From positions 47,185 through 111,184 of the forward strand of contig JAISSX010000018.1 of the NCBI GenBank assembly GCA_031272885.1: a stretch of DNA of 64,000 bases, in the 5' to 3' direction. Origin of the DNA: Bifidobacteriaceae bacterium (GTDB lineage: Bacteria > Actinomycetota > Actinomycetes > Actinomycetales > WQXJ01). A program made the translations under genes and the position numbers. Positions 1 to 64,000 of this stretch are shown here, piece after piece (positions within the stretch are counted from its first letter, which is position 1; each line of letters begins with the position of its first letter). The notes under the pieces were generated by a model. The model was given only the letters and a program-made list of their open reading frames with translations, did no database searches and had not been told where the DNA came from.

Positions 1-4
1 GGGC

Positions 5-3000
5 ATGGCCGTCATGGCAGCCGCCTTCCTGGCGGTTGACCTGGGGTTGTTGAAGGCGGAGCTGACCTCTGGCCATGCCCTGGTCTACGGCCTGATGTTC
101 GCGTTGACGCTTGTCTCAGCCGCCGGCCTGACGGCCGGCGGCCGGGCCGTGGGCCTGCGCACCTGGCTATCTTGTGGCCTGGTGGTGGCACCGCTGTCCG
201 CGCTGTGGCTGATCAGCGCCTTCCGTTCACAGCACGCCACGGTGCGGGTGACCATTGCCTGCCTCAGCCTGGTGGCAATTGCGGCCGCCGCCAGACATGT
301 CATCCGGCTGTGGCGTGGGCCAGCGGCGGCGGCCGAAGACCAGGCGTTGGCGGTATGGGCGGCCCTGGCGCTGTTGATTGGGTCGATGGTGGCCCTGAGC
401 GGCACCGTGGCCGCCCTGGGCGCAGAGAGCTTTGAGGCCGCCCAACTGGCCGGACCCCGTTGGCTGGCCCCGGTGGCGTTGGTGGTGGCGGCCGGCCTGG
501 CGCTGGTGGCCGGGGCGCGCTGGCTCCTGGCGTTTGGTGTGGCCGCGGGCGTGCTGCTGACGCTGGCCGCCTATGTCACCGGCGCGGCCGCCCTGGACGC
601 CAGCCCCTCCTGGCCGGGCCTGGCGGGCCTACTGGCCCTGGCCGTGTGGCTGGCGTTAGCCGGCCTCACTCGCTTCGGGGCCGGCCCCGGGGCGGCCCGC
701 CAGGGGCTGGCCATCGGTGGCCTGGCCGGGGCGTTGGTGCTGACCCTGCCGCTTGCGCTGTGGCGCGCCTTCGAGCTGCTGTTCGTGTTCGATGTCCTCG
801 ATACTTTGGATGGCCGCGATGGCTCGCTTAGCGCCTGGCGGGTCATCCTGGGCAACGAGCTGAGCGACTGGACCGCCGTTAACACGGTGGCGTTGATCCT
901 CCCTGCCCTGACCGTGGCCGCCTGCCTCCTACTGCCAGTCCAAGGACGGTTGCTTGCCTGGTTGCACCGTAAGGGCACGGTGGTGCTGCCGGCCGTCGGC
1001 CTGTTCTGCGTTGCCCTGCTGGTAACGATGCCGGGCTGGCCGGCGCTGGCGTCGATGGTGGCATTGGCTGTTGTGACTGCCCTGGCCCTGATGGCCGCCC
1101 GGGCCTTGCTGCGCCATCCGGCCGCCGCGGCGCCGGCCAAGCCGCGACCGGCGGCGGCTGGCCCGGGGCTGCCTGGCCCGCCGCCCGGCTGGCCGCCGGG
1201 CACCTGGCTGGTGGCGGCACCGCCGGTGGGAGTTATTTCGGCGGGTGCCACGGCGCCGTCGGGCAGTACACCGGCTGTAACCGCTCAGGTGGGCAGCGTC
1301 CCGGCGGGTGCCGCGGCGCCATCGGGCAGTACACCGGGCGTAGCCGCTCAGGTGGACAGCGTCCGGGCGGGTGCCGCGGCGCCATCGGGCAGCACACCGG
1401 AAGCTTGGTGGCCCCGGCCGTGGACGTGGGTGCTGCGGTGTTCGGCGCTGGGCTTGCTGCCGCTGTTGTGGCTGATCAGTTGGATGGCCCGGCCGTTGGT
1501 GCCGGTGGGGACCGTGTTGCTGGCCGGCCTGTTGTGGGCGGCCGCGCGCCTGTTCCCCCGCCCGGCCATGGTGGTGGCGGTCGCGGTCGGCTACCCGTTG
1601 GTATTGCAGGCTGCCGGCCTGGCAGCCGTGTGGTACGTGCCGGCGGACTGGTTCGCGGACCCGGAGGGCCTGGTGGCGTTGGGCGGGGTTGGTGCGCTGG
1701 CCTGTCTGGGGGCCGCGGTTCTGAGCCTGTCGCGCTGGCCGCACCGGTGGACCTGGTACCTGGTGTGTGGGCTGAGCCTGGCGCCGGCGGGGTTGGCCAC
1801 CCTGGTGCTGTTCCACAACCGCAACTGGTGGAGCACGGCCGCCGCTTTGGCCGTGACAGTCTTGATGGCCACGGTGGCCGCCACGCCGCGGCGGGCGCTG
1901 CCGGTGGCGCTCCGGGCGGCGGCGGCTGCCCTTGTGCTGCCGGCCGCCGCCATGGGTTTGGCCGGAGTGGGCTCACTGCTGCTGCCCGGTTCGGCTTCGC
2001 CCGTCCTGGTGCCGGTGATTGCGGGCGTGGCGGCCGCGGCGGGGATAGCGGCCACGGCGTTGCAGCCGCGCGCGGTGGCCGTGGCCGGGTTAATCAGTGC
2101 CACCGCGACGGCCTGGGCCAGCGTGGCGGTAGCCGTCGCCTGGCCCCAGACCGACAACGTCACCGTGCTGGTGACGTGCGCCCTTGTGGCGGCCGGTTCC
2201 GCGGCCGTGGGATGGCTACACCAGGCTGGCGCGGGCTGGGCATGGGCCTCGGCCGCGGCCGGTGCGTTGGGTGTGCTGTGGGCCGCCTTGGGGCTGGGGC
2301 AGGTCGACCTGGCCGAGGCCTTCACCGTGCCACCTGCCCTCGCTGCCGTCGCCACCGGCTGGTTCCTGTCGCGTCGGCAGCCGCTCTGGGAGGGCCTGAC
2401 CCTGGCCGGCCTGGGCTTGGGCCTGATCCCTTCCCTGGTCCTGGAGGTAGGCGGCCACGGCCTGGTGCCGCGGGCCTTGGGTCTGACCGTAGCCGCGGCT
2501 CTGCTGCTGGCGGTGGCGGGGTTGGTGCCGGCGGGATCAGGGCCGGTGGGCCGGGTGCCGGTGGGCCGGGTGCCGGTGGGCCCGGCGCCGGCGGGGTCTG
2601 GGCCGGCGGGCCCGGTGCCGGCGGGCCCGGCGCCGGCGGGGTCTGGGCCGGCGGTGCGCCGGCCGTTTGGCATTGGCGCCATCGTCGCCGCGGGCGGGCC
2701 GGCTTGGCTGGGAATTGAACTGGCCAACTGGAGTGGCGACGATTGGGCTCACGGTACCTTCCGGCACCTGCAGGCTTACCCCACCGCCCAGTTCGGCCTG
2801 ATTGTGGCCCTGCTGGCGGCGGCCGGCCTGGCCGTCGCATTGGGGTGCGCAGCCTTGGCACCTTTGACCGGCCGCTGGGGCGATTGGTACCTGGCACCGG
2901 GCCTGGCCGTGGCGGCCTTGGGACCGGTCATCGGCATGCGCTTCACTTGGTGGATCGTGGCCATCACTTGGCTGATCATGGCTGGGCTATTGGCGTTGGG

Positions 3001-3505
3001 CTATATCAGCGCACACCGGCAGGCCGCCGGGCGCGGCGGCCTGCCGCCGTACTGGTTCTGTTGGCCTCTGGCCCTGGCCGTCGGCATCGCCGGTTGGTCC
3101 ACCCGCGAACTGCGGGTGGAGTGCTGGGCCATTCCATTGGGTTTGGCCCTGTTTGCAGCCGGGCATTCGTTGCTGGGCAAGTATCCCGGGCGTCAGGTCT
3201 TCCTGGTGGGTCCTGGCATTGCCGCCACGCTGGGACCGTCCACCCTGGCTGTGGGTACGGACCCCATGACCTGGCGGGCCATCCTGGTGATCGGTCTGGC
3301 CATGGCTGCCATGCTTTACGGCGCCCGGCGCCAGTGGAAGCATGCCCTCGTCATTGCGGCCGCCGCCATGGCCTTGACCTTAATTCTGGTCTTCGTCCGC
3401 CGGTCCGAGATTTCCACCCTGCCCTGGCTGCTGACCCTAGCCTGCGCCGGCGGTATCCTCTTCTCCGTCGCCGTCTGGCTGGAACGCGCCAAGCACCACC
3501 CCTGA
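5..3505 (+). CDS. Very large polytopic integral membrane protein (1166 aa, function unknown); true 5' end could lie upstream of the window
   Basis: Longest ORF, with high GC3 in this frame. The translation is mostly Ala/Leu/Val/Gly/Trp-rich hydrophobic ~20-aa segments (more than 20 putative TM helices). Two Pro/Gly/Ser-rich repeat linkers interrupt them. Overlapping ORFs in other frames are Arg/Pro-rich shadows. Confidence 0.75.
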   Translation: MAVMAAAFLAVDLGLLKAELTSGHALVYGLMFALTLVSAAGLTAGGRAVGLRTWLSCGLVVAPLSALWLISAFRSQHATVRVTIACLSLVAIAAAARHVIRLWRGPAAAAEDQALAVWAALALLIGSMVALSGTVAALGAESFEAAQLAGPRWLAPVALVVAAGLALVAGARWLLAFGVAAGVLLTLAAYVTGAAALDASPSWPGLAGLLALAVWLALAGLTRFGAGPGAARQGLAIGGLAGALVLTLPLALWRAFELLFVFDVLDTLDGRDGSLSAWRVILGNELSDWTAVNTVALILPALTVAACLLLPVQGRLLAWLHRKGTVVLPAVGLFCVALLVTMPGWPALASMVALAVVTALALMAARALLRHPAAAAPAKPRPAAAGPGLPGPPPGWPPGTWLVAAPPVGVISAGATAPSGSTPAVTAQVGSVPAGAAAPSGSTPGVAAQVDSVRAGAAAPSGSTPEAWWPRPWTWVLRCSALGLLPLLWLISWMARPLVPVGTVLLAGLLWAAARLFPRPAMVVAVAVGYPLVLQAAGLAAVWYVPADWFADPEGLVALGGVGALACLGAAVLSLSRWPHRWTWYLVCGLSLAPAGLATLVLFHNRNWWSTAAALAVTVLMATVAATPRRALPVALRAAAAALVLPAAAMGLAGVGSLLLPGSASPVLVPVIAGVAAAAGIAATALQPRAVAVAGLISATATAWASVAVAVAWPQTDNVTVLVTCALVAAGSAAVGWLHQAGAGWAWASAAAGALGVLWAALGLGQVDLAEAFTVPPALAAVATGWFLSRRQPLWEGLTLAGLGLGLIPSLVLEVGGHGLVPRALGLTVAAALLLAVAGLVPAGSGPVGRVPVGRVPVGPAPAGSGPAGPVPAGPAPAGSGPAVRRPFGIGAIVAAGGPAWLGIELANWSGDDWAHGTFRHLQAYPTAQFGLIVALLAAAGLAVALGCAALAPLTGRWGDWYLAPGLAVAALGPVIGMRFTWWIVAITWLIMAGLLALGYISAHRQAAGRGGLPPYWFCWPLALAVGIAGWSTRELRVECWAIPLGLALFAAGHSLLGKYPGRQVFLVGPGIAATLGPSTLAVGTDPMTWRAILVIGLAMAAMLYGARRQWKHALVIAAAAMALTLILVFVRRSEISTLPWLLTLACAGGILFSVAVWLERAKHHP
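1241..1400 (+). repeat. In-frame 63-bp tandem repeat, 2.5 copies, inside the membrane protein gene
   Basis: The unit gcgggtgccgcggcgccatcgggcagtacaccgggcgtagccgctcaggtggacagcgtccgg is repeated at 1241, 1304 and 1367 (the last copy partial) with a few substitutions. It encodes AGA(A/T)APSGSTP(A/G)V(T/A)AQV(G/D)SV(P/R). Confidence 0.9.
2527..2652 (+). repeat. In-frame Pro/Gly/Val-rich short tandem repeats (15-bp and 45-bp periodicity) inside the membrane protein gene
   Basis: ggtgggccgggtgccggtgggccgggtgcc is followed by two copies of ggcccggcgccggcggggtctgggccggcgg. Together they encode GRVPVGRVPVGPAPAGSGPAGPVPAGPAPAGSGPA. Confidence 0.85.
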
Positions 3506-3506
3506 T

Positions 3507-3640
3507 CCCAACCCACCCCCTCGCGAGAGTACGGTTGTGTAGGCCGCACAAAGCCATGGAACACCCTGACCTGCATAAACGTATTTCGCTGTGGGCGTAA
3601 CCTCTACATAACCGTACTCTCGCGAGGAAGGGGGGCGGGG
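3507..3640. repeat. MITE-like intergenic element (copy A) with ~35-bp terminal inverted repeats
   Basis: The left end is cccaacccaccccctcgcgagagtacggttgtgtagg. The right end is cctctacataaccgtactctcgcgaggaaggggggcgggg, its near-perfect reverse complement. The element fills the gap between the convergent stop codons at 3505 and 3646. A related copy lies at 54946-55073. Confidence 0.8.
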
Positions 3641-3645
3641 CCAGG

Positions 3646-4803
3646 TTAGCCGGCCTGCATCAGGTCGATGAAGCGGTCGAACAGGTACTGCGCATCGTGT
3701 GGACCGGCTGCCGCCTCCGGGTGGTACTGCACCGAGAAGGCCGGAATGTCCAGGCACCGAATACCCTCCACCACGCCGTCGTTCAGGTCGATGTGCGACA
3801 CCTCGACCCGGCCGTAGCGGCCGTCGCCATAGGGTGCCACCACCGGTTCATCCGAGTCAGTGGGCATCGCCACCGCGAAACCGTGGTTGTGGGCCGTGAT
3901 CTCGACCTTGCCGGTGGCCTTGTCCAGCACCGGGTGGTTCACCCCGCGGTGCCCAAACACCAGCTTGTAGGTATCGAACCCCAACGCCCGGCCCAGCAAC
4001 TGCGAGCCGTAACAGATCCCGAAGAACGGGATCCCGGCATCGAGCACCGCCCGCAACACCTCCAGTTCGGAACCGGCCGCCGCCGGGTCGCCCGGGCCGT
4101 TGGAGAAGAACACGCCATCGGGCGCCAAAGCCTGAATCTGCGCAAACGTCACCGACCGCGGCACCACGTGGACCCGCACCCCGCGGGCCGCCAGCAGTTC
4201 GGGCGTCATGGCCTTTATCCCGAGGTCAACCGCCACCACCTCGGCAATGGTGTCGATCCCAGCGGGCGGCTCAACCACGTAAGGCATTTCTGTGGTGACC
4301 TCGCCGGCCAAGTCGCGGCCCGCCATCGGCGGCGAGGCCAACACCTGGTCCACCAGATCCTCCACCGGCACCGCCCGGCCGTGCGCGTCCACCACCGCCG
4401 GGCCGGAAAAGATGCCGGCCCGCATGGCGCCGCGTTCCCGCAGGTGCAGGGTGATGGCCCGGGTGTCCACGGCACAGATGCCCACAATGCCCTGACCAGC
4501 CAGTTCGTCATCCAAAGACCGCCTCGAACGCCAGTTCGAAGGCAACCGGGCCGGATCGCGCACCACGTACCCGGCCACCCAGATCTGACCCGATTCCGGG
4601 TCCTCGTCATTGACCCCCGTGTTGCCGATGTGCGGTGCCGTCATCACTACGATCTGCCCACGGTAGGACGGGTCGGTCAGCGTCTCCTGGTAGCCGGTCA
4701 TGCCGGTGTTGAAAACGATCTCGCCCAGGGTTCGCCCGCGCGCGCCGTAGGCCTGGCCGGGAAAAACCCGGCCGTCTTCCAAGACCAGCAGGGCCCGGCT
4801 CAT
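3646..4803 (-). CDS. carA: Carbamoyl-phosphate synthase small (glutamine amidotransferase) subunit
   Basis: The N-terminus ([16 protein letters not shown]...[36 protein letters not shown]) is typical of CarA. A class-I GATase motif [11 protein letters not shown] is present. The gene is the last in the pyrR-pyrB-pyrC-carA series, with a 4-bp overlap to pyrC. Confidence 0.95.
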
Positions 4804-6095
4804 CCAACCACCTTTCCGTCCAGCACCGTCGGCTTGCCGTGCAGGAAGGTCGCCACCGTGCGCCCGTGCAGTTCGCGTCCGGCCACCGGGGTGTTGCCCG
4901 ATGCCGTCTCCATGTCTCCCGGTTCAACCGTCCAGCGGGCGGATGGGTCGAACAGGGTCAGGTTGGCCGGCTCGCCGGCTTCGATGGGCCGGCCTTGGTC
5001 CTCAACCCGGCCGATGGCCGACGGTGCCACCGACAGCACCCGCGCCACGTCCTCCCAGCCCAGCAGGCCGGTCTCGACCATCAACTCGTGCACAATCGGC
5101 AGAGCCGTCTCCAGGCCGGTCATGCCGAAGGCCGCCGCCGCCCACTCGCAGTCCTTGTCCTCCCGCGGGTGCGGTGCGTGATCGGTCGCCACAATGTCGA
5201 TGGTGCCATCCGCCAACGCCGCCCGCACGGCCGCGACATCGGCCGCCGAACGCAACGGCGGGTTGACCTTGTAAACCGGGTTGTACGTCCGGGCCGTCTC
5301 GTCTGTCAGCAGCAGGTGGTGCGGCGTTACCTCGGCCGTCACCCGGATGCCGCGGCCCTTGGCCCAGCGGATGATCTCCACCGAACCGGCCGTCGACACG
5401 TGGCAGACATGCAGCCGCGAGCCCACATGCTCGGCCAGCAGCACGTCCCGCGCCACGATCGACTCCTCGGCCACCGCCGGCCAACCCGCCAAGCCCACGT
5501 CGGCCGAAACCACGCCCTCGTGCATCTGGGCGTTCTCCGTCAGGCGCGGCTCCTGCGCGTGCTGCGCCACCACGCCATCGATCCCTTTGACGTATTCCAA
5601 CGCCCGGCGCATCAACACCGGGTCCGCCACACACTTGCCGTCATCGGAGAAGACACGCACCCGCGCCGCCGAGGCCGCCATCGCCGCCAACTCCGCCAGC
5701 TTTTCCCCCGCCAGGCCCACCGAGACGGCGCCCACCGGGTGTACATCGACGTAGCCGGCGTCCTTGCCCAGGCGCCATACCTGTTCCACCACGCCGGCCG
5801 TGTCCGCCACCGGGAAGGTGTTGGCCATGGCGTGCACCGCGGTGAAACCGCCAGCCGCCGCCGCCCGCGAGCCCGTGCGCACCGTCTCCGCGTCCTCGCG
5901 GCCGGGTTCACGCAGGTGGGTGTGCAGATCAACCAGCCCGGGCAGCACTACCAGCCCCCCGGCATCGAGCACCTTGACGCCGGCCTCGGGAGTCAGCTTG
6001 GCGGCCACCTGCACGATGGCGCCCCCTTCGAGCAGCAGGTCACGCACCTGGCCGCCGGGCAGTTGGGCCCCCTTAATCAGGTAGTTCTTCATCAC
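4800..6095 (-). CDS. pyrC: Dihydroorotase
   Basis: Metal-binding motif [18 protein letters not shown], plus the DHAPH motif ([12 protein letters not shown]). Start and stop overlap pyrB and carA (ATGA). Confidence 0.95.
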
Positions 6096-7057
6096 GCCTC
6101 CCCTCCCTCGGCGCCGGTCATGGTCAGGTAGAGCACCGCCATGCGCACCGCCACGCCGTTGGCCACCTGTTCCACAATGACGGACCGCAGCCCGTCCGCT
6201 GCACCTGACGTAATCTCCAGGCCGCGGTTCATGGGCCCGGGGTGCATCACGATGGTGCGCTTCGGTAGGGCCGCCAGGCGGGGTTCGTCGAGGCCGTACT
6301 CGCGGGTGTATTCCTGCGGTGACGGGAAGAAGCCACCGCCGCCGGCGCTCATCCGTTCCTTCTGCACCCGCAGCATCATCAGTGCGTCCGGTTTGACCTC
6401 AGCCAGGGCCTGGTCCAGGTTGTAGGAAACGTCGCAGTTCCAGGTTTCGACCCCCACCGGCAGCAGCGTGGCCGGTGCCACCAGGGTGACCTTGGCGCCC
6501 AGGGTGGTGAACAGGTCCACGCCTGACCGGGCCACGCGGGAATGCAGCACGTCGCCCACAATCACCACGTTGACGCCATCGAGCCCTTGCCCCAGCGGGT
6601 TTGGCCCCATCAGGTGGCGGCGCATCGTCATGGCGTCCAACAGCGACTGGGTGGGGTGCTGGTGGGTGCCGTCACCGGCGTTGATGACGCTGGCGTCCGT
6701 CCAGCCGGAATGCGCAATGGTGTAAGGCGCGCCCGAGGCGTAGTGCCGCACCACGATCGCGTCCGTGTGCATGGCCCCCAGGGTCAGCACGGTGTCCTTG
6801 AGCGATTCGCCCTTCGACACTGACGAACCTTTGGGCGAGAAGTTGATCACGTCCGCGCTGAGGCGCTTGGCGGCCGTTTCGAACGAGATCCTGGTCCTGG
6901 TCGAATCCTCGAAGAACAGGTTAACCACGATCAGGCCGCGCAGGGTGGGCAGCTTCTTGACCTGGCGAGCCTGCGTGGCGGCCATCTGTTCGGCCATGTC
7001 CAGGATCAAGACGGCCTGTTCGCGGCTCAGATCCTTGGCGCTGAGCAGGTGTTTCAT
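6092..7057 (-). CDS. pyrB: Aspartate carbamoyltransferase catalytic subunit
   Basis: [23 protein letters not shown] (STRTR carbamoyl-phosphate motif), HPTQSLLD and HPGPMNRG motifs. Confidence 0.95.
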
Positions 7058-7617
7058 CGCTGTTCCTCCGCCCTTGTGATGATCACCGCATCCGTGCCGT
7101 CGGTCTCTTTGAGCCGCACGGTGACCCGTTCGTCCGCCGCCGTGGGCAGGTTCTTGCCCACGTAGTCCGCCCTGATTGGGAGTTCGCGGTGGCCGCGGTC
7201 AACCAGCACCGCCAGCCGCACCGCCTTCGGCCGGCCCAGGTCGGCGATGGCGTCCAGGGCCGCCCGGATGGTCCGCCCCGAGTACAGCACGTCATCGACC
7301 AACACCACCGTGGCGCCGTCGATGCCGCCGTCCGGCAGCCGGGTCAGGCCGATCACCCTGGTGGGCCGCCGGTGCAGGTCATCCCGGTAGATGGTGACGT
7401 CCAGTTCGCCGGTGGCGCCCGAGGCATCCCAACCGGGTTCGATGCCGGCGATGATGCCGGCCAGGCGGGCCGCCAGCGGCACGCCCCTGGTGGGGATGCC
7501 GAGCAGCACCAGGCCTTCGGCGCCGTGGTTCTTCTCCAGAATCTCGTGGGCGATGCGCTGCAGTGCGCGAGATATATCGCCGCTGGTCAGCACTTCTGTG
7601 CCGACAGTGTCCGCCAT
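7054..7617 (-). CDS. pyrR: Bifunctional pyrimidine operon regulator / uracil phosphoribosyltransferase PyrR
   Basis: PRTase PRPP-binding motif [21 protein letters not shown], about 187 aa, first gene of the pyr operon. Confidence 0.95.
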
Positions 7618-7625
7618 GGGACTCG

Positions 7626-7653
7626 CCTCCTTTCCCGCCTCACCGGACGGGCC
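7626..7653 (-). promoter_or_regulatory. Candidate PyrR-binding RNA hairpin adjoining the pyrR Shine-Dalgarno sequence
   Basis: The mRNA sense reads ggcccGUCCGGUGAGGCgggAAAGGAGGcgagucc-AUG. GUCCGGUGAGGC resembles the PyrR binding-loop core (GUCCAGAGAGGC in Bacillus). The hairpin CCCGUC/GAGGCGGG sits directly next to the AAAGGAGG ribosome-binding site. Confidence 0.55.
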
Positions 7654-7680
7654 TTAAAGGATGGATGGTGTTGTCGCGTG

Positions 7681-9372
7681 TCAGCCTACTACCAGGGTGG
7701 CGTACAAGGCGGCGCCGCGCAGGGCCGGCCAGGTGCCGGCCTGGGCCAGGCTGAGAGGCGTCTGCTCGATGACGGGCATCAGGTTGTCCAGGTAGGCGCC
7801 CCGTAGGGCTGCTTCCCACAGTGGGCCGGCTCCCGTGAGGGAGCCGGCCACGATCACTAGCGCCGGGTCCAACACGTTCGCCAGGCCGCCAACAGCGGCG
7901 CCCAGGGCTGCCCCCGCGGTTTCGACTGCCTGACGGGCAAGGCTGTCCGAACCGGCCAGTTCGCAAACCTCTTTGGCGCTGGGCACGGCCCGGTCGCCGC
8001 CCAGTCTGCGATAGTTGGCCAACAGGCCCCATCCTGAAGCGACGGCCTCAACGTGGCCGGTGCGTCCGCAAAGGCAAGGCAGCCCTTCGGCCTGCGGCAC
8101 CGCCACGTGACCCAAATGCCCGCCTGCCCAGTGGCTGCCGGTCAGCGGGCGTCCGTGCCGCACATACGATCCGCCAACGCCGCTGCCCACCGCCACCACC
8201 AGCACCGAATCCAGCCCGTGCCCGGCACCGAACGCAGCCTCGCCCACTGCGAAGGCGTGGCCGTCTCCCAGCACCCGCACCGGACAGCCCAACGCCTGCG
8301 CCAACTCGGGCCCCAGCGCCGTCCCGGCCCAACCGGCAATGTGATCGGTCGCGCCCACCACGGCGCCCGTATCGGAATCAATCACACCGGCGGACGACAC
8401 CCCAACCAACCCCGCACCATCGGCCACCAGCGGCCGCAGCAGCTCGACCGTGCGCTGGATAACGCCCGCTGCACCGGCCGCCGCAGGCGTAGGTGCCGTG
8501 ACCGGCTCGGTCAGCAGGGCGCCATCGGGCGTTACCAGCGCCACCGCAATCTTGGTGCCACCGATGTCGGCCGCCGCCACCGGTGCCAGCGCGCTCGCCA
8601 CGGCCGTCACACCGGCCGCCGCAGGCGTAGGTGCCGTGACCGGCTCGGTCAGCCGGGCGCCATCGGGCACCACGCCCTCCAGCGACCGGCCTTCCGCTGG
8701 AGCCAACGCGGCGGCAAAACGCCTGGTCAGCCGCAACGGATGGGTGATGGCGCTGCCCACACAGACAGCGTGAGCACCGCGCCGCAGGGCTTTGGCGGCC
8801 TGGTCCGGCTCCCAGACTCGGCCCTCCAGGATGACCGGGAGGCGGCAGGCCGCCACCATCTGGTCCAACAATTCGAAGTCCGGGCCCGGGCCGGCGGGGC
8901 GGTCCAGGGTGTAGCCGGCGAGGGTGGTGCCCAGCACATCGACGCCGGCGGCCTGGGCGGCCAAGGCGTCGTCGAGCGAACCGCAATCCGCCATCAACGC
9001 GACTCCGGGCGCGGCCGCCCGGAAGCGCCGCACCACTTCGGCCAGGGCGAGGCCGTCCGGCCGCGGCCGGCGTGTACCGTCAACCGCGACGATGGCGGCC
9101 CCGGCCTGGGCCGTGCGCAGCGCCAGGTCCAGGGTGGGGGTGATGTAGACGCCATCGGCGCCCTCCTTGACCAGGCCGATCACGGGGACGCCAACCGAGG
9201 CAGCGATCAGGGCGACGTCCGTCAAACCCTGGGCCCGGATGGCGACGGCTCCCCCGGCCTCGGCCTCAAGAGCGACCAGCCGCATCGTTTCGGGGGTGTT
9301 CATCGGTTCGCCGGGATAGGCCTGGCAGGACACGATCAACCCGCCACGCAGGGCCTCGATCAGGGAATTCAC
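7681..9372 (-). CDS. Fusion protein: N-acetylmannosamine-6-phosphate 2-epimerase (NanE) N-terminal domain plus ROK-family sugar kinase (NanK-like) C-terminal domain
   Basis: The N-terminal ~225 aa align by eye to NanE (GGLIVSCQA...AVAIR...VPVIGLVK...VDGTRRPRP...GTTLAGYT...EGR...GSAITHP). The C-terminal half carries DIGGTKIAVALV and the ROK zinc motif CLCGRTGHVEAVASG. Confidence 0.85.
   Translation of the reverse strand: MNSLIEALRGGLIVSCQAYPGEPMNTPETMRLVALEAEAGGAVAIRAQGLTDVALIAASVGVPVIGLVKEGADGVYITPTLDLALRTAQAGAAIVAVDGTRRPRPDGLALAEVVRRFRAAAPGVALMADCGSLDDALAAQAAGVDVLGTTLAGYTLDRPAGPGPDFELLDQMVAACRLPVILEGRVWEPDQAAKALRRGAHAVCVGSAITHPLRLTRRFAAALAPAEGRSLEGVVPDGARLTEPVTAPTPAAAGVTAVASALAPVAAADIGGTKIAVALVTPDGALLTEPVTAPTPAAAGAAGVIQRTVELLRPLVADGAGLVGVSSAGVIDSDTGAVVGATDHIAGWAGTALGPELAQALGCPVRVLGDGHAFAVGEAAFGAGHGLDSVLVVAVGSGVGGSYVRHGRPLTGSHWAGGHLGHVAVPQAEGLPCLCGRTGHVEAVASGWGLLANYRRLGGDRAVPSAKEVCELAGSDSLARQAVETAGAALGAAVGGLANVLDPALVIVAGSLTGAGPLWEAALRGAYLDNLMPVIEQTPLSLAQAGTWPALRGAALYATLVVG
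8472..8668 (-). repeat. Pair of 59-bp direct repeats (8472-8530 and 8610-8668, 1 mismatch), offset 138 bp, in frame at the NanE/ROK junction
   Basis: caccggccgccgcaggcgtaggtgccgtgaccggctcggtcagc(a/c)gggcgccatcgggc occurs twice. Both copies encode PDGA(L/R)LTEPVTAPTPAAAG. Confidence 0.9.
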
Positions 9373-9544
9373 GCCACCATCCTAAGCAGAATGCCGTGTT
9401 CCGCGGCGGCTACATGCCAGGCCAGAAGCGGAGGGCCATTCCAACTCCGACTCTGGAACTACCGAAAGTCTCTCCGCTTGGTTGACCTGGCCGCTGCCTG
9501 ACCGCCTGGACCGGTGTCAGTTCTTACAGGCGGGGTCGCCCGCG

Positions 9545-9912
9545 CAGCGGACGAGCCCGCCTGTAAGCCGGGTTCTGTCGAGGGCGGCCATCCCTCTAGG
9601 GCCCACGTTGCCGTGGGTCTCAAGCGGCCTACCCGGAAGCTCGGGCGAGCAGCCCTCGGGCGCTTCCTGCATGGCCTTGCTCCGGGTGGGGTTTGCCTAG
9701 CCGCCCGTGTCACCACGGGCGCTGGTGGTCTCTTACACCGCCGTTTCACCCTTACCCGCCACCGCGAAGAACGGCGGCGGGCGGTTTGCTTTCTGTGGCA
9801 CTGTCCCGCGGGTCACCCCGGGTGGGTGTTACCCACCACCCTGCTCTGTGGAGCCCGGACTTTCCTCGGTGGGGGCTAACCCCCAACGCGGCCGCCCGGC
9901 GAGCTCGTCCGG
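9545..9912 (-). ncRNA. rnpB: RNase P RNA (bacterial type A)
   Basis: The minus strand contains the universally conserved GAGGAAAGUCCGGGCUCCA (complement of 9848-9868) and ACAGAACCCGGCUUAC near the 3' end. P1 pairing is CGGACGAGCUCGCC.../...GGGCUCGUCCG. Ends are approximate to +/-5 nt. Confidence 0.9.
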
Positions 9913-9914
9913 CT

Positions 9915-10445
9915 TCAGCTTACCCGGCGCGCCATGCGCCGTTGGGCCAGTTCATCGACGGGCGCGGACACGTCACCGGGGCCTTCGGACCGTTCGGACG
10001 GCAGCTGCGACAGCGTGCCTTCGACCTCGCGCCACACCCGGGAGACGGCAATCCCGAACACGCCCTGCCCGCCCTGCACCAGGTCGAACACCTCATCGGC
10101 TGACGTGCACTCATAGACCGACGCGCCATCGGACATCAGCGTCACCATGGCGAGGTCTTCTACCCCGCGCGACCGCAGGTGCCCCACGGCGGTGCGGATC
10201 TGCTGCAGGGAAACGCCGGTGTCAAGCAGTCGCTTGACGATCTTCAAGGTCAGGATGTCGCGGAAGTTGTAGAGGCGCTGGGTGCCGGACCCGGTGGCCG
10301 GCCGGACGGACGGTTCGACCAGGCCGGTGCGGGCCCAATAGTCGAGTTGGCGGTAGGTGATGCCGGCGGCCCGGCAGGCCGTGGGGCCGCGGAAGCCGAT
10401 GGCTTCGTCGGTCAGTCTTCCCCCGAACAGCATTCCCTGTTCCAT
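9915..10445 (-). CDS. MerR-family transcriptional regulator
   Basis: MerR-type HTH: FRGPTACRAAGITYRQLDYWARTGLVEPS...RLYNFRDILTLKIVKRLLDTGVSLQQIR. Position matches the second MerR gene of the conserved actinobacterial garA cluster. Confidence 0.85.
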   Translation of the reverse strand: MEQGMLFGGRLTDEAIGFRGPTACRAAGITYRQLDYWARTGLVEPSVRPATGSGTQRLYNFRDILTLKIVKRLLDTGVSLQQIRTAVGHLRSRGVEDLAMVTLMSDGASVYECTSADEVFDLVQGGQGVFGIAVSRVWREVEGTLSQLPSERSEGPGDVSAPVDELAQRRMARRVS

Positions 10446-10489
10446 TGCTCCGCCTTCGTCTAGGGCCTCATACGCCTGGGGCTACGGGT

Positions 10490-10521
10490 TTGACGCTAGA
10501 AGCCTGTGCCTCTACCGTCAA
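10490..10521 (-). promoter_or_regulatory. Candidate promoter/operator dyad upstream of the MerR gene
   Basis: On the minus strand: TTGACG, a 17-nt spacer, TAGCGT, about 45 nt upstream of the start codon. The -35 element is one arm of the dyad TTGACG-N20-CGTCAA. Confidence 0.3.
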
Positions 10522-10619
10522 CGCGCCACGCCGAAAAAACACCCCCAAAATGCCCGGCGTGTCTTACCCTCCAGTTGAACTTGAGACTTGCGGCCCAATT
10601 CACAACCTCACCAGCACCT

Positions 10620-11309
10620 CTACAAGTCACGTTCGGCCAGAGCCAACCGCACCACGGCAGCGTTCAAGGCCGCCATGGCCGCGGCGCATTCCGCCGCCCG
10701 CGTAGCCGCCCGCTCACGCCCGGCCGAACCATGGCCGCGAATCGCCTGGGCCGAAACCTCCACTAGATCGGCCTGACGCGCCGCCGCCTGGAAGACCGGC
10801 CGCAAATGCCGCAGTTCAAGGCCGTATTCCGCCAACTCCACCACGGCCTCGACCGCCTGGACCAAGGCGGCATCGGCCGCCCCGGTGGCCTCCAACGACA
10901 ACCCCGCCGCCCGCGCCACGGCCTCCACCACCGCCTGGTCCTGCCCGGTTACGGTGGCCACATCCTCAGGTTCAACTTGAGCCTGACGCACCGCCCGCGG
11001 CCCAGGCAGTGGCACCGGTGTCCCGGCCGCATCCAGCGCCGCCAGCTTGCCCCGAATCGCCTTCAACGGCATGTAGGTGTCACGCTGCAAAGTCAGGGCG
11101 TAACGCAGCCGGTCGATGTCCTCTTGCGTGTACCGCCGGAAACCCGAAGCGGTGCGGGCTGGCCGCAGCAAGCCCTGATCCTCCAGGTAGCGCAGCTTCG
11201 AGATGGTCAACGCCGGGAAATCGGCTTGGACGGCCTCAAGCACTTCTCCGATCGAATAGCTGGTTGGTTCCGGCGCGGCCCACCGCGCCTCTGCCGCCTG
11301 CGCCATCAC
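10620..11309 (-). CDS. MerR-family regulator, FtsR/Rv1828-like (ATG at 11306 is an alternative start)
   Basis: YSIGEVLEAVQADFPALTISKLRYLEDQGLLRPARTASGFRRYTQEDIDRLRYALTLQRDTYMPLKAIR. Lies immediately downstream of the FHA gene, with a stop/start overlap. Confidence 0.85.
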   Translation of the reverse strand: MMAQAAEARWAAPEPTSYSIGEVLEAVQADFPALTISKLRYLEDQGLLRPARTASGFRRYTQEDIDRLRYALTLQRDTYMPLKAIRGKLAALDAAGTPVPLPGPRAVRQAQVEPEDVATVTGQDQAVVEAVARAAGLSLEATGAADAALVQAVEAVVELAEYGLELRHLRPVFQAAARQADLVEVSAQAIRGHGSAGRERAATRAAECAAAMAALNAAVVRLALAERDL

Positions 11310-11764
11310 GCCGCCTGCGGCCGCACCGGCGAGGGATGGAACGTGAGGCGATACTTGCCGATCTGGACCTCGTCACCGGCCTGCAGCACGGCCTCCTCGA
11401 CCCGCTCGCGGTTCAGGTAGGTGCCGTTCAACGAGCCCAAATCCCGCACCAGGAAAGACCCGTCCTCCCGCACGAACAGGGCGTGTTTGCGCGACACCGT
11501 GACGTCATCCAAGAAGATGTCTGCCCTGGTGGAACGCCCGGCCGTGGTGGCAGATGAATCCAGCAGGAAACGCGACCCGGCGTTGGGACCGCGTTGCACC
11601 ACCAACAGGGCGGAGGTGGGCGGCAGGGCCTCGATGGCGGCCTGCGCCTGGGGGCTGAGCCCCTCGCCAGTGGTAGGGCCGTCCAGGTCGATTTCGACCA
11701 GGCCACCGATCACCTGTGTCGTTTCGCCGGCCGCTTGGCCAAAGGCTTCGTCGTCGATGCCCAC
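11306..11764 (-). CDS. FHA-domain protein, GarA/OdhI-like
   Basis: N-terminal ETTQV (compare the ETTS phospho-threonine motif of GarA/OdhI). C-terminal FHA domain: GRSTRADIFLDDVTVSRKHALF...VRDLGSLNGTYLNRERV. A GGGAGG ribosome-binding site precedes the GTG start. Confidence 0.9.
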   Translation of the reverse strand: MGIDDEAFGQAAGETTQVIGGLVEIDLDGPTTGEGLSPQAQAAIEALPPTSALLVVQRGPNAGSRFLLDSSATTAGRSTRADIFLDDVTVSRKHALFVREDGSFLVRDLGSLNGTYLNRERVEEAVLQAGDEVQIGKYRLTFHPSPVRPQAA

Positions 11765-11811
11765 GCGGTACCTCCCAACTAGCGCCTACCGATGCCCGAA
11801 GGCCTAAGCCA

Positions 11812-12540
11812 CTACTCTATCGCGGTGGCGTACTGCGGTTCAGCCACCGTCTTGACGACTGAGATGGTGATAGAGCCGCTGACCGTCACCTGCGAGTCAC
11901 CCCCCGCGGTGCGCACCGCCGCCAATGCCCCACCCGGGATGCCCAGCGCCCCCTGTAGTGTCTGGCTGTCGCCGATGGCGGCCCAATGGTACGGCGGCGT
12001 CAGCAGCACGCCATCGACCACCACCCCGCCGTCGCCGTCGGCAAACCAGGTGGCGGCGGTGACCCTCACGGAGCCGACCGAAATGGCCTCCGCTCCGGCG
12101 TTGCGTAACTCGTCTACCAGCAGATATAGCGTGGCCGCCGGCACCTGACCCGAAGGATCTTCGATCGTCACCAAGACGCCCGGGCCGGTGGCGGCCAGCG
12201 TGCCGGCCAGGATGCCCTGGACCTCGGCCCGCTGGGCGGCCGCCTGCTGGGCCGCCTCCTCTTGGGTCCGCTTGTCCGTCAACTGGGCTTTCTCTTCTTC
12301 TAGGGCCGCGTTTTCTGCCGTCAGTTGGTCGGCCCGGTTGGCCAACTGGTCCAGCACCTGCACCAGCTCGTCCTGGCGCAGCGTCGAGAAGTCGGCCTCT
12401 TGGGTGGACCGCACTTGGGTCGCCACGCCGAACCCAAGCAGCAGGCACAGCAGGCCCGTCACCGCCTGGGCCCGGCTGGCCCGTGGCGTCAGGCCGCGGC
12501 GCAGGCGGCGCCAAACGGCATCGGAGGTAGTGGCCGGCAT
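11812..12540 (-). CDS. DUF881-family membrane-anchored protein (cell-division cluster)
   Basis: N-terminal TM segment, a coiled-coil stretch (QLTAENAALEEEKAQL) and a conserved C-terminal domain (ELRNAGAEAISV...). Paralog of 12883-13839. Confidence 0.8.
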   Translation of the reverse strand: MPATTSDAVWRRLRRGLTPRASRAQAVTGLLCLLLGFGVATQVRSTQEADFSTLRQDELVQVLDQLANRADQLTAENAALEEEKAQLTDKRTQEEAAQQAAAQRAEVQGILAGTLAATGPGVLVTIEDPSGQVPAATLYLLVDELRNAGAEAISVGSVRVTAATWFADGDGGVVVDGVLLTPPYHWAAIGDSQTLQGALGIPGGALAAVRTAGGDSQVTVSGSITISVVKTVAEPQYATAIE

Positions 12541-12553
12541 TTAACTCACGCCC

Positions 12554-12886
12554 TCACGCCTTCAACAGCAAGCGCCGAATCTGCGCCGCGTTGGAGAAGA
12601 TCCGAATCCCCAGCACCACCACCACCGCCGTGCTGAGCTGGGAGCCGACGCCCAGTTGGTCACCGACGAAGACGATGAACGCCGCCACCAGCACGTTCGA
12701 AATGAACGAGGTGACGAACACCCTGTCGTCGAATATGCCTTCCAGCATGGCTCGCATCGCCCCTGCCAGGGCGTCGATGGCGGCCACCACCGCGATCGGC
12801 AGGTAGGGCGCCAGGAATTGCGGCACGTCAACATCGGTCACCAGGCCGATCAGCACGCCCGCCACCAAACCAATGACGGCTATCAC
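12554..12886 (-). CDS. Small integral membrane protein (DUF1290-like)
   Basis: 110 aa with 3-4 hydrophobic helices. Sandwiched between the two DUF881 genes, as in other actinobacteria. GTGA start/stop overlap with the upstream gene. Confidence 0.75.
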   Translation of the reverse strand: MIAVIGLVAGVLIGLVTDVDVPQFLAPYLPIAVVAAIDALAGAMRAMLEGIFDDRVFVTSFISNVLVAAFIVFVGDQLGVGSQLSTAVVVVLGIRIFSNAAQIRRLLLKA

Positions 12887-13839
12887 CCCGCCACCTCCTC
12901 TTCTCTTGCTGCCTCACCTGCCGCCGATGCCGCCCCGTCACCCGCCGATGCCGCCCCGTCACCCGCCGATGGCGTCCCCGCGGCTTGGGCGTAGTACAAC
13001 GCCGCCACCCCCGTGCCGGCGGCCAGTTCCAGCCCGTCTACCCGGCTGATGGAGACCTCTGCCCCCAAGTAGCCCTTGAGCAACGCGATCCGGTCACCCG
13101 CCCGGCCGTTAGCGAGACCCAATTCCATGGCCTCACCAGGCCCGATGGCCTCGATCACATAGGGCGAGGCGACGGGTTGCAGTTCCACCTGGATGACTTC
13201 GCCCACATCACGGATGGCCGTCACCGAGGTCAGCCGCACCCCGCCCACGGAGATCGCCTCCGCCCCGGCCTGCCACAGCGCCCCCACGATGACGCGCAGG
13301 TCACCGGCGTGCAGGCGTGATTCGTCGTTGGGTGCGCCCTGGCCCGGTTCGGTTTGAGCCTGTTCCAGGGTGACCCGCAGGCCGGGCCCGCTGACGGCCG
13401 CCGCCCCCGCGGCCGCCGCCAGGTTCTGCGCCGCCCGCGCCGCTGACGGGTCCGCCGCCAACGCCTCGCGCCGCAGGGCATCGACTTCGGCCGCCAGCGA
13501 CGCCTCGCTGGCGCTCAACGCCTGCACGCGGTCGTATTCCTTGACGGTGTTGGCCTCCAGCACCGCCCGGGCCTCGGCCTCGCCCTGGCCAGGGTTGCGC
13601 AGCGCCTCCACCCCCCAGGTCACGGCGAGCCCCAGCAGCACAGCGATCAGCAGCACCGGCACTAGGGTGTAGCGCAGGGGCGGCGCGGTGCCGACCCGCT
13701 TGCGTTCGGCCGCCTCGGCGTAGCCGGCGTCCAAGGGCCGTTTCATGACCTCGGTTAGCAGCGTCATCGACGCGTCAAGAGGCCGCCGGCCAGTTCCGGC
13801 GGAAGACGTTTCAGGCCTGGGGCTGCCCGGGGTGCTCAC
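12883..13839 (-). CDS. DUF881-family membrane-anchored protein (start uncertain; ATG at 13767 is an alternative)
   Basis: Conserved GDLRVIVGALWQAGAEAISVGGVRLT domain. The longest ORF (to 14004) would overlap pgsA. GTG at 13839 forms a GTGA overlap with the pgsA stop codon. Confidence 0.75.
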   Translation of the reverse strand: MSTPGSPRPETSSAGTGRRPLDASMTLLTEVMKRPLDAGYAEAAERKRVGTAPPLRYTLVPVLLIAVLLGLAVTWGVEALRNPGQGEAEARAVLEANTVKEYDRVQALSASEASLAAEVDALRREALAADPSAARAAQNLAAAAGAAAVSGPGLRVTLEQAQTEPGQGAPNDESRLHAGDLRVIVGALWQAGAEAISVGGVRLTSVTAIRDVGEVIQVELQPVASPYVIEAIGPGEAMELGLANGRAGDRIALLKGYLGAEVSISRVDGLELAAGTGVAALYYAQAAGTPSAGDGAASAGDGAASAAGEAAREEEVAG

Positions 13840-14462
13840 GGCTGCGGCCCGTCCAACCCGGCCCGCCCGGCCGCGGCCGCCAGGGCCAGCGCCCGCCGCG
13901 CCTCGATCAGGTAGGCGCCGCAGGCCACCCAGTACAACACCACACCCCAGATGGCGAAGGCCCAGCCGAAGGTCCAGGCGGTCCAGCCCACCCAGTTGCC
14001 CCATGAACCAAGCAGCAGCAGCGGGAAGGCATACATCAGGGCCAGGGTGGCGGCCTTGCCCACAAACACCACTTCAGGGGTGGAGATGCCGCGCGACTTC
14101 AACACCAGCAGCGTCACGCCCATGACGGCCTCGCGCACCACCAGCAGCACCACCAGCCACCATGGGATGGTGCCGCGCCACAGCAGCCCGAACACAGTCA
14201 CCAACAGGAACAGCCGGTCGGCCGTCGGGTCCAGCAGGCGGCCCCACTTGGAGTATTGGTGCAGCCGGCGGGCAGCGAAGCCGTCCAACCAGTCGGTGAT
14301 GCCGCTGAAGGCCAGCACCACAATGGCCCAGCCGTCGTGGTGCCGCACAATCAACAGCACGAACACCGGCACCAGGGCCAGGCGCAGCAGCGAAATGGCG
14401 TTGGGGACGGTCCACAACCGGTCGGCCCTGTCCAGGCCCTCCGCCTCTACCGCCTCTGCCAT
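13836..14462 (-). CDS. pgsA: CDP-alcohol phosphatidyltransferase (phosphatidylglycerophosphate synthase-like)
   Basis: D-G-x2-A-R-x8-G-x3-D-x3-D motif, seen as DWLDGFAARRLHQYSKWGRLLDPTADRL. Multi-TM protein of 208 aa. Confidence 0.85.
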   Translation of the reverse strand: MAEAVEAEGLDRADRLWTVPNAISLLRLALVPVFVLLIVRHHDGWAIVVLAFSGITDWLDGFAARRLHQYSKWGRLLDPTADRLFLLVTVFGLLWRGTIPWWLVVLLVVREAVMGVTLLVLKSRGISTPEVVFVGKAATLALMYAFPLLLLGSWGNWVGWTAWTFGWAFAIWGVVLYWVACGAYLIEARRALALAAAAGRAGLDGPQP

Positions 14463-14512
14463 GCCAACTACCTTAAGCGCACGGCGGCCCGAACCAGGCT
14501 AGGGTTCAAGCC

Positions 14513-15172
14513 GTGGCGCAATCTGCCGACCTTGGTTGGGGCTTCCTGGCGGCCCAGGTGGTCAGCGAACAGGTGATCAAGAAGTCACGCTTCATCACCC
14601 ACCTGTTCCCGCTGACCGACCCGGAGGCCGCCCGGGACGTCATCGGCACCGTGCGGAAGGAGCACTACCAGGCCCGCCACCACTGCAGCGCCCTGGTGGT
14701 GGGGCCCGATGGCGAGTGGCAGCGCTCGAACGACGACGGCGAGCCGGCGGGCACGGCCGGCGCCCCCATGCTGGAGGTGCTGCGCCGCCGCCAGGTGAGC
14801 GACATCTTGGCGGTGGTGACGCGCTACTTCGGCGGCACCCTCCTGGGGGCCGCCGGGCTGGTCAGGGCCTATTCCGGCGGGGTCAGCGCCGCCCTCGACC
14901 AGGCCCGCCTGGCCCACAAGGCTTGGCGCGACATCGTACAACTGGAGGTGCCGGCCCAGGAGGCTGGCAGGGCGGAACACTCACTGCGGACCTTCGCCGG
15001 CCGCACCCGCGGCGCGGAACTGGCCGCCGTCGCCTATGAGGGCCAACACGCCCGCTTTGAGCTGGGCTTGGACACCCCGGCGCGGGCCGCGCTGGACGCC
15101 TGGCTGGCGGCGGCGCCGTTCCCAGCGAGCCTCCAGGAGGACGGCCGGCGGCTGATTACGATTGACGGGTGA
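14513..15172 (+). CDS. IMPACT/YigZ-family (UPF0029) protein
   Basis: [11 protein letters not shown]...HHCSALVVG...[19 protein letters not shown]...[20 protein letters not shown] are hallmark YigZ motifs. Confidence 0.85.
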
Positions 15173-15969
15173 CCACCCGCCCGGCCTATGAGGCCCTCCT
15201 TGAGAAAGTCCTGACGGAAGGCACCCACAAGGCTGACCGCACCGGCACGGGCACCACCTCGCTGTTCGCTCAGCAGATCCGCTTCGACCTGAACCAGGGC
15301 TTCCCGCTTGTGACCACCAAGGCGGTGCACGTCAAGTCGGTGGTGACGGAGTTGCTGTGGTTCCTGCAGGGCGGCCACAACGTCAAGTGGCTGCAGGAAC
15401 GCGGCGTGCGGATCTGGAACGAATGGGCGGCGCCCGATGGCGAGTTGGGCCCGGTTTACGGCGTCCAGTGGCGTTCGTGGCCGGCGCCCGATGGCGGCAC
15501 CATCGACCAGATTGCCACCGCCCTTGAGTTGCTGCGCACCCGGCCGGATTCGCGGCGCATCGTGGTTTCGGCCTGGAACGTGGGCTACCTCGCCGAAATG
15601 GCCCTGCCGCCCTGCCACATCCTGTTCCAGTTCTACGTGGCGGAAGGCCGCCTCAGTTGCCAGTTGTATCAGCGCAGCGCGGACATGTTCCTGGGCGTCC
15701 CGTTCAACATCGCCTCCTATTCGCTGCTGACCCACATGATGGCGCAGCAGGCGGACCTGGGCGTGGGCGAGTTCATCTGGACCGGGGGCGACTGCCACAT
15801 TTACGATAATCACGTGGACCAAGTCCGCGAACAGCTTTCCCGGGAGCCCCACCCGTACCCGCACCTCGAGTTGCACCGGGCGGCCTCCATTTTCGACTAC
15901 AGCTTGGAGGACGTGGTGTTCCCGGATTACCAACACCACCCGGCCATCAAGGCCCCGGTGGCCGTATGA
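15169..15969 (+). CDS. thyA: Thymidylate synthase (ThyA type)
   Basis: [19 protein letters not shown], the catalytic-Cys context [32 protein letters not shown]. Confidence 0.97.
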
Positions 15970-16478
15970 TCGCCCTGATTTGGGCCGAAGCCAACGGCGG
16001 CGTGATAGGCAACAACGGCGGCCAGCCGTTCATGGTGCCGGAAGACCTGGTGCGGTTCCGCCAGTTGACCACCGGCCACCCGGTCATCATGGGCCGCCAC
16101 ACCTGGCTGGCCCTGCCCGAATCGGCCCGGCCGCTGCCGGACCGCGTCAACATCGTCATGACCCGCCACGCCGGCTTCAAGGCCGATGGCGCCCACACGG
16201 TGTCCACGTTGGGGCAGGCGTTGGCGGCGGCGACCGATTCGCACCTACCGGGCCCATCATGGGTGATCGGCGGCGGGGCGATGTACCGGCTGTTCGAGCC
16301 GCTGGCCGGCCAGGCCAAGGTGACAGTGGTGGACCTGGATGTGGAGGGCGACACTTTGGCGCCCGAACTGGTGGCGCCGTGGCGGCGCGTCTCCTCCAAC
16401 CCGGAGGAAGGCTGGCACGTGTCCAAGAACGGCCTGCGTTACCGCTTCGACACCTGGCGGCGTGGCGGCAGTGACTGA
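15966..16478 (+). CDS. folA: Dihydrofolate reductase
   Basis: [51 protein letters not shown] overlap with thyA. Confidence 0.93.
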
Positions 16479-16505
16479 CCAGGTCAGGACACCTACCCTG
16501 GCGGT

Positions 16506-17090
16506 GTGAGGACTGCGGCTGTAGCAGAGGGCCGGTTTGCCGAGGCGTTGACATCGATCCGCCACGCCCAGGTCAATCAGGTTGTCCTGGAGGAGATTCC
16601 TGCGCCCTCCCGCGCCGCCAGTTTCGCCGTCGCCCTGGAGGCCCGGGTGCCGGGGCCCGATGGCGACGATGCCGCCTCGGGTTCCATCATCGTGTTGCAC
16701 GAACCGGGCGGGCATGTGGTGTGGGACGGCGATTTCCGCATCGTCACGGTGGCCAAGGCCCTGGTGGAGCCAGAGCTAGGGGCCGATCCGTTCTTGGCCC
16801 AAGTGGCCTGGTGTTGGCTGGCCGAATCCTTGGACACGGCCGGCCTGGTGGCCGGGCACCTGGCCGGCACCATCACCCGCACCCTGTCGGAGACGTTCGG
16901 CGAACTGAAGTCCCGCGGCGACCAGGTGGGGGTTGAGGCCCGGGCCTCTTGGACGCCTTCATCCCCTGACGTGGGCCCGCACCTGACGGCGTGGCTGGGC
17001 TTCCTGCTGCGGCTGGGCGGGGTGGAGCCGCTCCCAACCGGCGTGGTGTCGTTGGCCTCGCGCCGCGGAAAAGGACCTACGGCGGCGTAG
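16506..17090 (+). CDS. DUF3000-family conserved actinobacterial protein
   Basis: About 190 aa, acidic. Its position directly upstream of the HRDC/RNase D-like gene and convergent to dxs matches the conserved mycobacterial arrangement. GC3 is consistent with coding. Confidence 0.7.
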   Translation: MRTAAVAEGRFAEALTSIRHAQVNQVVLEEIPAPSRAASFAVALEARVPGPDGDDAASGSIIVLHEPGGHVVWDGDFRIVTVAKALVEPELGADPFLAQVAWCWLAESLDTAGLVAGHLAGTITRTLSETFGELKSRGDQVGVEARASWTPSSPDVGPHLTAWLGFLLRLGGVEPLPTGVVSLASRRGKGPTAA

Positions 17091-17102
17091 GCTGAGGTCG
17101 TT

Positions 17103-18323
17103 ATGTCTTTCCAGGCCTTCGACACCGAGACGGCCTCAGTTGTCCCCCTCGCGGCCCCGCCGGACGGCCTGACCCCGGTGGTTGACACACCTGAGGCACT
17201 GGCACGCGCCGTCGCGGCGCTGGCCGCCGGGCAGGGCCCGGTGGCGGCCGATTCGGAACGGGCCAGCGGTTTCCGCTACGGCTCGTATGCCCAATTGGTC
17301 CAGTTGTACCGCCGCGGCACCGGCCTGGTGTTGATCGACGCCGTGGCCCTGCCGCGGCTGGAAACGGTGGCAGCGGCTTTGTCCGGCGCCGAATGGGTCT
17401 TCCACGCCGCCTCCCAGGATCTGCCTTGCCTGCGCGAGGTGGGGCTGAACCCTTCCTTGATTTTCGATACCGAACTGGGCGCCCGCCTGCTCGGTTGGCC
17501 GCAGGTGGGCCTGGCCGGCGTGGTGGCCCGCACCCTTGGGATCGGCCTGGCGAAGCAGTTCTCGGCCCAGGATTGGTCCCGCCGGCCCTTGCCCGAGTCG
17601 TGGCTCAATTACGCCGCCCTTGACGTGGTGTTGCTGTTGGATGTGCGCGACGCCATCGAGGCGGCCCTCGAGGACGCCGGCAAGGCCGACATGGCCCGGG
17701 CCGAGTTCGCGGCCGTCCTGGCGGCCCCTCCCCCGGTGCCGCGGCCGGACCCGTGGCGGCGCACCAGCGGGCTGCACAATGTGCGCGACCAGCGCCAACT
17801 GGCGGTGGTGCGCGAACTGTGGGAGGCCCGGGACGCCTTGGCCCAGCGGATCGACCTGGCACCCGGCAAGGTGTTGCCCGATGCCGCCATCGTGGCCGCC
17901 GCTACCACCTCACCTGCCACCAAGGCGGACTTGGCCAAGATCCACCCGTTCGGCGCCAAGGGCCAGGCCAAGTGGCTGGACCGCTGGTGGGACGCCATCA
18001 ACCGGGCCCGTAACCTGCCTCGGTCCGAACTGCCCAGCAGCCGCGGGCCACGCCACCACACCATTGGCCCGGCGCGGAGCTGGGCCAACCGGCACCCGGA
18101 GGCGTACGCCCGCATGGAGATGGTCAAGGCGGCCACGGCGGCCCTGTCCGAAGAACGGGCCATCCCGGTGGAAAACCTGATGCAGCCCGAACTGCTGCGC
18201 CTGGTGGTGTTCGAGGCCCCGGCCGATGTGCCGGCGGCGATGCTCGCCGCCGGCGCCCGCCCCTGGCAGGTCGAGCTATTGGCCCCAGTGGTGGAGCAGG
18301 CCATCGCCGCCCACCCGGGCTAG
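17103..18323 (+). CDS. RNase D-like 3'-5' exonuclease with HRDC domain
   Basis: DEDD exonuclease motifs (VAADSERAS..., VFHAASQDLPCL, YAALDVVLL). HRDC-like region: RQLAVVRELWEARDALAQRIDLAPGKVLPDAAIV. Confidence 0.85.
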   Translation: MSFQAFDTETASVVPLAAPPDGLTPVVDTPEALARAVAALAAGQGPVAADSERASGFRYGSYAQLVQLYRRGTGLVLIDAVALPRLETVAAALSGAEWVFHAASQDLPCLREVGLNPSLIFDTELGARLLGWPQVGLAGVVARTLGIGLAKQFSAQDWSRRPLPESWLNYAALDVVLLLDVRDAIEAALEDAGKADMARAEFAAVLAAPPPVPRPDPWRRTSGLHNVRDQRQLAVVRELWEARDALAQRIDLAPGKVLPDAAIVAAATTSPATKADLAKIHPFGAKGQAKWLDRWWDAINRARNLPRSELPSSRGPRHHTIGPARSWANRHPEAYARMEMVKAATAALSEERAIPVENLMQPELLRLVVFEAPADVPAAMLAAGARPWQVELLAPVVEQAIAAHPG

Positions 18324-18335
18324 GCGACCGATCAT

Positions 18336-18649
18336 CCCGGGGGTTACAGGGGCTGGTTCCGGGTACTGGGGGTTCCGGGTTACGGGTAACGGGTTACGGG
18401 TTACGGGTTACGGGTAGCGGGTAGCGGGTTACGGGTTACGGGTTACGGGTTACGGGTTACGGGTTACGGGTTACGGGTTACGGGTTACGGGGGTTACTGG
18501 GGACGGTTCCGTGTAACATGGGTGACGCCGTCACCCATGTTACTCGGTACCGTCCCCAGAAACCCCCGCTACCCGGAGCCGTCCCCCGCTACCCGGAGCC
18601 GTCCCCCGCTACACGGAACCGTCCCCAGTAACCCCCGGAACCAGCCGGG
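18336..18649. repeat. Giant imperfect palindrome built from G-rich (left arm) and C-rich (right arm) ~20-bp units plus a heptamer microsatellite; fills the rnd-like/dxs convergent gap
   Basis: The central hairpin at 18499-18557 is ggggacggttccgtgtaacatgggtgacg / ccgtcacccatgttactcggtaccgtcccc (2 mismatches in 29 bp). The right arm holds three or more units of ccgtcccccgctacccggag. The same family recurs at 53264-53551. Confidence 0.9.
18377..18488 (+). repeat. Heptanucleotide microsatellite (GGGTTAC)x16 (13 perfect units, 1 GGGTAAC, 2 GGGTAGC)
   Basis: Counted directly: 16 contiguous 7-bp units over 112 bp. The last nine (18426-18488) are perfect. Confidence 0.95.
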
Positions 18650-20584
18650 CTACGCGACCGGGTGGTCTACCAGCAGGGTGGACTTGACCCGTTCGGCAAT
18701 GGCTTTGGGGGTAAGCCCGGCGCGCTCCGCCAGCGCCTGGCGGGTGGCGTGCGGGAAAAACTCATCCGGCAGGCCGATCGTGATCACCGGCAGGCTGGAA
18801 CCGGCCTCGGCGATCTGCCGCACCAACGCCTCCCCCGCGCCGCCGCGCACGATGCCGTCCTCCACCGTCACCACCAGGTCGTGGCCGGCCGCCAGGCGCA
18901 CCAACGCCGGGTTGACCGGGAAGGCCCAGCGTGGGTCCACCACGGTGGCCTCGATGCCGCTGTCCTCAAGGAGGTGGGCGGCCGCCAGGGCGGTCAGGGC
19001 CTCGGCGCCGTAGCCCACCAACAACACGGCCGGCCCCGACCCGCCGGGTGACCGGGCGGCATCGGGCCTAAGCAGCACATCCAGGCCATCCACCCGCTCG
19101 ATAGCCGGCCGGTCCGAAGGCAGCGAGCCCTTGGGGTAGCGCAGCACGGTGGGGGCGTCATCGACCGCGATGGCCTCCGCCAGCAGTTCACGCAGGGTGG
19201 CGCCGTCACGCGGCGAAGCCAGCCTCAACCCCGGCACCAGGCCGAACAGGGCCATGTCCCATTGGCCGTTGTGGGAGGCGCCATCGGCCCCGGTCAAACC
19301 GGCCCTATCCAGCACAAACGTCACCCCGGCGTGGTGCAGGGCGGCGTCCATCAGCACCTGGTCGAAGGCCCGGTTGAGGAAACTGGCGTAAACCGCCACC
19401 ACGGGGTGGACGCCGGTGAAGGCCAAACCGGCCGCCATGGTGGCGGCGTGGGCCTCGGCGATGCCGACGTCGAAGACACGGTCCGGGAACTCGGCCGCGA
19501 AGGGCACCAAGCCAACCGGTTCCAGCATGGCGGCGGTGATGGCCACCAGGTGCGGGTTGGTGCGGCCCAGGCGGACCAGTTCGTCACCGAACACGGAGGT
19601 CCAGCCGAAGCGGGACGGCTCCAACGGCAGACCCGTCTCCGGGTGGATGCGGCCGACGGCGTGGAAGCGGTCCAGGCCGTGGCTTTCGGCCGGCACGTAG
19701 CCGCGGCCCTTTTCGGTGATGACGTGCACCAACACCGGGCCGGAATAGGCCTTGGCCTGGCGCAGGGCGCGTTCCACGGCGGCCTCATCGTGGCCATCCA
19801 CCGTACCGATGTACTTCAAGCCCAGGTCTTCGAACATGATCTGGGGCGCCACCACGTCCTTGATGCCCTTCTTCAGGCCGTGCAGGGCGCCGTAGACCAG
19901 GCGGCCCAGGCGGCCATGGGCTTGCAGGGTGCGTTTGCCCCAGGTCAGGATCTTCTCGTAGTGCGGCGTGGTGCGCAGGCCGTTCAGGTGCGCCGCCAGG
20001 CCGCCGATGGTGGGCGCGTAGGACCGGCCGTTGTCGTTCACCACGATGACCAGGCGGCCCTGGTGTTCGGCCGCGATGTGGTTCAGGGCCTCCCAGCTCA
20101 TGCCGCCGGTCAACGCGCCATCGCCCACCACCACCACGGTGTAGCGCTCCGGCTGGCCGGTCAACCGCCGGCCCGCCGTTATACCAGCCGCCCAGGACAA
20201 ACCCGCCGAGGCGTGCGTGTTCTCCACCACGTCATGGGCCGATTCGGCCCGGCTGGGGTAGCCCGACAGGCCGCCCTCTTCACGCAGGTGGGAGAAGTCC
20301 TGGCGGCCGGTCAGCAACTTGTGGACATAGGCCTGGTGGCCGGTGTCGAAGACGATGGTGTCCTGCGGCGAATCGAAGACGCGGTGCAGGGCGATGGTCA
20401 ACTCCACCACGCCCAGGTTGGGGCCCAGGTGGCCGCCGGTCTTGGAGACGGCGTCCACCAGAAACGCCCGGATGTCCGCCGCCAACGGTTCAAGCTGGTC
20501 GGCCGGCAGGCGCTTCAGATCACGCAGGCCACGCACCTGGGCCAGGGTGGCCCCGGGCTTTGCCTCAGGGGGCTTAGTTGTCAC
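18650..20584 (-). CDS. dxs: 1-deoxy-D-xylulose-5-phosphate synthase
   Basis: [45 protein letters not shown], the TPP motif [15 protein letters not shown], 644 aa. Confidence 0.96.
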
Positions 20585-20602
20585 ACTGCTACCTTATGCG
20601 TC

Positions 20603-23284
<2,682 letters not shown>

Positions 23285-23346
23285 GGCTGGTTCCCTTCTG
23301 GGCTCCCCTTGCACCGCTCCCGGCTTTGGGGCGCTCGACAGATTAT

Positions 23347-23358
23347 CTTGACGTCAAG
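23347..23358. promoter_or_regulatory. Perfect 12-bp palindrome CTTGACGTCAAG in the AT-rich region upstream of acn (candidate operator)
   Basis: Read directly. It lies about 65-75 nt upstream of the acn ATG, in the most AT-rich stretch of the window (23335-23400). Confidence 0.3.
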
Positions 23359-23431
23359 GTAATACTATCCTTGGTTGAACCATTATCCATCCATGACCCA
23401 CCGCTGGGTTGCCCAAAAGGCCCGCTTGCCG

Positions 23432-23492
23432 TCCCGCCCTCCCCTTCGCCCCCTCGCCTCGCCCTCTGCCTCACGAAAGGTCACCTTTCGTG
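23432..23492. repeat. C-rich tract plus perfect hairpin CACGAAAGG-TCA-CCTTTCGTG (solo copy of the CACGAAAGGTCA repeat family)
   Basis: cccgccctccccttcgccccctcgcctcgccctctgcctcacgaaaggtcacctttcgtg. The same C-rich+CTCACGAAAGGTCAC module occurs at 52188-52218. Confidence 0.8.
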
Positions 23493-23521
23493 TGGAGAGC
23501 ACTCGGCGGTAGGCTCTGGGC

Positions 23522-24331
23522 ATGACGTATGCCCCCCCGCCTGGCCCTGTTCCCCCGGGCGTTGCCGCCCAGCCCGCCGCTACGCCGGCCAAGCCGGCCG
23601 GACGCATGCTTGCCATCGGCATTGTGCTGCTGGTGCTGAGCTTCGTGGGCGGCATCGGCCTATTTGTCGGTGGGACGGCGGTCATCATGCGGCCGCTCGT
23701 CAACTCCGACCTGGTGGCCGCGGACGGCTCCGAGTACGCCACCCTTGAGGCTGATACAGACTATGGCATCTTCGTGCCGTCTTCCGACACCCGGGGCGGG
23801 TCGTTCACCGTCACCTGTTTCGTCTACAGCCCCAGCGGCGACGTGATCATAACGGACGGCACGATGGTTGGTAACACCGTCCAGTGGAGCGATGAAGAGT
23901 TCGGCCTGGGCCTGACCTTCACCAGCGAAGAGGCCGGCCGCTACACCTTCGAATGCGCGGATTGGACCGCCTCGCAGGACATCTACCAGACGGACCGGGA
24001 CATCTTGGTCGCCAAGATTCCGGCCTGGCGCCTGGGCCTGGTCCTGATGATCGTGGGGGCCCTGATCGGCACCATCTTCTTCATTGTCGGCCTGATACTG
24101 CTGATCGTCGCTCTGGTTAAACGGTCTCGCGCCCGCCGCGCGGCTATGCCTCCGGCGTTCTACTACCCGGGTTATGCCGGATCTCCCGGATATCCCGCCG
24201 CATACCCTGGCGCGCCGCCTGGCTACCCGGCCAGCCCGGCGCCGGGCACCTACTACCCTGGCGCGCCGCCTAGCGGACCCACCTATCCCGGCTCTCCCGG
24301 CGGCACCCCGCCACCACCCGCTGCGAATTAG
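23522..24331 (+). CDS. Membrane protein with Pro-rich N-terminus, extracytoplasmic ~130-aa domain and Pro/Tyr/Gly-rich cytoplasmic tail (function unknown)
   Basis: ATG start. Hydrophobic segments AIGIVLLVLSFVGGIGLFVGG and WRLGLVLMIVGALIGTIFFIVGLILLIVALV. The tail contains repeated YPG/PGYP motifs. Confidence 0.7.
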   Translation: MTYAPPPGPVPPGVAAQPAATPAKPAGRMLAIGIVLLVLSFVGGIGLFVGGTAVIMRPLVNSDLVAADGSEYATLEADTDYGIFVPSSDTRGGSFTVTCFVYSPSGDVIITDGTMVGNTVQWSDEEFGLGLTFTSEEAGRYTFECADWTASQDIYQTDRDILVAKIPAWRLGLVLMIVGALIGTIFFIVGLILLIVALVKRSRARRAAMPPAFYYPGYAGSPGYPAAYPGAPPGYPASPAPGTYYPGAPPSGPTYPGSPGGTPPPPAAN

Positions 24332-24340
24332 GGTCTGATG

Positions 24341-24655
24341 TCAGGCGGAGGCCTTCAGGTCGGCCCGCAGGGCATCGATGGGTGAAGCATCCAGGTTAAG
24401 CCGCATCCCGATGGCGCGAGCGTATTCCTGCAGCGTCTGAACAGTGGGGTTGCCGCCCGTGCGTTCGAGCCGCGACACGGCTGACTGGGTGGTGCCCATG
24501 GTCCTGGCCACATCGCACTGGGTGATCCCCAGAGCCTTGCGGCGGGCCACGAGTTTCAGGATCAGATTCCCCAGGTTGTCGAAGTCCTCCCTGGCTGCAG
24601 TGATTCGAGGGTCGCCCGGGTCATAGCCCGCCAGGGAAGCAAAGGTGAAACTCAT
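24341..24655 (-). CDS. XRE-family HTH antitoxin (HigA-like)
   Basis: RKALGITQCDVARTMGTTQSAVSRLERTGGNPTVQTLQEYARAIG is a Cro/C1-type HTH. There is a 4-bp ATGA overlap with the upstream toxin gene. Confidence 0.8.
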   Translation of the reverse strand: MSFTFASLAGYDPGDPRITAAREDFDNLGNLILKLVARRKALGITQCDVARTMGTTQSAVSRLERTGGNPTVQTLQEYARAIGMRLNLDASPIDALRADLKASA

Positions 24656-25065
24656 CGGATTCCTCCATCGTCCCGGTCAGTATCACATATAAGAGATAGC
24701 CGAGGCAAGGCGGACACAATCTCGCGGTGAACCTTTAGCCTCGCTACGGCCGTCTCGAACACGGACGGCGGCAGCTTCCCAGACTTCTTCGGCGTGAACA
24801 GCAGCGCCAGCAGCACCGGCCTGGTTCCGGCCTCCTCGACATACAGCAGCCTGAACAACCGGTCCCGAGTCTTGAGCCTCGCCTCCAACAGCGGATACCC
24901 CTGGATGTGGGCAACATCCGCCGCGGTGGCCTCACCCCATGCGATGCGATCCTTCAGTGAATCAAGGCCGGCGGCTTCCCGCGGGGTCAGCTTGGCCCGC
25001 TCGACATCGCGTTCAACTGGCGAGACAGCCCCGTGCCCTCGCACCAACTGCCATCGTTTCACCAA
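24652..25065 (-). CDS. RelE/ParE-superfamily toxin, Gp49/HigB-like
   Basis: HIQGYPLLEARLKTRDRLFRLLYVEE...VLLALLFTPKKSGKLPPSVFETAVARLK matches the Gp49/HigB pattern (ELR...R.LY...L.aF.KK....P..e...A..R). The toxin-upstream-of-XRE-antitoxin order is typical of higBA. Confidence 0.7.
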   Translation of the reverse strand: MVKRWQLVRGHGAVSPVERDVERAKLTPREAAGLDSLKDRIAWGEATAADVAHIQGYPLLEARLKTRDRLFRLLYVEEAGTRPVLLALLFTPKKSGKLPPSVFETAVARLKVHREIVSALPRLSLICDTDRDDGGIR

Positions 25066-25179
25066 CTCAGGCTAGGGAACCTCAGGCCACCCACCAACCC
25101 CTCCTCTCCCCCAGCCAAATCCCCTGTTCAACGGCCTCAGTCCGATGGCGCCCGGCTACGGTCGCCGTGGCGTCTACGG

Positions 25180-26226
25180 TTAGAGGCCATAGCCATATGG
25201 GTCGGGGTCCTGATGCAGAATGACAGTTAGGTTGTCGGGATCGGACAGGTCGACTATGGCACTCCGGACCCAAGCGTGGCCGCAGTATTCGCCGGCCGAA
25301 TCCGTGCAGGTGGCCCCAACGCCCCCGGGCAGGTTGGAAGCCCAAACCCTTGTTGTCCCCAATGCTGGCTTGAACTCCCATTGGCTCGGGTCACCTTCAG
25401 TGACGGCCCAACTGCCGTCGCCTTCCCTAGACACCCTGAAGCCGCACTTAGCCAGAGCATCAGATCCCAGTTCAAGACATTCCTCCACCTTGTCCTCGGC
25501 CGCCGCGACCGCGGCAGCCTGGGCGGCTTCGGTCACGATAATGGACGGTTGTTGGCTGGCGTCATCCTGGACCATTATTTTGGTGCCATAGGCATAAATC
25601 ACTCCCGGCCCAGTGCGGCCAAACACGATGTAGGGGCTATCCCCGGTGTCATAGGCCACCAGGGGATTGCCGGTGTCGAACTGGTAGCCGCCGGGGAAGG
25701 CCCACACGCTAACCTCGCCGGCCAGGTCACCCACTCCGTTGACGGTCACGGTGGGATAGCCAGAAACGATCGGCGGCAAGTAGATCCCGCCCAAACTATG
25801 TATCGGCCAGATCAACCACTGGCCGAAGCGCCATTCCAGTCCGATGTTTGCCTCGACCGGCTGCCCGCCCACCGTGTAGGTGACCGTGCCGAAGGTGCGG
25901 TCCATGGAGGCGTAGTTGTCATAGTCCGGTATTTCCACGTCCGAAACGGGCGCCAGGCGTTGCGCCTCCTGTAACACGGCATCCGTCAACAGACCCCTCG
26001 CGTCAGGGCCTAAGGGCTCAAGACAACCAAGGGCGGCCGCGGCATCGCCGGCTTGAATGGCCTCGAAGTAGCGGGCCACCACCTCTTCGGGGGTGGCGCC
26101 ATCGTGCTCAGGCGGCGCGTCGTCCGATGTCGAGCTGCAGGCGGCGGCGCCCGCGGTAATCGAAGCAACCAAGACGAACGCGCCCGCGGCGGTGGCCAGG
26201 CGCTTGGCTAGGGACTGATCATTCAT
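25180..26226 (-). CDS. Secreted lipoprotein, paralog A (NTF2-like/DUF4878-like N-terminal domain, Cys-containing C-terminal domain)
   Basis: Signal peptide with lipobox MNDQSLAKRLATAAGAFVLVASITAGAAAC. PEEVVARYFEAIQAGDAAAA is typical of DUF4878-like lipoproteins. The ATG at 26226 is conserved in the paralog; the longest ORF starts at a TTG at 26271. Confidence 0.75.
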   Translation of the reverse strand: MNDQSLAKRLATAAGAFVLVASITAGAAACSSTSDDAPPEHDGATPEEVVARYFEAIQAGDAAAALGCLEPLGPDARGLLTDAVLQEAQRLAPVSDVEIPDYDNYASMDRTFGTVTYTVGGQPVEANIGLEWRFGQWLIWPIHSLGGIYLPPIVSGYPTVTVNGVGDLAGEVSVWAFPGGYQFDTGNPLVAYDTGDSPYIVFGRTGPGVIYAYGTKIMVQDDASQQPSIIVTEAAQAAAVAAAEDKVEECLELGSDALAKCGFRVSREGDGSWAVTEGDPSQWEFKPALGTTRVWASNLPGGVGATCTDSAGEYCGHAWVRSAIVDLSDPDNLTVILHQDPDPYGYGL

Positions 26227-26311
26227 AAACCGGAGGCTATCTGCCTTCGGATCGCCGCGCGATGGGGACAACTCCCCACCGAGCGGGCGACGATCGCCGT
26301 GGCGCCTGGGG

Positions 26312-27343
26312 TTAGAAGCCCTGCAGTTGGGAGTAGGTACCCAGAATGACGGTGAGGTTGTCGGGATCGGACAGGGCGATCGTCGCTATCATGACCGAAG
26401 CCTTGCCGCAGTATTCGCCCGCCGCATCCGTGCAGGTGACCATAATGCCGGTCGGGTTGGAAGCCCAAATCCCTAGCACCGACGCTGCCTGAATCTCCCA
26501 TTGGCTCGGGTCACCTTCGGTAATAGCCCAAGTGCCGTCGCCTTCCATGGTCAGGTGAAAGCCGCAGCTAGCCAGGGCATCAGATCCCAGTTCAACACAT
26601 TCCTCCACCTTGTCCTCGACCGCCGCGGCCACGGCAGCCTGGCCGGCTTCGGTCACGATAATGGACGGTTGTTGGCTGGCCTCAACCGGCCCCATCAAGG
26701 CGCCTCCGGCATCAACCAATCCCAGTACAGATCCGGCAAACACAACGTAGGGGCCATCTGCGGTGTTATAGGCCACCAGGGGGTTGCCGGTGTCGAACTG
26801 GTAGCCGCCGGGGAAAGTCGGCACGGTCTCCTTGCCGGCCAGGTCACCCACTCCGTTAACTTCGGCGGCGGGAGAGCCCTGAACGATATTCCCCAAGTCG
26901 ACCTGGTTCAAGGCTGACTCCGGGTAGATCAGCCACTGGTTAGATTGCCATTGCAGTGCAATCCACGCGTTGACCCGCTGCCCGCCCACCGTGTAGGTGA
27001 CGGTGCCGTTGGTGGCGTTCCAGGTGGCGTAGTTGGGATAGTCATCGGCTACTTCCACGTCCGAAACGGGCGCCAGGCGCTGCGCCTCCTGCAACACGGC
27101 ATCCGTCAACAGAGTCTCGTCAAGGCTGGTGGGCGCGAGGCAGCCAAGGGCAGCCGCGGCATCACCGGCTTGAATGGCCTCGAAGTAGCGGGCCACCACC
27201 TCTTCGGGAGTGGCGCCATCGTGCTCAGGCGGCGCGTCGTCCGATGTCGAACTGCAGGCGATGGCGCCTGCGGTAGTCGAAGCAACCAAGACGAACGCGC
27301 CCACAGCGGTGGCCAGGCGCTTGGCTAGAGACTGATCATTCAT
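26312..27343 (-). CDS. Secreted lipoprotein, paralog B (tandem duplicate of 25180-26226)
   Basis: The N-terminal ~70 aa are nearly identical to paralog A, including the lipobox (TAGAIAC). The remainder alternates identical and divergent blocks. Confidence 0.75.
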   Translation of the reverse strand: MNDQSLAKRLATAVGAFVLVASTTAGAIACSSTSDDAPPEHDGATPEEVVARYFEAIQAGDAAAALGCLAPTSLDETLLTDAVLQEAQRLAPVSDVEVADDYPNYATWNATNGTVTYTVGGQRVNAWIALQWQSNQWLIYPESALNQVDLGNIVQGSPAAEVNGVGDLAGKETVPTFPGGYQFDTGNPLVAYNTADGPYVVFAGSVLGLVDAGGALMGPVEASQQPSIIVTEAGQAAVAAAVEDKVEECVELGSDALASCGFHLTMEGDGTWAITEGDPSQWEIQAASVLGIWASNPTGIMVTCTDAAGEYCGKASVMIATIALSDPDNLTVILGTYSQLQGF

Positions 27344-27417
27344 AAACCGGAGGCTATCTGCCTCCAGATCGTCGTGCGATGGGGACAACTCCCCACCGAG
27401 CCGCCATCAGCCTCGGC

Positions 27418-27627
27418 TCAATCCTGCGTCAGCCGGGCGACCTCTTCGAGGGGGGTGTCGAAAACGGCGGCAACGTCCTCCAGTGCGAGGCCCTGAGCCA
27501 CCGCCCGGCGAATGCTGTCCTCCGAGCCTGTTCGGCGCGGGCAGGTCCGACACCTGTGACACACTCCCCGTATGGGATTCTTCGCCAACCAGATGGGTAA
27601 CAACTCTCCGGCGGCCGGGCACAGCAA
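27418..27627 (-). CDS. Possible small Cys-rich/HTH protein (weak call; TTG start assumed)
   Basis: The C-terminal SEDSIRRAVAQGLALEDVAAVFDTPLEEVARLTQD looks like an HTH, preceded by CHRCRTC. Only moderate GC3, a rare TTA codon and no ATG/GTG start. The longer 194-aa ORF overlaps the opposite-strand HicB-like gene. Confidence 0.3.
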   Translation of the reverse strand: MLCPAAGELLPIWLAKNPIRGVCHRCRTCPRRTGSEDSIRRAVAQGLALEDVAAVFDTPLEEVARLTQD

Positions 27628-27699
27628 CTGGGTAGCGACCGGCGCCCCACCTGGTGGACTGACCGGCAGACAGATCATCAAGGACCTGGAGGAGTTGAG

Positions 27700-28074
27700 G
27701 TGAACATCACAGCCGTAGCAACCTGGACCGAGGGCTGGTGGGCCATCGAGATTCCAGAGGTGCCCCACGTCTATTCGCAAGCCCGCACCCTCGACCGCGT
27801 GGCCGGCATGGCCCTGGATGCCGTCTCGCTGCACACCGGCCGGCCACAGGCAGACTTCGCCGTGAGAGTGGATCCACGCCTGAGCCCGGAAGAGGAAGCC
27901 GCCATGGCTCGGGCAACAGCCGCCAAACAGGCTGCGTCGGAGACGGCGCGGGCCGCCTCGGTCGCCAACCGGGCCGCCGCCGACACTCTGCACGCCAAGC
28001 ACTCCACCCGGGACGTGGCCTACTTAATGGGGATCACCACTCAGCGCGTATCCCGGCTGCTAAGCCCCGTGTGA
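27700..28074 (+). CDS. HicB-like antitoxin-fold protein with C-terminal HTH
   Basis: GGAGGAG ribosome-binding site, then GTG. N-terminus TAVATWTEGWWAIEIPEVPHVYSQARTLDRVAGMALDAV resembles the HicB N-terminal domain. C-terminus STRDVAYLMGITTQRVSRLL is an HTH. Confidence 0.6.
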   Translation: MNITAVATWTEGWWAIEIPEVPHVYSQARTLDRVAGMALDAVSLHTGRPQADFAVRVDPRLSPEEEAAMARATAAKQAASETARAASVANRAAADTLHAKHSTRDVAYLMGITTQRVSRLLSPV

Positions 28075-28215
28075 CAACGGGCCGAACCTGTCCCATCGCA
28101 CGGGACCAGGAAAGCCAACCAGCAGCGATCCGGCTTCTAGGCCGGGGCGCCATCGGGCAGGTGTGTTTTGCTCACGTGGGGAAAAGACTGCCCGCCCAAC
28201 CAGGGGGCTACTGTG

Positions 28216-28289
28216 TGGGCCAGGTGGGGCTTGAACCCACGACCGGCGGATTATGAGTCCGCTGCTCTGACCGGCTGAGCTACTGGCCC
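28216..28289 (-). tRNA. tRNA-Met (anticodon CAU; elongator type, or possibly tRNA-Ile2 if lysidine-modified)
   Basis: The minus strand GGGCCAGTAGCTCAGCCGGTCAGAGCAGCGGACTCATAATCCGCCGGTCGTGGGTTCAAGCCCCACCTGGCCCA folds as a cloverleaf. The 1-72 pair is G1-C72 and the anticodon stem lacks the 3xGC run, so it is not an initiator. CCA is not encoded. Confidence 0.9.
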
Positions 28290-28319
28290 CGGGTCTGGGG
28301 GCCGGTGGGCCCTCTAGGG

Positions 28320-28392
28320 CTCCCGCCACTGGACTCGAACCAGTAACCCTCTGATTAACAGTCAGATGCTCTGCCGATTGAGCTAGGCGGGA
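28320..28392 (-). tRNA. tRNA-Asn (anticodon GUU)
   Basis: The minus strand TCCCGCCTAGCTCAATCGGCAGAGCATCTGACTGTTAATCAGAGGGTTACTGGTTCGAGTCCAGTGGCGGGAG folds as a cloverleaf, with anticodon loop CTGTTAA. Confidence 0.92.
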
Positions 28393-28421
28393 ATGACAAC
28401 CGGGGCTGCCAAGTCAGCAAG

Positions 28422-28430
28422 ATTATCACA
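28422..28430 (-). promoter_or_regulatory. Candidate extended -10 promoter (TGTGATAAT) for the tRNA-Asn/tRNA-Met pair
   Basis: The minus strand reads TGTGATAAT, 29 nt upstream of tRNA-Asn position 1. No good -35 is present, which is consistent with an extended -10 promoter. Confidence 0.4.
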
Positions 28431-28497
28431 GTGGCCGGGCCTCCCCCGGCCCAGCTTGAGGCCCAGCTTGACGCCCTACTTGAGACCCGGCCCCCGC

Positions 28498-29019
28498 CTA
28501 AGCCGGCAGGCCGGCCGCTTCGCGCAGCGAGGCGACCGCCGCGTCCACCGCAGCACGCGCCTCACCATCCAGCTCCGGGACACCCTTGGGCAGGATCACC
28601 TGCACAAATGGTTCACCGTGGATTGGCCGGCGCAGGGCCACGCGGGCCGGCCCGCCGGGCATGGGCACAAACTGGACCGCCAGCACCGAGGATCGGATTT
28701 GCTCATCGATCACCTTGGTCAGGCGCTTGCCTGTGGGCGGAACGACAAACCGTCGCGGCGCGCGGGCCGGGTCCACGAACAGCAGTGTTACCGAACCAGT
28801 GTCCCGCCCAATCTTGGCTCGCTCGATGTCGGTCCACGGGATCGACTCGTCCGCCTCCTTGTCCGCCTCCCCGCCCGCCACCACCAGGTCCTCCTGCGTG
28901 GCAATCAACCACACCGACGGCCGCTCAAGCCAGGCAGCGGCCAGCACCTTGGCGCCGCGCGCCAAGCCAAGCCTGCCCAGCACCTCCCCCGGGACCCCAT
29001 CGCGCCGCGCAAACACCAT
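28498..29019 (-). CDS. Conserved hypothetical protein (173 aa)
   Basis: Clean ORF with an ATG start and balanced, non-shadow amino-acid composition. It rules out the N-terminal extension of the opposite-strand 1734-aa ORF. I recognise no motif. Confidence 0.6.
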   Translation of the reverse strand: MVFARRDGVPGEVLGRLGLARGAKVLAAAWLERPSVWLIATQEDLVVAGGEADKEADESIPWTDIERAKIGRDTGSVTLLFVDPARAPRRFVVPPTGKRLTKVIDEQIRSSVLAVQFVPMPGGPARVALRRPIHGEPFVQVILPKGVPELDGEARAAVDAAVASLREAAGLPA

Positions 29020-29177
29020 GGCTCAAACAGTATCGACCCAGAGCCCACGCACAAGGCCACACCTCAACCATTGAGGATTCATCCACATGGCGGACCAGGT
29101 CACACAATCGCAACGCAAATGCCGGTAACCTGGGGTTTCTGCCTCACACTCGATCCAGGCCCCCAGGGAGAGCCCAC

Positions 29178-32100
29178 ATGGCACAGGTCCCGCGCCCAAC
29201 CGGCCGCCGCCCCGACGGCAGCCGCCAGGTCGCCACCAGCCCGCGCCCCGGCACCCCCGGCACCCCCGGCCCCCAAGGCACCACCCCCGAAACCCCCACC
29301 CTCCGCCTCGGCATCGATGTGGGTTCCACCACGGTCAAGGCTGTTCTGCTCTCAGGCGACACCATCATTTTCGAGGCCTACCGCCGCCACAACGCCGAGA
29401 TCCGCATCGAGTTGGCGGCGCTCCTCAAGGACGTGGCCAAGGTCCGGCCCGATGGCGAAGCGCAGGTAGCGGTGACCGGCTCGGCCGGCCTGGGGGTGGC
29501 CTCCCAACTGGAACAGACCTTCGTCCAAGAGGTCATCGCCGAAACCACAGCCATCCAACGCCTGGACCCTGAAGCGGACGTCATCATCGAACTGGGTGGT
29601 GAGGACGCCAAGATCACCTACCTCAAACCCACCCCCGAACAGCGCATGAACGGCACCTGTGCCGGCGGCACCGGCGCGTTCATCGACCAGATGGCCACCC
29701 TGCTGCACACCGACGCAGCCGGGCTTGACAAACTGGCCGCTGGCTACCAGAACCTCTACCCCATCGCCAGCCGCTGCGGCGTCTTCGCCAAGTCTGACCT
29801 ACAGCCCCTCCTTAATGAAGGCGCCCCCCACGCGGACCTGGCCGCCTCGATCTTCCAGGCCGTCGCCACCCAGACCATTGCGGGCCTGGCCTGCGGTCGG
29901 CCTATCCAAGGCCGGGTGGTCTTCCTGGGCGGCCCGCTTCACTTCCTGCCCCAGTTGCGCCAGGCCTTCGCCCGCGCCTTGGAAGGCAAGCCAGTCGAAC
30001 TCGTCGCCCCAGACCGTGCCCAATTGATGGTCGCCCTGGGCGCCGCCTACCTCGCCACGGGCGAACCGACCTCGCTGGCCGTGTTGGCCGCCAAGACCGC
30101 CCACGCCGCCCACCGCGCGCCCGCCTTGGCCAGAGGCGAAGGCACCATGCGCCCCCTGTTCAAGGACGACCAGGAACGCGAGGAGTTCGACTTCCGCCAC
30201 GCCCAGGCGCACGTCGACATCGTCCCCATCGAAGAGGCCCACGGCGCCTGCTTCCTGGGCCTGGACGCCGGCTCCACCACCATCAAGTCCGTGGTGATTG
30301 ACGACCAGTGCCGCATTGTCCACTCCACCTACGCCCCCAACGGTGGCGACCCGGTGACGGCCGCCGCCGCCATCCTGACCGAAGTCCGCCAGCGCCTCCC
30401 AAGAGACGCCATCATCGCCCACTCCTGCGTCACCGGCTACGGCGAAGGCCTGATCAGGGCCGCCCTACACGTGGACCAGGCCGAAGTCGAAACGATGGCC
30501 CACTACCGGGCCGCCCAGTACCTGGACCCGGACGTCACGTCCGTGATCGACATCGGCGGCCAAGACATGAAATACCTGCGGGTGGGCGATGGCGTGATCG
30601 ACTCGATCAGCGTCAACGAGGCCTGCTCGTCCGGTTGCGGCAGCTTCCTGCAGACCTTCGCCCAAACCATGGGCCTGCCCATCGAAACCTTCGCCGAGGC
30701 CGCCCTGGCCGCCTACAACCCGGTTGACCTGGGCTCACGCTGCACGGTGTTCATGAACTCGTCCGTCAAGCAAGCCCAGAAGGACGGCGCCACGGTGGGC
30801 GACATCTCCGCCGGGCTGTCCTATTCCGTGGTCCGCAACGCCCTCTACAAGGTGATCAAGCTGCGGGACGCCGGCCAGTTGGGCGACCACGTGGTGGTGC
30901 AAGGCGGCACCTTCCTGAACGATGCCGTGCTGCGCGCCTTCGAACTGTTGACCGGCCTTGAGGTGGTGCGGCCCAACATCGCCGGCCTGATGGGCGCGTT
31001 TGGTGCCGCCCTGATTGCCCGCGCCCGCTTCACGCCCGGCCACCCCAGCCGCCTGCTGCCGCCGCTGGCCCTGCGCGAACTCAAGGTCACCACCCAGACC
31101 ACCACCTGCCAGCTTTGCCAAAACCACTGCCGCTGCACCATTTCGGCGTTTCCCGATGGCGGCCGGCACGTTTCCGGCAACCGTTGCGAACGCGGGGCGG
31201 ACAAGACGGTGGCCCGTTCCACCCTGCCCAACCTGTATGACTTCAAATACAAGCGCCTGTTCGCCTACCGCCGCCTGACCGCGGCCCAAGCCCACCGGGG
31301 CGACATCGGCATCCCGCGGGCCCTCAACATGTATGAGAACTACCCGCTGTGGTTCACCATCCTGACCAAGCTGGGCTTCCGGGTCATGATCTCCGGCCGG
31401 TCGGACCACGACCTGTTCGTCACCGGCATGGATTCGATCGCGTCGGAGAACATCTGCTACCCGGCCAAACTAGCCCACGGGCATATCGAGCAGTTGATCC
31501 AGCGGGGTATCACCACCATCTTCTACCCGTCGGTCTCCTACGAGCGTGAACTGGTCGATGGCGCCGACAACCACTTCAACTGCCCGGTGGTCACCTCGTA
31601 TCCGCAGGTCATCGCCGCCAACATCCCCGCCATCCGGGACGGCCGGGTGCGCCTGATCAAGCCGTTCCTCAACCTGGCGCTGCCGGACAAACTGGCCGAA
31701 CGGCTGGTGGAGGTCTTCAAGGACTGGCACGTCACCCTCGACGAAGCCAAGGCCGCGGTCGCCGCCGGCTACGAAGAACAAGAGCGCTACCACGCGGACG
31801 TGCGCGAAGCCGGGGCCGCCGCCCTCGACTACATGAAACGCACCGGCACCCGCGGCATCGTGCTGGCCGGCCGGCCCTACCACGTTGACCCGGAGGTCCA
31901 CCACGGCATCCCCGAGCTGATCACCTCGCTGGGCATGGTGGTGCTGTCCGAGGACGCCATCGACCACCTGGGTAGTGTCGACCGGCCGCTGCGGGTGCGC
32001 GACCAGTGGGCCTACCACTCGCGGCTCTACGCCGCGGCCGATGCCGCCACCACCATCGACGGCCTGGAAGTGGTGCAGCTCAACTCGTTCGGCTGCGGCC

Positions 32101-33635
32101 TGGACGCCATCACCACCGACCAGGTGGCGGACATCCTCAAGGCCAAAGGCCAGGTCTACACCCAGCTCAAGATCGACGAAGTGTCCAACCTGGGGGCCGC
32201 CCGCATCCGCCTGCGCTCCCTGGCGGCGGCGGCGGCAGAACGCACGCCGCGCGCCATCGACCACTCCTACACCGCCCAACGGGTCGCCTTCACAGCCGAG
32301 ATGCGGGCCAAACACACCATCGTGGCGCCGCAGATGTCGCCCGTGCACTTCCGGTTGATGGAGGCCGCCATGCGCGGCTCCGGCTACCAGGTGGAGGTGC
32401 TGGAAACCGCCACCAAGGACGATGTCGAGTTGGGCCTTAGGCACGTCAACAACGATTCGTGCTTCCCCGCCATCATGGTGGTGGGCCAACTGGTCAACGC
32501 CTTCGTGGACGGGCGCTACGACCCGGACCAGACCTCGGTCATGATCACCCAGACCGGCGGCATGTGCCGGGCCACCAACTACACCTCGCTGCTACGCAAG
32601 GCCTTGGCCGAGGCCGGCTATCCGCAGGTGCCGGTGGTGGCCATCTCCACCCAGGGGCTGGAATCCAACCCTGGCTTCAAGCTGACGGCCGGCCTGGTCC
32701 ACAAACTGACCCAGGCCGTGGTGTTCGGCGACCTGCTGCAGGCGCTGCTGCTGCGGCAACGGCCCTACGAGGCCCAACCCGGCTCGGCCGTGGCGCTGTA
32801 CCGGCGCTGGAACGCCATCGGGCGGGAATACCTGATGGAACCCACCCACTACTCGGAGACGCTGGGCCGGCGTATCCGCTACCGGCAGGTGATCCGCCGG
32901 GCGGTGCGGGAGTTCGACCGGCTGCCGGTGCTGGACGTGCCGCGCAAGCCGCGCGTGGGCGTGGTGGGCGAGATCCTGGTCAAGTTCCACCCGGACGCCA
33001 ACAACCATGTGGTGGACGTGATTGAGGCCGAGGGCCACGAGGCCGTGGTGCCCGGGCTGATGGAGTTTGTGGCCAACGGCATGTACGCCGCCCAATGGAA
33101 CTACGCCAACCTGGGCACCGAGAAGCGAACTCGGCACGCCAAGCGGGTGGCCCGGTGGGCGCTGGAGCGCTACCGGGGGCCGGTGCGGCGGGCGCTGCGG
33201 CGGGCCCGCACCGACTTCCCCCGGCCCGGCAACCTGCCGCAAATGGTGCGCGAGGCCTCCGAAGTGGTGTCCCTGGGCAACCAGGCCGGTGAAGGCTGGC
33301 TGCTGACGGCCGAGATCCTAGAACTGATCGGCAACGGCGTCTACAAGATTATCTGCGCCCAGCCGTTCGCCTGCCTGCCCAACCACGTCACCGGCCGCGG
33401 CATGTTCCGCGAACTGCGCCGCCTGCACCCGGAGGCGTCGATCGTGTCGATCGACTACGACCCGGGCGCCTCCGAGGTCAACCAGTTGAACCGCATCAAG
33501 TTGCTGCTGGCCGGCGCCGGTGGGGCTGGGTCTGGTTCGGCCGCCGGGGCTGCGACGCCGTTACCGGCGGCCGCGGCAGCGGCTGGCGGCGCGTCATCGG
33601 CCGTGCCCGATGCCGCCCCCGCCGGCGTGGCATGA
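29178..33635 (+). CDS. Giant fusion: two BcrAD/BadFG-type (2-hydroxyacyl-CoA dehydratase activase-like) ATPase domains plus DUF2229/HgdB-like dehydratase-related domains (~1485 aa)
   Basis: GGGAGAG ribosome-binding site, then ATG at 29178. Two actin-fold activase modules: GIDVGSTTVKAVLL...ELGGEDAKI...GTCAGGTGAFIDQ, and GLDAGSTTIKSVVI...DIGGQDMKY...NEACSSGCGSFLQ. A Cys cluster CQLCQNHCRC...GNRCERG follows. Then IGIPRALNMYENYPLWFTIL...ICYPAKLAHGHI and a second dehydratase-like half (MCRATNY...ILVKFHP...QPFACLPNHVTG). Confidence 0.85.
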   Translation: MAQVPRPTGRRPDGSRQVATSPRPGTPGTPGPQGTTPETPTLRLGIDVGSTTVKAVLLSGDTIIFEAYRRHNAEIRIELAALLKDVAKVRPDGEAQVAVTGSAGLGVASQLEQTFVQEVIAETTAIQRLDPEADVIIELGGEDAKITYLKPTPEQRMNGTCAGGTGAFIDQMATLLHTDAAGLDKLAAGYQNLYPIASRCGVFAKSDLQPLLNEGAPHADLAASIFQAVATQTIAGLACGRPIQGRVVFLGGPLHFLPQLRQAFARALEGKPVELVAPDRAQLMVALGAAYLATGEPTSLAVLAAKTAHAAHRAPALARGEGTMRPLFKDDQEREEFDFRHAQAHVDIVPIEEAHGACFLGLDAGSTTIKSVVIDDQCRIVHSTYAPNGGDPVTAAAAILTEVRQRLPRDAIIAHSCVTGYGEGLIRAALHVDQAEVETMAHYRAAQYLDPDVTSVIDIGGQDMKYLRVGDGVIDSISVNEACSSGCGSFLQTFAQTMGLPIETFAEAALAAYNPVDLGSRCTVFMNSSVKQAQKDGATVGDISAGLSYSVVRNALYKVIKLRDAGQLGDHVVVQGGTFLNDAVLRAFELLTGLEVVRPNIAGLMGAFGAALIARARFTPGHPSRLLPPLALRELKVTTQTTTCQLCQNHCRCTISAFPDGGRHVSGNRCERGADKTVARSTLPNLYDFKYKRLFAYRRLTAAQAHRGDIGIPRALNMYENYPLWFTILTKLGFRVMISGRSDHDLFVTGMDSIASENICYPAKLAHGHIEQLIQRGITTIFYPSVSYERELVDGADNHFNCPVVTSYPQVIAANIPAIRDGRVRLIKPFLNLALPDKLAERLVEVFKDWHVTLDEAKAAVAAGYEEQERYHADVREAGAAALDYMKRTGTRGIVLAGRPYHVDPEVHHGIPELITSLGMVVLSEDAIDHLGSVDRPLRVRDQWAYHSRLYAAADAATTIDGLEVVQLNSFGCGLDAITTDQVADILKAKGQVYTQLKIDEVSNLGAARIRLRSLAAAAAERTPRAIDHSYTAQRVAFTAEMRAKHTIVAPQMSPVHFRLMEAAMRGSGYQVEVLETATKDDVELGLRHVNNDSCFPAIMVVGQLVNAFVDGRYDPDQTSVMITQTGGMCRATNYTSLLRKALAEAGYPQVPVVAISTQGLESNPGFKLTAGLVHKLTQAVVFGDLLQALLLRQRPYEAQPGSAVALYRRWNAIGREYLMEPTHYSETLGRRIRYRQVIRRAVREFDRLPVLDVPRKPRVGVVGEILVKFHPDANNHVVDVIEAEGHEAVVPGLMEFVANGMYAAQWNYANLGTEKRTRHAKRVARWALERYRGPVRRALRRARTDFPRPGNLPQMVREASEVVSLGNQAGEGWLLTAEILELIGNGVYKIICAQPFACLPNHVTGRGMFRELRRLHPEASIVSIDYDPGASEVNQLNRIKLLLAGAGGAGSGSAAGAATPLPAAAAAAGGASSAVPDAAPAGVA

Positions 33636-33642
33636 TGCTCTG

Positions 33643-34623
33643 GTGCCTGTGAACCAGCCCCACGTTGACCCGCGCCGCCTGCGCGGCAACTTGCTGCTGC
33701 TGTTGGCGGCCGCACTGTGGGGTTTCGCGTTCGTGGCCCAAAAACACGGCGCCGAACACATGGGACCGTTCTCCTTCAGCTCGGTGCGTTTCGCCATGGG
33801 CGGGTTGTTGCTGGTAGGCGTCATCGTGGTCCTGGACCGGGTGCGCCACCGGCCGGCCGCCAAGCGCCGGGCGGCTACGCGGGCGGTGTTGGTGCCGGGC
33901 GGCATCTGCGGCCTGTTCCTGGCCGCCGCGGTGGTGGCGCAGCAGGCCGCCCTGTCATACACATCCGTGGGCAACGCCGCCTTCATCACCGGCCTCTACA
34001 TGGTGCTGGTACCGGTGTTGGGCGCTTTTCGCGGCACCAGGATCAGCCTGTTCACCGTGTTGGGTGTGGTCCTGTGCGTACCGGGGCTGTATCTGATCGC
34101 GGTGACCGAAGGCTTCACCATCGGCCGCGGCGACGCCCTGCTGCTGGCAGCGGCCCTACTGTTCGCCATCCAGATCCTGATCGTGGACCACTACGCGCCG
34201 CGGCTTAGCGCGCTGCGGTTCTCGTCGGCCCAGTTTCTCTCCTGCGCGGTCTGCGCCGGAGTAGCCGGACTGTTCCTCGACGCCCACCCGTACGGTGGCA
34301 TGCGTGAATCCGTCATACCGCTGCTCTACGGCGGTTTCATCTCGGTCGGCATCGCCTACACGCTGCAGGTGTTCGGCCAGCGTGACGCCCTGGCCGCCCA
34401 CGCCGCCTTGATCATGTCGATGGAGACCGTCTTCGGCGCCCTGGGCGGAGCGTTGCTGCTGCACGAGAACATGGGCCTGCGCGGCTACAGCGGCGCGGCC
34501 CTGATGATCCTGGGAATCGTCGCCTCTCAGTTGGACTCGCTGCGCAAGCCGGCCCCCGCGGACCCTGCGGACCCTGCGGACCCCGCGGCGTCCGCGGCGC
34601 CCGCGGCCCCAACAGGGCCGTAG
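33643..34623 (+). CDS. EamA/DMT-family transporter (start uncertain: GTG at 33643 or 33649)
   Basis: About 10 hydrophobic helices with two EamA-like halves (LLLLLAAALWGFAFVAQK... and LLLAAALLFAIQILIVD...). The longest ORF start (33520) would overlap the preceding gene by 116 nt. Confidence 0.8.
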   Translation: MPVNQPHVDPRRLRGNLLLLLAAALWGFAFVAQKHGAEHMGPFSFSSVRFAMGGLLLVGVIVVLDRVRHRPAAKRRAATRAVLVPGGICGLFLAAAVVAQQAALSYTSVGNAAFITGLYMVLVPVLGAFRGTRISLFTVLGVVLCVPGLYLIAVTEGFTIGRGDALLLAAALLFAIQILIVDHYAPRLSALRFSSAQFLSCAVCAGVAGLFLDAHPYGGMRESVIPLLYGGFISVGIAYTLQVFGQRDALAAHAALIMSMETVFGALGGALLLHENMGLRGYSGAALMILGIVASQLDSLRKPAPADPADPADPAASAAPAAPTGP

Positions 34624-34632
34624 AATTCGGGC

Positions 34633-34908
34633 ATGGCGGAACAACGGATTCAGATCAAACTGCCGCAAGAAAAGGCCGGCGGCGTTTACGCCGATTTTGT
34701 CCGCGCCTGGCACACCCAAGATGCCTTCGTCTTGGACTTCTCCACCCTGACCGATCCGCCCCACCAGCAGGACGGCGCCGTGGTGCTGGACGCCACCGTG
34801 GTGTCCCGCGTGCGCATCCCCCCAGGTCAGGTGTTCGAGCTGATGAAGGCCCTAGAGGTTCAGTTGACCGCCTGGGAGAAGGAAAACCCCGCCAAGCGCA
34901 ACGGCTAA
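34633..34908 (+). CDS. DUF3467-family small protein
   Basis: IKLPQEKAGGVYADFVRAWHTQDAFVLDFSTL...VVSRVRIPPGQVFELMKAL is the characteristic DUF3467 pattern. Confidence 0.75.
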   Translation: MAEQRIQIKLPQEKAGGVYADFVRAWHTQDAFVLDFSTLTDPPHQQDGAVVLDATVVSRVRIPPGQVFELMKALEVQLTAWEKENPAKRNG

Positions 34909-34933
34909 CTACCCGGGCCAGTAGGCTTGGGCA

Positions 34934-35890
34934 ATGGGATTCTTCAAGCGACAGAACAAGAACCAGGGCCTCAGCGAGTCTCCGCTGGACGGCTTCAGCC
35001 CCAGTGACTACCGCTTCCTCCTGGACCAGGTCAGCGCCGCCCTCCAGGCCGCCGGTTCCAGGGTGGTCCAAGTGACCGATGACGGCACCGGCGTGATCGA
35101 TGACCAAGGCATGATCTACGGCCTGTGGAACCTGTCGGTCCGCCTGCGTGGCACCGACCGGCAGGGGTGGCGCGCCGCCATCGACGAGTTCTTGGCCATG
35201 CGGCCCGAAAACCTGGATGACCCGCTCAGCGGCGAAGACCTGAAGAAGGTGGCCTTGCCTAGGCTCACCCCGGAAGGCGAAGCTTGGGGCGAAGCGCCGC
35301 CCTGGGCCCGCCCGGCCGCCCCCGGCCTGAACTACCTGCTCGCCATCGACAAGCCCAACATGGTGGTAACCGAAACGGCGACAGACCTGTTCACCCGCTA
35401 CGGCGCCACCGATGAGGACTGGCGCGGCCCCGGCGGCGCCTACTGGGAGGCCGCCAAAGCCAACCTGCGCGCCTTCGGCCAGGTGCAACACTTCGCCGAG
35501 CCAGCCGGCGATGACGGCGCCGTGATCCACGCCTTCGACGGTGACGACTTCTTCATCGCCAGCCGCCTGGCCATCCTGGACGAACTGATGCGGGACGCCG
35601 GCGTGCAGGAACACGGCCTGGGCCTGTACGTGGCGGTGCCCACGCACCAGACCCTGTGGGTGCTGGTGGTGGAAGGCCCCAACTGGATGAACGGCGCCCA
35701 AAAGCTGGCCGCCGCCGCCATCCGCACCTTCCAGGGCGAACAGGGCGCCCTCTCCCCCTGGCTGTTCTACCGGCCCGATGGCGAGGAGCAGCTTGTCCAG
35801 GTCACCATGCCCAGGGAAGGCGAGCAGAACAGCCTGGACTTCAAGGTGCCCGGCCCGCTGCGCCACACGGTGCCCGGCCTGGGCAGCTAG
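34934..35890 (+). CDS. Hypothetical cytoplasmic protein (318 aa)
   Basis: ATG start and balanced acidic composition. The opposite-strand 403-aa ORF is an Arg/Gly/Pro shadow. No motif recognised. Confidence 0.6.
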   Translation: MGFFKRQNKNQGLSESPLDGFSPSDYRFLLDQVSAALQAAGSRVVQVTDDGTGVIDDQGMIYGLWNLSVRLRGTDRQGWRAAIDEFLAMRPENLDDPLSGEDLKKVALPRLTPEGEAWGEAPPWARPAAPGLNYLLAIDKPNMVVTETATDLFTRYGATDEDWRGPGGAYWEAAKANLRAFGQVQHFAEPAGDDGAVIHAFDGDDFFIASRLAILDELMRDAGVQEHGLGLYVAVPTHQTLWVLVVEGPNWMNGAQKLAAAAIRTFQGEQGALSPWLFYRPDGEEQLVQVTMPREGEQNSLDFKVPGPLRHTVPGLGS

Positions 35891-35966
35891 CGCTCGCCAC
35901 CAACCAGACGCCCCGGCGGCCGATGGCGCGTCACCAGCGGCCGGACCACGCCGGCCACAGCCGCCC

Positions 35967-37985
35967 TCACTCGCCGCGGTATTCGGCCTTGATTTCGCCG
36001 CGGCGTTCCACCAGCGCCTGGTGTTGCGCCAGCAGCGCCTGGTGCGCCTCGGGCGAGGTGTCCGCGTCCATGCGCCCCAGCTTGGCCGTCAGCTCGGCCA
36101 GTTGGCGGGTCACGGCCAGTTCCAACAGGCCGCCGATGACGCCCCGCACGTAGGTCTCTTCCTGCCCCTCGCTCAGGGGTAGGGCTTCGACCGCCAGTGA
36201 CGTCACCATGCCCTGTACCGGCCCGGCCGCGAAGTCACGCACCTGCGCCACCCAGGCCGCGGCATCGGCCCTGGCTGCCCTAACTCCCCCGGCCGCCCGC
36301 ACGGCGTCATGCACCGCCCGCAGCCACGGCACCTGGAAGGTGTTGCCGTCCAGGTCATCGAACTCGGCTGGGGCCAGGTGCGGGTATTGCAGCACGGCCG
36401 CCAGCACTTGGCGTTCGGTCTGCACCACCTGGTCTTCCGACGAGACGACGGCCGCCCCAGCCCGGGCGGGCCTAGCGCCCGGCCGCGCCACCGGCCGCAC
36501 CGCACCAGGGCCCGCTCCCCCGCCGGCGGGCACCTCGCCGCCGGGCCCAGCCCCCGCAGCGCCGGCACCGGCCGCCAAGCCGCCCTCAGGCCCAGCACCC
36601 CGCCCCCGGCGGTTCCGGGCCGCCCGCACCGCCCGGCGCACGTCCCCCTCGTTCAGACCCACCCAACCGGCCAACAGCCGGGTGTAGTCGCCCCGCAGGG
36701 CGTCGTCGCGGATGCCCGCCACCATGGGTGCGGCCGCCCTGAGGCCCGTCACCCGGCCCTCGGCCGTGTCCAGGTCAACCGACGCCAACACCTGCTGGAT
36801 GGCGAACTTGAACATGGGCCGGGCCTGCTTCACCAGGTCAACCAGGGCCGCCTCGCCCTGTTCCTGCCACAGCTCGCACGGGTCCATGCCGCCCGGCGCC
36901 ACCGCCACGAAGGTCTGGGCGTAGAACCGCTGGTCCTCCGCGAAGGCCCGCATGGCGGCCTTCTGCCCGGCCGCGTCACCGTCGAAGGTGAACACGACCC
37001 GCCCGCCCATCACCCCGCCATCGGACATCTGTACCCCGGTGGACGGGTCCGCGTGGTCTCCCAGCAGCCGCCGCACCACCCGCACGTGGTCCGCCCCGAA
37101 GGCCGTGCCGCAGGTGGCGACGGCCTGTTCCACCCCGGACAGGTGCATCGCCATGACGTCCGTGTAGCCCTCTACCACCACCACTTCACGTTCGCGGGCG
37201 ATGGCGCGTTTGGCCAGGTCAACGCCGTACAACAACTGTGACTTGCGGTACAAGGAGGTCTCGGGCGTGTTGAGGTACTTGGGCCCCTGGTCATCCTCCA
37301 GCAGGCGCCGGGCGCCGAAGCCAACCACCGAACCGGTCAGGTCCCGGATGGGCCACATCAGCCGGCCGCGGAAGCGGTCATAGACTCCCCGCTGGCCCTG
37401 GGTGACCAGCCCGGCCGCCATCAGTTCAGCATCGGTGAAGGCCCGGCCGCGCAGGTGGCGCAGCAGCCCGTCCCAGCCCTGCGGCGCGTAGCCCACGCCG
37501 AAGCGGTCCGCCGCCACCCGGTCGAAGCCGCGCGAACGCAGGAAGTCCCGCCCCGCCCGGGCTTCCGGCCCGGCCAGTTGCTCCAGGAAATACTCCGCCG
37601 CCAGCCGGTTGGCCTCCACCAACCGGGACCGCGACGGCCCCTCATCGCCCGCGCCGCCGCGACCCTGCCCGCCGGCCACCTCTTCGTAGCGCAACTGAAT
37701 ACCGGTGCGCCCGGCCAGGTATTCCACCGCCTCTTGGAAACCCAGCGAATCGGCCTTCATCAGGAAGGCGATGGTGTCCCCGCCCTCGCCGCAGCCGAAA
37801 CAGTGCCACAGCCCCAGTTGGGGGCGGACGTGAAACGACGGCGTGCGCTCGTCATGGAACGGGCACAGGCCCTTCATGGACCCCACGCCGGCCTGTTTCA
37901 AGGCAACGCGTTCACCGACAATCTGCTCGATGCGCGCCGCCGCGCGCACCGCCTCTACGTCTTCGCGTTTGATCCGTCCCGGCAC
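35967..37985 (-). CDS. dnaG: DNA primase (longest ORF extends to GTG at 38033)
   Basis: Zinc-ribbon CPFHDERTPSFHVRPQLGLWHCFGCGEGGD and TOPRIM EVVVVEGYTDVMA...TFDGDAAGQKA. Starting at 37985 gives the typical N-terminus (V)PGRIKREDVEAVRAAARIEQIV and avoids overlap with dgt. A ~55-aa Gly/Ala/Pro low-complexity insert lies around 36455-36620. Confidence 0.93.
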   Translation of the reverse strand: MPGRIKREDVEAVRAAARIEQIVGERVALKQAGVGSMKGLCPFHDERTPSFHVRPQLGLWHCFGCGEGGDTIAFLMKADSLGFQEAVEYLAGRTGIQLRYEEVAGGQGRGGAGDEGPSRSRLVEANRLAAEYFLEQLAGPEARAGRDFLRSRGFDRVAADRFGVGYAPQGWDGLLRHLRGRAFTDAELMAAGLVTQGQRGVYDRFRGRLMWPIRDLTGSVVGFGARRLLEDDQGPKYLNTPETSLYRKSQLLYGVDLAKRAIAREREVVVVEGYTDVMAMHLSGVEQAVATCGTAFGADHVRVVRRLLGDHADPSTGVQMSDGGVMGGRVVFTFDGDAAGQKAAMRAFAEDQRFYAQTFVAVAPGGMDPCELWQEQGEAALVDLVKQARPMFKFAIQQVLASVDLDTAEGRVTGLRAAAPMVAGIRDDALRGDYTRLLAGWVGLNEGDVRRAVRAARNRRGRGAGPEGGLAAGAGAAGAGPGGEVPAGGGAGPGAVRPVARPGARPARAGAAVVSSEDQVVQTERQVLAAVLQYPHLAPAEFDDLDGNTFQVPWLRAVHDAVRAAGGVRAARADAAAWVAQVRDFAAGPVQGMVTSLAVEALPLSEGQEETYVRGVIGGLLELAVTRQLAELTAKLGRMDADTSPEAHQALLAQHQALVERRGEIKAEYRGE

Positions 37986-37995
37986 AGCAATAAGC

Positions 37996-39318
37996 CTAGA
38001 GCCCACCACCGACAGCCAGAGCGCCTTCGCCACCGGCGTACCGCCGGTACAGCAGCGTGGCCGAAGAATCGGTCAACGACGCAATCTGGTCCACCACCAC
38101 CCGGGCCCGCGCCGCGCCATCGGCCGCCGCTTCGAAGTCCGCCCGGAACTCCGGCTCCAGCGACCCGGGCGCCTCCGCCAACAGGTACCCGTACAAGCCG
38201 GCCACCATGGCCCGCTGCCCCACGTAGACTGGGTCCTCCAGCCGCGGCTCCATCACGAAGACGGCCGCCAGCGCCTTCAGCATGGCGATCTCGGCCAGCG
38301 TCTCAGGCGGCACGATGACGTTCGCGGCGTACCGCACCAGGCGTCCACCGCCGTAGGCTTCCCGGGTAGCGCCCTCGGCCGCGGCGCAGAACCGCCCGAT
38401 CAACTGCGACGTCATGTCCTTCAACGCCGCCAGGTCGCGCCGCGAGCCGTCCCAGCCGGCCGCCCAATACGGCAACCCAGTCAGACGTCGGCCCGCATCG
38501 TCTAGTTCAGCCACGTCAGGCCCCCACGGCGCGTAGCGCTCAGCCGCCATGGCCACCACCGCCGCCCGGTCCGCCGGCGCCGCCAACGCCGGCGCCGGGA
38601 TGGAGCCCCCCACAATGCCGTCCTCCACGTCGTGGACGCAGTAGGCGATGTCGTCCGACAGGTCCATCACCTGCGCCTCCAGGCACTTGCGGCCGGCCGG
38701 CGCGCCCTCCCGCAGCCATTCGAACACCAAGCGGTCCGGCTCGTAGACGCCGAACTTGGCCGGGTCGGACCCGGCCGGCCCCTGGCCACGCCCCCACGGG
38801 TATTTGGTGGCGGCATCGAGCGACGCCCGGGTCAGGTTCAAGCCCACCGAACGGCCGTCCGCCCAAACCTTCGCCTCCAGCCGGGTCAGCAGCCGCAGCG
38901 TCTGGGCGTTGCCTTCGAAGCCGCCGATGTCGCGGCTCACCTCCGCCAGGGCCCGCTCGCCATTGTGGCCGAACGGCGGGTGGCCCAGGTCATGGGCCAA
39001 ACAGGCGGTGTCGACCACATCCGGGTCGCAGCCCAGCGCCTTGCCCAGTTCGCGGCCCACCTGGGCCACCTCCAGCGAATGCGTCAGCCGGGTGCGGATG
39101 AAGTCATCCCCCGTGGGATGGTCGGACCGCCGCCAGGGCGTCCTGACCTGTGTCTTGGCGCCCAACCGGCGCAGGGCGGCGGAATGCACCAGCCGGGCCC
39201 TATCCCGTTCGAAAGCTGTACGCGTCGGCGATTTTGGGTCTTCCGGAGCCAGCCGGGCGGCATCGTGCACGGTATACGGGAGATCCCCCGCTGGTGTCCC
39301 AAGCCGTTCCGCCGCCAC
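37996..39318 (-). CDS. dgt: dGTP triphosphohydrolase-like HD-domain protein
   Basis: RTRLTHSLEVAQVGRELG...ACLAHDLGHPPFGHNGE (HD motif). Lies adjacent and upstream of dnaG, as in other actinobacteria. Confidence 0.92.
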   Translation of the reverse strand: MAAERLGTPAGDLPYTVHDAARLAPEDPKSPTRTAFERDRARLVHSAALRRLGAKTQVRTPWRRSDHPTGDDFIRTRLTHSLEVAQVGRELGKALGCDPDVVDTACLAHDLGHPPFGHNGERALAEVSRDIGGFEGNAQTLRLLTRLEAKVWADGRSVGLNLTRASLDAATKYPWGRGQGPAGSDPAKFGVYEPDRLVFEWLREGAPAGRKCLEAQVMDLSDDIAYCVHDVEDGIVGGSIPAPALAAPADRAAVVAMAAERYAPWGPDVAELDDAGRRLTGLPYWAAGWDGSRRDLAALKDMTSQLIGRFCAAAEGATREAYGGGRLVRYAANVIVPPETLAEIAMLKALAAVFVMEPRLEDPVYVGQRAMVAGLYGYLLAEAPGSLEPEFRADFEAAADGAARARVVVDQIASLTDSSATLLYRRYAGGEGALAVGGGL

Positions 39319-39373
39319 GGGCCAAACCTAATCGGTAGGCTAGGACTAGCACAATGCGACCCTGAGGAGTGAC

Positions 39374-40486
39374 GTGGAGGAGAGCCGAACACGGCCCGGC
39401 GGAGCCGTGCTCAGTGCCCACAAGGTATCGAAGGTCTTTTGGATGCGCGGCGCCAAGCATCCGTTGCACGTGTTGACGGACATCTCGTTGACGCTGCGGG
39501 CGGGTGAAATGTTGGCCATCGTGGGGCCGTCCGGTTCCGGCAAGTCGACCCTGCTGCGCTGCCTGTCCGGGCTGGAGCCCGTCACCGAAGGGCACATCAT
39601 CCTGCTGGAATCCAACCTGTCCCGGGCCACCCGCGGCGCCATCGCCCGGCAGTTGCGGGAGACTGTGGGCCTGCTGTTGTCCAGCCCGGCCCTGGTGCCG
39701 TCGCTGACCGCCCTGCAGAATGTCGAACTGCCGGGCCGCCTGGCCGGCCGCAGCCTGTGGTCCAACCGCGAACTGGCCGAGAAGGCCCTTGAGCAGGTGG
39801 GCGCCGCCGCCATCGCCAAGCTGACACCGGACCAGTTGACCCCGGCCCAGGCGGCCCAGGTTTCCCTGGCCCGGGTGCTGGCCCAGAACCCCAAGGTGGT
39901 GTTCGCGGACGAGCCAACCGACCGCCTCTCGGTCCAAGACTCCCTGGTGGTGGTGGACAACCTGATGGGCCTGGCTAAGGGCGGCGCGGCGGTGGTGCTG
40001 TGCACCCATGACCTCCACCTGGCCGCCCGCGCCGACCGGGTCATCACGCTGGTGGACGGCGCCGTCGCGGCCGTGCTGGACCACCCCACGGCCGAACAGA
40101 TCCTGCAGACCATGGGGGCCGCTACCTTGAGCGCCCTGGCCGGCCAAGCCGAAGGCGCGGTGCCCGATGCCGCCCCCGCGGCCGCGTCCGCAGCTTCCCC
40201 TGTGCCGCCGGTGCCGCCGCCCGCCCCGAAGCCCACGCCCTACCTGGTGACCGAACGCACCGACGTGCGGGCCATCCGGGAGGCCCTGAAGGCCGAGGCG
40301 GCTGAGGCGGCCGCCGCAGCCCAAGCCGAACCGGCTGAACCGGCTGAACCGGCTGAGCCAGCCGCCGCAGCCCAGGCCGAACCGGCCGACCCGGACGACA
40401 TCGGCCAGCCTGACGACATCGGCCAGCCGGACGACGCCGAGCCCACAGCGGCCGCCGAGGCGGAGCCGGAGGGCACCACGGCATGA
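39374..40486 (+). CDS. ABC-transporter ATP-binding protein with degenerate signature motif and acidic repeat tail
   Basis: Walker A GPSGSGKST, Walker B VVFADEPT and an H-loop (CTHD) are present. The position of LSGGQ reads LTPAQ. The C-terminal ~120 aa are low complexity, with AEP and PDDIGQ repeats. Confidence 0.85.
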   Translation: MEESRTRPGGAVLSAHKVSKVFWMRGAKHPLHVLTDISLTLRAGEMLAIVGPSGSGKSTLLRCLSGLEPVTEGHIILLESNLSRATRGAIARQLRETVGLLLSSPALVPSLTALQNVELPGRLAGRSLWSNRELAEKALEQVGAAAIAKLTPDQLTPAQAAQVSLARVLAQNPKVVFADEPTDRLSVQDSLVVVDNLMGLAKGGAAVVLCTHDLHLAARADRVITLVDGAVAAVLDHPTAEQILQTMGAATLSALAGQAEGAVPDAAPAAASAASPVPPVPPPAPKPTPYLVTERTDVRAIREALKAEAAEAAAAAQAEPAEPAEPAEPAAAAQAEPADPDDIGQPDDIGQPDDAEPTAAAEAEPEGTTA

Positions 40487-41874
40487 CCCGTCTGGTGCTC
40501 CGGGCCACATTGCGCAACATCCGCATGTGGATCGCCGCCATCCCCTTGATCGCCCTGACCACCGCCGTCCTGGTGGCCGTCTTCTCCATGCGCACCGCCG
40601 GCCAGGGGTTACAGGACCTGGAAGAAGAAGAAGCCGGCCTGATGGACAACTACACGGCCGTCATCCTGGCCTTGACGCTGATCGCGGCCCTGGCGGCGGT
40701 GGGCGTCGCGGTTGACCGGGCGGCCTCCCGGTCGCGCCAGCGGATCGGGTTCTTCGCCATTGCGGGGCTCAGCCCCACCTACGCTTCGACGCTGTTCTAC
40801 CACCAGGTGGTGGCCCTGGCCGGGTTGGCGGTGCTGCTGGGCCTTGGCCTGGGCGCCGCCATGACCCCTGGCGCCGTTGAACTGGTGGTGTGGGCCGGGG
40901 CCGGCCACGTGGGCGTCATCGGCGCGGTCGATGCCCACGCCCTGGTGGGCGCCGGCATCATCACCATGGGCGTGTCGGTCATGGCCTCGGTGCGCGGCGC
41001 CCAGGTGGCCCGCTCGGTCCAGCCGGTCGAGGCCATCAAGGCGCTGCCCTGGACGCCGCAGCGTTCGGCCCGGCCCAAGGCGTTCGTGGCCCTGATCGCG
41101 GCCGTGGGCGCGGTGGGGGCCGCCGTCGCCTGCCTCACCATTCCCGGCCGCATGGCCTTTGCCGAGCGCCCCCTTGAAGCCGCCAACTGGGTGGTGGCCC
41201 TAGGCACCACCATGGCCGGCTGCCTGGCCATCTTGTTCACGCTGACGGCCAGCGCCTACTGCCCCCGGCTTATCCGCGCCTGGACCATCATCCTGCCCGA
41301 GAGCCACGCCCCTACCCTGCTCCTTGGCCGCCGCGGCGCCGCCTACCAGGCCGGCCGCTCCCTCAACGCCTTCGCCCTGGTGCTGGTAGGGACGCTGATT
41401 GTCGGTTCGGCCATGTCGATCTACTTCGCGCGCAGTTCGCTGGACCCGGCCGGCCGCGGCTGGGTGGAGACGCGCGACATCTCGGCCGCCGTGCAGGCCG
41501 GCGTGCCGGTGGCGTTTGCGCTGGTGGCGGCCGTGGTGACGGTGGCCATCACGGCCCGTAACCGCTTTGCCGAGGCCCAAACCCTGCGCCTGGTGGGCGC
41601 CACCGGCCGGCAGATCCTACAGGCCGGCTTCGTCGAGGCCATGATCCTGGCCGTCACCGCTTCGTTGGTCGGCTTAGGCGGGGTGGTGCTGGTGGCGCTG
41701 GCGGTGGGCGCCGGCATCTCCAACGTGGCCGGCAGCCCGGGCTGGCCCGGCGCCTACGGTTTGGACTGGCTGGTCTGGGTGGCGCCGCTTGGTGTCACCG
41801 TGCTGGGCATGGCCCTGGTGACGGCCACCTCGCTGCCGTCCCTCATCCGCGGCCTGCGTCACCCCATGTTCTAG
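40483..41874 (+). CDS. FtsX-like ABC transporter permease (two FtsX-type TM modules)
   Basis: ATGA overlap with the ATPase gene. 463 aa with about 10 hydrophobic helices. N-terminus MTRLVLRATLRNIRMW is typical of FtsX/MacB-type permeases. Confidence 0.8.
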   Translation: MTRLVLRATLRNIRMWIAAIPLIALTTAVLVAVFSMRTAGQGLQDLEEEEAGLMDNYTAVILALTLIAALAAVGVAVDRAASRSRQRIGFFAIAGLSPTYASTLFYHQVVALAGLAVLLGLGLGAAMTPGAVELVVWAGAGHVGVIGAVDAHALVGAGIITMGVSVMASVRGAQVARSVQPVEAIKALPWTPQRSARPKAFVALIAAVGAVGAAVACLTIPGRMAFAERPLEAANWVVALGTTMAGCLAILFTLTASAYCPRLIRAWTIILPESHAPTLLLGRRGAAYQAGRSLNAFALVLVGTLIVGSAMSIYFARSSLDPAGRGWVETRDISAAVQAGVPVAFALVAAVVTVAITARNRFAEAQTLRLVGATGRQILQAGFVEAMILAVTASLVGLGGVVLVALAVGAGISNVAGSPGWPGAYGLDWLVWVAPLGVTVLGMALVTATSLPSLIRGLRHPMF

Positions 41875-42830
41875 TTGACCAGGTCGGCGGGGGTTTCGCC
41901 GCGGTAGAGCGCCAGGGCGTTGGCCACCGTCCGGGCCCGCAGGTCGGCAAATGCCTCCTTCGTCAGGTATGAGATGTGCGGCGTCACCAGGATGTGGGGT
42001 TGGTGCAGCACCGGGTCATCCGGCTCAGGTGGTTCATGCACGATGACGTCCAGGACCGCGCCCCCGATGGCGCCCGCCGCCACGGCTTCTATCAGGGCCG
42101 CCTCGTCCACCAACGCCCCGCGGGCGGTGTTGATCAGGTAGGCGGTGGGCTTCATCGCGGCCAGTTCGGTCCAACCGAACAGGCCCTCGGTCTCGGGGCT
42201 CAGCGCCACGTGCAGCGACACATAGTCGGCCTGCCCCAGGCCCTCGGCCCGGGTGGCCGGGGTGACGCCATCGGCCACCATCACCTCAGGGGCCACCAAC
42301 GGGTCGGTCGCCAACACCCGCAACCCGGCCCGCCGGGCCGCCTGCCCCACCGTTCGCCCGATGGCGCCGTAACCGATCAGGTGCAGGGTCTGCGAACTGA
42401 GCCGGCGCGGCGGCGACACCAGCGCCGGGGCGCCCCACGGCCCGTCGCCTTGGTGCCCCCAGGCCGGCAGCGGCCGGTTCAGCCAGGCGATGGCGGTCAG
42501 CACATACTCGGCGATGTCCGGTGCGCAGTAGCCCTTGACATTGGTGACGCCGATGCCTTTGGCCCGGGCCGCCGCCACGTCCACCCGGTCGTAGCCGCCG
42601 CCGAAGACGGCGATGCCGCGGCAGCGTTCCAGGCGCTCGATCACCACCGCCGGGATATAGGTGTAGATCTGGGCCAGGATCAGGTCCGCCCGGTAGCCGA
42701 ACTCGGACAGGTCGGCCGCATAGTCGTAGCCGGAGACCCGCACCTGCGCTCCCGGCAGGGCCGCCGCCAGGGCGGCCTGTTCGTACTCCGTGTCCGGCCA
42801 CTCTTCGTCGATGATCCAGACCAGTGTCAT
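41871..42830 (-). CDS. D-isomer-specific 2-hydroxyacid dehydrogenase family, NAD-binding
   Basis: GYGAIGRTVGQAARRAGLRV (GxGxxG), INTARGALVDEAAL, VTPHISY (catalytic His). ATG at 42830 lies 2 nt after the AcnX small-subunit stop. The longest ORF (to 43130) is a shadow extension. Confidence 0.88.
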   Translation of the reverse strand: MTLVWIIDEEWPDTEYEQAALAAALPGAQVRVSGYDYAADLSEFGYRADLILAQIYTYIPAVVIERLERCRGIAVFGGGYDRVDVAAARAKGIGVTNVKGYCAPDIAEYVLTAIAWLNRPLPAWGHQGDGPWGAPALVSPPRRLSSQTLHLIGYGAIGRTVGQAARRAGLRVLATDPLVAPEVMVADGVTPATRAEGLGQADYVSLHVALSPETEGLFGWTELAAMKPTAYLINTARGALVDEAALIEAVAAGAIGGAVLDVIVHEPPEPDDPVLHQPHILVTPHISYLTKEAFADLRARTVANALALYRGETPADLVN

Positions 42831-42832
42831 CG

Positions 42833-43237
42833 CTACAGCACTTCCACCTGGCCGGCGCCGGCGTCCACGCGCACCACCTGGCCGTCGCTGACGGTTTCGT
42901 AGAAGCCCTCCTCCAGGCGGTCCACCAGCGGGAACTCCATGATGATGGCGCTGGCTGCCAGGGTGGTGTCGGCGTTCCGCACAATCATGGCGGCCGGGGC
43001 CATGCCCGTCTTGGCCAACTGGTACATCCCGTCCGCCTGCACCACGGACGAGCCCTTCCCGTTGGGGAACACCAGCACCTTGCCGGCAATCGACTGGCCG
43101 AACAGGGCGTGGTGGTCCTCGATGACGCAACCGGTGGCCGGGTCCACCAGGTAGAAGCAGATGTCGTCACGGGAGAACAGAACCTGACCGGTGGCGGCGC
43201 CATCGGCAATCTTGTGGCAGGTGAAGGTGCGGGCCAT
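42833..43237 (-). CDS. Aconitase X (AcnX) small subunit, DUF126 swivel-like domain
   Basis: GKVLVFPNGKGSSVVQADGMYQLAKTGMAPAAMIVRNADTTLAASAIIMEFPLVD. The ATG overlaps the large-subunit TGA (TGATG). Confidence 0.85.
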   Translation of the reverse strand: MARTFTCHKIADGAATGQVLFSRDDICFYLVDPATGCVIEDHHALFGQSIAGKVLVFPNGKGSSVVQADGMYQLAKTGMAPAAMIVRNADTTLAASAIIMEFPLVDRLEEGFYETVSDGQVVRVDAGAGQVEVL

Positions 43238-44439
43238 CAGCGGATCTCCCCCTCCAGGGCGGCCTGGACGGCCCGCTCCAGTTCGGTCACCACGAAACTC
43301 ATGTTGCGGCGCTTGGTGTAGTAGGCGCACTTGGGTGATTCGGTGACGCCCTTCTTGCCGGCCAGGAACTTCCAGCAGGGCTGGTCCATACAGGTGTCGG
43401 CAAAGATCTCGCCGCCGGCGGCGCGGATGTCCTCCAAGTAGCCCATCTTCTCGGCCAGCGAGTAGGTCAGGGACGAGGTCATGATGTAGAGCGGCACCGC
43501 CAGGCGCCGGCCCCGCACCAGGTCCGCCACCGTGGTGACCTGCCGGATGGTCAGGTGCGGGCAGCCGAACAGGGCGAAGTCGACCGGCCCGTACGGGTCG
43601 GTTAGTTCCTCGCGCATCCAGTCCAGGTCCGCCTGGGTGATGGTGACCTCGCGCTCCGGCGCGCGGCCCTGGAAGGCCGCCTCCACGGTGGGCGCCTCGG
43701 GTGTGACGCCCACGATGTGGTAGATGGCCACGTTGCCGCCGGTGTTGAGTTCGGCCCCCAGGTTCATCAGGGCCTCGCGGCTGGGGTGGTGCAGGCCGTC
43801 GAACACCGGCACCTGGAAGCCCGTCTGGCGCGGCGTGAAATAGCCCAGCAACTGATAATCGAAATCGGTCGCCATCGGCGCATCGACGTGCACCAACACC
43901 TGGCCGCGGCGGTTCTCATCGAGCAGGAAGCCGTAGTAGGGGGCCACGCCGGTGATGGCGGCCGTCAGCGCGCTCTGGGCCGATTCGCGGTTGGTCCGAG
44001 CGCCGTAGACCGAGTTGACGTAGGGCGTGGCACTGGACTCCGAAAAGGCGATGACCTGGCCGAATACCGGCACATTGGCCTCAAGGTAGGGCGTGCAGTT
44101 GTAGGTCATGATGGCGCCCAACTTGAGATAGGCGTCATGGGTGCGCTTGACCGTTTCCAGGTCCGCCGGGTCCAGGTCGGTGATGGCGCTGAACTGCTTC
44201 CAGTTGAAGGACGGGTTGACGGTGGGCCGCACCCGGCAAACCGCCCCGGCAGCCGCCAGTTTCTCCGCAAACCAGAGGTCTGCCTCCTGGTTGGATAGGG
44301 CCACATGGGTCCGCTCCACCGGCACCATGTAGGGGGCGTCGAAGGCCTCGCCGATGGCGACCTGTACCCGCATCGCCAGTTGGGCGCCCGGTCCATCGCG
44401 GCCATCCAACATGGCCTGTTCGTCAGCCGTCAGGTGCAT
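43237..44439 (-). CDS. Aconitase X (AcnX) large catalytic subunit, DUF521
   Basis: MHLTADEQAMLDGRDGPGAQLAMRVQVAIGEAFDA...RTHV. Conserved Cys contexts YNCTPYLE, FGCPH and DTCMDQPC. 400 aa. Confidence 0.85.
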   Translation of the reverse strand: MHLTADEQAMLDGRDGPGAQLAMRVQVAIGEAFDAPYMVPVERTHVALSNQEADLWFAEKLAAAGAVCRVRPTVNPSFNWKQFSAITDLDPADLETVKRTHDAYLKLGAIMTYNCTPYLEANVPVFGQVIAFSESSATPYVNSVYGARTNRESAQSALTAAITGVAPYYGFLLDENRRGQVLVHVDAPMATDFDYQLLGYFTPRQTGFQVPVFDGLHHPSREALMNLGAELNTGGNVAIYHIVGVTPEAPTVEAAFQGRAPEREVTITQADLDWMREELTDPYGPVDFALFGCPHLTIRQVTTVADLVRGRRLAVPLYIMTSSLTYSLAEKMGYLEDIRAAGGEIFADTCMDQPCWKFLAGKKGVTESPKCAYYTKRRNMSFVVTELERAVQAALEGEIR

Positions 44440-44457
44440 GTTCGCGAACCTCCTCGG

Positions 44458-45120
44458 TCAGCCGCCCAGCCGCTCGCTCACCCGGCCGGCCGCCTCCACC
44501 ACTGCGCTGCCGTACGAAGCGACCTTGGCGGCATCGGCCCGGTAGGACGGCACCAACAGGGAGATGGCGGCCACCACCCGGCCCCGCAGCATGATGGGCG
44601 CGGCGATGGCGGTAACATCCGGTTCGACGCCGCTTTCCACCACCACATAGCCGATAGCGGGCGTGCGGCCACCCATCACCGCCCCCACGGCCGAACCATC
44701 CAGTGGCACGGTCCGCCCCACCCAACTGACGTGGCGGACCGGATGGGTGCCTTCGGTAATGGCCAGGTAGAGGGCGGTATCGCGGTGGCCGGGCACGGAC
44801 AGGTAGGCCGATTCGCCGGTGGCCTGCACCAGGTCTTCCATGGCGCCCGCGGCCAGGGACACCAGGGCCTGGTCGGACAGAGCCTGGGCGCCGATCTGGA
44901 TGACGCGGGCGCCGGCGCGGTAGTTGCCGTCGTTGTCTCGCACCACGAAGCCGGCCTGCTCCAGGGTGCGCAACAGGCGCAAGGCGGTTGAGACCGCCAG
45001 GTTGGTCTCCCGCGCCGCCTCGCTGAGCGACAGTTGGCCGGATTCGCAGACCACCGCCAACAGGGCCAGGGCCCGCTCCACCGTGCGGGTGGAGCCGTTT
45101 TCTTCTGGTGTCTTGGTCAT
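44458..45120 (-). CDS. IclR-family transcriptional regulator
   Basis: VERALALLAVVCESGQLSLSEAARETNLAVSTALRLLRTLEQAGFVVRD is a winged HTH, followed by an IclR effector domain. Confidence 0.88.
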   Translation of the reverse strand: MTKTPEENGSTRTVERALALLAVVCESGQLSLSEAARETNLAVSTALRLLRTLEQAGFVVRDNDGNYRAGARVIQIGAQALSDQALVSLAAGAMEDLVQATGESAYLSVPGHRDTALYLAITEGTHPVRHVSWVGRTVPLDGSAVGAVMGGRTPAIGYVVVESGVEPDVTAIAAPIMLRGRVVAAISLLVPSYRADAAKVASYGSAVVEAAGRVSERLGG

Positions 45121-45138
45121 GTCCTGGTTGCCTGTGCC

Positions 45139-46056
45139 CTAACCCTGGTAGCGGTCCAACGCCATGTGAATGAAGGTGAATGGACGGGTGATCCGGTCCG
45201 CCCCCAACACCCGGTGGCGTAAGCCTTTCGGAATGAAAACGGCCCCCGTGGTGGTGACCGTGTGGCGTTCGTCCTCGATTTCGACCGTCAGCTCGGCCCC
45301 CAACGCCTTCTCGTCCGCCGGGTCGCCGCCCAGCCAAACCAACAGCTCGTCGCTGTCCGGATGCACGTCCGGGTGGTCCCAGGCGCCGCCGGCGTGCTGC
45401 GGCCCCACCCAGGAATAGGTCGCCTGGATGGTCGTTTCGGGCACCCGCGCCCTGGTCATGAGGGCGTAGCCGGGGGCGCCCCCCGGGCCGGGCCGGGCGG
45501 CATCGACGGCCGCGTCCTTGATGAACAGGTGGTCGAAGGTGCCGGGCGGCGGCGGACCTTCCGGGGGCGGTGTGGGCGTGGACTGCCCCGCCGCCAGGTC
45601 CTTGTCGTTGAAGGACTCATAGGTGGGGTTCAGGTCCATCGAGATGAACCGGAAACCCCGCTCCACGTGGTTCCAGCCCAGCGGGCAATGCCAGTGGTGG
45701 CGTGGGATGAAGACGGCCGTGGTGGTGGTCAGCAGGTGGCGTTCGCCGCCCAGTTCGAAGTAGGCCTCCCCGCCCAGGTCATTCGGGTTGTCCGGGTCGG
45801 TGCCGATCCAGTAGAGCACCTCGTCCGAATCCTCGTGGACATGGGTGTGGACCCACAGGGCCTCGTCGCTGGTGACGTGAATCCAGGACACGCCCACGTA
45901 GACGGTGGCGGGCGGCACGTCGAAGCGCGCCATCAGCCGCCACGGCCGGCCCACGTTGGCTGGGCGCCCGGCCTCGTCAACGGCCTCGCCCTCGTTGACG
46001 TAGTCGGTGGCGGCGTCGACCATGTCCGTCACAAACAGGTGGCTGTATTGCCCCAT
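45139..46056 (-). CDS. Bicupin-like protein of unknown function (internal duplication)
   Basis: GAAGGAG ribosome-binding site. The two halves are homologous: HTHVHEDSDEVLYWIGTDPDNPNDLGGEAYFELGGERHLLTTTTAVFIPRHHWH versus DHPDVHPDSDELLVWLGGDPADEKALGAELTVEIEDERHTVTTTGAVFIPKGLRH. Confidence 0.75.
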   Translation of the reverse strand: MGQYSHLFVTDMVDAATDYVNEGEAVDEAGRPANVGRPWRLMARFDVPPATVYVGVSWIHVTSDEALWVHTHVHEDSDEVLYWIGTDPDNPNDLGGEAYFELGGERHLLTTTTAVFIPRHHWHCPLGWNHVERGFRFISMDLNPTYESFNDKDLAAGQSTPTPPPEGPPPPGTFDHLFIKDAAVDAARPGPGGAPGYALMTRARVPETTIQATYSWVGPQHAGGAWDHPDVHPDSDELLVWLGGDPADEKALGAELTVEIEDERHTVTTTGAVFIPKGLRHRVLGADRITRPFTFIHMALDRYQG

Positions 46057-46069
46057 GGGGTCTGCTCCT

Positions 46070-47830
46070 TCACTCGCCGCCGGCCGGATCGGCCAGTTCC
46101 AGCGTGTTGGCCAACAGTTGTTGGGTGTAGGGGTGTTCAGGCGTGGCGAAAAGCTGCTCTACCAGGGCCGATTCGACAATGCGGCCCTTTTCCAGCACGT
46201 CCGCCCGGTGGGCAATCGACCGGACCACCGCCAGGTTGTGGGTCACGAACAGCATGCTGAGGCCGTCCTCCAGCAGGCCCCGCAGCAGCTCGATGACGGA
46301 CGCCTGCACGGACACGTCCAGGGCGCTGGTGACCTCGTCGCACAGCAACACCTTGGGGTGGCAGACCAGCGCCCGGGCGATGGCGGCCCGTTGGCGCTGC
46401 CCGCCGGACAGCTCGGCCGGGTAGCGCCCCGCCAGTGCGGCCGGCAGTTCCACCCGTTCGAGGGCGGCGTTGACTTCGGCCTGCACCGCCTTGCCGCTGA
46501 CGCCGCCCAAGAACTTGACCGCCACGCCGATCGAATCCCCCACGGTGCGGCGCGGGTTGAGCGAGGCGTACGGGTTCTGGAAGATGTACTGGATGTCGCG
46601 GCGCTGCTCCGGCGTACGCTGGCGCGCCAGCGGCTCCAGGTAGTCGCCGAACACCAGCACCTCGCCGGCCTGGCGTTCATGCAGGCCGATCAGGCAGCGT
46701 GCCAGGGTGGTTTTGCCGCTACCGGACTCCCCCACCAGGGCCACGCATTCACCCGGACCCACCGCGAACGAGACATCATGCAGCACCTGGGTGTGGCCGT
46801 AGCCGGCCGCCAGGTTCTTCACCAGCAGGGCGGCTTCTTTCTGGTCCGCCGCCGGCTCGGCCTCGTCTACGATCACCCGCGGGGCAGCCGGCGGCGGGGT
46901 GCTCAGGATGCAACGCACCTGCCCGCCATCGGGATAGTCCGCCAGCCCGATGGCGTCCGTTTGGCAGCGCTCCTGCGCCAGTGCGCAGCGCTCGTAGAAG
47001 ACACAGCCCTGGCGCTTGGGGCTCAGTTCGGCCGCCCGGCCCGGGATGGCGCTGAGGCGCAGGCGGCGGCGCACCGAGGGGACGGCATCGATCAATGCCC
47101 TGGTGTACGGGTGGCGCGGCGCGGTGGTGACCTGTTCGGCCTCCCCCACCTCGACAAACTGCCCGCCGTACATGACCGCGATGCGGTCCGCCACATCGGC
47201 CACCACGGCCAGGTCATGCGAGATGTAGATGGCCGCCATCTGGCGCTGTTGGCATAGGTTGTCCACCAGTTCCAGGACCCGGGCCTGGGTGGTCACGTCC
47301 AGGCCGGTGGTGGGCTCGTCTAGCACCAGCAGGCCGGGTCCGGGGGCAATCGCCATGGCCAGAGCCACGCGCTGCTGCTGCCCGCCGGACAGGGCGGCCG
47401 GGTGGCGGCGGCTGAACTCTCTGGTAGACGGCAGGCCAACTGATTCCAGGGCGGCCTGCACGATGGCGGGCCGCTCCTTCAGCGGTTCGGTTAGGACTTC
47501 GGAGATCTGGTGCTCGATAGACAGTTTGGGGTTAAGCGCGGTGGCCGGGTCTTGCGGCACATAGGCCACCGTGCCGCCCCGGGCCAGGCGTAGCGGCCGG
47601 CCGGTCAGCTTCAACATGTCGGTGCCGCCCACCACCACCTGGCCGGCCGTGATGTGGGCGCCCTGGCGGGCGTAGGCCAGCAGGGCCAAGGCCAGCGTCG
47701 ACTTGCCGGAGCCGGACTCCCCCACCACACCCAGAACCTGGCCGGCTTCCAGATCCAAGGAGGCGTCATCGACAATCAGGCTGCCATCCCCGATGGCCAC
47801 CGTCAGGCCCCTGACCTCTACGTACGCCAT
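46070..47830 (-). CDS. Fused double ATP-binding protein of a Dpp/Opp-type ABC importer
   Basis: Two nucleotide-binding domains (NBDs): GESGSGKSTLALALL...LSGGQQQRVALAMA...LVLDEPTTGLD, and GESGSGKTTLARCL...LSGGQRQRAAIARAL...LLCDEVTSALD. Confidence 0.92.
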   Translation of the reverse strand: MAYVEVRGLTVAIGDGSLIVDDASLDLEAGQVLGVVGESGSGKSTLALALLAYARQGAHITAGQVVVGGTDMLKLTGRPLRLARGGTVAYVPQDPATALNPKLSIEHQISEVLTEPLKERPAIVQAALESVGLPSTREFSRRHPAALSGGQQQRVALAMAIAPGPGLLVLDEPTTGLDVTTQARVLELVDNLCQQRQMAAIYISHDLAVVADVADRIAVMYGGQFVEVGEAEQVTTAPRHPYTRALIDAVPSVRRRLRLSAIPGRAAELSPKRQGCVFYERCALAQERCQTDAIGLADYPDGGQVRCILSTPPPAAPRVIVDEAEPAADQKEAALLVKNLAAGYGHTQVLHDVSFAVGPGECVALVGESGSGKTTLARCLIGLHERQAGEVLVFGDYLEPLARQRTPEQRRDIQYIFQNPYASLNPRRTVGDSIGVAVKFLGGVSGKAVQAEVNAALERVELPAALAGRYPAELSGGQRQRAAIARALVCHPKVLLCDEVTSALDVSVQASVIELLRGLLEDGLSMLFVTHNLAVVRSIAHRADVLEKGRIVESALVEQLFATPEHPYTQQLLANTLELADPAGGE

Positions 47831-47833
47831 CGT

Positions 47834-48721
47834 CTACTTGTCCTTCTCGGTGCGGGCCACCACGCGGGCGGCGCCCTCGGCCATGATGTTCGAGCCGATG
47901 GTGAACAGAACAATGACGATAATCGGAGCGATCACCGCCCACGGCTGGCCCTGCAGGCCGTTGCGGTTCTCCTCGATCATGGTGCCCCAGTCGAACGCGG
48001 GGTACTGGATGCCGTAGCCCAGGTAGCTGATCGACGCCAGCGAGCCGATAGCCCACATCAGGCGCATGCCCAGCTCCACCATCAGGGGCGACCAGATGTT
48101 GGGCAGGTACTCGCGCAGCAGGATGCGCCGCGCCGGAATGCCGGCGGCCGTGGCCCATAAGACGTATTCGCGCTGCTTCAGCGGCAGGGCGGCGCCGCGC
48201 AGCACGCGGGCCACGCCCGGCACCATGCCGATCACCACCAGCAGCACCAGCAGCCACGGCTGGGGGCCCACCATGGAGACGAACAGAATGATGAACACCA
48301 CCAGCGGGAACGCCAGCAGCACGTCCATCAGGCGCATCAGGATCATGTCGACGGCGCCGCCGTAGTAGGCCGCCACCACGCCCACCAGAGCCCCGATCAG
48401 GACGGACAAGACGGCGCTAAGCGGCGCCATCCAAGCCAGGTGGGTGCCGCCGGCCAGGACTCTTGACAGAACGTCGTAGCCAAGGTGCTCGGTGCCCAGC
48501 GGGTATTCGGCGCTTGGTGCCTCGTAGAGTCCGGCCACGGATTCGGTGGGGCTCATCGGTGCCAGGTAGGGACCGACAATGGCAAAGGCGACCATAATAA
48601 TGGTCAGCGCCAGGCCAATCTGCACCTGGCGGGAGCGGAGCACCCTGGCCAGGTCGGAGCGGGCAAAACGCGACGGAGACTTGGGTGAGGTGCCTGTTGC
48701 AGCCAGGTCAGCGGTCGCCAT
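47834..48721 (-). CDS. ABC importer permease (DppC/OppC-like)
   Basis: 6-TM BPD-transport permease of 295 aa. Tightly packed between the ATPase gene and the second permease gene. Confidence 0.88.
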   Translation of the reverse strand: MATADLAATGTSPKSPSRFARSDLARVLRSRQVQIGLALTIIMVAFAIVGPYLAPMSPTESVAGLYEAPSAEYPLGTEHLGYDVLSRVLAGGTHLAWMAPLSAVLSVLIGALVGVVAAYYGGAVDMILMRLMDVLLAFPLVVFIILFVSMVGPQPWLLVLLVVIGMVPGVARVLRGAALPLKQREYVLWATAAGIPARRILLREYLPNIWSPLMVELGMRLMWAIGSLASISYLGYGIQYPAFDWGTMIEENRNGLQGQPWAVIAPIIVIVLFTIGSNIMAEGAARVVARTEKDK

Positions 48722-48727
48722 CGTGCA

Positions 48728-49714
48728 TCACCGCCTCTCCAACGCGTCCGCCAGGCGGTTGAAGAAGAAGTAGCTGACCGCGACTATCAGCACCAGGGCC
48801 TGGATCACAGGCAGGTTCTGGTTGCCCAACGACTCCACCAACAGCATGCCGATGCCGGGGTAGTTGAAGACGTACTCCACCACCACCACGCCACCGATGG
48901 TGAAGGCCGCCACCAGGGAGGCGGCCGGAATGGCAGCCGCCAAGGCGTTGGGCAGGGCATGGCGGAACGTGATGACACGCTGTGACATGCCCTTGAGGCG
49001 CGCCATTTCGATGTATTCGGAATTGGTGACGTCGATGAACGAAACCCGCACCAGGCGGCCCAGGTAGAAGACACCGCTGATGGAAAGGGTGGCCACCGGC
49101 AGGATCATGGCGGACAGGTGCTGCCAGGGGTTATCCCCCACCGGGATGATCGAAACCGGCGGCAGCAGGTGGGACACGTTGGTGGCGAGCAGGGCAATCA
49201 GCAGGGTGCCGATAATGAAATCCGGCAGCGCGTTGATCACCATCGACACGCCCAGGAAGCCCTTGTCGAACCAGGAATCCTTGTGGGTGGCCGCCGCCAC
49301 ACCCACCAACAGCGACAGCGGGATGATAACCAGCATGGCGGCCAGCGCCAGCGACAGGGAGTTGACCAGGCGTTCGCCGATCAGCGAGGTGACCGGTTCG
49401 TGGTTGGCCAGCGATTCGCCGAAGTCGCCGTGCAGCACGCCACTCAGCCAGTCCCAGTACTGCACCAGCAGCGGCCGATTCAGGCCCAGTTGTTCGCGTA
49501 GCACGGCCAGGCGGTCCGGGGTGGCCGTCTTGCCCAGGATCATCTTGGCCACATCCCCCGGCAGGGCCTGCGTGGCAAAGAACACCAGGGCGCTGACCAG
49601 GAACAACGTCACCACACCCTGGGCCACCAGGCTGCCCAGGCGGCGCAACCGGTGGCCACCACGCTTGCCCTGCCGGGCGGTGGTGGCCACCGGTATCAAC
49701 GTCAGATCCGCCAT
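48728..49714 (-). CDS. ABC importer permease (DppB/OppB-like)
   Basis: 328 aa with a typical DppB-like layout (N-terminal TM, then ALPGDVAKMILG..., EYIEMARLKGMSQRVI EAA-loop). Confidence 0.88.
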   Translation of the reverse strand: MADLTLIPVATTARQGKRGGHRLRRLGSLVAQGVVTLFLVSALVFFATQALPGDVAKMILGKTATPDRLAVLREQLGLNRPLLVQYWDWLSGVLHGDFGESLANHEPVTSLIGERLVNSLSLALAAMLVIIPLSLLVGVAAATHKDSWFDKGFLGVSMVINALPDFIIGTLLIALLATNVSHLLPPVSIIPVGDNPWQHLSAMILPVATLSISGVFYLGRLVRVSFIDVTNSEYIEMARLKGMSQRVITFRHALPNALAAAIPAASLVAAFTIGGVVVVEYVFNYPGIGMLLVESLGNQNLPVIQALVLIVAVSYFFFNRLADALERR

Positions 49715-49770
49715 CGTCGCTAACCAGTCAATAGTTGGGTCGGTTCGGCTTGCCTACCGAAGACTACCGA

Positions 49771-51414
49771 CTAATCAACCGTGACGCCTGCGTAGCTGAA
49801 GCTGGTGCGGTTGTAGAGGTCTTGCTGCAGGCCATGGACCCTATCCCGGTACGGCGTGACGTCGATCTGGTAGACCGGCACAATGACGCTGCCGCGCTCG
49901 TATTCGATCAACTGCATGGCCTCGATGTACTGGCACTGTTCGGCCGCCACCGCGGTGGCTTCCATCTGTTCGTGCAGTTCGTTGAACTCCGGGTCATCGA
50001 AGTGGGTGGCGTTGTCCTCACCGCCGGGCAGGAAGTGGGAACTGGACATCTCCGGGTAGGACGAGCCAGACCAGTTGATGACAAACTGCCACTCCAGCCA
50101 GTTGTCCAGGAAGGTGGCGGCGTCAAGCTGGCGCGGTTCCACAATGACGCCGATTTTGGCCGCTTCCTGGGCGAACAGCTCGGCTGTTTCGTACATGCCC
50201 GGGTTGAAGGCGTCGGTCACCAATTCGACCGTGAGCGGGTTGGATTCGTCGTAACCGGCTTCGGCCAGGAGCTGCTTGGCGCCTTCCAGGTCCTGCTCGC
50301 GTTGCGGCACGTCCGGCGGGGCACAGGCGGTGTTGTTGCCGTTGATGTCGTTGGCCACCACGGCGTAGCCACCGTAGGCGTTGTCCACCGTCAACTGGCG
50401 GTTGATGATCAGGCGGAAGGCTTCGCGGACGCGGTCGTCGCTGAAGGGCTCCATGGCGGTGTTCATGTCCAGCGTCAAGTGGGCGGCCGATTCGCTTTCG
50501 ATCAGCGAGATGCCGTCGGTGGTGGCAAAGGCCTTGGCGTCTGTCATGGGCACCGAGTGGGCCACATCGATCTGCCCGCCACGCAGGGCGTTGGCCACCG
50601 CTTCCTGATCAGCGAAGAACTGGATGGTCAGGTCGGTGAAACCGGGCTTCTCGCCCCAATAGTCCTCGAAGCGCTTGAAGGTGGCCTCGCGGCCGGGGGT
50701 GAACGAGACCAGTTCGAACATGCCCGTGCCGTCCGGGTTGCCGTCCAGTTCATACTGGCTGGTCATCTTCAGCCGTTCGCGCCCCATCAGTTCGGGGAAC
50801 ATGCCGTAGGGCCGGCTGAGCGGAATCTCAACCGTCAGGTCGTCGATCTTCTTGATGCCGTCCAGTTCGACCATGGCAATGTGGTAGGCCGCGGCGTAGG
50901 GGTGTTCCTCGTCCAGCATGCGTTGGAACGAGTAGATCACGTCATCGGCCGTGAAGTCGTGGCCACCGTGGGTCTTGATGCCTGCCTTCAGCTTGATGGT
51001 CCACACGTCCAGGGTCTCGTTGGGGGTGAAGGATTCGGCCAGCGCCATCTCGACACCGCCGTCGTGGGTGATATAGGTCAGGCCGTCGTAGACCTGGGTC
51101 CACACGGCCAGGCCGGACAGGGATGACTGCTCCGAATACGGGTCAACCTGGTCGGCCGAGTTGCCGATCACGCCCAGGGTCAGGTGGCCTTCGCCGCCAC
51201 CTTCGGTGGTGGTGCCGGCGCTGTCGGAGCCGTCGCCTTCGTTTGCGGTGGTGGCAGCGTCGCCGGTGGCAGTGGCTGAGCCGGAGGAGGCGGCGTCATC
51301 GGACTTGTCGCTGCCGCAGGCGGTCAGCATCATGGGCAGGGCGATCAGGCCGGCCGCCGCCAGGGCGAGGGCGCGGCGCGGGTAACGGGTTGCTAGATTG
51401 GTGGGGACGCGCAT
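49771..51414 (-). CDS. Family-5 (peptide/nickel/opine-type) solute-binding lipoprotein
   Basis: AAGGAG ribosome-binding site 8 nt before the ATG at 51414. Signal peptide and lipobox MRVPTNLATRYPRRALALAAAGLIALPMMLTACGS. About 547 aa, a typical SBP_bac_5 size. Confidence 0.88.
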   Translation of the reverse strand: MRVPTNLATRYPRRALALAAAGLIALPMMLTACGSDKSDDAASSGSATATGDAATTANEGDGSDSAGTTTEGGGEGHLTLGVIGNSADQVDPYSEQSSLSGLAVWTQVYDGLTYITHDGGVEMALAESFTPNETLDVWTIKLKAGIKTHGGHDFTADDVIYSFQRMLDEEHPYAAAYHIAMVELDGIKKIDDLTVEIPLSRPYGMFPELMGRERLKMTSQYELDGNPDGTGMFELVSFTPGREATFKRFEDYWGEKPGFTDLTIQFFADQEAVANALRGGQIDVAHSVPMTDAKAFATTDGISLIESESAAHLTLDMNTAMEPFSDDRVREAFRLIINRQLTVDNAYGGYAVVANDINGNNTACAPPDVPQREQDLEGAKQLLAEAGYDESNPLTVELVTDAFNPGMYETAELFAQEAAKIGVIVEPRQLDAATFLDNWLEWQFVINWSGSSYPEMSSSHFLPGGEDNATHFDDPEFNELHEQMEATAVAAEQCQYIEAMQLIEYERGSVIVPVYQIDVTPYRDRVHGLQQDLYNRTSFSYAGVTVD

Positions 51415-51541
51415 GACGGGCTTCTCCTTGGTGACGTTGGGGGTCATCTTGGTGCCAAGCTAGCGACGGCGTGTTACGGCCGCGTTTAGTTTCCCTTTCC
51501 GTCTGATGGCGTTTTGTTGCCGCCTGATGGCATCTTCCCGG

Positions 51542-51553
51542 GAACCGCGGTTC
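51542..51553. promoter_or_regulatory. Perfect 12-bp palindrome GAACCGCGGTTC upstream of the transporter/AcnX operon (candidate IclR operator)
   Basis: Read directly. It lies about 130 nt upstream of the solute-binding-protein start codon. Confidence 0.25.
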
Positions 51554-51614
51554 TGGTTGTCTACCGGCCCACGCTGGCCGATGGCGTCCATACAGTTTCG
51601 GTTGGGCTGGACGG

Positions 51615-52172
51615 TCAGGCGGTTGGGGCTGCTGACGCTGTGGCGGAGCCGTACCACATCTCCGTGTTGCACTGGCCGCAGGGCGCCGCGGGGTCGATCG
51701 GTTTGGTGCCCAACACCTTGATGCCGGCCTTCTCGGCGATGACACGCGAGGCGTCGTTGCCCACGGCGGCACACCAGTCCACCCGCCTCAGGCCCAGCCC
51801 GGCCGGGTCCAGGGCCCAGTTGACCACCGCGATGGTGGCAGCGGTGGCCACACCCTGACCGCGGGCTGCGGCCGCGATCCAGTAGCCCACTTCCGCAGTA
51901 CCTTCTTCGAGGTTGACGTCCTTCAAGCCGATCGAACCGATCGGCGGCCCGGCCGGCGTGCGGCGAATGGCCCAGTTGTAGGCCGAGTCTTCCGCCCAGT
52001 GCGGACCCACAATCTCCAAGAAGGCGACGGCGTGCTCGCGGGTATAGGGCCACGGCACGCGGGTCCACCGGCCGATCTCCGGATCTTGGCAGGCGGCTGT
52101 GACGTCCTCGACGTCCTCGGCCCGCCACTGGTTCAACACCAACCCCGGGGCACTGAGCGGTTGAAACTCCAC
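51615..52172 (-). CDS. GNAT-family N-acetyltransferase (RimJ/RimL-like)
   Basis: LVLNQWRAEDVEDVTAACQDPEIGRWTRVPWPYTREHAVAFLE...GYWIAAAARGQGVATAA is the Acetyltransf_3-type pattern. Confidence 0.8.
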   Translation of the reverse strand: MEFQPLSAPGLVLNQWRAEDVEDVTAACQDPEIGRWTRVPWPYTREHAVAFLEIVGPHWAEDSAYNWAIRRTPAGPPIGSIGLKDVNLEEGTAEVGYWIAAAARGQGVATAATIAVVNWALDPAGLGLRRVDWCAAVGNDASRVIAEKAGIKVLGTKPIDPAAPCGQCNTEMWYGSATASAAPTA

Positions 52173-52187
52173 GCCTGGAGCCTACAA

Positions 52188-52352
52188 CCCTCCCCCCCTC
52201 TCCCTCACGAAAGGTCACTTTTCTGGCGCGAAAGGTCAATTCTGCCCGTCGGTCATCCCCAACCGGATCCGGGCTTTCAGCGTCTCCGCAGGTCACAGCC
52301 CTGATGCCGATAACGTCAGGCAAGGCTCGGCAACAGGTTTGACCTTTCGTGC
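52188..52352. repeat. 165-bp intergenic element bounded by inverted CACGAAAGGTCA / TGACCTTTCGTG motifs, with a C-rich leader and an internal direct half-site
   Basis: Left end ccctccccccctctccctcacgaaaggtcac (52188-52218). An internal copy gcgcgaaaggtcaa lies at 52227-52240. Right end tttgacctttcgtgc (52338-52352). Confidence 0.75.
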
Positions 52353-52442
52353 AGTCACGGCAGCCCCGGCAGGTACGATGCCGGTGTGGGCATCCCGTAC
52401 GCGTAATCCCCCGGCCGCAAGCCGCCTGGCAAGAAGCGCCGC

Positions 52443-53177
52443 TTGGTGGGCACGATCATCGGCTTGAGCATTGGCGCGATAGTGGTTGCGTCCATGGCCG
52501 CCTTCTTTGTCCGCGCCGTCCAGGCGGGCCGCGCCGCCAAGATCGCCGCCACCACCGACTCGGCCGCCGCGGCCGAAAGCCTGACCGAAGACGTCCACAA
52601 CTCAGGCGAGGCCGAAGACCTGTTCGGGAACGTCCTGCTGTGGGGCAGAGACCCCACGGGGGACTGGGACACTACCTGGTCACAACAAGTCGACGAGGAT
52701 GGCCACGAAATCTATTCTAGGGACGACGTCGTCCACCTGCCGGAAAACTCGGATGACCTGGAACTGGAGCAGCCCTTCGCCGCTTTCCTGGTCGACATCC
52801 CCCACGAAGTCGAAGTAGAGGACGGCGAACAGGCCATCGAGATGGCCGAAGCCATCTTCACCGCTGGCGTGCGCGAAGAGTCCGCCCAGTTCGAGAACCT
52901 GGCCACCGCCGCTGTTGTCTACCGGAACATCACGGGCTGCTCCCTTTACTATGGCGAGTTCCAGAGAACCCACTGCCGGCAGGAAGCCACCATCTTCTAT
53001 TTCAACCTGGCCTATGAAGAGGTGATCGGTGTCGACTACTTCAAGGGCGAAGAACTGCCGGACTTGGTGGCCGCCGACCGGAAGACCGGCCCTTGGGAAG
53101 TGACCAACAAAGACCTGATCGAACACTGGCAGGACCGCCTGGGCATCGACCCTTCCACCGCCAGCCCCACCAAGTAG
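52443..53177 (+). CDS. Membrane-anchored acidic protein of unknown function (TTG/GTG start uncertain)
   Basis: N-terminal TM segment VGTIIGLSIGAIVVASMAAFFV followed by a ~200-aa Asp/Glu-rich domain. Composition is not shadow-like. Confidence 0.55.
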   Translation: MVGTIIGLSIGAIVVASMAAFFVRAVQAGRAAKIAATTDSAAAAESLTEDVHNSGEAEDLFGNVLLWGRDPTGDWDTTWSQQVDEDGHEIYSRDDVVHLPENSDDLELEQPFAAFLVDIPHEVEVEDGEQAIEMAEAIFTAGVREESAQFENLATAAVVYRNITGCSLYYGEFQRTHCRQEATIFYFNLAYEEVIGVDYFKGEELPDLVAADRKTGPWEVTNKDLIEHWQDRLGIDPSTASPTK

Positions 53178-53263
53178 GCAACGACCCTACCCGATGGCGT
53201 CCGGTCGCCAACCGGCAGGCAACCACGCGGCATCGGGCACCGCAGTCCGACCCGGGTCCCTTC

Positions 53264-53551
53264 GGGGGACGGTTCCGAGGTTACAGGGGACGGTTCCGGG
53301 GTTACAGGGGACGGTTCCGCGGAACGGGGTTGCGGGGGGGTACAGGGGACGGTTCCGAGGTTACAGGGGACAGTTCCGAGGTTACAGGGGACGGTTCCGG
53401 GTTACAGGGGACGGTTCCGGGTTACAGGGGACGGTTCCGTGTAACATCAGAGATGTTACACGGAACCGTCCCCTGTAACCCCCGCCACCTCAGCGCCGTC
53501 CCCTGTAACCCCGGAACCGTCCCCGGTAACCCCGGAACCGTCCCCTGTGAC
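53264..53551. repeat. Second giant palindromic repeat array: 8 tandem 20-21-bp (one 38-bp) G-rich units, a perfect 27-bp-stem central hairpin, and a shorter C-rich complementary arm
   Basis: Units GGGGACGGTTCCG(A/G)GGTTACA start at 53265, 53286, 53307, 53345, 53366, 53387, 53407 and 53427. The hairpin is gttacaggggacggttccgtgtaacat-cagag-atgttacacggaaccgtcccctgtaac (53421-53479). Confidence 0.92.
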
Positions 53552-53558
53552 AGACCGA

Positions 53559-54872
53559 TCAGGTGTCAGGCATCTGGCCGGACAGGAACTCGGTGTAGGC
53601 CGGCAGGTCAAGCTGACCGGAACCGGACACGCCGATCACGATGACGGGGCTCTCCCCCGCCTCGGTGGCCGCCCGCACCTGGCGCAGGGCACCGGCGATG
53701 GCGTGGTTGGACTCGGACGCGGGGATGATGCCTTCGGCGCGGGCGAACAACACGCCGGCCTCAAAGGCCTCGCGCTGCTTGACCGAGATGGCGCTCAGCA
53801 GCCCCTCATGGTAGGCGTGCGACACCAGCGGCGCCATGCCGTGATAGCGCAGGCCGCCGGCGTGCACCGGGTCCGGCACGAAGTCCTGCCCGAGGGTGTA
53901 CATCTTCAGCTTGGGGGTCATGCCGACGGTGTCGCCGAAGTCGTACTTGAACTCGCCTTCGGTCAGCGACGGCGCCGCCTTGGGCTCGCAGGCCACGATC
54001 TGGACGTGCTGGCGGCCTTCCAGGTTCTCGCGGATGAACGGGAACGAGATGCCGCCCAGGTTGGAGCCGCCACCGGCACAGGCGAACAAGTAGTCAACCG
54101 CCGGCTCTTCGAAGACAGCCAGTTGCTTCAGCACTTCCTGCCCGATGACGGTCTGGTGCAACAGCACGTGGTTCAGCACGGAGCCCAGCGAGTAGGAGGC
54201 GTTGGGGTCCTTGGCCGCTTCTTCGATGGCTTCCGAAATGGCCATGCCCAGCGAACCGGACGTGTCCGGGAACTTCAACCGCAGTTGGCGGCCCACCTCG
54301 GTCAGTTCCGATGGCGACCCAACGGCTTTGGCGCCGAACACGGCCATCTGGGCCGAACGGTACGGCTTGCCTTCAAACGAGGAACGCACCTGCCAGATGT
54401 CGCACTCCAGGCCGAACACCTCGGCCGCAAAGGCGAGGGCGGCGCCCCACTGGCCGGCGCCGGTTTCGGTGGTCAGCCGGGTGCGGCCGGCGATCTTGTT
54501 GAAGTAGGCCTGCGGCACGGACGAGTTGGCCTTGTGTGAACCGACCGGCGAGGCGCCCTCGTACTTGTAGTAGATGCGCGCTTTGGTGCCCAGGGCCTGC
54601 TCCAGGCGATACGCCCGGTAGAGCGGCGAGGGCCGCCACAGGCGGTAGATCTCACGGACGGCCTGGGGGATCTCGATCCAACGCTCGGCCGAGGCTTCCT
54701 GTTCGATCAGGCCCATGGGGAACAACGCGGTCAGATCGTCTGGCACCAGGGGTTCACCGGTGGCCGGGTGCAACGGCGGGGCCGGCGGAGTGGGAAAGTC
54801 AGGCACGATGTTGTACCAGTGGGTGGGGATCTCGTCTTCACCCAGTACGGCTTTGTACAGGTCTCTTGGCAT
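53559..54872 (-). CDS. TrpB2-type (TrpB-like) PLP-dependent tryptophan synthase beta-chain homolog, stand-alone
   Basis: N-terminus MPRDLYKAVLGEDEIPTHWYNIVPDFPTPPAPPLHPATGEPL is characteristic of the TrpB2 subfamily. The PLP-Lys context is YKYEGASPVGSHKANS; GGGSN is also present. No trpA or other trp genes are nearby. Confidence 0.85.
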   Translation of the reverse strand: MPRDLYKAVLGEDEIPTHWYNIVPDFPTPPAPPLHPATGEPLVPDDLTALFPMGLIEQEASAERWIEIPQAVREIYRLWRPSPLYRAYRLEQALGTKARIYYKYEGASPVGSHKANSSVPQAYFNKIAGRTRLTTETGAGQWGAALAFAAEVFGLECDIWQVRSSFEGKPYRSAQMAVFGAKAVGSPSELTEVGRQLRLKFPDTSGSLGMAISEAIEEAAKDPNASYSLGSVLNHVLLHQTVIGQEVLKQLAVFEEPAVDYLFACAGGGSNLGGISFPFIRENLEGRQHVQIVACEPKAAPSLTEGEFKYDFGDTVGMTPKLKMYTLGQDFVPDPVHAGGLRYHGMAPLVSHAYHEGLLSAISVKQREAFEAGVLFARAEGIIPASESNHAIAGALRQVRAATEAGESPVIVIGVSGSGQLDLPAYTEFLSGQMPDT

Positions 54873-54945
54873 GTCAAGCTCTCTCTTGAGGCGGCAGGAT
54901 TGGCACCATCCTATCGGCCCGGCCACAGGCGCCGGACCAATTCAT

Positions 54946-55073
54946 CCCACCTCACCCCCCCACCCTCACGAGAGTACGGTTATGTAGGTCTCCGCGCCGA
55001 CGCCTCCAGCGTTTGCGCAGGTCAGAGGGTTGGCCAACTCGGCGGCCAACTACATAAACGTACTTTCGCGAGG
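54946..55073. repeat. MITE-like intergenic element (copy B), inverted relative to copy A and more degenerate
   Basis: Left end cccacctcaccccccccaccctcacgagagtacggttatgtagg. Right end ctacataaacgtactttcgcgagg. The interior, reverse-complemented, contains ccctctgacctgcgcaaacg, compared with copy A ccctgacctgcataaacg. Confidence 0.8.
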
Positions 55074-55075
55074 TA

Positions 55076-56335
55076 TTAGGCGTCGAGGAGGCCGGCGGCC
55101 AGGGCCGGGGTCAGCGTGGGCGCCAACGGCAGGCGCGGGATCAGGGTCGCCTGGATGGCGTGGTAGATGTCCGGTTTGCCTTCCCAAACGATGGCGCTGG
55201 GCCGGTTCTGGGCGTCCAGTTCATGCAGCCACGAACCGTCCGGCTCGATCAGGTATTGCCTGGCGAAGTCCCACCAGGCGGCGAAACAGTCGCGGTAGAC
55301 GGCCTCGCCCGTGACCAGCCCAAGGGCATAGGCGGCGCCGATCGCCTCGGCCACCACCCAATGCTCGCGCTCATGCACAACCGGGGTGCCGTCCCAGTCC
55401 ACGGTGTAGACGAAGCCGGGGGCGCCATCGACCGCCCAGCCGTCCGTCTTGGCCCGGTCGAACAGGGCCACCGCCGCCTCCAGCAGCCAGGCCGGCGCGG
55501 CCTCACCCAGGGCGGCCCGCGCGTGCAGCGCCAGCCGGGCCCACTCCATGCCGTGGCCAATCGTGGCACCGTAGGGCCGGAACTTGTCCGTCGGATTATC
55601 CCGGTTGTAGTCCAGGTGGGCGGTCCAGGTGGCGTCGTAGTGTTCCGGGATGCGCCAACCGTTGCCGCGGGCGAACCGGTTCAGCGCGTTGCCAATAATC
55701 CGCACCGCCCGGTCCAGCCAGAGTTGCTTCGCGGCCGGGTCGGTCAAGGCGTCCGATGCCGCCAGGTACGCCTCCACAGTGTGCATATTCGCGTTGATGC
55801 CCCGGTAGTCGTGGCAGATGGCCCAGGTGGGGTCGAACTCTTCGCGCACCATGCCGTAGGCCTCGTCCCAGAAGTGGGCCTCGGCCACCGCCAGGGCCTG
55901 GTCCAGCAGGGCCTGGGCCCGTGCCGCCGAAATCTCCGGGTCCCGTCCGGCCGCGGCCAACGCCGAGGCCGGCGCCAAAATGGTGAACGAATGCGGGTAG
56001 GCGGCCTTGTCGCCGTAACCCTGCCCGGCGGCATCGACCTGGGGATACCAGCCGCCGTTGACGCCATCCCAGAACAGGGACTCAAGGGCGGCCAAACCGT
56101 GGTTGACCAGGGCCGCGCTGCCCGGGTGTCCCAGGATCGCCCCCAGCGAATAGACGTGCGTCATGCGGCAGGTGATCCACAGTTCGCGGTCATACGACCG
56201 GTCCACCCCGCCGGCCCCGTCCAGCCAACCGAAACCACCTTCCGGCAGGGCTGCCACATGGCCATAGGCCAGCAGGCGTTCGGTTTGTTCGGCCAACCAG
56301 GTGCGCTCCGCGGGCGCCAGGAACGGTGTAGTCAC
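55076..56335 (-). CDS. AGE-superfamily epimerase/isomerase (N-acylglucosamine 2-epimerase / mannose-6-P isomerase-like)
   Basis: 419-aa alpha/alpha-barrel-type repeats with conserved His/Trp contexts (RELWITCRMTHVYSLG, NANMHTVEAYL, GHGMEWARL, EREHWVVAEA). GTG start. Confidence 0.8.
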   Translation of the reverse strand: MTTPFLAPAERTWLAEQTERLLAYGHVAALPEGGFGWLDGAGGVDRSYDRELWITCRMTHVYSLGAILGHPGSAALVNHGLAALESLFWDGVNGGWYPQVDAAGQGYGDKAAYPHSFTILAPASALAAAGRDPEISAARAQALLDQALAVAEAHFWDEAYGMVREEFDPTWAICHDYRGINANMHTVEAYLAASDALTDPAAKQLWLDRAVRIIGNALNRFARGNGWRIPEHYDATWTAHLDYNRDNPTDKFRPYGATIGHGMEWARLALHARAALGEAAPAWLLEAAVALFDRAKTDGWAVDGAPGFVYTVDWDGTPVVHEREHWVVAEAIGAAYALGLVTGEAVYRDCFAAWWDFARQYLIEPDGSWLHELDAQNRPSAIVWEGKPDIYHAIQATLIPRLPLAPTLTPALAAGLLDA

Positions 56336-56367
56336 AGCCGCAATTGTTGCACGCCGCAGGCGGGGCG

Positions 56368-56605
56368 GGGGTGGTGGCGCTCAGGGTTCGGCGCACGGGC
56401 ATCTGAGCAGCGGTGGCCGCCGCGAGGTGGCCGCCGGTCGCGAAGGGGCGGAGCGCCACCACCCCCGCGCCGCCGATCGACGGTGGGAAGGTGGTGGCGT
56501 AGCGAACGTGGATGGGCCTGGCCGTCTGCTGGGCGCGCAGCGCGCGGCAGACTGGTTGTGAGCGGCCACCACCTTTCTCCCGGCGACCGGTGGCCGCCGG
56601 TCGCT
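56368..56605 (-). other. Highly structured intergenic region: two tandem long stem-loop modules plus a pyk-proximal hairpin
   Basis: Perfect 16-bp inverted repeat: gggggtggtggcgctc (56368-83) with gagcgccaccaccccc (56451-66). Second inverted repeat: gggaaggtggtggcg (56485-99) with cggccaccacctttctccc (56563-81). Hairpin gcgaccgg-tggccg-ccggtcgc at 56584-56605, just downstream of the pyk stop. Confidence 0.6.
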
Positions 56606-56614
56606 GCCAGGAGC

Positions 56615-58150
56615 TCAGGCGGAATAGACCGGGTTGGGGCTTTGGCGGCTGACCAACGGCCCGATCCGCGCCGGCACCAGCGCCGCCGAACCCTCCTCGT
56701 CCAGGGCGGCCCGGCGCCGCACCTCGGCGCCGGTGTCAAGTTCGCCGATCCGATGCACCAGGATCTGGTTGGTGGTCCCGGCCTGCCCCACCGGCGCGCC
56801 GGACACGATCACGATCGTGTCCCCCCGGCGACCCATCCCCTGGGCCTCCAACACGGCATCGGCCCCGTGAATCATCTGGTCGGTGTGGTCGAAGTGCGGC
56901 ACGTCGAAGGCACACACACCCCAAGCCAGCGCCAACTGCCGCCGCACCCGCTTGTCCGGCGTCAATACGATCAGGGGAATCTCGGACCGCAGGCGGGCCA
57001 TCCGCAGCGCCGAATCGCCCGTCTCGGTGAAGGCCACCAGGTAGGCGGCGTCGAGGGTGTCCGCAATCTCGGCCGCCGCCCGGGTCAGGATGCCGCCGCG
57101 CGTGTGCGGCATCGAGGTCAGCGCCGGGATGCGTTCGCGCCCGTGCACCTCGGTCGATTCGATGATCCGCGCCATGGTCCGCACCGCGTCCACCGGGTAG
57201 CGCCCCACGGACGTCTCGCCGGACAGCATCACCGCGTCCGCGCCGTCGAGCACCGCGTTGGCGCAGTCGGACGCCTCCGCCCGGGTGGGCCGCGGGTTCG
57301 TCATCATCGACTCCAACACCTGCGTCGCCACGATCACCGGTTTGGCGTAGCGCCGGGCCAGGTCGATGGCGCGTTTCTGCACCAGCGGCACGTCCTCCAG
57401 GGGCAGTTCCACCCCCAGGTCGCCGCGCGCCACCATGATGGCGTCGAAGGACAGCACAATCTCGGGCAGGTTCTCCACCGCCTGCGGCTTCTCGATCTTG
57501 GCCACCACCGGCACTGTCACGCCTGCTTCGGCCATGATGGTGGCCACGTCGCGGTAGTCGGCTGCGTTACGCACAAACGACAAGGCGACGATGTCGACCC
57601 CCAGCTTGAGTGCAAAGCGCAGGTCGGCCACGTCCTTCTCGGATAGGGCCGGCACCGACACGGCCACACCCGGCAGGTTGATGCCCTTGTGGTCCGACAC
57701 CGGCCCGCCCACCTCAACCGTTGTCACGACATCGGTCGCCGTCACCTCTTGGACCTGCAGCACCACCTTGCCGTCGTCGATCAGTATCCGGTCGTAGACG
57801 CGGGCGTCACCCGGCAGCCCTGCGTAGGTGGTGGAAGCGCGCTGGGCCGTGCCCACCACATGTTCGGTGGTGATGGTGAAACGCGCGCCGGTCTCCAGCA
57901 CCACGGGTTGGTGGCCCTTGAAGGTGCCCAGGCGGATCTTGGGCCCTTGCAGGTCCGCCAAGATGCCCACGTTGGCCCCCAGCTCGGCCGCCACCTCGCG
58001 GATCAGGTGGTAAACCGCCGCGTGGTCCTTGTGGGTGCCGTGGGACATGTTGAGCCGGGCCACGTCCATGCCGGCCTTGATCAGGTCGGTCAGTTGCTCA
58101 CGGGTGGACGTGGCCGGGCCCATGGTGCAAACGATCTTGGCCCGGCGCAT
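56615..58150 (-). CDS. pyk: Pyruvate kinase (with ~45-aa C-terminal extension)
   Basis: MRRAKIVCTMGPATSTREQL...MNVARLNMSHG, MVARGDLGVE, and the characteristic C-terminal domain. ATG at 58150 lies 10 nt after the gltD stop. The longest ORF (to 58408) overlaps gltD and is a shadow extension. Confidence 0.93.
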   Translation of the reverse strand: MRRAKIVCTMGPATSTREQLTDLIKAGMDVARLNMSHGTHKDHAAVYHLIREVAAELGANVGILADLQGPKIRLGTFKGHQPVVLETGARFTITTEHVVGTAQRASTTYAGLPGDARVYDRILIDDGKVVLQVQEVTATDVVTTVEVGGPVSDHKGINLPGVAVSVPALSEKDVADLRFALKLGVDIVALSFVRNAADYRDVATIMAEAGVTVPVVAKIEKPQAVENLPEIVLSFDAIMVARGDLGVELPLEDVPLVQKRAIDLARRYAKPVIVATQVLESMMTNPRPTRAEASDCANAVLDGADAVMLSGETSVGRYPVDAVRTMARIIESTEVHGRERIPALTSMPHTRGGILTRAAAEIADTLDAAYLVAFTETGDSALRMARLRSEIPLIVLTPDKRVRRQLALAWGVCAFDVPHFDHTDQMIHGADAVLEAQGMGRRGDTIVIVSGAPVGQAGTTNQILVHRIGELDTGAEVRRRAALDEEGSAALVPARIGPLVSRQSPNPVYSA

Positions 58151-58160
58151 GCCGACCAGC

Positions 58161-59621
58161 TTAGAGCGCCAGGGGCACGGCCGTGGCCGGGATAGGGCTG
58201 GCCAGTTCGGTGGAGCCCTGCAGGTAGGTGTCCACCGCCGCGGCGCAGGCCCGGCCTTCGGCGATGGCCCACACCACCAGCGACTGGCCGCGGCCGGCAT
58301 CGCCCGCCACGAACACGCCCGGCTGGCTGGTGGCATAGCCGGCGTCTCGGACCAGGGTGCCGCGCGGCCCCAACTCCAACCCCAACTGCCCAACGGCCGT
58401 ACCGGCATCGGGCCCAGTGAAACCCATGGCGATGAAGATCAAATCGGCCGGCAACTCGCGTTCCGTCCCCTCAACGGCCTGGAACCGCCCGTCTACCTGG
58501 GCGGCATCGGCCACCCGCAACCCCGTCAACTGCCCGTCCGAACCCAAGAACTCCAGGGAGGTGACGCCATACAGCCGTTCACCGCCCTCTTCGTGGGAGG
58601 TCGAAGTGCGGAACACCTGCGGGTAGACCGGCCACGGCTGGTGGTCCGGGCGGGCCGAGGGCGGCTGGGGCAGGATCTCCAGCGAGGTAACCGACTTGGC
58701 ACCCTGCCGCAGGGCCGTGCCCACGCAGTCGGAACCGGTGTCGCCGCCACCAATCACGATGACGCGCTTGCCGGCGGCGCGGATCTGGTTCGCCACCATG
58801 CGGCCGGACGCAACCACGTTGGCCTGGTGCAGGTAGCGCTTGGCGAAGTGGATGCCGTCCAGGTCGCGGCCCGGCAGCGGCAGGTCACGCGGCACCGTAG
58901 AGCCGATGGCGATAACCACCGCGTCGTAGCGTTGCACCAGGTCATCCCACTCGATGTCCTTGCCAACCTCCACGCCGGTGCGGAAACGCGTGCCTTCGGC
59001 CTGCATCTGGCTCAACCGCAGGTCAAGGTGGTGCTTGCCCAGCTTGAAATCCGGAATGCCGTAGCGCAGCAGGCCACCCGGCCGGTCGGCCCGTTCGTAG
59101 ACGGCCACGGTGTGGCCGGCTCGCGTCAACTGTTGGGCGGCGGCCAGGCCGGCCGGCCCGGAACCGACCACGGCCACGGTGTAGCCGGTGATGCGCTGCG
59201 GCACCTGCGGCGTGATCCAGCCGGCGGCAAAGGCCTTGTCCACAATCGCCATCTCGATCGACTCGATGGTGACAGGCGGCTGCGAAATGCCCAGCACGCA
59301 GGAACCCTCGCACAGGGCGGGGCAGACCCGGCCGGTGAACTCGGGGAAATTGTTGGTGGCGTGCAGCCGGTCCGAGGCCGCCCGCCAATCCCCCCGCCAC
59401 ACCAGGTCGTTCCATTCCGGGATCAGGTTGCCCAGGGGACAGCCGCGGTGGCAGAACGGCACGCCGCAGTCCATGCAGCGGCCGGACTGCCGGTGCAACA
59501 TGACCTCGTCGGTGGGCGCGGTCAGTTTGACCTCGTGGAAGTCCAGCACCCGCTGCGACACGGCCCGGTTGGGCGGCAGTTCGCGTTCGCGAACCTTCAG
59601 GAAGCCCTTCGGATCAGCCAT
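58161..59621 (-). CDS. gltD: Glutamate synthase (NADPH) small subunit
   Basis: N-terminal Cys clusters CMDCGVPFC...[12 protein letters not shown] and CPALCEGSC. Dinucleotide folds [17 protein letters not shown] and [13 protein letters not shown]. Confidence 0.95.
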
Positions 59622-62600
59622 GAGCCGCCTCCTTCATGATGGAAGCCCACACTTCGGGGTCGTGATAGTCCAAGCCGGCGGCCTTGGCCTTGGCCAGGGC
59701 GGCGTTCATGCGGGCGTATTCCCGCGGCGTCACCTGCGTGAACCGAGTCACCGCCTCCGGCCAGTTGGCCAGCAGTTCGGACGCTACGGTGGAGCCCGTC
59801 TCGCTGGCGTGCTCCTCAACCAGGGCCTTCAGTTCGGCATCGTCCTCCACCGGCTGCAACAGCAGTTCGCCGGTCTTCATGGCCTGCGGGCACACCAAAC
59901 CGCGGTCCAGGTCAAGCACGTAGGCCCGGCCGCCAGACATGCCGGCACCAAAGTTCCGCCCGGTGGCGCCCAGAATCACCGCCACGCCGCCGGTCATGTA
60001 CTCGCAGGCGTGATCGCCCACGCCCTCCACCACCAGCGACGCCCCCGAGTTGCGCACCGCGAACCGCTCGCCCACCCGGCCGCGCAGGAAAATCTGCCCG
60101 GAGGTGGCGCCGTAGCCGATCACGTTGCCGGCGATGATCGACCGCTCGGCCCGGAAACCGGCATTGGGCGCCGGATGGACCACGATCCGCCCACCGGACA
60201 GGCCCTTACCCAGGTAGTCGTTCGAATCACCCACCAACCTGAGCACGATGCCGCGCGGCACGAAGGCGCCGAACGACTGCCCGCCCGTGCCCGTCAGGGT
60301 GATGTCGATGGTGCCGGGTGGCAGGCCCTCGCCGCCGTAGCGTTTGGTCACCTCGTGGCCCAGCATGGTGCCAACAGTCCGGTTGACGTTGCGCACCCGC
60401 GCCTCGATGAAGACCGGTTCGCCGTGCTCAAGGGCCGGCGCCGCCTGCGCGATCAGCTTGTTGTCGAGCGCCGCCTCCAGCCCGTGGTCCTGCGCCCGCA
60501 CCCGGTGCAGCGGCGAGCCGGCTGCGTTTTCGGGTTGGTGCAGGATGGGCGTCAGGTCAAGGCCGGCCGCCTTCCAGTGGTCGATGGCGGCCTGGGCCTC
60601 GATCATTTCGACGTGCCCCACGGCCTCCTCCAGGGTGCGGAAGCCCAGCGCCGCCAGGTATTCGCGCACTTCTTGGGCCACGAACTGGAAGTAGTTGACA
60701 ACGTATTCCGGCTTGCCGCTGAAGCGGGCCCGCAGTTCGGGGTTCTGGGTCGCCACACCCACCGGGCAGGTGTCCTTTTGGCAGACGCGCATCATGACGC
60801 AGCCCATCGTGACCAGCGGCGCGGTAGCGAAACCGAACTCTTCGGCCCCCAGCAGGGCGGCAATAATCACGTCGCGGCCGGTCTTCAACTGGCCGTCCAC
60901 CTGCACCGTGATGCGGTCACGCAGGTTGTTCAGGATCAGTGTCTGCTGGGTTTCGGCCAGGCCCAACTCCCAAGGCCCGCCGGCGTGTTTGATGGAGGTC
61001 AACGGCGAGGCGCCGGTGCCGCCATCGTGCCCCGAAATCAACACCACGTCGGCGTGCGCCTTCGAGACGCCGGCCGCCACCGTGCCCACGCCCACTTCCG
61101 CCACCAGCTTGACGTGGATGCGGGCGCCCGGGTTGGCGTTCTTCAGGTCGTGGATCAGTTGCTTCAAGTCCTCGATCGAATAGATGTCGTGGTGCGGCGG
61201 CGGCGAGATCAACTGCACGCCCGGCGTCGAGTGCCGTGTGCGCCCAATCCACGGGTAGACCTTGGCGCCGGGCAACTGGCCGCCTTCACCCGGCTTGGCG
61301 CCCTGCGCCATCTTGATCTGCAGGTCATCGGCATTGGTGAGGTACTCGGCCGTGACGCCGAAGCGCCCGGAGGCCACCTGCTTGATGGCGCTGCGCCGGG
61401 CCGGGTCATGCAGCCGCTCCGGGTCCTCGCCGCCCTCACCGGTGTTGGACTTGGCGCCCAACTGGTTCATGGCGATGGCCAGCGTGGAGTGCGCCTCCAT
61501 GGAGATCGAACCGTAGGACATGGCGCCGGTGGAGAACCGCTTGACGATTTCGCTGACCGGCTCCACCTCATCCAGCGGCACGGCCGGGCGCACGCCCTCC
61601 TTCAGCTTGAACAGGCCGCGCAGCGTGGCCAGGCGGCCGGCCTGGTCGTCGATGCGCCGGGCGTAGCGCCGGTACAGCTCGAAGTCGCCCCGGCGGGTGG
61701 CGGCCTGCAGTTCGAAGATGGCGTCCGGCGTCAGCAGGTGGATCTCGCCGTCACGGCGCCACTTGTAGAGGCCGCCAGATTCCAGGATCTCGTCACCCGA
61801 GCCGTACACCATACGCGGGTAGGCCTTGTGGTGGCGCATCTCCACGCCCTGGGCAATCTGCTCCAGCCCGATGCCGCCCAACCGCGACGTGGTCCCGGTG
61901 AAGTACTCGTCCACCAGGTCTTGAGCCAAACCGACGGCCTCGAACACCTGGGCGCCGCGGTAAGACGAAACGGTGGAGATGCCCATCTTGCTCATCACCT
62001 TGAGTACACCCTTGCCGAGGGCCTTAATCAGGTGCGCCACGGCATCGGCCTCCGAGATGTCACCCAAGTCCCCCTGGCGGGCCAGCTTCTCCACCGACTC
62101 CATGGCCAGGTAGGGGTTGACGGCGGCCGCGCCGTAGCCGATCAGCAGGGCGATGTGGTGCACTTCGCGGACGTCCCCGGCCTCCACCACCAGGCCGATC
62201 TGGGTCCGGGTGCGGTTGCGCAGCAGGTGGTGGTGCACCGCGCCCACCAGCAACAACGACGGGATAGGGGCCAGGTCCGCGGTCGATTCACGGTCCGACA
62301 AGACAATGAAACTGGTGCCGGCCGCCACCGCTTGGTCAACCTCGGCGAAGATCTCTTCCAGGCGGGCCTTGAGGGCCGCGCCGCCGCCGTCCACCCGGTA
62401 GAGGCCACGCACGGTGATGGCCGTAAAGCCGCCGGACCGTTCCTTGTAGCGGGCGATACGGGTGATCTTGGCCAGTTCCTCGTTATTGACCACCGGGAAC
62501 GGCATGACCAGTTTGCGGGCGTGGGCGGGGTCTTCCGCCAGCAGGTTGGGCATTGGCCCGATGGCGGTGGCCAGCGACGTCACCATCTCTTCCCGGATGG

Positions 62601-64000
62601 CGTCCAGCGGCGGGTTGGTCACCTGGGCGAACAGTTGGTTGAAGTAGTCGAACAGCAGCCGCGGGCGGTCGGAGAGCACCGCGAGGGGGGTGTCGTTGCC
62701 CATCGAGCCGATCGGCTCGGCCCCGGTGATCGCCATCGGCGACAGGATCAAGCGCAGTTCTTCCTCGGTGTAGCCGAACATCAACTGGCGGCGCACCACC
62801 GATTCGGACGAATAGTCCACGTGCTCGCGTGGCGGCAGTTGGTCCAGGTAGACGGCGTGCTCCCGCATCCATTCGCCGTAGGGCTGGCGGGCGGCCAGTT
62901 CGGACTTGATCTCGTGGTTCTCGATGATCCGGCCGCGTTCCAGGTCCACCAGGAACATGCGACCCGGCTCCAGCCGGCCCTTGCGCACCACCTGGTCTTG
63001 GGGGATGTCCAGGACACCGGCCTCCGAGGCCATCACCACCAGGCCGTCCTTCGTCACCCAATAGCGGCCGGGCCGCAGGCCGTTGCGGTCAAGCGTGGCG
63101 CCCACCAGGGTGCCGTCCGTGAAGGCGATGGCGGCCGGGCCGTCCCAAGCTTCCTGCACCGAGTCATGGAACTCGTAGAACTCGCGGATGCGCTGGTCCA
63201 TCTCGCTGTTGTTCTCCCACGCCTGCGGGATCATCATCAGCATGGCGTGCGGCAGCGACCGCCCGGCCAGGTGCAGCAGTTCCAGCACCGAATTGAAGGA
63301 GGCCGAATCGGATTCGCCCGGCGCGCAGATGGGCCGCAGCGGCGCGATGTCGCCAATCAGGTCGGACTGCATCTGGCCGGCCCGGGCGCTGAGCCAGTTG
63401 CGGTTGCCCATCACCGTGTTGATCTCGCCGTTGTGGGCCAGGTGGCTGAATGGCTGGGCCAGTGGCCAGGACGGGAAGGTGTTGGTGGAGAAGCGCGAGT
63501 GCACCAAGGCGATCTCGGTCTCAAAATCCTGGTCGGACAGGTCCGGGAAGAACGGCTCCAACTGGGCCGTGGTCAACATGCCCTTATAGACCAGGGTGCG
63601 GGCGCTGAGCGAGCAGAAGTACGTCTGCCACTGGTTTAGGGCCCGCTTCTTGACCCGGAAGGCGCGCTGATCCAAGGCGATGCCGTTCAACTCCCCCGCC
63701 GGATCAGTAATCAGCACTTGGCGCATCACCGGCATATTGGCCCGCGCCGTGGGGCCGATGGGCTTGGGCTTGATCGGCAGGTCACGCCAGGCCAGCACCT
63801 TGAGGCCTTCTTCGGCCACGATCTGGTCGACGCCGTCCATGGCGGCCGCGGCGGCGTGCGCGCCCTGCGGCAGGAAGGCCAAGCCAACGGCGTAGTGACC
63901 AGGCAGCGGCATGGTTTCACCCGCCGGCAACAGCGGCGTGAAGACACGTTCCATCAGCTTGTGCGGCATCTGGGTCAGCAGGCCGGCGCCGTCACCGGTG
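59614..64000 (-). CDS. gltB: Glutamate synthase large subunit, 5'-partial (N-terminus lies beyond the window end)
   Basis: The frame stays open to position 64000 (…[14 protein letters not shown], matching the conserved GDGAG(I/L)L of the amidotransferase domain). FMN/Fe-S domain motifs [20 protein letters not shown] and CIMMRVC-like [18 protein letters not shown] are present. There is an 8-nt overlap with gltD. Confidence 0.95.

Follow-up and report, generated by a model that had tools for sequence, protein, structure and literature searches.

The 326 bp that separate the convergent rnd-like and dxs genes are nearly filled by palindromic repeats, and the question raised by this locus is whether such a structure was built for the gene pair as one device or has another origin. 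All the features described in the first-pass annotation, which treated the gap as a single giant palindrome, are present in the sequence. The structure is composed of two head-to-head half-element arrays, one behind the 3' end of each convergent gene, and the palindrome is a by-product of these two opposed halves rather than a single purpose-built device.

Architecture of the rnd/dxs gap and of a second locus

The building block is a unit of about 21 nt, comprised of a lineage-variable 7-9-mer "A" (GGTTACA here) and the invariant core GGGGACGGTTC(C/T). In a half-element, n tandem copies of A plus core end in A', the reverse complement of A, and its G-rich strand is the sense strand of the gene upstream. 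The last unit of each half-element folds with A and A' as the stem and the 13-nt core as the loop, which for a GGGCCACC stem is written out as GGGCCACC-GGGGACGGTTCCT-GGTGGCCC. Covariation across 90 unselected, distinct terminal units supports this predicted hairpin: 64% of cells are paired compared to 45% in shuffled units (a value reached by 0 of 500 shuffles), the covariation score is 0.47 against 0.20 in shuffles, and changes on both sides are seen in all 8 pairs of the stem. Registers slid by 1-3 columns give only 34-47% paired, G:U pairs are found on the G strand only, and the stem was not found in internal units, unlike terminal units. Within the window, the whole 64-kb stretch of DNA analysed here, pattern searches and searches with a covariance model (R1) locate the core and this build at two loci only (Table 1).

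Table 1. Features of the two repeat loci and their flanking genes in the 64-kb window
Feature	Position	Strand	Details
Locus 1
rnd-like ORF, flanking gene 1 (RNase D-like)	17103..18323	+	Pfam DNA_pol_A_exo1 + HRDC + DNA_pol_A_exoN; stop TAG 18321-18323
20-bp direct repeat bracketing the whole insert, left copy CCACCCGGGCTAGGCGACCG	18311..18330	.	includes rnd stop codon
Left half-element, outer degenerate units GGGGGTTACAGGGGCTGGTTCCGGGTACTGGGGGTTCC, GGGG..GGTTCC type	18336..18369	+	pairs with 18603-18638, 36 nt, 83% (inverted repeat)
Heptamer microsatellite (GGGTTAC)x17.4	18370..18491	+	TRF: period 7, 17.4 copies, 93% matches
Left half-element, terminal unit GGGTTACT-GGGGACGGTTCCG-TGTAACAT	18490..18520	+	R1: 32.1 bits, E 3.6e-6
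Central 59-bp hairpin, meeting point of both half-elements	18499..18557	.	inverted-repeat search
Inner palindrome GGGTGACGCCGTCACCC	18520-18536	.	inside the central 59-bp hairpin
Right half-element, four units	18536..18635	-	cores 18545-18557, 18574-18586, 18594-18606, 18614-18626
20-bp direct repeat, right copy CCAGCCGGGCTACGCGACCG	18641..18660	.	includes dxs stop codon
dxs, flanking gene 2	18650..20584	-	Pfam DXP_synthase_N, Transket_pyr, Transketolase_C; stop codon 18650-18652
Locus 2
Upstream ORF	52443-53177	+	convergent with PALP gene
Left half-element, eight cores, ~21-nt units (GGTTACA + GGGGACGGTTCCG[A/G])	53256..53448	+	TRF period 21, 8.6 copies; R1 17-34 bits
Centre, perfect 21-bp arms GGGGACGGTTCCGTGTAACAT / ATGTTACACGGAACCGTCCCC, 5-nt loop	53427..53473	.
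Right half-element, cores 53461-53473, 53512-53524, 53533-53545	53452..53548	-	R1 matches; 2.5 complementary units of 21 nt
PALP-domain gene	53559-54926	-	convergent with upstream ORF

At locus 1, the G-rich left arm passes from degenerate units into a heptamer microsatellite, as had been noted at first reading. The run begins 46 nt past the rnd stop on the rnd sense strand and matches the G3N4 pattern of G-quadruplex motifs. It is the window's own variable 7-mer expanded without the core; that 7-mer stands before the core in the units of locus 2. The terminal unit of the left half-element has the typical build, with the 7-mer and anti-7-mer as stem and the core as loop, and meets its partner in a centre that forms an inverted repeat with 52-nt arms (18476-18527 and 18529-18580; 87% complementary, 1 nt between). 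In the right half-element, where the G-rich strand is the dxs sense strand, R1 matches lie on the minus strand at 18605-18635 (28.0 bits) and 18536-18566 (18.9 bits), and the 20-nt units of the C-rich arm (CCCCCGCTACCCGGAGCCGT x3.2 at 18563-18626) are the complement of the core-bearing unit. The two copies of the bracketing direct repeat are identical at 18 of 20 positions, a level reached by none of 2000 random window pairs. The rnd-like protein shares 100% identity with an HRDC protein named 'MAG: Bifidobacteriaceae bacterium'. An assembly artefact is unlikely to account for the locus, as a separate assembly of this strain from short reads has the same left edge and comes apart within the heptamer run.

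The claim that the core recurs at a second convergent junction is upheld by locus 2, which contains the 21-mer GGGGACGGTTCCGTGTAACAT of locus 1 in exact copies at 53427-53447 (+) and 53453-53473 (-); with up to 3 mismatches allowed, this 21-mer has 7 matches in the window and none in any dinucleotide shuffle. The left half-element begins 88 nt past the stop of the upstream ORF, the right one stops 14 nt short of the PALP gene stop, and no direct repeat of at least 12 nt brackets the insert. The folding energies that had been proposed as a check are -200.4 kcal/mol for locus 1 (z = -7.5) and -258.4 kcal/mol for locus 2 (z = -14.2), each folded as RNA. The window copies occupy two of its six convergent junctions. 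That these loci are more than intrinsic terminators also holds, with no hairpin-plus-T-tail site at either of them (0 terminator-like sites on either strand in 18200-18800 and 53100-53700).

Distribution, placement and apparent mobility

The search for the core in related genomes that had been suggested for this locus was carried out as a scan of species-representative genomes. As the scan was seeded with an exact double-core pattern, the invariance of the core is partly built into its outcome of 64 loci, of which roughly 50 share the build: tandem units of ~21 nt (a lineage 7-9-mer plus core) with either a terminal A' or an inverted partner arm. The remaining loci are lone matches within coding DNA. 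By the taxon labels of the MAG records, the core and build are found in MAGs and isolates labelled Actinomycetota, Bacillota, Bacteroidota and Pseudomonadota, and the stem sequence differs by lineage. The 7-9-mers GGGCCACC and CCGGTTCA typify Propionibacteriales, Micrococcales and 'Actinomycetes' MAGs together with Micropruina glycogenica JCM 10248; GACAGACA, GGAGACA and similar 7-9-mers are found in Lachnospiraceae, Acutalibacteraceae, Mogibacterium and Lutispora contigs (GC 0.37-0.53); and GCCAAA is found in a Bacteroidales MAG. One common locus sequence, bearing CGCGAAAA, is present in a Rhodocyclaceae-labelled MAG, a Geminicoccaceae-labelled MAG and a viral contig (L028, L051, L068).

The element lies on at least 25 contigs of the MAG OH_SFB_96, and copies in an Actinomycetes MAG have the ends GGGACCACC...GGTGGTCCC. 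Viral contigs rarely carry it (two patterns gave 3 and 10 loci, of which one was shared), and a BLAST search of 72,556 plasmids gave no match to locus 2. A metagenome scan did not find the exact flank of locus 1, and its two matches to a window-specific 20-mer are both chance, inside a coding repeat. A match to a known repeat family had been named as a refuting outcome. None was found: Rfam returned nothing for either locus at gathering thresholds and only sub-threshold, generic long-hairpin (microRNA-precursor) look-alikes at E up to 10, and the searched literature does not describe the core, whether by sequence strings or keywords.

The core does define a repeat family at gene ends, as was proposed, with about 36 of 70 arrays beginning between -25 and +150 nt from a co-oriented stop codon. 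Of the arrays without a partner arm in inverse orientation, 15 lie in sense only, as against 3 in antisense only (p = 0.0075, with some orthologous duplicates in the count), and the median gap from stop codon to first unit is ~10 nt. Arms run plus then minus within every element except the compound element L042. The question whether copies always sit at convergent junctions is answered in the negative, as the family also follows single genes and occurs in frame inside genes. In-frame copies, found in related loci and never in the window, have Pfam domains on both sides or upstream and lie in a GH3 enzyme, a PGM/PMM, a FAD_binding_2 protein and an IleRS; they encode GPPGTVP x4 in the GH3 enzyme and GDGS-type heptads in the other three.

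Comparison of related genomes reveals both filled and empty sites. In the closest relatives of the source MAG, whose rnd is 74% and 65% identical, 4 and 87 bp separate rnd from dxs, and no core or R1 match was found in 57 kb of these relatives; a second strain of the source organism was not found. One Bacteroidales site is empty in five assemblies (TAG directly followed by TG[C/T]CAAAAAATTAGACG), carries in three others a 73-bp hairpin with one unit per arm and 24-26-bp inverted ends exactly behind the stop codon, and in one more carries two units per arm, the inner sequence of which occurs at a second site in that genome only. The empty target resembles the 7-mer of the element (TGCCAAA vs GCCAAA). 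Target-site duplication is inconsistent: its length is 20 bp at locus 1, nil at locus 2 and 0-4 nt where the Bacteroidales copies sit. No known transposition chemistry is therefore a clean match for the element.

A mobilising gene was sought in several places. The window offers no candidate: its 46 coding-like ORFs are all housekeeping or without a Pfam hit, and none is a Y1_Tnp, RAYT or other transposase. An all-against-all comparison of ORFs at ~80 loci recovered no partner family shared next to elements across phyla, only common ABC ATPases and orthologous neighbours, and no element that shares the ends and also encodes a transposase, as an autonomous parent would, was found in the loci compared. 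A gene flanked by inverted arrays (L022/L036) was considered as a RAYT-style unit and is, by eye, a housekeeping AIRC/LarB-like gene. A series of six hairpins, one behind each short gene (L067), was considered as an integron cassette array and is a prophage lysis module instead.

Origin of the element and competing readings

The existence of filled and empty sites places the element among mobile repeats of the REP/BIME or MITE kind, which corrects the first reading, where no recognised MITE or REP type had been seen in it. It is apparently a repeat of this kind that neither Rfam nor, as a sequence string, the searched literature contains. The explanation preferred here, which we regard as probable without being secure, is that the rnd/dxs gap contains two head-to-head copies of a small interspersed hairpin repeat that is, or formerly was, mobile. 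Insertion would have occurred where rnd and dxs abutted or overlapped, with duplication of ~20 bp and with both genes keeping their ends, and the arms would later have been reshaped through gain and loss of units. In the left arm, the 7-mer alone may have expanded via slippage into (GGGTTAC)17. The invariant core could serve as the recognition site of a putative mobilising enzyme, a proposal modelled on the GT(A/G)G head of REPs. Copies would plausibly last at 3' ends, the places that tolerate them, and would probably act there as very stable 3'-end hairpins that halt both 3'->5' decay and transcripts running in from the opposite gene. While such a role of the element as a 3'-end RNA hairpin may be suggested, a terminator role is conjecture because the hairpins lack a T-tail, and the tight stop-codon spacing and the sense bias are as compatible with simple tolerance as with a function.

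A broader proposal is offered tentatively, as one we think more apt to fail than to stand. The core GGGGACGGTTC may be the mark of one undescribed mobile system that crosses phyla (Actinomycetota, Bacillota, Bacteroidota, Pseudomonadota), in which a putative dedicated enzyme (an HUH nuclease, a reverse transcriptase or other) would read the loop-presented core, pick targets by means of the 7-9-mer stem, insert in sense orientation behind stop codons and build arrays through self-insertion. If true, this would represent a new class of partnership between repeat and enzyme, similar to REP-RAYT, with far wider hosts and another architecture. The core is constant from actinobacteria of termite gut and sludge to rumen clostridia and Bacteroidales, with a stem re-tuned in each lineage, which points to a conserved recognition partner as yet unnamed, and for which the A-core-A' hairpin would be a precise bait. 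Placement a few bases behind stop codons, in sense orientation, makes the family a tractable system for asking by what means selfish DNA reaches sites where it does no harm, and the in-frame heptads inserted into enzymes make it one for asking how such DNA may add linker peptides to proteins. In practical terms, short-read assemblies break at the arrays, which also give rise to long spurious ORFs and may lead gene callers astray in MAGs.

Several other readings were weighed against the mobile repeat. The roles suggested at first reading (fork barrier, protein array, cruciform/G4 switch, hypervariable locus) were neither backed nor refuted by the computations. A true REP/RAYT-type system, in which a domesticated HUH (Y1) transposase with a single gene per genome would act on the hairpins as ssDNA, with the core as cleavage or recognition motif and the 7-9-mer pairing with target or guide as in IS200/IS605, is unlikely, though the least so of these readings. 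A short motif conserved across lineages with a lineage-specific, co-varying stem is the logic of REPs (PMC2817692), most sites have no clear target duplication, the resemblance of the empty Bacteroidales target to the element 7-mer would fit target choice via base pairing, and the confinement of G:U pairs to the G strand suggests a single folding strand. However, no Y1_Tnp or transposase lies in the window or beside elements elsewhere, the conserved part is the loop of the hairpin and not a 5' head, and the units repeat in the same direction, unlike the alternating ones of BIMEs.

An improbable reading is that a protein of the nucleoid, of partition or of a fork barrier binds the dsDNA repeats as a phased array, 21 bp being two turns of the helix, with the palindrome acting as a polar barrier in both directions. 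The invariant 11-13-bp motif at a regular spacing of 20-21 bp in all lineages and the inward direction of the two arms would suit such a site, although this spacing is explained by 8 + 13 nt, many copies have one or two units only, and the co-variation of A and A' is unneeded for duplex binding. Copies in coding regions and in the prophage lysis module are likewise hard to reconcile with a chromosome-organising site, and no candidate protein was found.

The local origin of the element as a bidirectional terminator or insulator of the convergent pair, immobile and similar at both loci through selection for the same RNA structure, is very improbable and is largely refuted. It draws on the position of both window copies at convergent junctions, on the very stable hairpins of both strands and on the T run that follows the terminal hairpin in some low-GC genomes (L009, L061), but would leave unexplained a core of 11-13 nt that is the same in unrelated genomes and phyla, relatives whose rnd/dxs junction lacks the element, filled and empty sites with the same element at two sites, in-frame copies in genes, and the missing T tail at the window loci.

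Hardly credible is a contingency (hypervariable) locus or G-quadruplex/cruciform switch tuning rnd or dxs expression by repeat number, for while (GGGTTAC)17 fits G3N4 on the sense strand behind rnd, similarly placed GGGNATC heptamers of Xanthomonas and Nostoc form G4 in vitro (PMC4692102) and related Bacteroidales genomes differ by one versus two units per arm, the heptamer run is limited to one arm, the repeat follows genes rather than preceding or entering them, orthologous arrays of two Propionicimonas-like genomes (~90% nucleotide identity) have equal unit numbers, and G runs 20 nt apart in most lineages are of poor G4 geometry, which also removes the G-quadruplex as a common denominator.

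Other candidates were set aside. The first-pass judgement that this is no CRISPR is sound: CRISPR repeats measure 24-48 nt and alternate with unique spacers of about their own length, whereas here the units are 20-21 nt, the 7-9-nt 'spacer' is itself repeated and the arrays are inverted about a centre. A coding reading of the ORFs that run through the arrays (18522-19013 and 53093-53644) was rejected, since the arrays are palindromes that do not belong to the set of coding-like ORFs with high GC3. Resemblances noted by eye were dismissed as coincidence, as the flanking 7-9-mers vary by lineage: that of the locus 1 centre to matS (GTGACGCCGTCAC), that of one Lachnospiraceae copy to a parS half-site, and that of the core to tRNA T-arms, tmRNA 5' ends or rRNA.

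Likeness to known repeat systems

Interspersed palindromic repeats such as REPs and MITEs are normally specific to a species or genus, and to our knowledge none of this kind keeps one core across phyla. MITEs, exemplified by the Correia elements of Neisseria, SMAG of Stenotrophomonas and RUP/BOX, resemble the mobile repeat in being small and non-coding, in their terminal inverted repeats, in a predicted co-transcription with neighbouring genes and in the capacity to form long hairpins; in both, relatives differ in carrying an insertion, and identical copies occupy several sites. Unlike MITEs, the present element has inconsistent target-site duplication, no known parent insertion sequence, modular ~21-nt units of varying number, variable outer ends around an invariant inner core, and a strong sense-strand bias with respect to the upstream gene. 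The Rickettsia palindromic elements (RPEs), of 100-150 bp and confined to Rickettsia, insert in frame in protein genes and are tolerated as extra peptide; they share the palindromic nature and the in-frame copies, which here belong to related loci, but are not tandem 21-nt units. Bidirectional intrinsic terminators at convergent genes are ~40 bp in size, with one palindrome common to two transcripts. They share with the element a palindrome between convergent genes and, in some of its low-GC members, a T run, whereas the element here spans ~300 bp of repeated, conserved units, is apparently mobile and has no T tail in the window.

The GGGNATC heptamers of Xanthomonas and Nostoc form tandem, G-rich arrays of up to ~26 units that adopt G4 structures in vitro (Rehm et al. 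2015, PMC4692102). The (GGGTTAC) run is likewise tandem, G-rich, quadruplex-prone by pattern and located on the sense strand behind rnd, but differs in sequence and is a local degeneration of one arm (18370-18491 only), not a genome-wide family.

Closest in logic is the REP/BIME/REPIN system of E. coli, Pseudomonas and Stenotrophomonas with its RAYT, a Y1 HUH transposase whose gene has inverted REPs on either side. REPs bear a conserved GT(A/G)G head at the 5' end of the palindrome, and the paper that describes it reports no homologues of RAYT in other major lineages of bacteria (PMC2817692). The element described here differs in several respects: its 11-13-nt core lies between the stem arms with no 5' GT(A/G)G, and its 7-9-mers lack a common GTAG; each arm is composed of tandem direct units with a single switch of orientation (the compound element excepted), where BIMEs alternate; no RAYT was found among window ORFs or beside elements; and one core extends over several phyla. 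The two nevertheless have in common short, GC-rich, non-coding hairpin repeats in many copies and composite clusters, a placement mostly behind gene ends and between convergent genes, and a short motif conserved across species that is combined with a species-specific, co-varying stem.

Two convergent gaps filled by repeat units

The first-pass annotation described the gap between an rnd-like gene and dxs (locus 1) as a giant imperfect palindrome of G-rich units whose core recurs 35 kb away, and its sequence make-up is present as described (Table). The recurrence was likewise recovered: the 21-mer GGGGACGGTTCCGTGTAACAT is found again exactly, on both strands, at a second convergent junction (locus 2), with zero matches in any shuffled sequence. 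Locus 2 displays a cleaner build than locus 1: its left side has 8 units of ~21 nt each (GGTTACA + GGGGACGGTTCCG), its centre is a perfect 21/5/21 hairpin, and its right side has 3 complementary units. The folding energies that the annotation proposed computing are far better than those of shuffles at both gaps (-200 kcal/mol, z = -7.5 at locus 1; -258 kcal/mol, z = -14.2 at locus 2).

Table. Features of the window
Feature	Position	Strand	Remark
Coding-like ORF, 1166 codons	5-3505	+	no Pfam match; runs off window start
Tandem repeat in this ORF	1239-1400		63-nt period
Tandem repeat in this ORF	2515-2654		15-nt period
RNase P RNA, bacterial class A	9548-9907	-	315.6 bits
rnd-like ORF	17103-18323	+	Pfam exonuclease + HRDC
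Locus 1 repeat sequence	18336-18649
Heptamer run (GGGTTAC)x17.4	18370-18491		Tandem Repeats Finder
Central inverted repeat of locus 1			52-nt arms, 87% complementary; repeat finder
matS-like site	18524-18536		locus 1 centre
20-nt unit x3.2	18563-18626		Tandem Repeats Finder
dxs	18650-20584	-	converges with rnd-like ORF on 326-bp gap
HTH_3 gene	24341-24655		one end of lower-GC stretch
Lower-GC stretch	24650-28100		GC 0.64 vs ~0.69
Long ORFs	25180-26271, 26312-27388, 27418-28002	-	no Pfam match
Two tRNA genes	28216-28289, 28320-28392	-	other end of lower-GC stretch
ORF, left flank of locus 2	52443-53177	+	convergent
21-mer of locus 2	53427-53473	both
PALP-domain gene, right flank of locus 2	53559-54926	-	convergent

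Each arm of an element consists of repeats of a lineage-specific 7-9-mer (A; GGTTACA in the window) followed by the core, and usually closes with A', in which A is reverse-complemented. The GGGTTAC heptamer is the window's own A iterated without the core, so that the microsatellite is a product of local slippage within one arm of locus 1. A same-strain short-read assembly reproduces the left flank of locus 1 and is interrupted within the heptamer run, so the structure is genuine and difficult to assemble rather than artefactual. The same-strain (Logan) contigs L001, ending at base 3035, and L002, on the locus 1 side and ending 36 nt past the dxs stop, stop inside or just short of the repeat, and since such arrays fragment short-read assemblies, counts from MAGs probably underestimate how frequent they are. 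In the arrays of L069 (150-420), the 7-mer alone (ATGGTTCT) is multiplied beside core units, a run-away of the same type as GGGTTAC.

The centre of locus 1 also bears GTGACGCCGTCAC, which by eye agrees with the matS consensus of enterobacteria, GTGACRNYGTCAC; the match is regarded as coincidence, since locus 2 lacks it and this lineage would not be expected to have MatP. Elsewhere in the window, the lower-GC stretch, in which the long ORFs of the Table and others have no Pfam match, could represent a small integrated element or new genes.

Shared architecture and the terminal hairpin

The family reaches well beyond the window. A scan of one genome per species with the exact pattern GGGGACGGTTCCG-N7-8-GGGGACGG returned 64 loci, of which about a dozen are isolated matches in coding DNA (Streptomyces, others). 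The remainder, most of the loci, have the window-type architecture of tandem 20-21-nt units comprised of a lineage-specific A and the core GGGGACGGTTC(C/T), the invariance of which is partly imposed, as the seed required two exact cores. Arrays usually close with A' or face an inverted arm.

Taxon names used here are the labels of the database records, and the related sequences are metagenome contigs and MAGs. A is GGGCCACC or GGGACCACC in an 'Actinomycetes' MAG (at least 25 contigs) and Propionicimonas; CCGGTTCA in Micropruina, including isolate JCM 10248; GAGACGGT in a termite-gut Micrococcales MAG; GACAGACA, GGAGACA, GGGACAAT, TTGTCAAC or similar in Lachnospiraceae, Acutalibacteraceae, Mogibacterium, Lutispora and Clostridiaceae (GC 0.37-0.53); GCCAAA or GCCATT in a Bacteroidales MAG; and CGCGAAAA in one locus sequence common to a Rhodocyclaceae-labelled MAG, a Geminicoccaceae-labelled MAG and a viral contig (L028, L051, L068). 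That these records share one sequence, element included, reflects either a mobile or prophage region common to them or conflicting binning. Actinobacterial contamination was rejected as the source of the low-GC copies, their contigs being AT-rich right up to the element, and relatives of the Bacteroidales contig carry TonB-dependent receptor and ECF sigma factor genes. Matches in viral contigs are rare (3 and 10 loci with two patterns, one locus common to both).

The IMG/VR contig L067 (249-4300; GC 0.55) carries a prophage lysis module with DUF2612, NlpC/P60 + PG_binding, holin and SH3, and six near-identical full hairpins, one behind each gene; related copies are found in L074, L075, L078 and L082. 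A different core-sharing array occurs in L035 (586-913), from a MAG labelled delta proteobacterium, with nine copies of GGGGCGATC-GGGGACGGTTCGAACTTCCGTCAC-GCG.. spaced alternately by 40 and 41 nt, where GACGG of the core pairs with a downstream CCGTC in a T-arm-like hairpin with a TTCGAA-containing loop.

When all arrays are parsed on the G-rich strand, internal units repeat in the order A-core-CG-A-core, and after the last core come C/T-T/C and A'. With A' in this position, the last unit is a hairpin bearing an A/A' stem and a 13-nt loop formed by the core (+2 nt). Pairing statistics attest to this hairpin: over an 8-bp stem in all 90 distinct terminal units, unselected, 64% of stem cells are paired versus 45% when shuffled (reached by 0/500 shuffles), the covariation score is 0.47 versus 0.20, and changes on both sides are seen in 8/8 stem pairs. 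Sliding the register by 1-3 columns reduces pairing to 34-47%, and at least five stem pairs are present in 57 of 124 terminal units compared to only 11 of 125 internal ones. G:U pairs are confined to the G strand, a weak hint that this is the folding strand. A covariance model of the A-core-A' hairpin (R1) gave ten matches in the window, all within locus 1 or locus 2, and zero in 57 kb of relatives.

Gene-end bias, in-frame tolerance, and gain and loss

Arm order within an element is always plus then minus, so that the G strands face inward, the compound element L042 being the sole exception. By a crude but uniform ORF caller, approximately 36 of 70 arrays start -25 to +150 nt from the stop of a gene co-oriented with the G-rich units. 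Arrays lacking a nearby inverted partner are biased to the sense strand of the nearest gene end (15 sense-only versus 3 antisense-only, a count that includes a few orthologous duplicates; binomial p = 0.0075), at a median gap of ~10 nt, and the first unit often abuts the stop codon (TGA followed by GGGACCACC, TAG by TGCCATT, TAA by TGGGACACC). The palindrome at convergent pairs is two halves, one per gene, as holds at both window loci; 2 of the 6 convergent junctions of the window carry the element. Arrays are also tolerated in frame (21 nt = 7 codons) within several long coding-like ORFs, none of them in the window itself. By Pfam domain placement, these lie between the N- and C-terminal domains of a GH3 enzyme (GPPGTVP x4) and, as GDGS-type heptads, between domains I and II of a phosphomannomutase, inside the domain span of a FAD_binding_2 protein and at the C-terminal end of IleRS. 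In L063, one array is read on the opposite strand near the protein N-terminus (by eye).

The closest relative found (rnd 74% identical) has a spacing of 4 bp between rnd and dxs (TAGGCGCCTAGG); in another (rnd 65% identical) the spacing is 87 bp and contains no core, and synteny differs in a third. The two stop codons of the closest relative stand in a tandem duplication, TAGGCGCC-TAGGCGCC (L070, 4125-4145), which separates the genes without an insert and may have arisen independently or be a footprint. Downstream of another relative's rnd (L072, 11270-11320), the direct repeat GCTGTTTGGCTAATAGAAGTTCG x2 lies just upstream of an AAA_14/DUF4143 gene standing in the dxs place.

Locus 1 is bracketed by a direct repeat, CCACCCGGGCTAGGCGACCG on the left and CCAGCCGGGCTACGCGACCG on the right (18/20 identical; reached by 0/2000 random pairs); no such repeat brackets locus 2. 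Because the left copy contains the rnd stop, the right copy the dxs stop, and the left copy on the minus strand would also encode the dxs C-terminus, ancestral rnd and dxs probably overlapped in CTAG, and insertion would have duplicated ~20 bp such that both genes kept their ends.

Gain and loss are seen in the Bacteroidales lineage, where the flanking FtsX permease is 84-88% identical. The site is empty in five assemblies (TAG followed by TG(C/T)CAAAAAATTAGACG), holds a 73-bp hairpin of one unit per arm exactly behind the stop codon in three, and has two units per arm in the reference MAG. Only the latter bears a second copy, its inner sequence unchanged, at a junction where one of the relatives (L085) has the two genes overlapping (TAATG). 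The empty target is already similar to the element's own 7-mer (GCCAAA). Two Propionicimonas-like genomes of ~90% nucleotide identity share array sites and unit numbers with several substitutions, so copies can be long-lived.

Proposed working and relation to known systems

An invariant short motif joined to a freely co-varying stem would be the hallmark of a putative nucleic-acid enzyme or binding protein, structure-specific and reading the core. Pairing of the stem with the target, or a match between the two, may be involved, as the resemblance of the empty Bacteroidales target to the 7-mer suggests. Arrays could grow via unit duplication or re-insertion into existing copies; the Bacteroidales change from one unit to two occurred in both arms at once. 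The element would be tolerated at gene ends, where a strong 3' hairpin probably blocks opposite-gene read-through and exonucleolytic decay, by analogy with REPs, which are known to block both as 3' hairpins. A dedicated cross-phylum mobilising system may stand behind the family, and this constitutes the main uncertainty.

The first-pass annotation had set the repeat apart from terminators, CRISPR, MITEs and REPs, and this stands in part. No T tail follows the hairpins at either window locus, as an intrinsic terminator would have, CRISPR is ruled out, and the element matches no Rfam family. Being interspersed and non-coding, forming hairpins and showing insertion polymorphism, however, it is placed with REP/BIME elements and MITEs, but satisfies the specific definition of neither. 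REP/BIME elements are defined by a GT(A/G)G head, an alternating BIME layout and a RAYT (PMC2817692); the element has neither this head nor this layout, and no RAYT is found among the window ORFs or beside the elements in fetched loci. Unlike MITEs, it shows no consistent target duplication, and no parent IS was found in the fetched loci. A literature search by sequence strings and keywords, not exhaustive in coverage, found no description of the element. The window's GGGTTAC run resembles the GGGNATC heptamer microsatellites of Xanthomonas and Nostoc, quadruplex-forming G-rich repeats that likewise lie on the sense strand within 50 bp of stops (PMC4692102). The element's unusual property, to our knowledge undescribed, is a single core common to several phyla and borne on lineage-specific stems.

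What the first reader, a model, noticed from the sequence alone, without database searches (positions are those of the whole stretch)
53264..53551. Second member of the palindromic G-rich array family, downstream of the stand-alone trpB2
Eight head-to-tail units of GGGGACGGTTCCG(A/G)GGTTACA (20-21 bp, one expanded to 38 bp) lead into a perfect 27-bp stem with a 5-nt loop (53421-53479). A shorter C-rich arm of 4-5 complementary units follows, so the two arms are asymmetric.

Like the 18.3-kb array, this one exactly fills a convergent intergenic gap (stops at 53177 and 53559). Two independent loci with the same architecture argue for a dedicated, possibly mobile or protein-recognised element rather than chance.
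Basis: seen in the sequence. Interest (0 to 1): 0.6.

Follow-up and report, generated by a model that had tools for sequence, protein, structure and literature searches.

The report
Repeat cluster left by a hairpin-cutting transposase
The G-rich/C-rich palindromic array behind trpB2 is a cluster of short repeats whose relatives elsewhere flank the genes of a REP-type (Y1/HUH) tyrosine transposase, so it is a parasitic or domesticated repeat of a known kind, seen here in an amplified form.

Summary
At 53265-53551 there are eight head-to-tail units of GGGGACGGTTCCG(N)GGTTACA, a perfect 30+3+30 palindrome, and four inverted units. They lie between convergent genes. A sister array lies at 18325-18655.

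The array is not private to this genome. Its invariant core, GGGGACGGTTC(C), sits between short arms that covary and can form a stem. This form recurs in more than 120 metagenome contigs with GC 0.30-0.70.

In eight independent loci, inverted copies of the core or a close variant flank a gene for a Y1/HUH transposase. These loci include termite-gut Actinobacteria and Clostridia MAGs and an Acetoanaerobium isolate. The protein carries the Y1_Tnp domain, has E. coli TnpA-REP (4ER8) as its only PDB relative, and ends in a helix-turn-helix. That matches the published "TIRYT/TIRtron" class (TnpA-Y1 subclass 2.1), whose terminal repeats carry GGGGWSAS.

Head-to-tail duplication of the 5' arm plus core occurs at most of those gene ends. 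The window's arrays are exaggerated versions of this.

No such transposase gene lies within the 64 kb, so the link to this genome is inferred. Any terminator or mRNA-stabilising role is untested, and there is no T-tract.

Verdict: a new member of a known kind, with an unusual head-to-tail arrangement. Interest is moderate to low.

The parts
53265..53426 (+). G-rich arm. Seven head-to-tail units (GGGGACGGTTCCG + 1-2 nt + GGTTACA; 21, 21, 38, 21, 21, 20 and 20 nt). Each carries the invariant core and the next unit's 5' arm, but none has a complementary 3' arm.
   Evidence: TRF; direct-repeat family D1; unit table.
53307..53344 (+). Expanded third unit (38 nt). It contains a small internal inverted repeat, CGGTTCCG/CGGAACG, and the only canonical G-quadruplex motif of this array (53326-53348).
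   Evidence: Sequence reading; unit table; G4 regex.
53419..53481 (.). Central perfect palindrome: 30-nt arms with a 3-nt gap (AGA). It equals two complete units back to back, a doublet like a REPIN.
   Evidence: Inverted repeat I8, 100% complementary; the MFE fold pairs these arms.
53421..53447 (+). Innermost complete unit, GTTACA-GGGGACGGTTCC-G-TGTAAC. Stem arms flank the invariant core, and it can form a hairpin on its own (-5.9 kcal/mol as ssDNA).
   Evidence: the arms covary with other stem types.
53454..53551 (-). C-rich arm: the mirror copy of the innermost unit (53454-53473), a degenerate 30-nt unit, two 21-nt units, and a terminal TGTGAC. The two outer units are the best complement (96%) of the outermost G-arm units at 53265-53314.
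   Evidence: (I1, I2).
52443..53177 (+). Left flanking ORF (244 aa, N-terminal hydrophobic segment, no Pfam hit). It converges on the array.
   Evidence: GC3 0.82.
53559..54872 (-). Right flanking gene: stand-alone TrpB-like PLP enzyme (trpB2). Its stop codon lies 7 nt from the end of the array.
   Evidence: PALP domain; homologues named TrpB-like, best match 89% identity in Propionibacteriaceae MAGs.
18325..18655 (.). Sister array. It starts with degenerate outer units and (GGGTTAC)x17, which is the 5' arm plus the first Gs of the core (18370-18491). Then come a complete unit, a palindromic centre (18499-18557), and 4-5 inverted units of about 20 nt (18561-18645). It lies between convergent RNase D-like and dxs genes.
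   Evidence: five canonical G4 motifs at 18361-18502.

Best explanation
The array is a cluster of REP-like or TIR-derived repeats belonging to a REP-type Y1 (HUH) tyrosine transposase system. This is the class published as TIRYT/TIRtron, or TnpA-Y1 subclass 2.1.

**Shown here**
- The functional unit is a short hairpin-capable motif: two arms that vary but covary (here GTTACA/TGTAAC) around an invariant core, GGGGACGGTTC(C).
- In other genomes, inverted copies of this motif bracket the transposase gene.
- Interior-deleted doublets and clusters of the motif are scattered in intergenic DNA.

**Inferred mechanism**
- The enzyme is encoded elsewhere in this genome. It recognises the folded motif on single-stranded DNA, as E. 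coli TnpA-REP does with REPs, then cuts and rejoins it.
- The back-to-back pair at the centre is the mobilisable doublet.
- The head-to-tail copies of "5' arm + core" arise from repeated out-of-register cleavage and rejoining, or from replication slippage at the hairpin foot.
- The cluster persists between convergent genes because that site does least harm.

**Speculative**
- As a secondary effect, the long hairpin probably blocks read-through and protects the 3' ends of both flanking transcripts.
For: 1. **The core is shared well beyond the window.**
   - L016 is a close relative (trpB2 86% identical). It has two single units, GTGTGACATT-GGGGACGGTTCC-(G/T)TT-TGTCACAC, on either side of trpB2-osmC.
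   - L002 matches 28/29 nt of the window's C arm.

2. **Y1 transposase genes are flanked by inverted copies of the core or a close variant in eight loci.**
   - L094, L113, L147, L148 and L149, L150 and L152/L153, and the isolate Acetoanaerobium noterae, L154.
   - The 170-nt elements in L028 and L061 have the same ends as L094 with the interior deleted.

3. **The protein is REP-type.**
   - Pfam Y1_Tnp, E = 2e-13.
   - NCBIfam REP_Tyr_transpos, E = 1e-17.
   - The only PDB hit of the family profile is 4ER8, TnpArep, with the HUH motif and the YxxxNP tyrosine aligned.
   - JGI names the homologues "REP element-mobilizing transposase RayT".
   - A C-terminal HTH_23 or HTH_28 match occurs in 18 and 13 of 34 members. 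This is as described for subclass 2.1, whose TIRs carry GGGGWSAS (PMC6006769, PMC3733652).

4. **The arms covary around an invariant core.**
   - Seven stem types were seen. 94.6% of cells are paired, 7 of 7 pairs change on both sides, and 0 of 500 shuffles reach this.

5. **The same architecture occurs next to a TIRYT gene in L150.**
   - There is a doublet between convergent genes (2490/2536).
   - There is also a cluster of three head-to-tail copies plus one inverted copy (12985-13076).
   - Partial head-to-tail duplications of the 5' arm occur at most transposase-gene ends.

6. **The array is absent from the other relatives examined.**
   - Downstream of trpB2, no core was found in L015, L017, L018 or L019. 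Their trpB2 proteins are 84-89% identical to the window's.
   - This fits gain by a mobile element.
Against: - No Y1_Tnp gene lies in the 64-kb window (tblastn; hmmsearch best E = 0.04). The trans-acting enzyme of this genome is therefore assumed, not seen.
- The window's exact stem type (GTTACA/TGTAAC) has not been found flanking any transposase gene.
- The genome-wide copy number is unknown. Only two loci are visible.
- The core matches the published GGGGWSAS motif at 7 of 8 positions (GGGGACGG). Only one window unit (GGGGACAG) matches it fully.
- Head-to-tail arrangement is stated to be rare for REPs (PMC3733652). The amplification mechanism is conjecture.
- Mobility, binding and cleavage have not been shown for any member of this subclass.
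- The metagenome pattern forced TGTNACA on the 3' side, which biases the catalogue of stem types.
- MAG binning (for example L002 as Bifidobacteriaceae) may be wrong.
Confidence: 0.75

Rival explanations
1. The array is a locally evolved, structure-only bidirectional transcription terminator or mRNA 3'-end stabiliser between convergent genes, with no link to a mobile element.
For: - Both arrays sit between convergent genes.
- The DNA fold is very stable, z = -13.95.
- Many family members lie 3-30 nt after stop codons.
Against: - The scan finds no T-tract and no terminator-like site.
- The identical 11-12-nt core recurs across phyla and brackets Y1 transposase genes. In-situ evolution of a terminator does not predict this.
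- Family members also lie 25-50 nt upstream of start codons, and they show no strong strand bias relative to the flanking genes: 14 against 9.
- Termination may still be a secondary effect.
Confidence: 0.1
2. The array is a set of double-stranded binding sites for a DNA-binding protein, in the manner of iterons, a centromere or an operator. The 20-21-bp period puts the sites on one face of the helix.
For: - The period of 20-21 bp is about two helical turns.
- The complete unit is a 27-bp near-palindrome.
- The associated transposases carry a C-terminal helix-turn-helix.
Against: - No replication or partition gene lies nearby.
- The motif was not found in plasmid or phage collections.
- The arm sequences change freely while staying complementary. 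That is easier to explain by a hairpin than by a fixed dimer site.
- The sister array's repeat is a 7-mer, so it has no 21-bp phasing.
Confidence: 0.08
3. The array is a miniature inverted-repeat element (MITE) of a conventional DDE transposon whose ends carry multiple transposase sites, with the interior lost.
For: - The arms are inverted, with several sites per arm.
- The 170-nt elements in L028 and L061 have roughly 30-bp terminal inverted repeats.
Against: - ORFs of 120 loci were clustered and no recurrent DDE transposase appeared.
- The only recurrent partner is the Y1 enzyme, found by tblastn in L094 and L113.
- No target-site duplication is seen by reading at L028 or L061.
Confidence: 0.04
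4. The array is a G-quadruplex or telomere-like functional tract, selected for G4 formation.
For: (GGGTTAC)x17 gives five consecutive canonical G4 motifs at 18361-18502, and there is one more at 53326-53348.
Against: - The 53-kb array has G-runs 20-21 nt apart, so it has only one canonical motif.
- In other genomes the same position holds repeats that are not G4-prone, such as GAGCCAYGGGT, GCAGACAAAAG and AATCATTAGG.
- The window holds 30 G4 motifs in all, so the background is high.
Confidence: 0.03

Closest known systems
TIRtron / TIRYT repeats (Di Nocera et al. 2013, PMC3733652), equal to TnpA-Y1 subclass 2.1 (Quentin et al. 2018, PMC6006769)
   Same: - The transposase is RAYT-like and longer than classical RAYTs, with a C-terminal helix-turn-helix.
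- Its gene is flanked by inverted repeats carrying a GGGG-led motif (GGGGWSAS against GGGGACGG here).
- The terminal repeats also occur away from the gene as single copies, dimers and clusters.
   Different: - The motif matches GGGGWSAS at 7 of 8 positions.
- The conserved block here is longer (GGGGACGGTTC) and lies between covarying stem arms, so the "TIR" is itself a REP-like hairpin. Quentin et al. reported finding no REP-like sequences for this subclass.
- The word "Actinobacteria" does not occur in the main text of either paper.
- Long head-to-tail amplification (8 units, or 17 heptamers) was not found described in the passages read.
REP / REPIN - RAYT systems of E. coli and Pseudomonas (TnpA-REP, PDB 4ER8; Bertels & Rainey 2011; Ton-Hoang 2012)
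   Same: - Short extragenic palindromes and inverted doublets that fold into long hairpins.
- A Y1/HUH enzyme whose gene is bracketed by the repeats.
- A preference for the 3' ends of genes and for convergent gaps.
   Different: - There is no GTAG tag.
- The conserved element is central rather than 5' of the stem.
- The protein scores below the NCBIfam cut-off for REP_Tyr_transpos: 64 bits against 80.
- The arrays are head-to-tail rather than head-to-head or tail-to-tail.
BIMEs (bacterial interspersed mosaic elements)
   Same: Clusters of many REP units in one intergenic region.
   Different: BIMEs alternate REP orientation at regular spacing with defined linkers (abstract of PMC2817692). Here, runs of one orientation meet at a single centre.
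IS200/IS605 subterminal hairpins and their miniature derivatives
   Same: A Y1 HUH enzyme acts on folded single-stranded ends, and no target-site duplication is made (from established knowledge of IS608 and ISDra2).
   Different: In IS200/IS605 the left and right ends differ and are not inverted repeats of each other. The enzymes lack the C-terminal HTH, and the elements are multicopy with their gene.

Membership tests
TIRYT/TIRtron repeats (TnpA-Y1 subclass 2.1) | The associated protein has the Y1_Tnp fold, with an HUH motif and a catalytic Tyr, and is closer to TnpA-REP than to IS200 TnpA. | tested here: met
   - PF01797, E = 2e-13.
- NF047646, E = 1e-17.
- The family profile hits only 4ER8 TnpArep, with HUH and YxxxNP aligned.
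- H60, H62 and Y119 are invariant in 34 members.
- This was tested on related loci, not on the window.
TIRYT/TIRtron repeats (TnpA-Y1 subclass 2.1) | The protein has a C-terminal helix-turn-helix extension (Bac_DnaA_C, HTH_23 or HTH_28). | tested here: met
   HTH_23 matches 18 of 34 members and HTH_28 matches 13 of 34, at weak E-values. The proteins are about 250 aa long.
TIRYT/TIRtron repeats (TnpA-Y1 subclass 2.1) | The gene is flanked by terminal inverted repeats carrying GGGGWSAS. | tested here: inconclusive
   Inverted flanks were found in eight loci. The motif there is GGGGACGG, which fits 7 of 8 positions. Window unit 5 (GGGGACAG) fits all 8.
TIRYT/TIRtron repeats (TnpA-Y1 subclass 2.1) | A TIRYT gene in the same genome carries the window's repeat at its ends. 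| not testable with these tools
   No Y1_Tnp gene lies in the 64-kb window. The source genome is not in the searchable collections.
REP / REPIN (classical, GTAG-tagged) | A 20-40-nt imperfect palindrome that can form a stem-loop, located outside genes. | tested here: met
   The complete unit folds at -5.9 kcal/mol. The arms covary. Both arrays are intergenic.
REP / REPIN (classical, GTAG-tagged) | A conserved unpaired GTAG (or CGTC) tag at one end of the stem. | tested here: not met
   No GTAG flanks the units. CGTC occurs only inside the core on the C strand, not as a terminal tag (compare).
REP / REPIN (classical, GTAG-tagged) | High copy number across the genome. | not testable with these tools
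   Only 64 kb is available. It holds two clusters with 21 core copies at up to 1 mismatch.
BIME | REPs in regularly alternating orientation. | tested here: not met
   Eight units face one way and four face the other, with a single switch at the centre.
CRISPR array | Repeats separated by unique spacers of similar length. | tested here: not met
   The units abut one another with no spacers.
Intrinsic (Rho-independent) terminator | A GC-rich hairpin followed by a T-run. | tested here: not met
   No terminator-like site was found in 52900-53900 on either strand.
Any Rfam RNA family | A score at or above the family's gathering threshold. | tested here: not met
   Nothing was found at the array. 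The permissive scan gave only generic hairpin (miRNA-precursor) matches below threshold. Nothing overlapped the motif in 16 related loci.
DDE-transposon MITE | Terminal inverted repeats plus target-site duplications, and a matching DDE transposase. | tested here: not met
   No recurrent DDE transposase appeared among the ORFs of 120 loci. No direct repeats are seen at the ends of the L028 and L061 elements (by reading only).

The most novel reading that the evidence does not exclude
The subclass 2.1 ("TIRYT") Y1 transposases were reported to lack REP-like substrates. On this reading they do have one: a hairpin whose arms are free to vary, built around an invariant centre of about 11 nt, GGGGACGGTTC. 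That centre is kept from GC 34% Clostridia to GC 71% Actinobacteria. This would define a third REP super-family, tagged at the centre, beside the GTAG and CGTC types. Its head-to-tail "stutter" arrays (8 x 21 nt here, 17 x 7 nt in the sister locus) would be a direct footprint of repeated cleavage and rejoining by the enzyme.
Probability: 0.35. Interest if true: 0.5.

Novelty: new member of a known kind. Interest (0 to 1): 0.33.

Why it matters
- **Annotation.** It explains two conspicuous arrays, and probably many contig breaks, in an uncultured termite-gut-type Propionibacteriaceae lineage as products of a known class of mobile or domesticated DNA. Neither a new regulatory device nor a CRISPR-like system is needed.
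- **Search key.** The invariant core GGGGACGGTTC gives a simple way to annotate this repeat family across Actinobacteria and Clostridia.
- **Biochemistry.** The natural units give concrete single-stranded substrates for testing subclass 2.1 Y1 transposases, which have no demonstrated activity.
- **Gene expression.** The arrays sit 7 nt from the stop of trpB2 and directly behind dxs, so they may affect expression of those genes.

Tried and rejected
- **Exact look-ups of trpB2** with two alternative starts found no contig. The source genome is not on record, so strains could not be compared.
- **Genome-collection scan** with the 18-mer GGGACGGTTCCGTGTAAC gave 14 hits. Thirteen were unrelated: conserved Bradyrhizobium or alphaproteobacterial sites, Nonomuraea and Streptomyces sites, and a Tannerellaceae MAG site. 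Only L002 was related.
- **Viral-contig scan** gave only coding or chance hits.
- **Plasmid and phage blastn** of the consensus unit found nothing relevant.
- **Literature search** for the 12-mer found nothing relevant.
- **Rfam** found no family.
- **ORF clustering** around 120 motif loci first gave only ABC transporters and a surface-protein family. The transposase link was found only by reading L094's ORFs.
- **phmmer of one TIRYT against PDB** found nothing. The family profile was needed.
- **Strand preference.** No clear difference in single-unit stability between the G and C strands, and only a weak bias relative to flanking genes (14 against 9). An RNA-only reading was therefore not pursued.
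- **Ideas set aside after the Y1 association was found:** CRP/MatP-like operators, recombinase sites or invertons, protelomerase sites, IS21/Tn7-like multi-site ends, and IS6-like ends. None was tested against the data.

Full report
**What is in the window**

Positions 53265-53551 hold eight head-to-tail units on the + strand. Each unit is GGGGACGGTTCCG, one or two variable bases, then GGTTACA. Their lengths are 21, 21, 38, 21, 21, 20, 20 and 20 nt. A 7-nt centre follows, then four inverted units of 20, 30 (degenerate), 21 and 21 nt, and a terminal TGTGAC.

The two innermost units form a perfect palindrome with 30-nt arms 3 nt apart, at 53419-53481.

The outermost G-arm units (53265-53314) are the best complement, at 96%, of the outer C-arm units. 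The asymmetry therefore comes mainly from about four extra inner units on the G side.

The 13-mer core is far over-represented: 24 matches at up to 2 mismatches against 6.3 expected, with no shuffle out of 100 as high. All exact copies lie in this array and in the sister array at 18325-18655. As single-stranded DNA the region folds at -126 kcal/mol, z = -13.95.

Both arrays lie between convergent genes with coding-like GC3:
- a 244-aa ORF and trpB2 at this locus;
- an RNase D-like gene and dxs at the sister locus.

The gap is not filled exactly. Eighty-seven non-repeat bases precede the array.

**Whose genome**

The closest trpB2 proteins are 84-89% identical and come from uncultured Propionibacteriaceae MAGs and termite-type JGI metagenomes. 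The genome itself is not in the collections.

Of five relatives' contigs, four have no core downstream of trpB2: L015, L017, L018 and L019. The fifth, L016, has two single units, GTGTGACATT-GGGGACGGTTCC-(G/T)TT-TGTCACAC, on either side of trpB2-osmC. The array is therefore a lineage-specific gain or expansion, but the core motif is older than this genome.

**The unit is a widespread motif**

A genome-collection scan found one related site, L002, with a 28/29-nt match to the C arm.

A metagenome scan for the core followed by TGTNACA stopped at its 120-contig limit. It returned contigs of GC 0.30-0.70 from termite gut, human gut and bioreactors. The general form is [arm]-(0-3 nt)-GGGGACGGTTCC-(1-3 nt)-[complementary arm].

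Three features of the window recur there:
- back-to-back palindromic pairs (L073, L129, L089, L130);
- inverted pairs 100-150 nt apart (L028, L061, L056, L093);
- short head-to-tail repeats made of the 5' arm plus the first Gs of the core, directly upstream of a complete unit. Examples are (GAGCCAYGGGT)n and GTGACAG GTGACAG, which parallel the window's (GGGTTAC)17 and its 21-nt units.

The motif lies in short intergenic gaps, often 3-30 nt after a stop or 25-50 nt before a start. It shows only a weak strand bias relative to the neighbouring genes, 14 against 9.

No Rfam family, plasmid record, phage record or paper was found to hold the motif.

**The partner gene**

Reading the ORFs of L094 revealed a 256-aa Y1_Tnp protein (PF01797, E = 2e-13) with HVHLL and YIHxNP motifs. 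Its best NCBIfam match is REP_Tyr_transpos, at E = 1e-17 but below the curated cut-off.

The gene is bracketed by inverted copies of GGGGACGGTTCC-NN-TGTCACAGCTTGTCA. Each copy is preceded on its outer side by (GAGCCAYGGGT)n. The 170-nt elements of L028 and L061 are the same ends with the interior deleted.

Seven further homologues, 33-59% identical to one another or to L094, were examined. All are bracketed by inverted copies of the core or a close variant.

| Locus | Source | Flanking motif |
|---|---|---|
| L113 | metagenome contig | GGAAACA-GA-GGGACGGTTCT-TTT-TGTTTCC |
| L149 | Clostridiales XIII MAG | GGACAAAA-GGGGACGGTTCA-TTTGTCC |
| L148 | Bifidobacteriaceae MAG | GGGGACGGTCCT, two copies per side |
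| L147 | Propionibacteriaceae MAG | variant GGGGACTGGCCC |
| L150 | actinobacterial MAG, GC 0.71 | TGACGCA-cc-GGGGACGGTTCC-tcc-TGCGTCA, two per side |
| L152/L153 | GC 0.70 | core, two copies per side |
| L154 | isolate Acetoanaerobium noterae, GC 0.34 | AAATCATT-AGGGACGGTTC-TTTTTGATTT |

A profile of 34 family members hits a single PDB entry, 4ER8, E. coli TnpA-REP bound to a REP, with the HUH and tyrosine motifs aligned. JGI names many homologues "REP element-mobilizing transposase RayT". Most members carry a weak C-terminal HTH_23 or HTH_28 match.

**Structure of the unit**

Across eight units from six contigs, the 10-nt centre is invariant while the seven arm pairs all change on both sides and stay complementary. 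94.6% of cells are paired, and 0 of 500 shuffles or slid registers come close.

This alignment was built by hand from the arms, so it leans toward the structure.

Single units fold modestly on either strand, at -4.5 to -10 kcal/mol.

**Placement among known systems**

Di Nocera et al. (PMC3733652) described RAYT-like genes flanked by inverted repeats rather than GTAG REPs. They called these TIRtrons, encoding TIRYTs. They noted a shared GGGGWSAS motif, and that the TIR repeats also occur as single, dimeric or grouped copies.

Quentin et al. (PMC6006769) equated TIRYTs with TnpA-Y1 subclass 2.1. This subclass is defined by a C-terminal HTH, and they reported finding no REP-like sequences for it.

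The family found here fits that class on the following points:
- protein type and C-terminal HTH;
- inverted flanks;
- GGGGACGG, which is 7 of 8 positions of GGGGWSAS;
- dispersed dimers and clusters.

It fails the defining tag of classical REPs, since there is no GTAG. It also fails the alternating orientation of BIMEs. In L150, 2-3 kb from a TIRYT gene, there is a three-plus-one head-to-tail/inverted cluster, and 7.5 kb away a doublet between convergent genes. This is the window's architecture in miniature.

**How it most likely works**

*Shown:* the array is built from the terminal-repeat motif of this transposase class. The motif is a covarying hairpin around an invariant core. Head-to-tail partial duplications are a family trait.

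*Inferred:* a TIRYT is encoded elsewhere in this genome. It recognises the folded unit on single-stranded DNA, by analogy with TnpA-REP and IS200/IS605 enzymes. The central back-to-back pair is the mobilisable doublet. The one-orientation runs arise by repeated out-of-register cleavage and rejoining, or by slippage at the hairpin foot. The cluster survives between convergent genes because insertion there is least harmful.

*Speculative:* the long hairpin attenuates read-through and stabilises the 3' ends of trpB2 and the opposing transcript. There is no T-tract, and the scan found no terminator-like site.

**Rivals**

- A purely local terminator does not explain the cross-phylum core or the transposase association.
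- A duplex protein-binding array is not excluded, because the enzyme has an HTH. It is disfavoured by the free covariation of the arms and by the 7-nt period of the sister array.
- A DDE-type MITE lacks both a transposase and target duplications.
- G-quadruplex selection fits only the heptamer tract.
- A CRISPR array is excluded because there are no spacers.

**Limits**

- No Y1 gene lies in the 64 kb.
- The window's own arm type has not been seen next to a transposase gene.
- Genome-wide abundance and strain variation could not be examined.
- The metagenome pattern biased the 3' arm to TGTNACA, and that scan was truncated.
- MAG taxonomy is only as good as the binning.

**Verdict**

It is a new member of a known kind: TIRYT/RAYT-associated repeats, in an amplified head-to-tail form.

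Two points have some wider interest. The core is invariant from Clostridia to Actinobacteria. And subclass 2.1 enzymes do have a REP-like hairpin substrate.

Noticed in passing
window 18325-18655: The sister array contains (GGGTTAC)x17, which gives five back-to-back canonical G-quadruplex motifs (18361-18502). Its outermost units on both arms share the same variant core (GGGGCTGGTTCC / GGAACCAGCC). This suggests arm-to-arm copying, or that the whole palindrome is old.
   Followed up: partly
L033 1369-1640; L047 3300-3600 (also L076, L100, L102, L111, L114, L131, L135): In human-gut contigs, two consecutive long hairpins lie in the conserved leader of a surface-protein gene of about 1960 aa. 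The hairpins are built from arms of the GGGGACGGTTCCTTTGTCACA type. In L033 a third, inverted core copy lies inside the signal-peptide codons (MGQKEPSPRR). This could be an inversion switch or a leader regulator.
   Followed up: no
L001, L004, L006, L007, L008, L010, L013, L014 (match positions): Eight Bradyrhizobium or uncultured alphaproteobacterial genomes share AGTGAGAAAATC-CGGGACGGTTCCGTGTAACGTCGG. This is a conserved element of unknown nature that happens to contain most of the core.
   Followed up: no
L150 8368-10810 and L152 3400-5917: In two GC-rich actinobacterial MAGs the TIRYT gene sits at the same place, directly downstream of threonine synthase. This looks like a vertically inherited, single-copy (domesticated) gene.
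   Followed up: partly
L016 9786-9822 and 11729-11765: In a close relative, single complete units bracket the trpB2-osmC pair, and the osmC stop codon lies inside the 5' arm. The window has trpB2 without osmC and carries the large array instead.
   Followed up: partly
L147 5640-5740 and 6600-6680: A Propionibacteriaceae MAG carries a TIRYT with a different terminal repeat: (ACACTGCCATTGGGGACT)x2 followed by GGCCCTTTTGGC. It lies next to an AbiEii/AbiEi pair, so several repeat classes exist within the family.
   Followed up: no
window 9548-9907 (-), 28215-28393 (-): RNase P RNA (class A, 315 bits) and adjacent tRNA-Met and tRNA-Asn genes. These are ordinary features.
   Followed up: no
window 1239-1400 and 2515-2654: Other tandem repeats: 63 nt x 2.6 and 15 nt x 8-9, the latter G+C-rich. 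They are probably coding repeats and were not examined.
   Followed up: no
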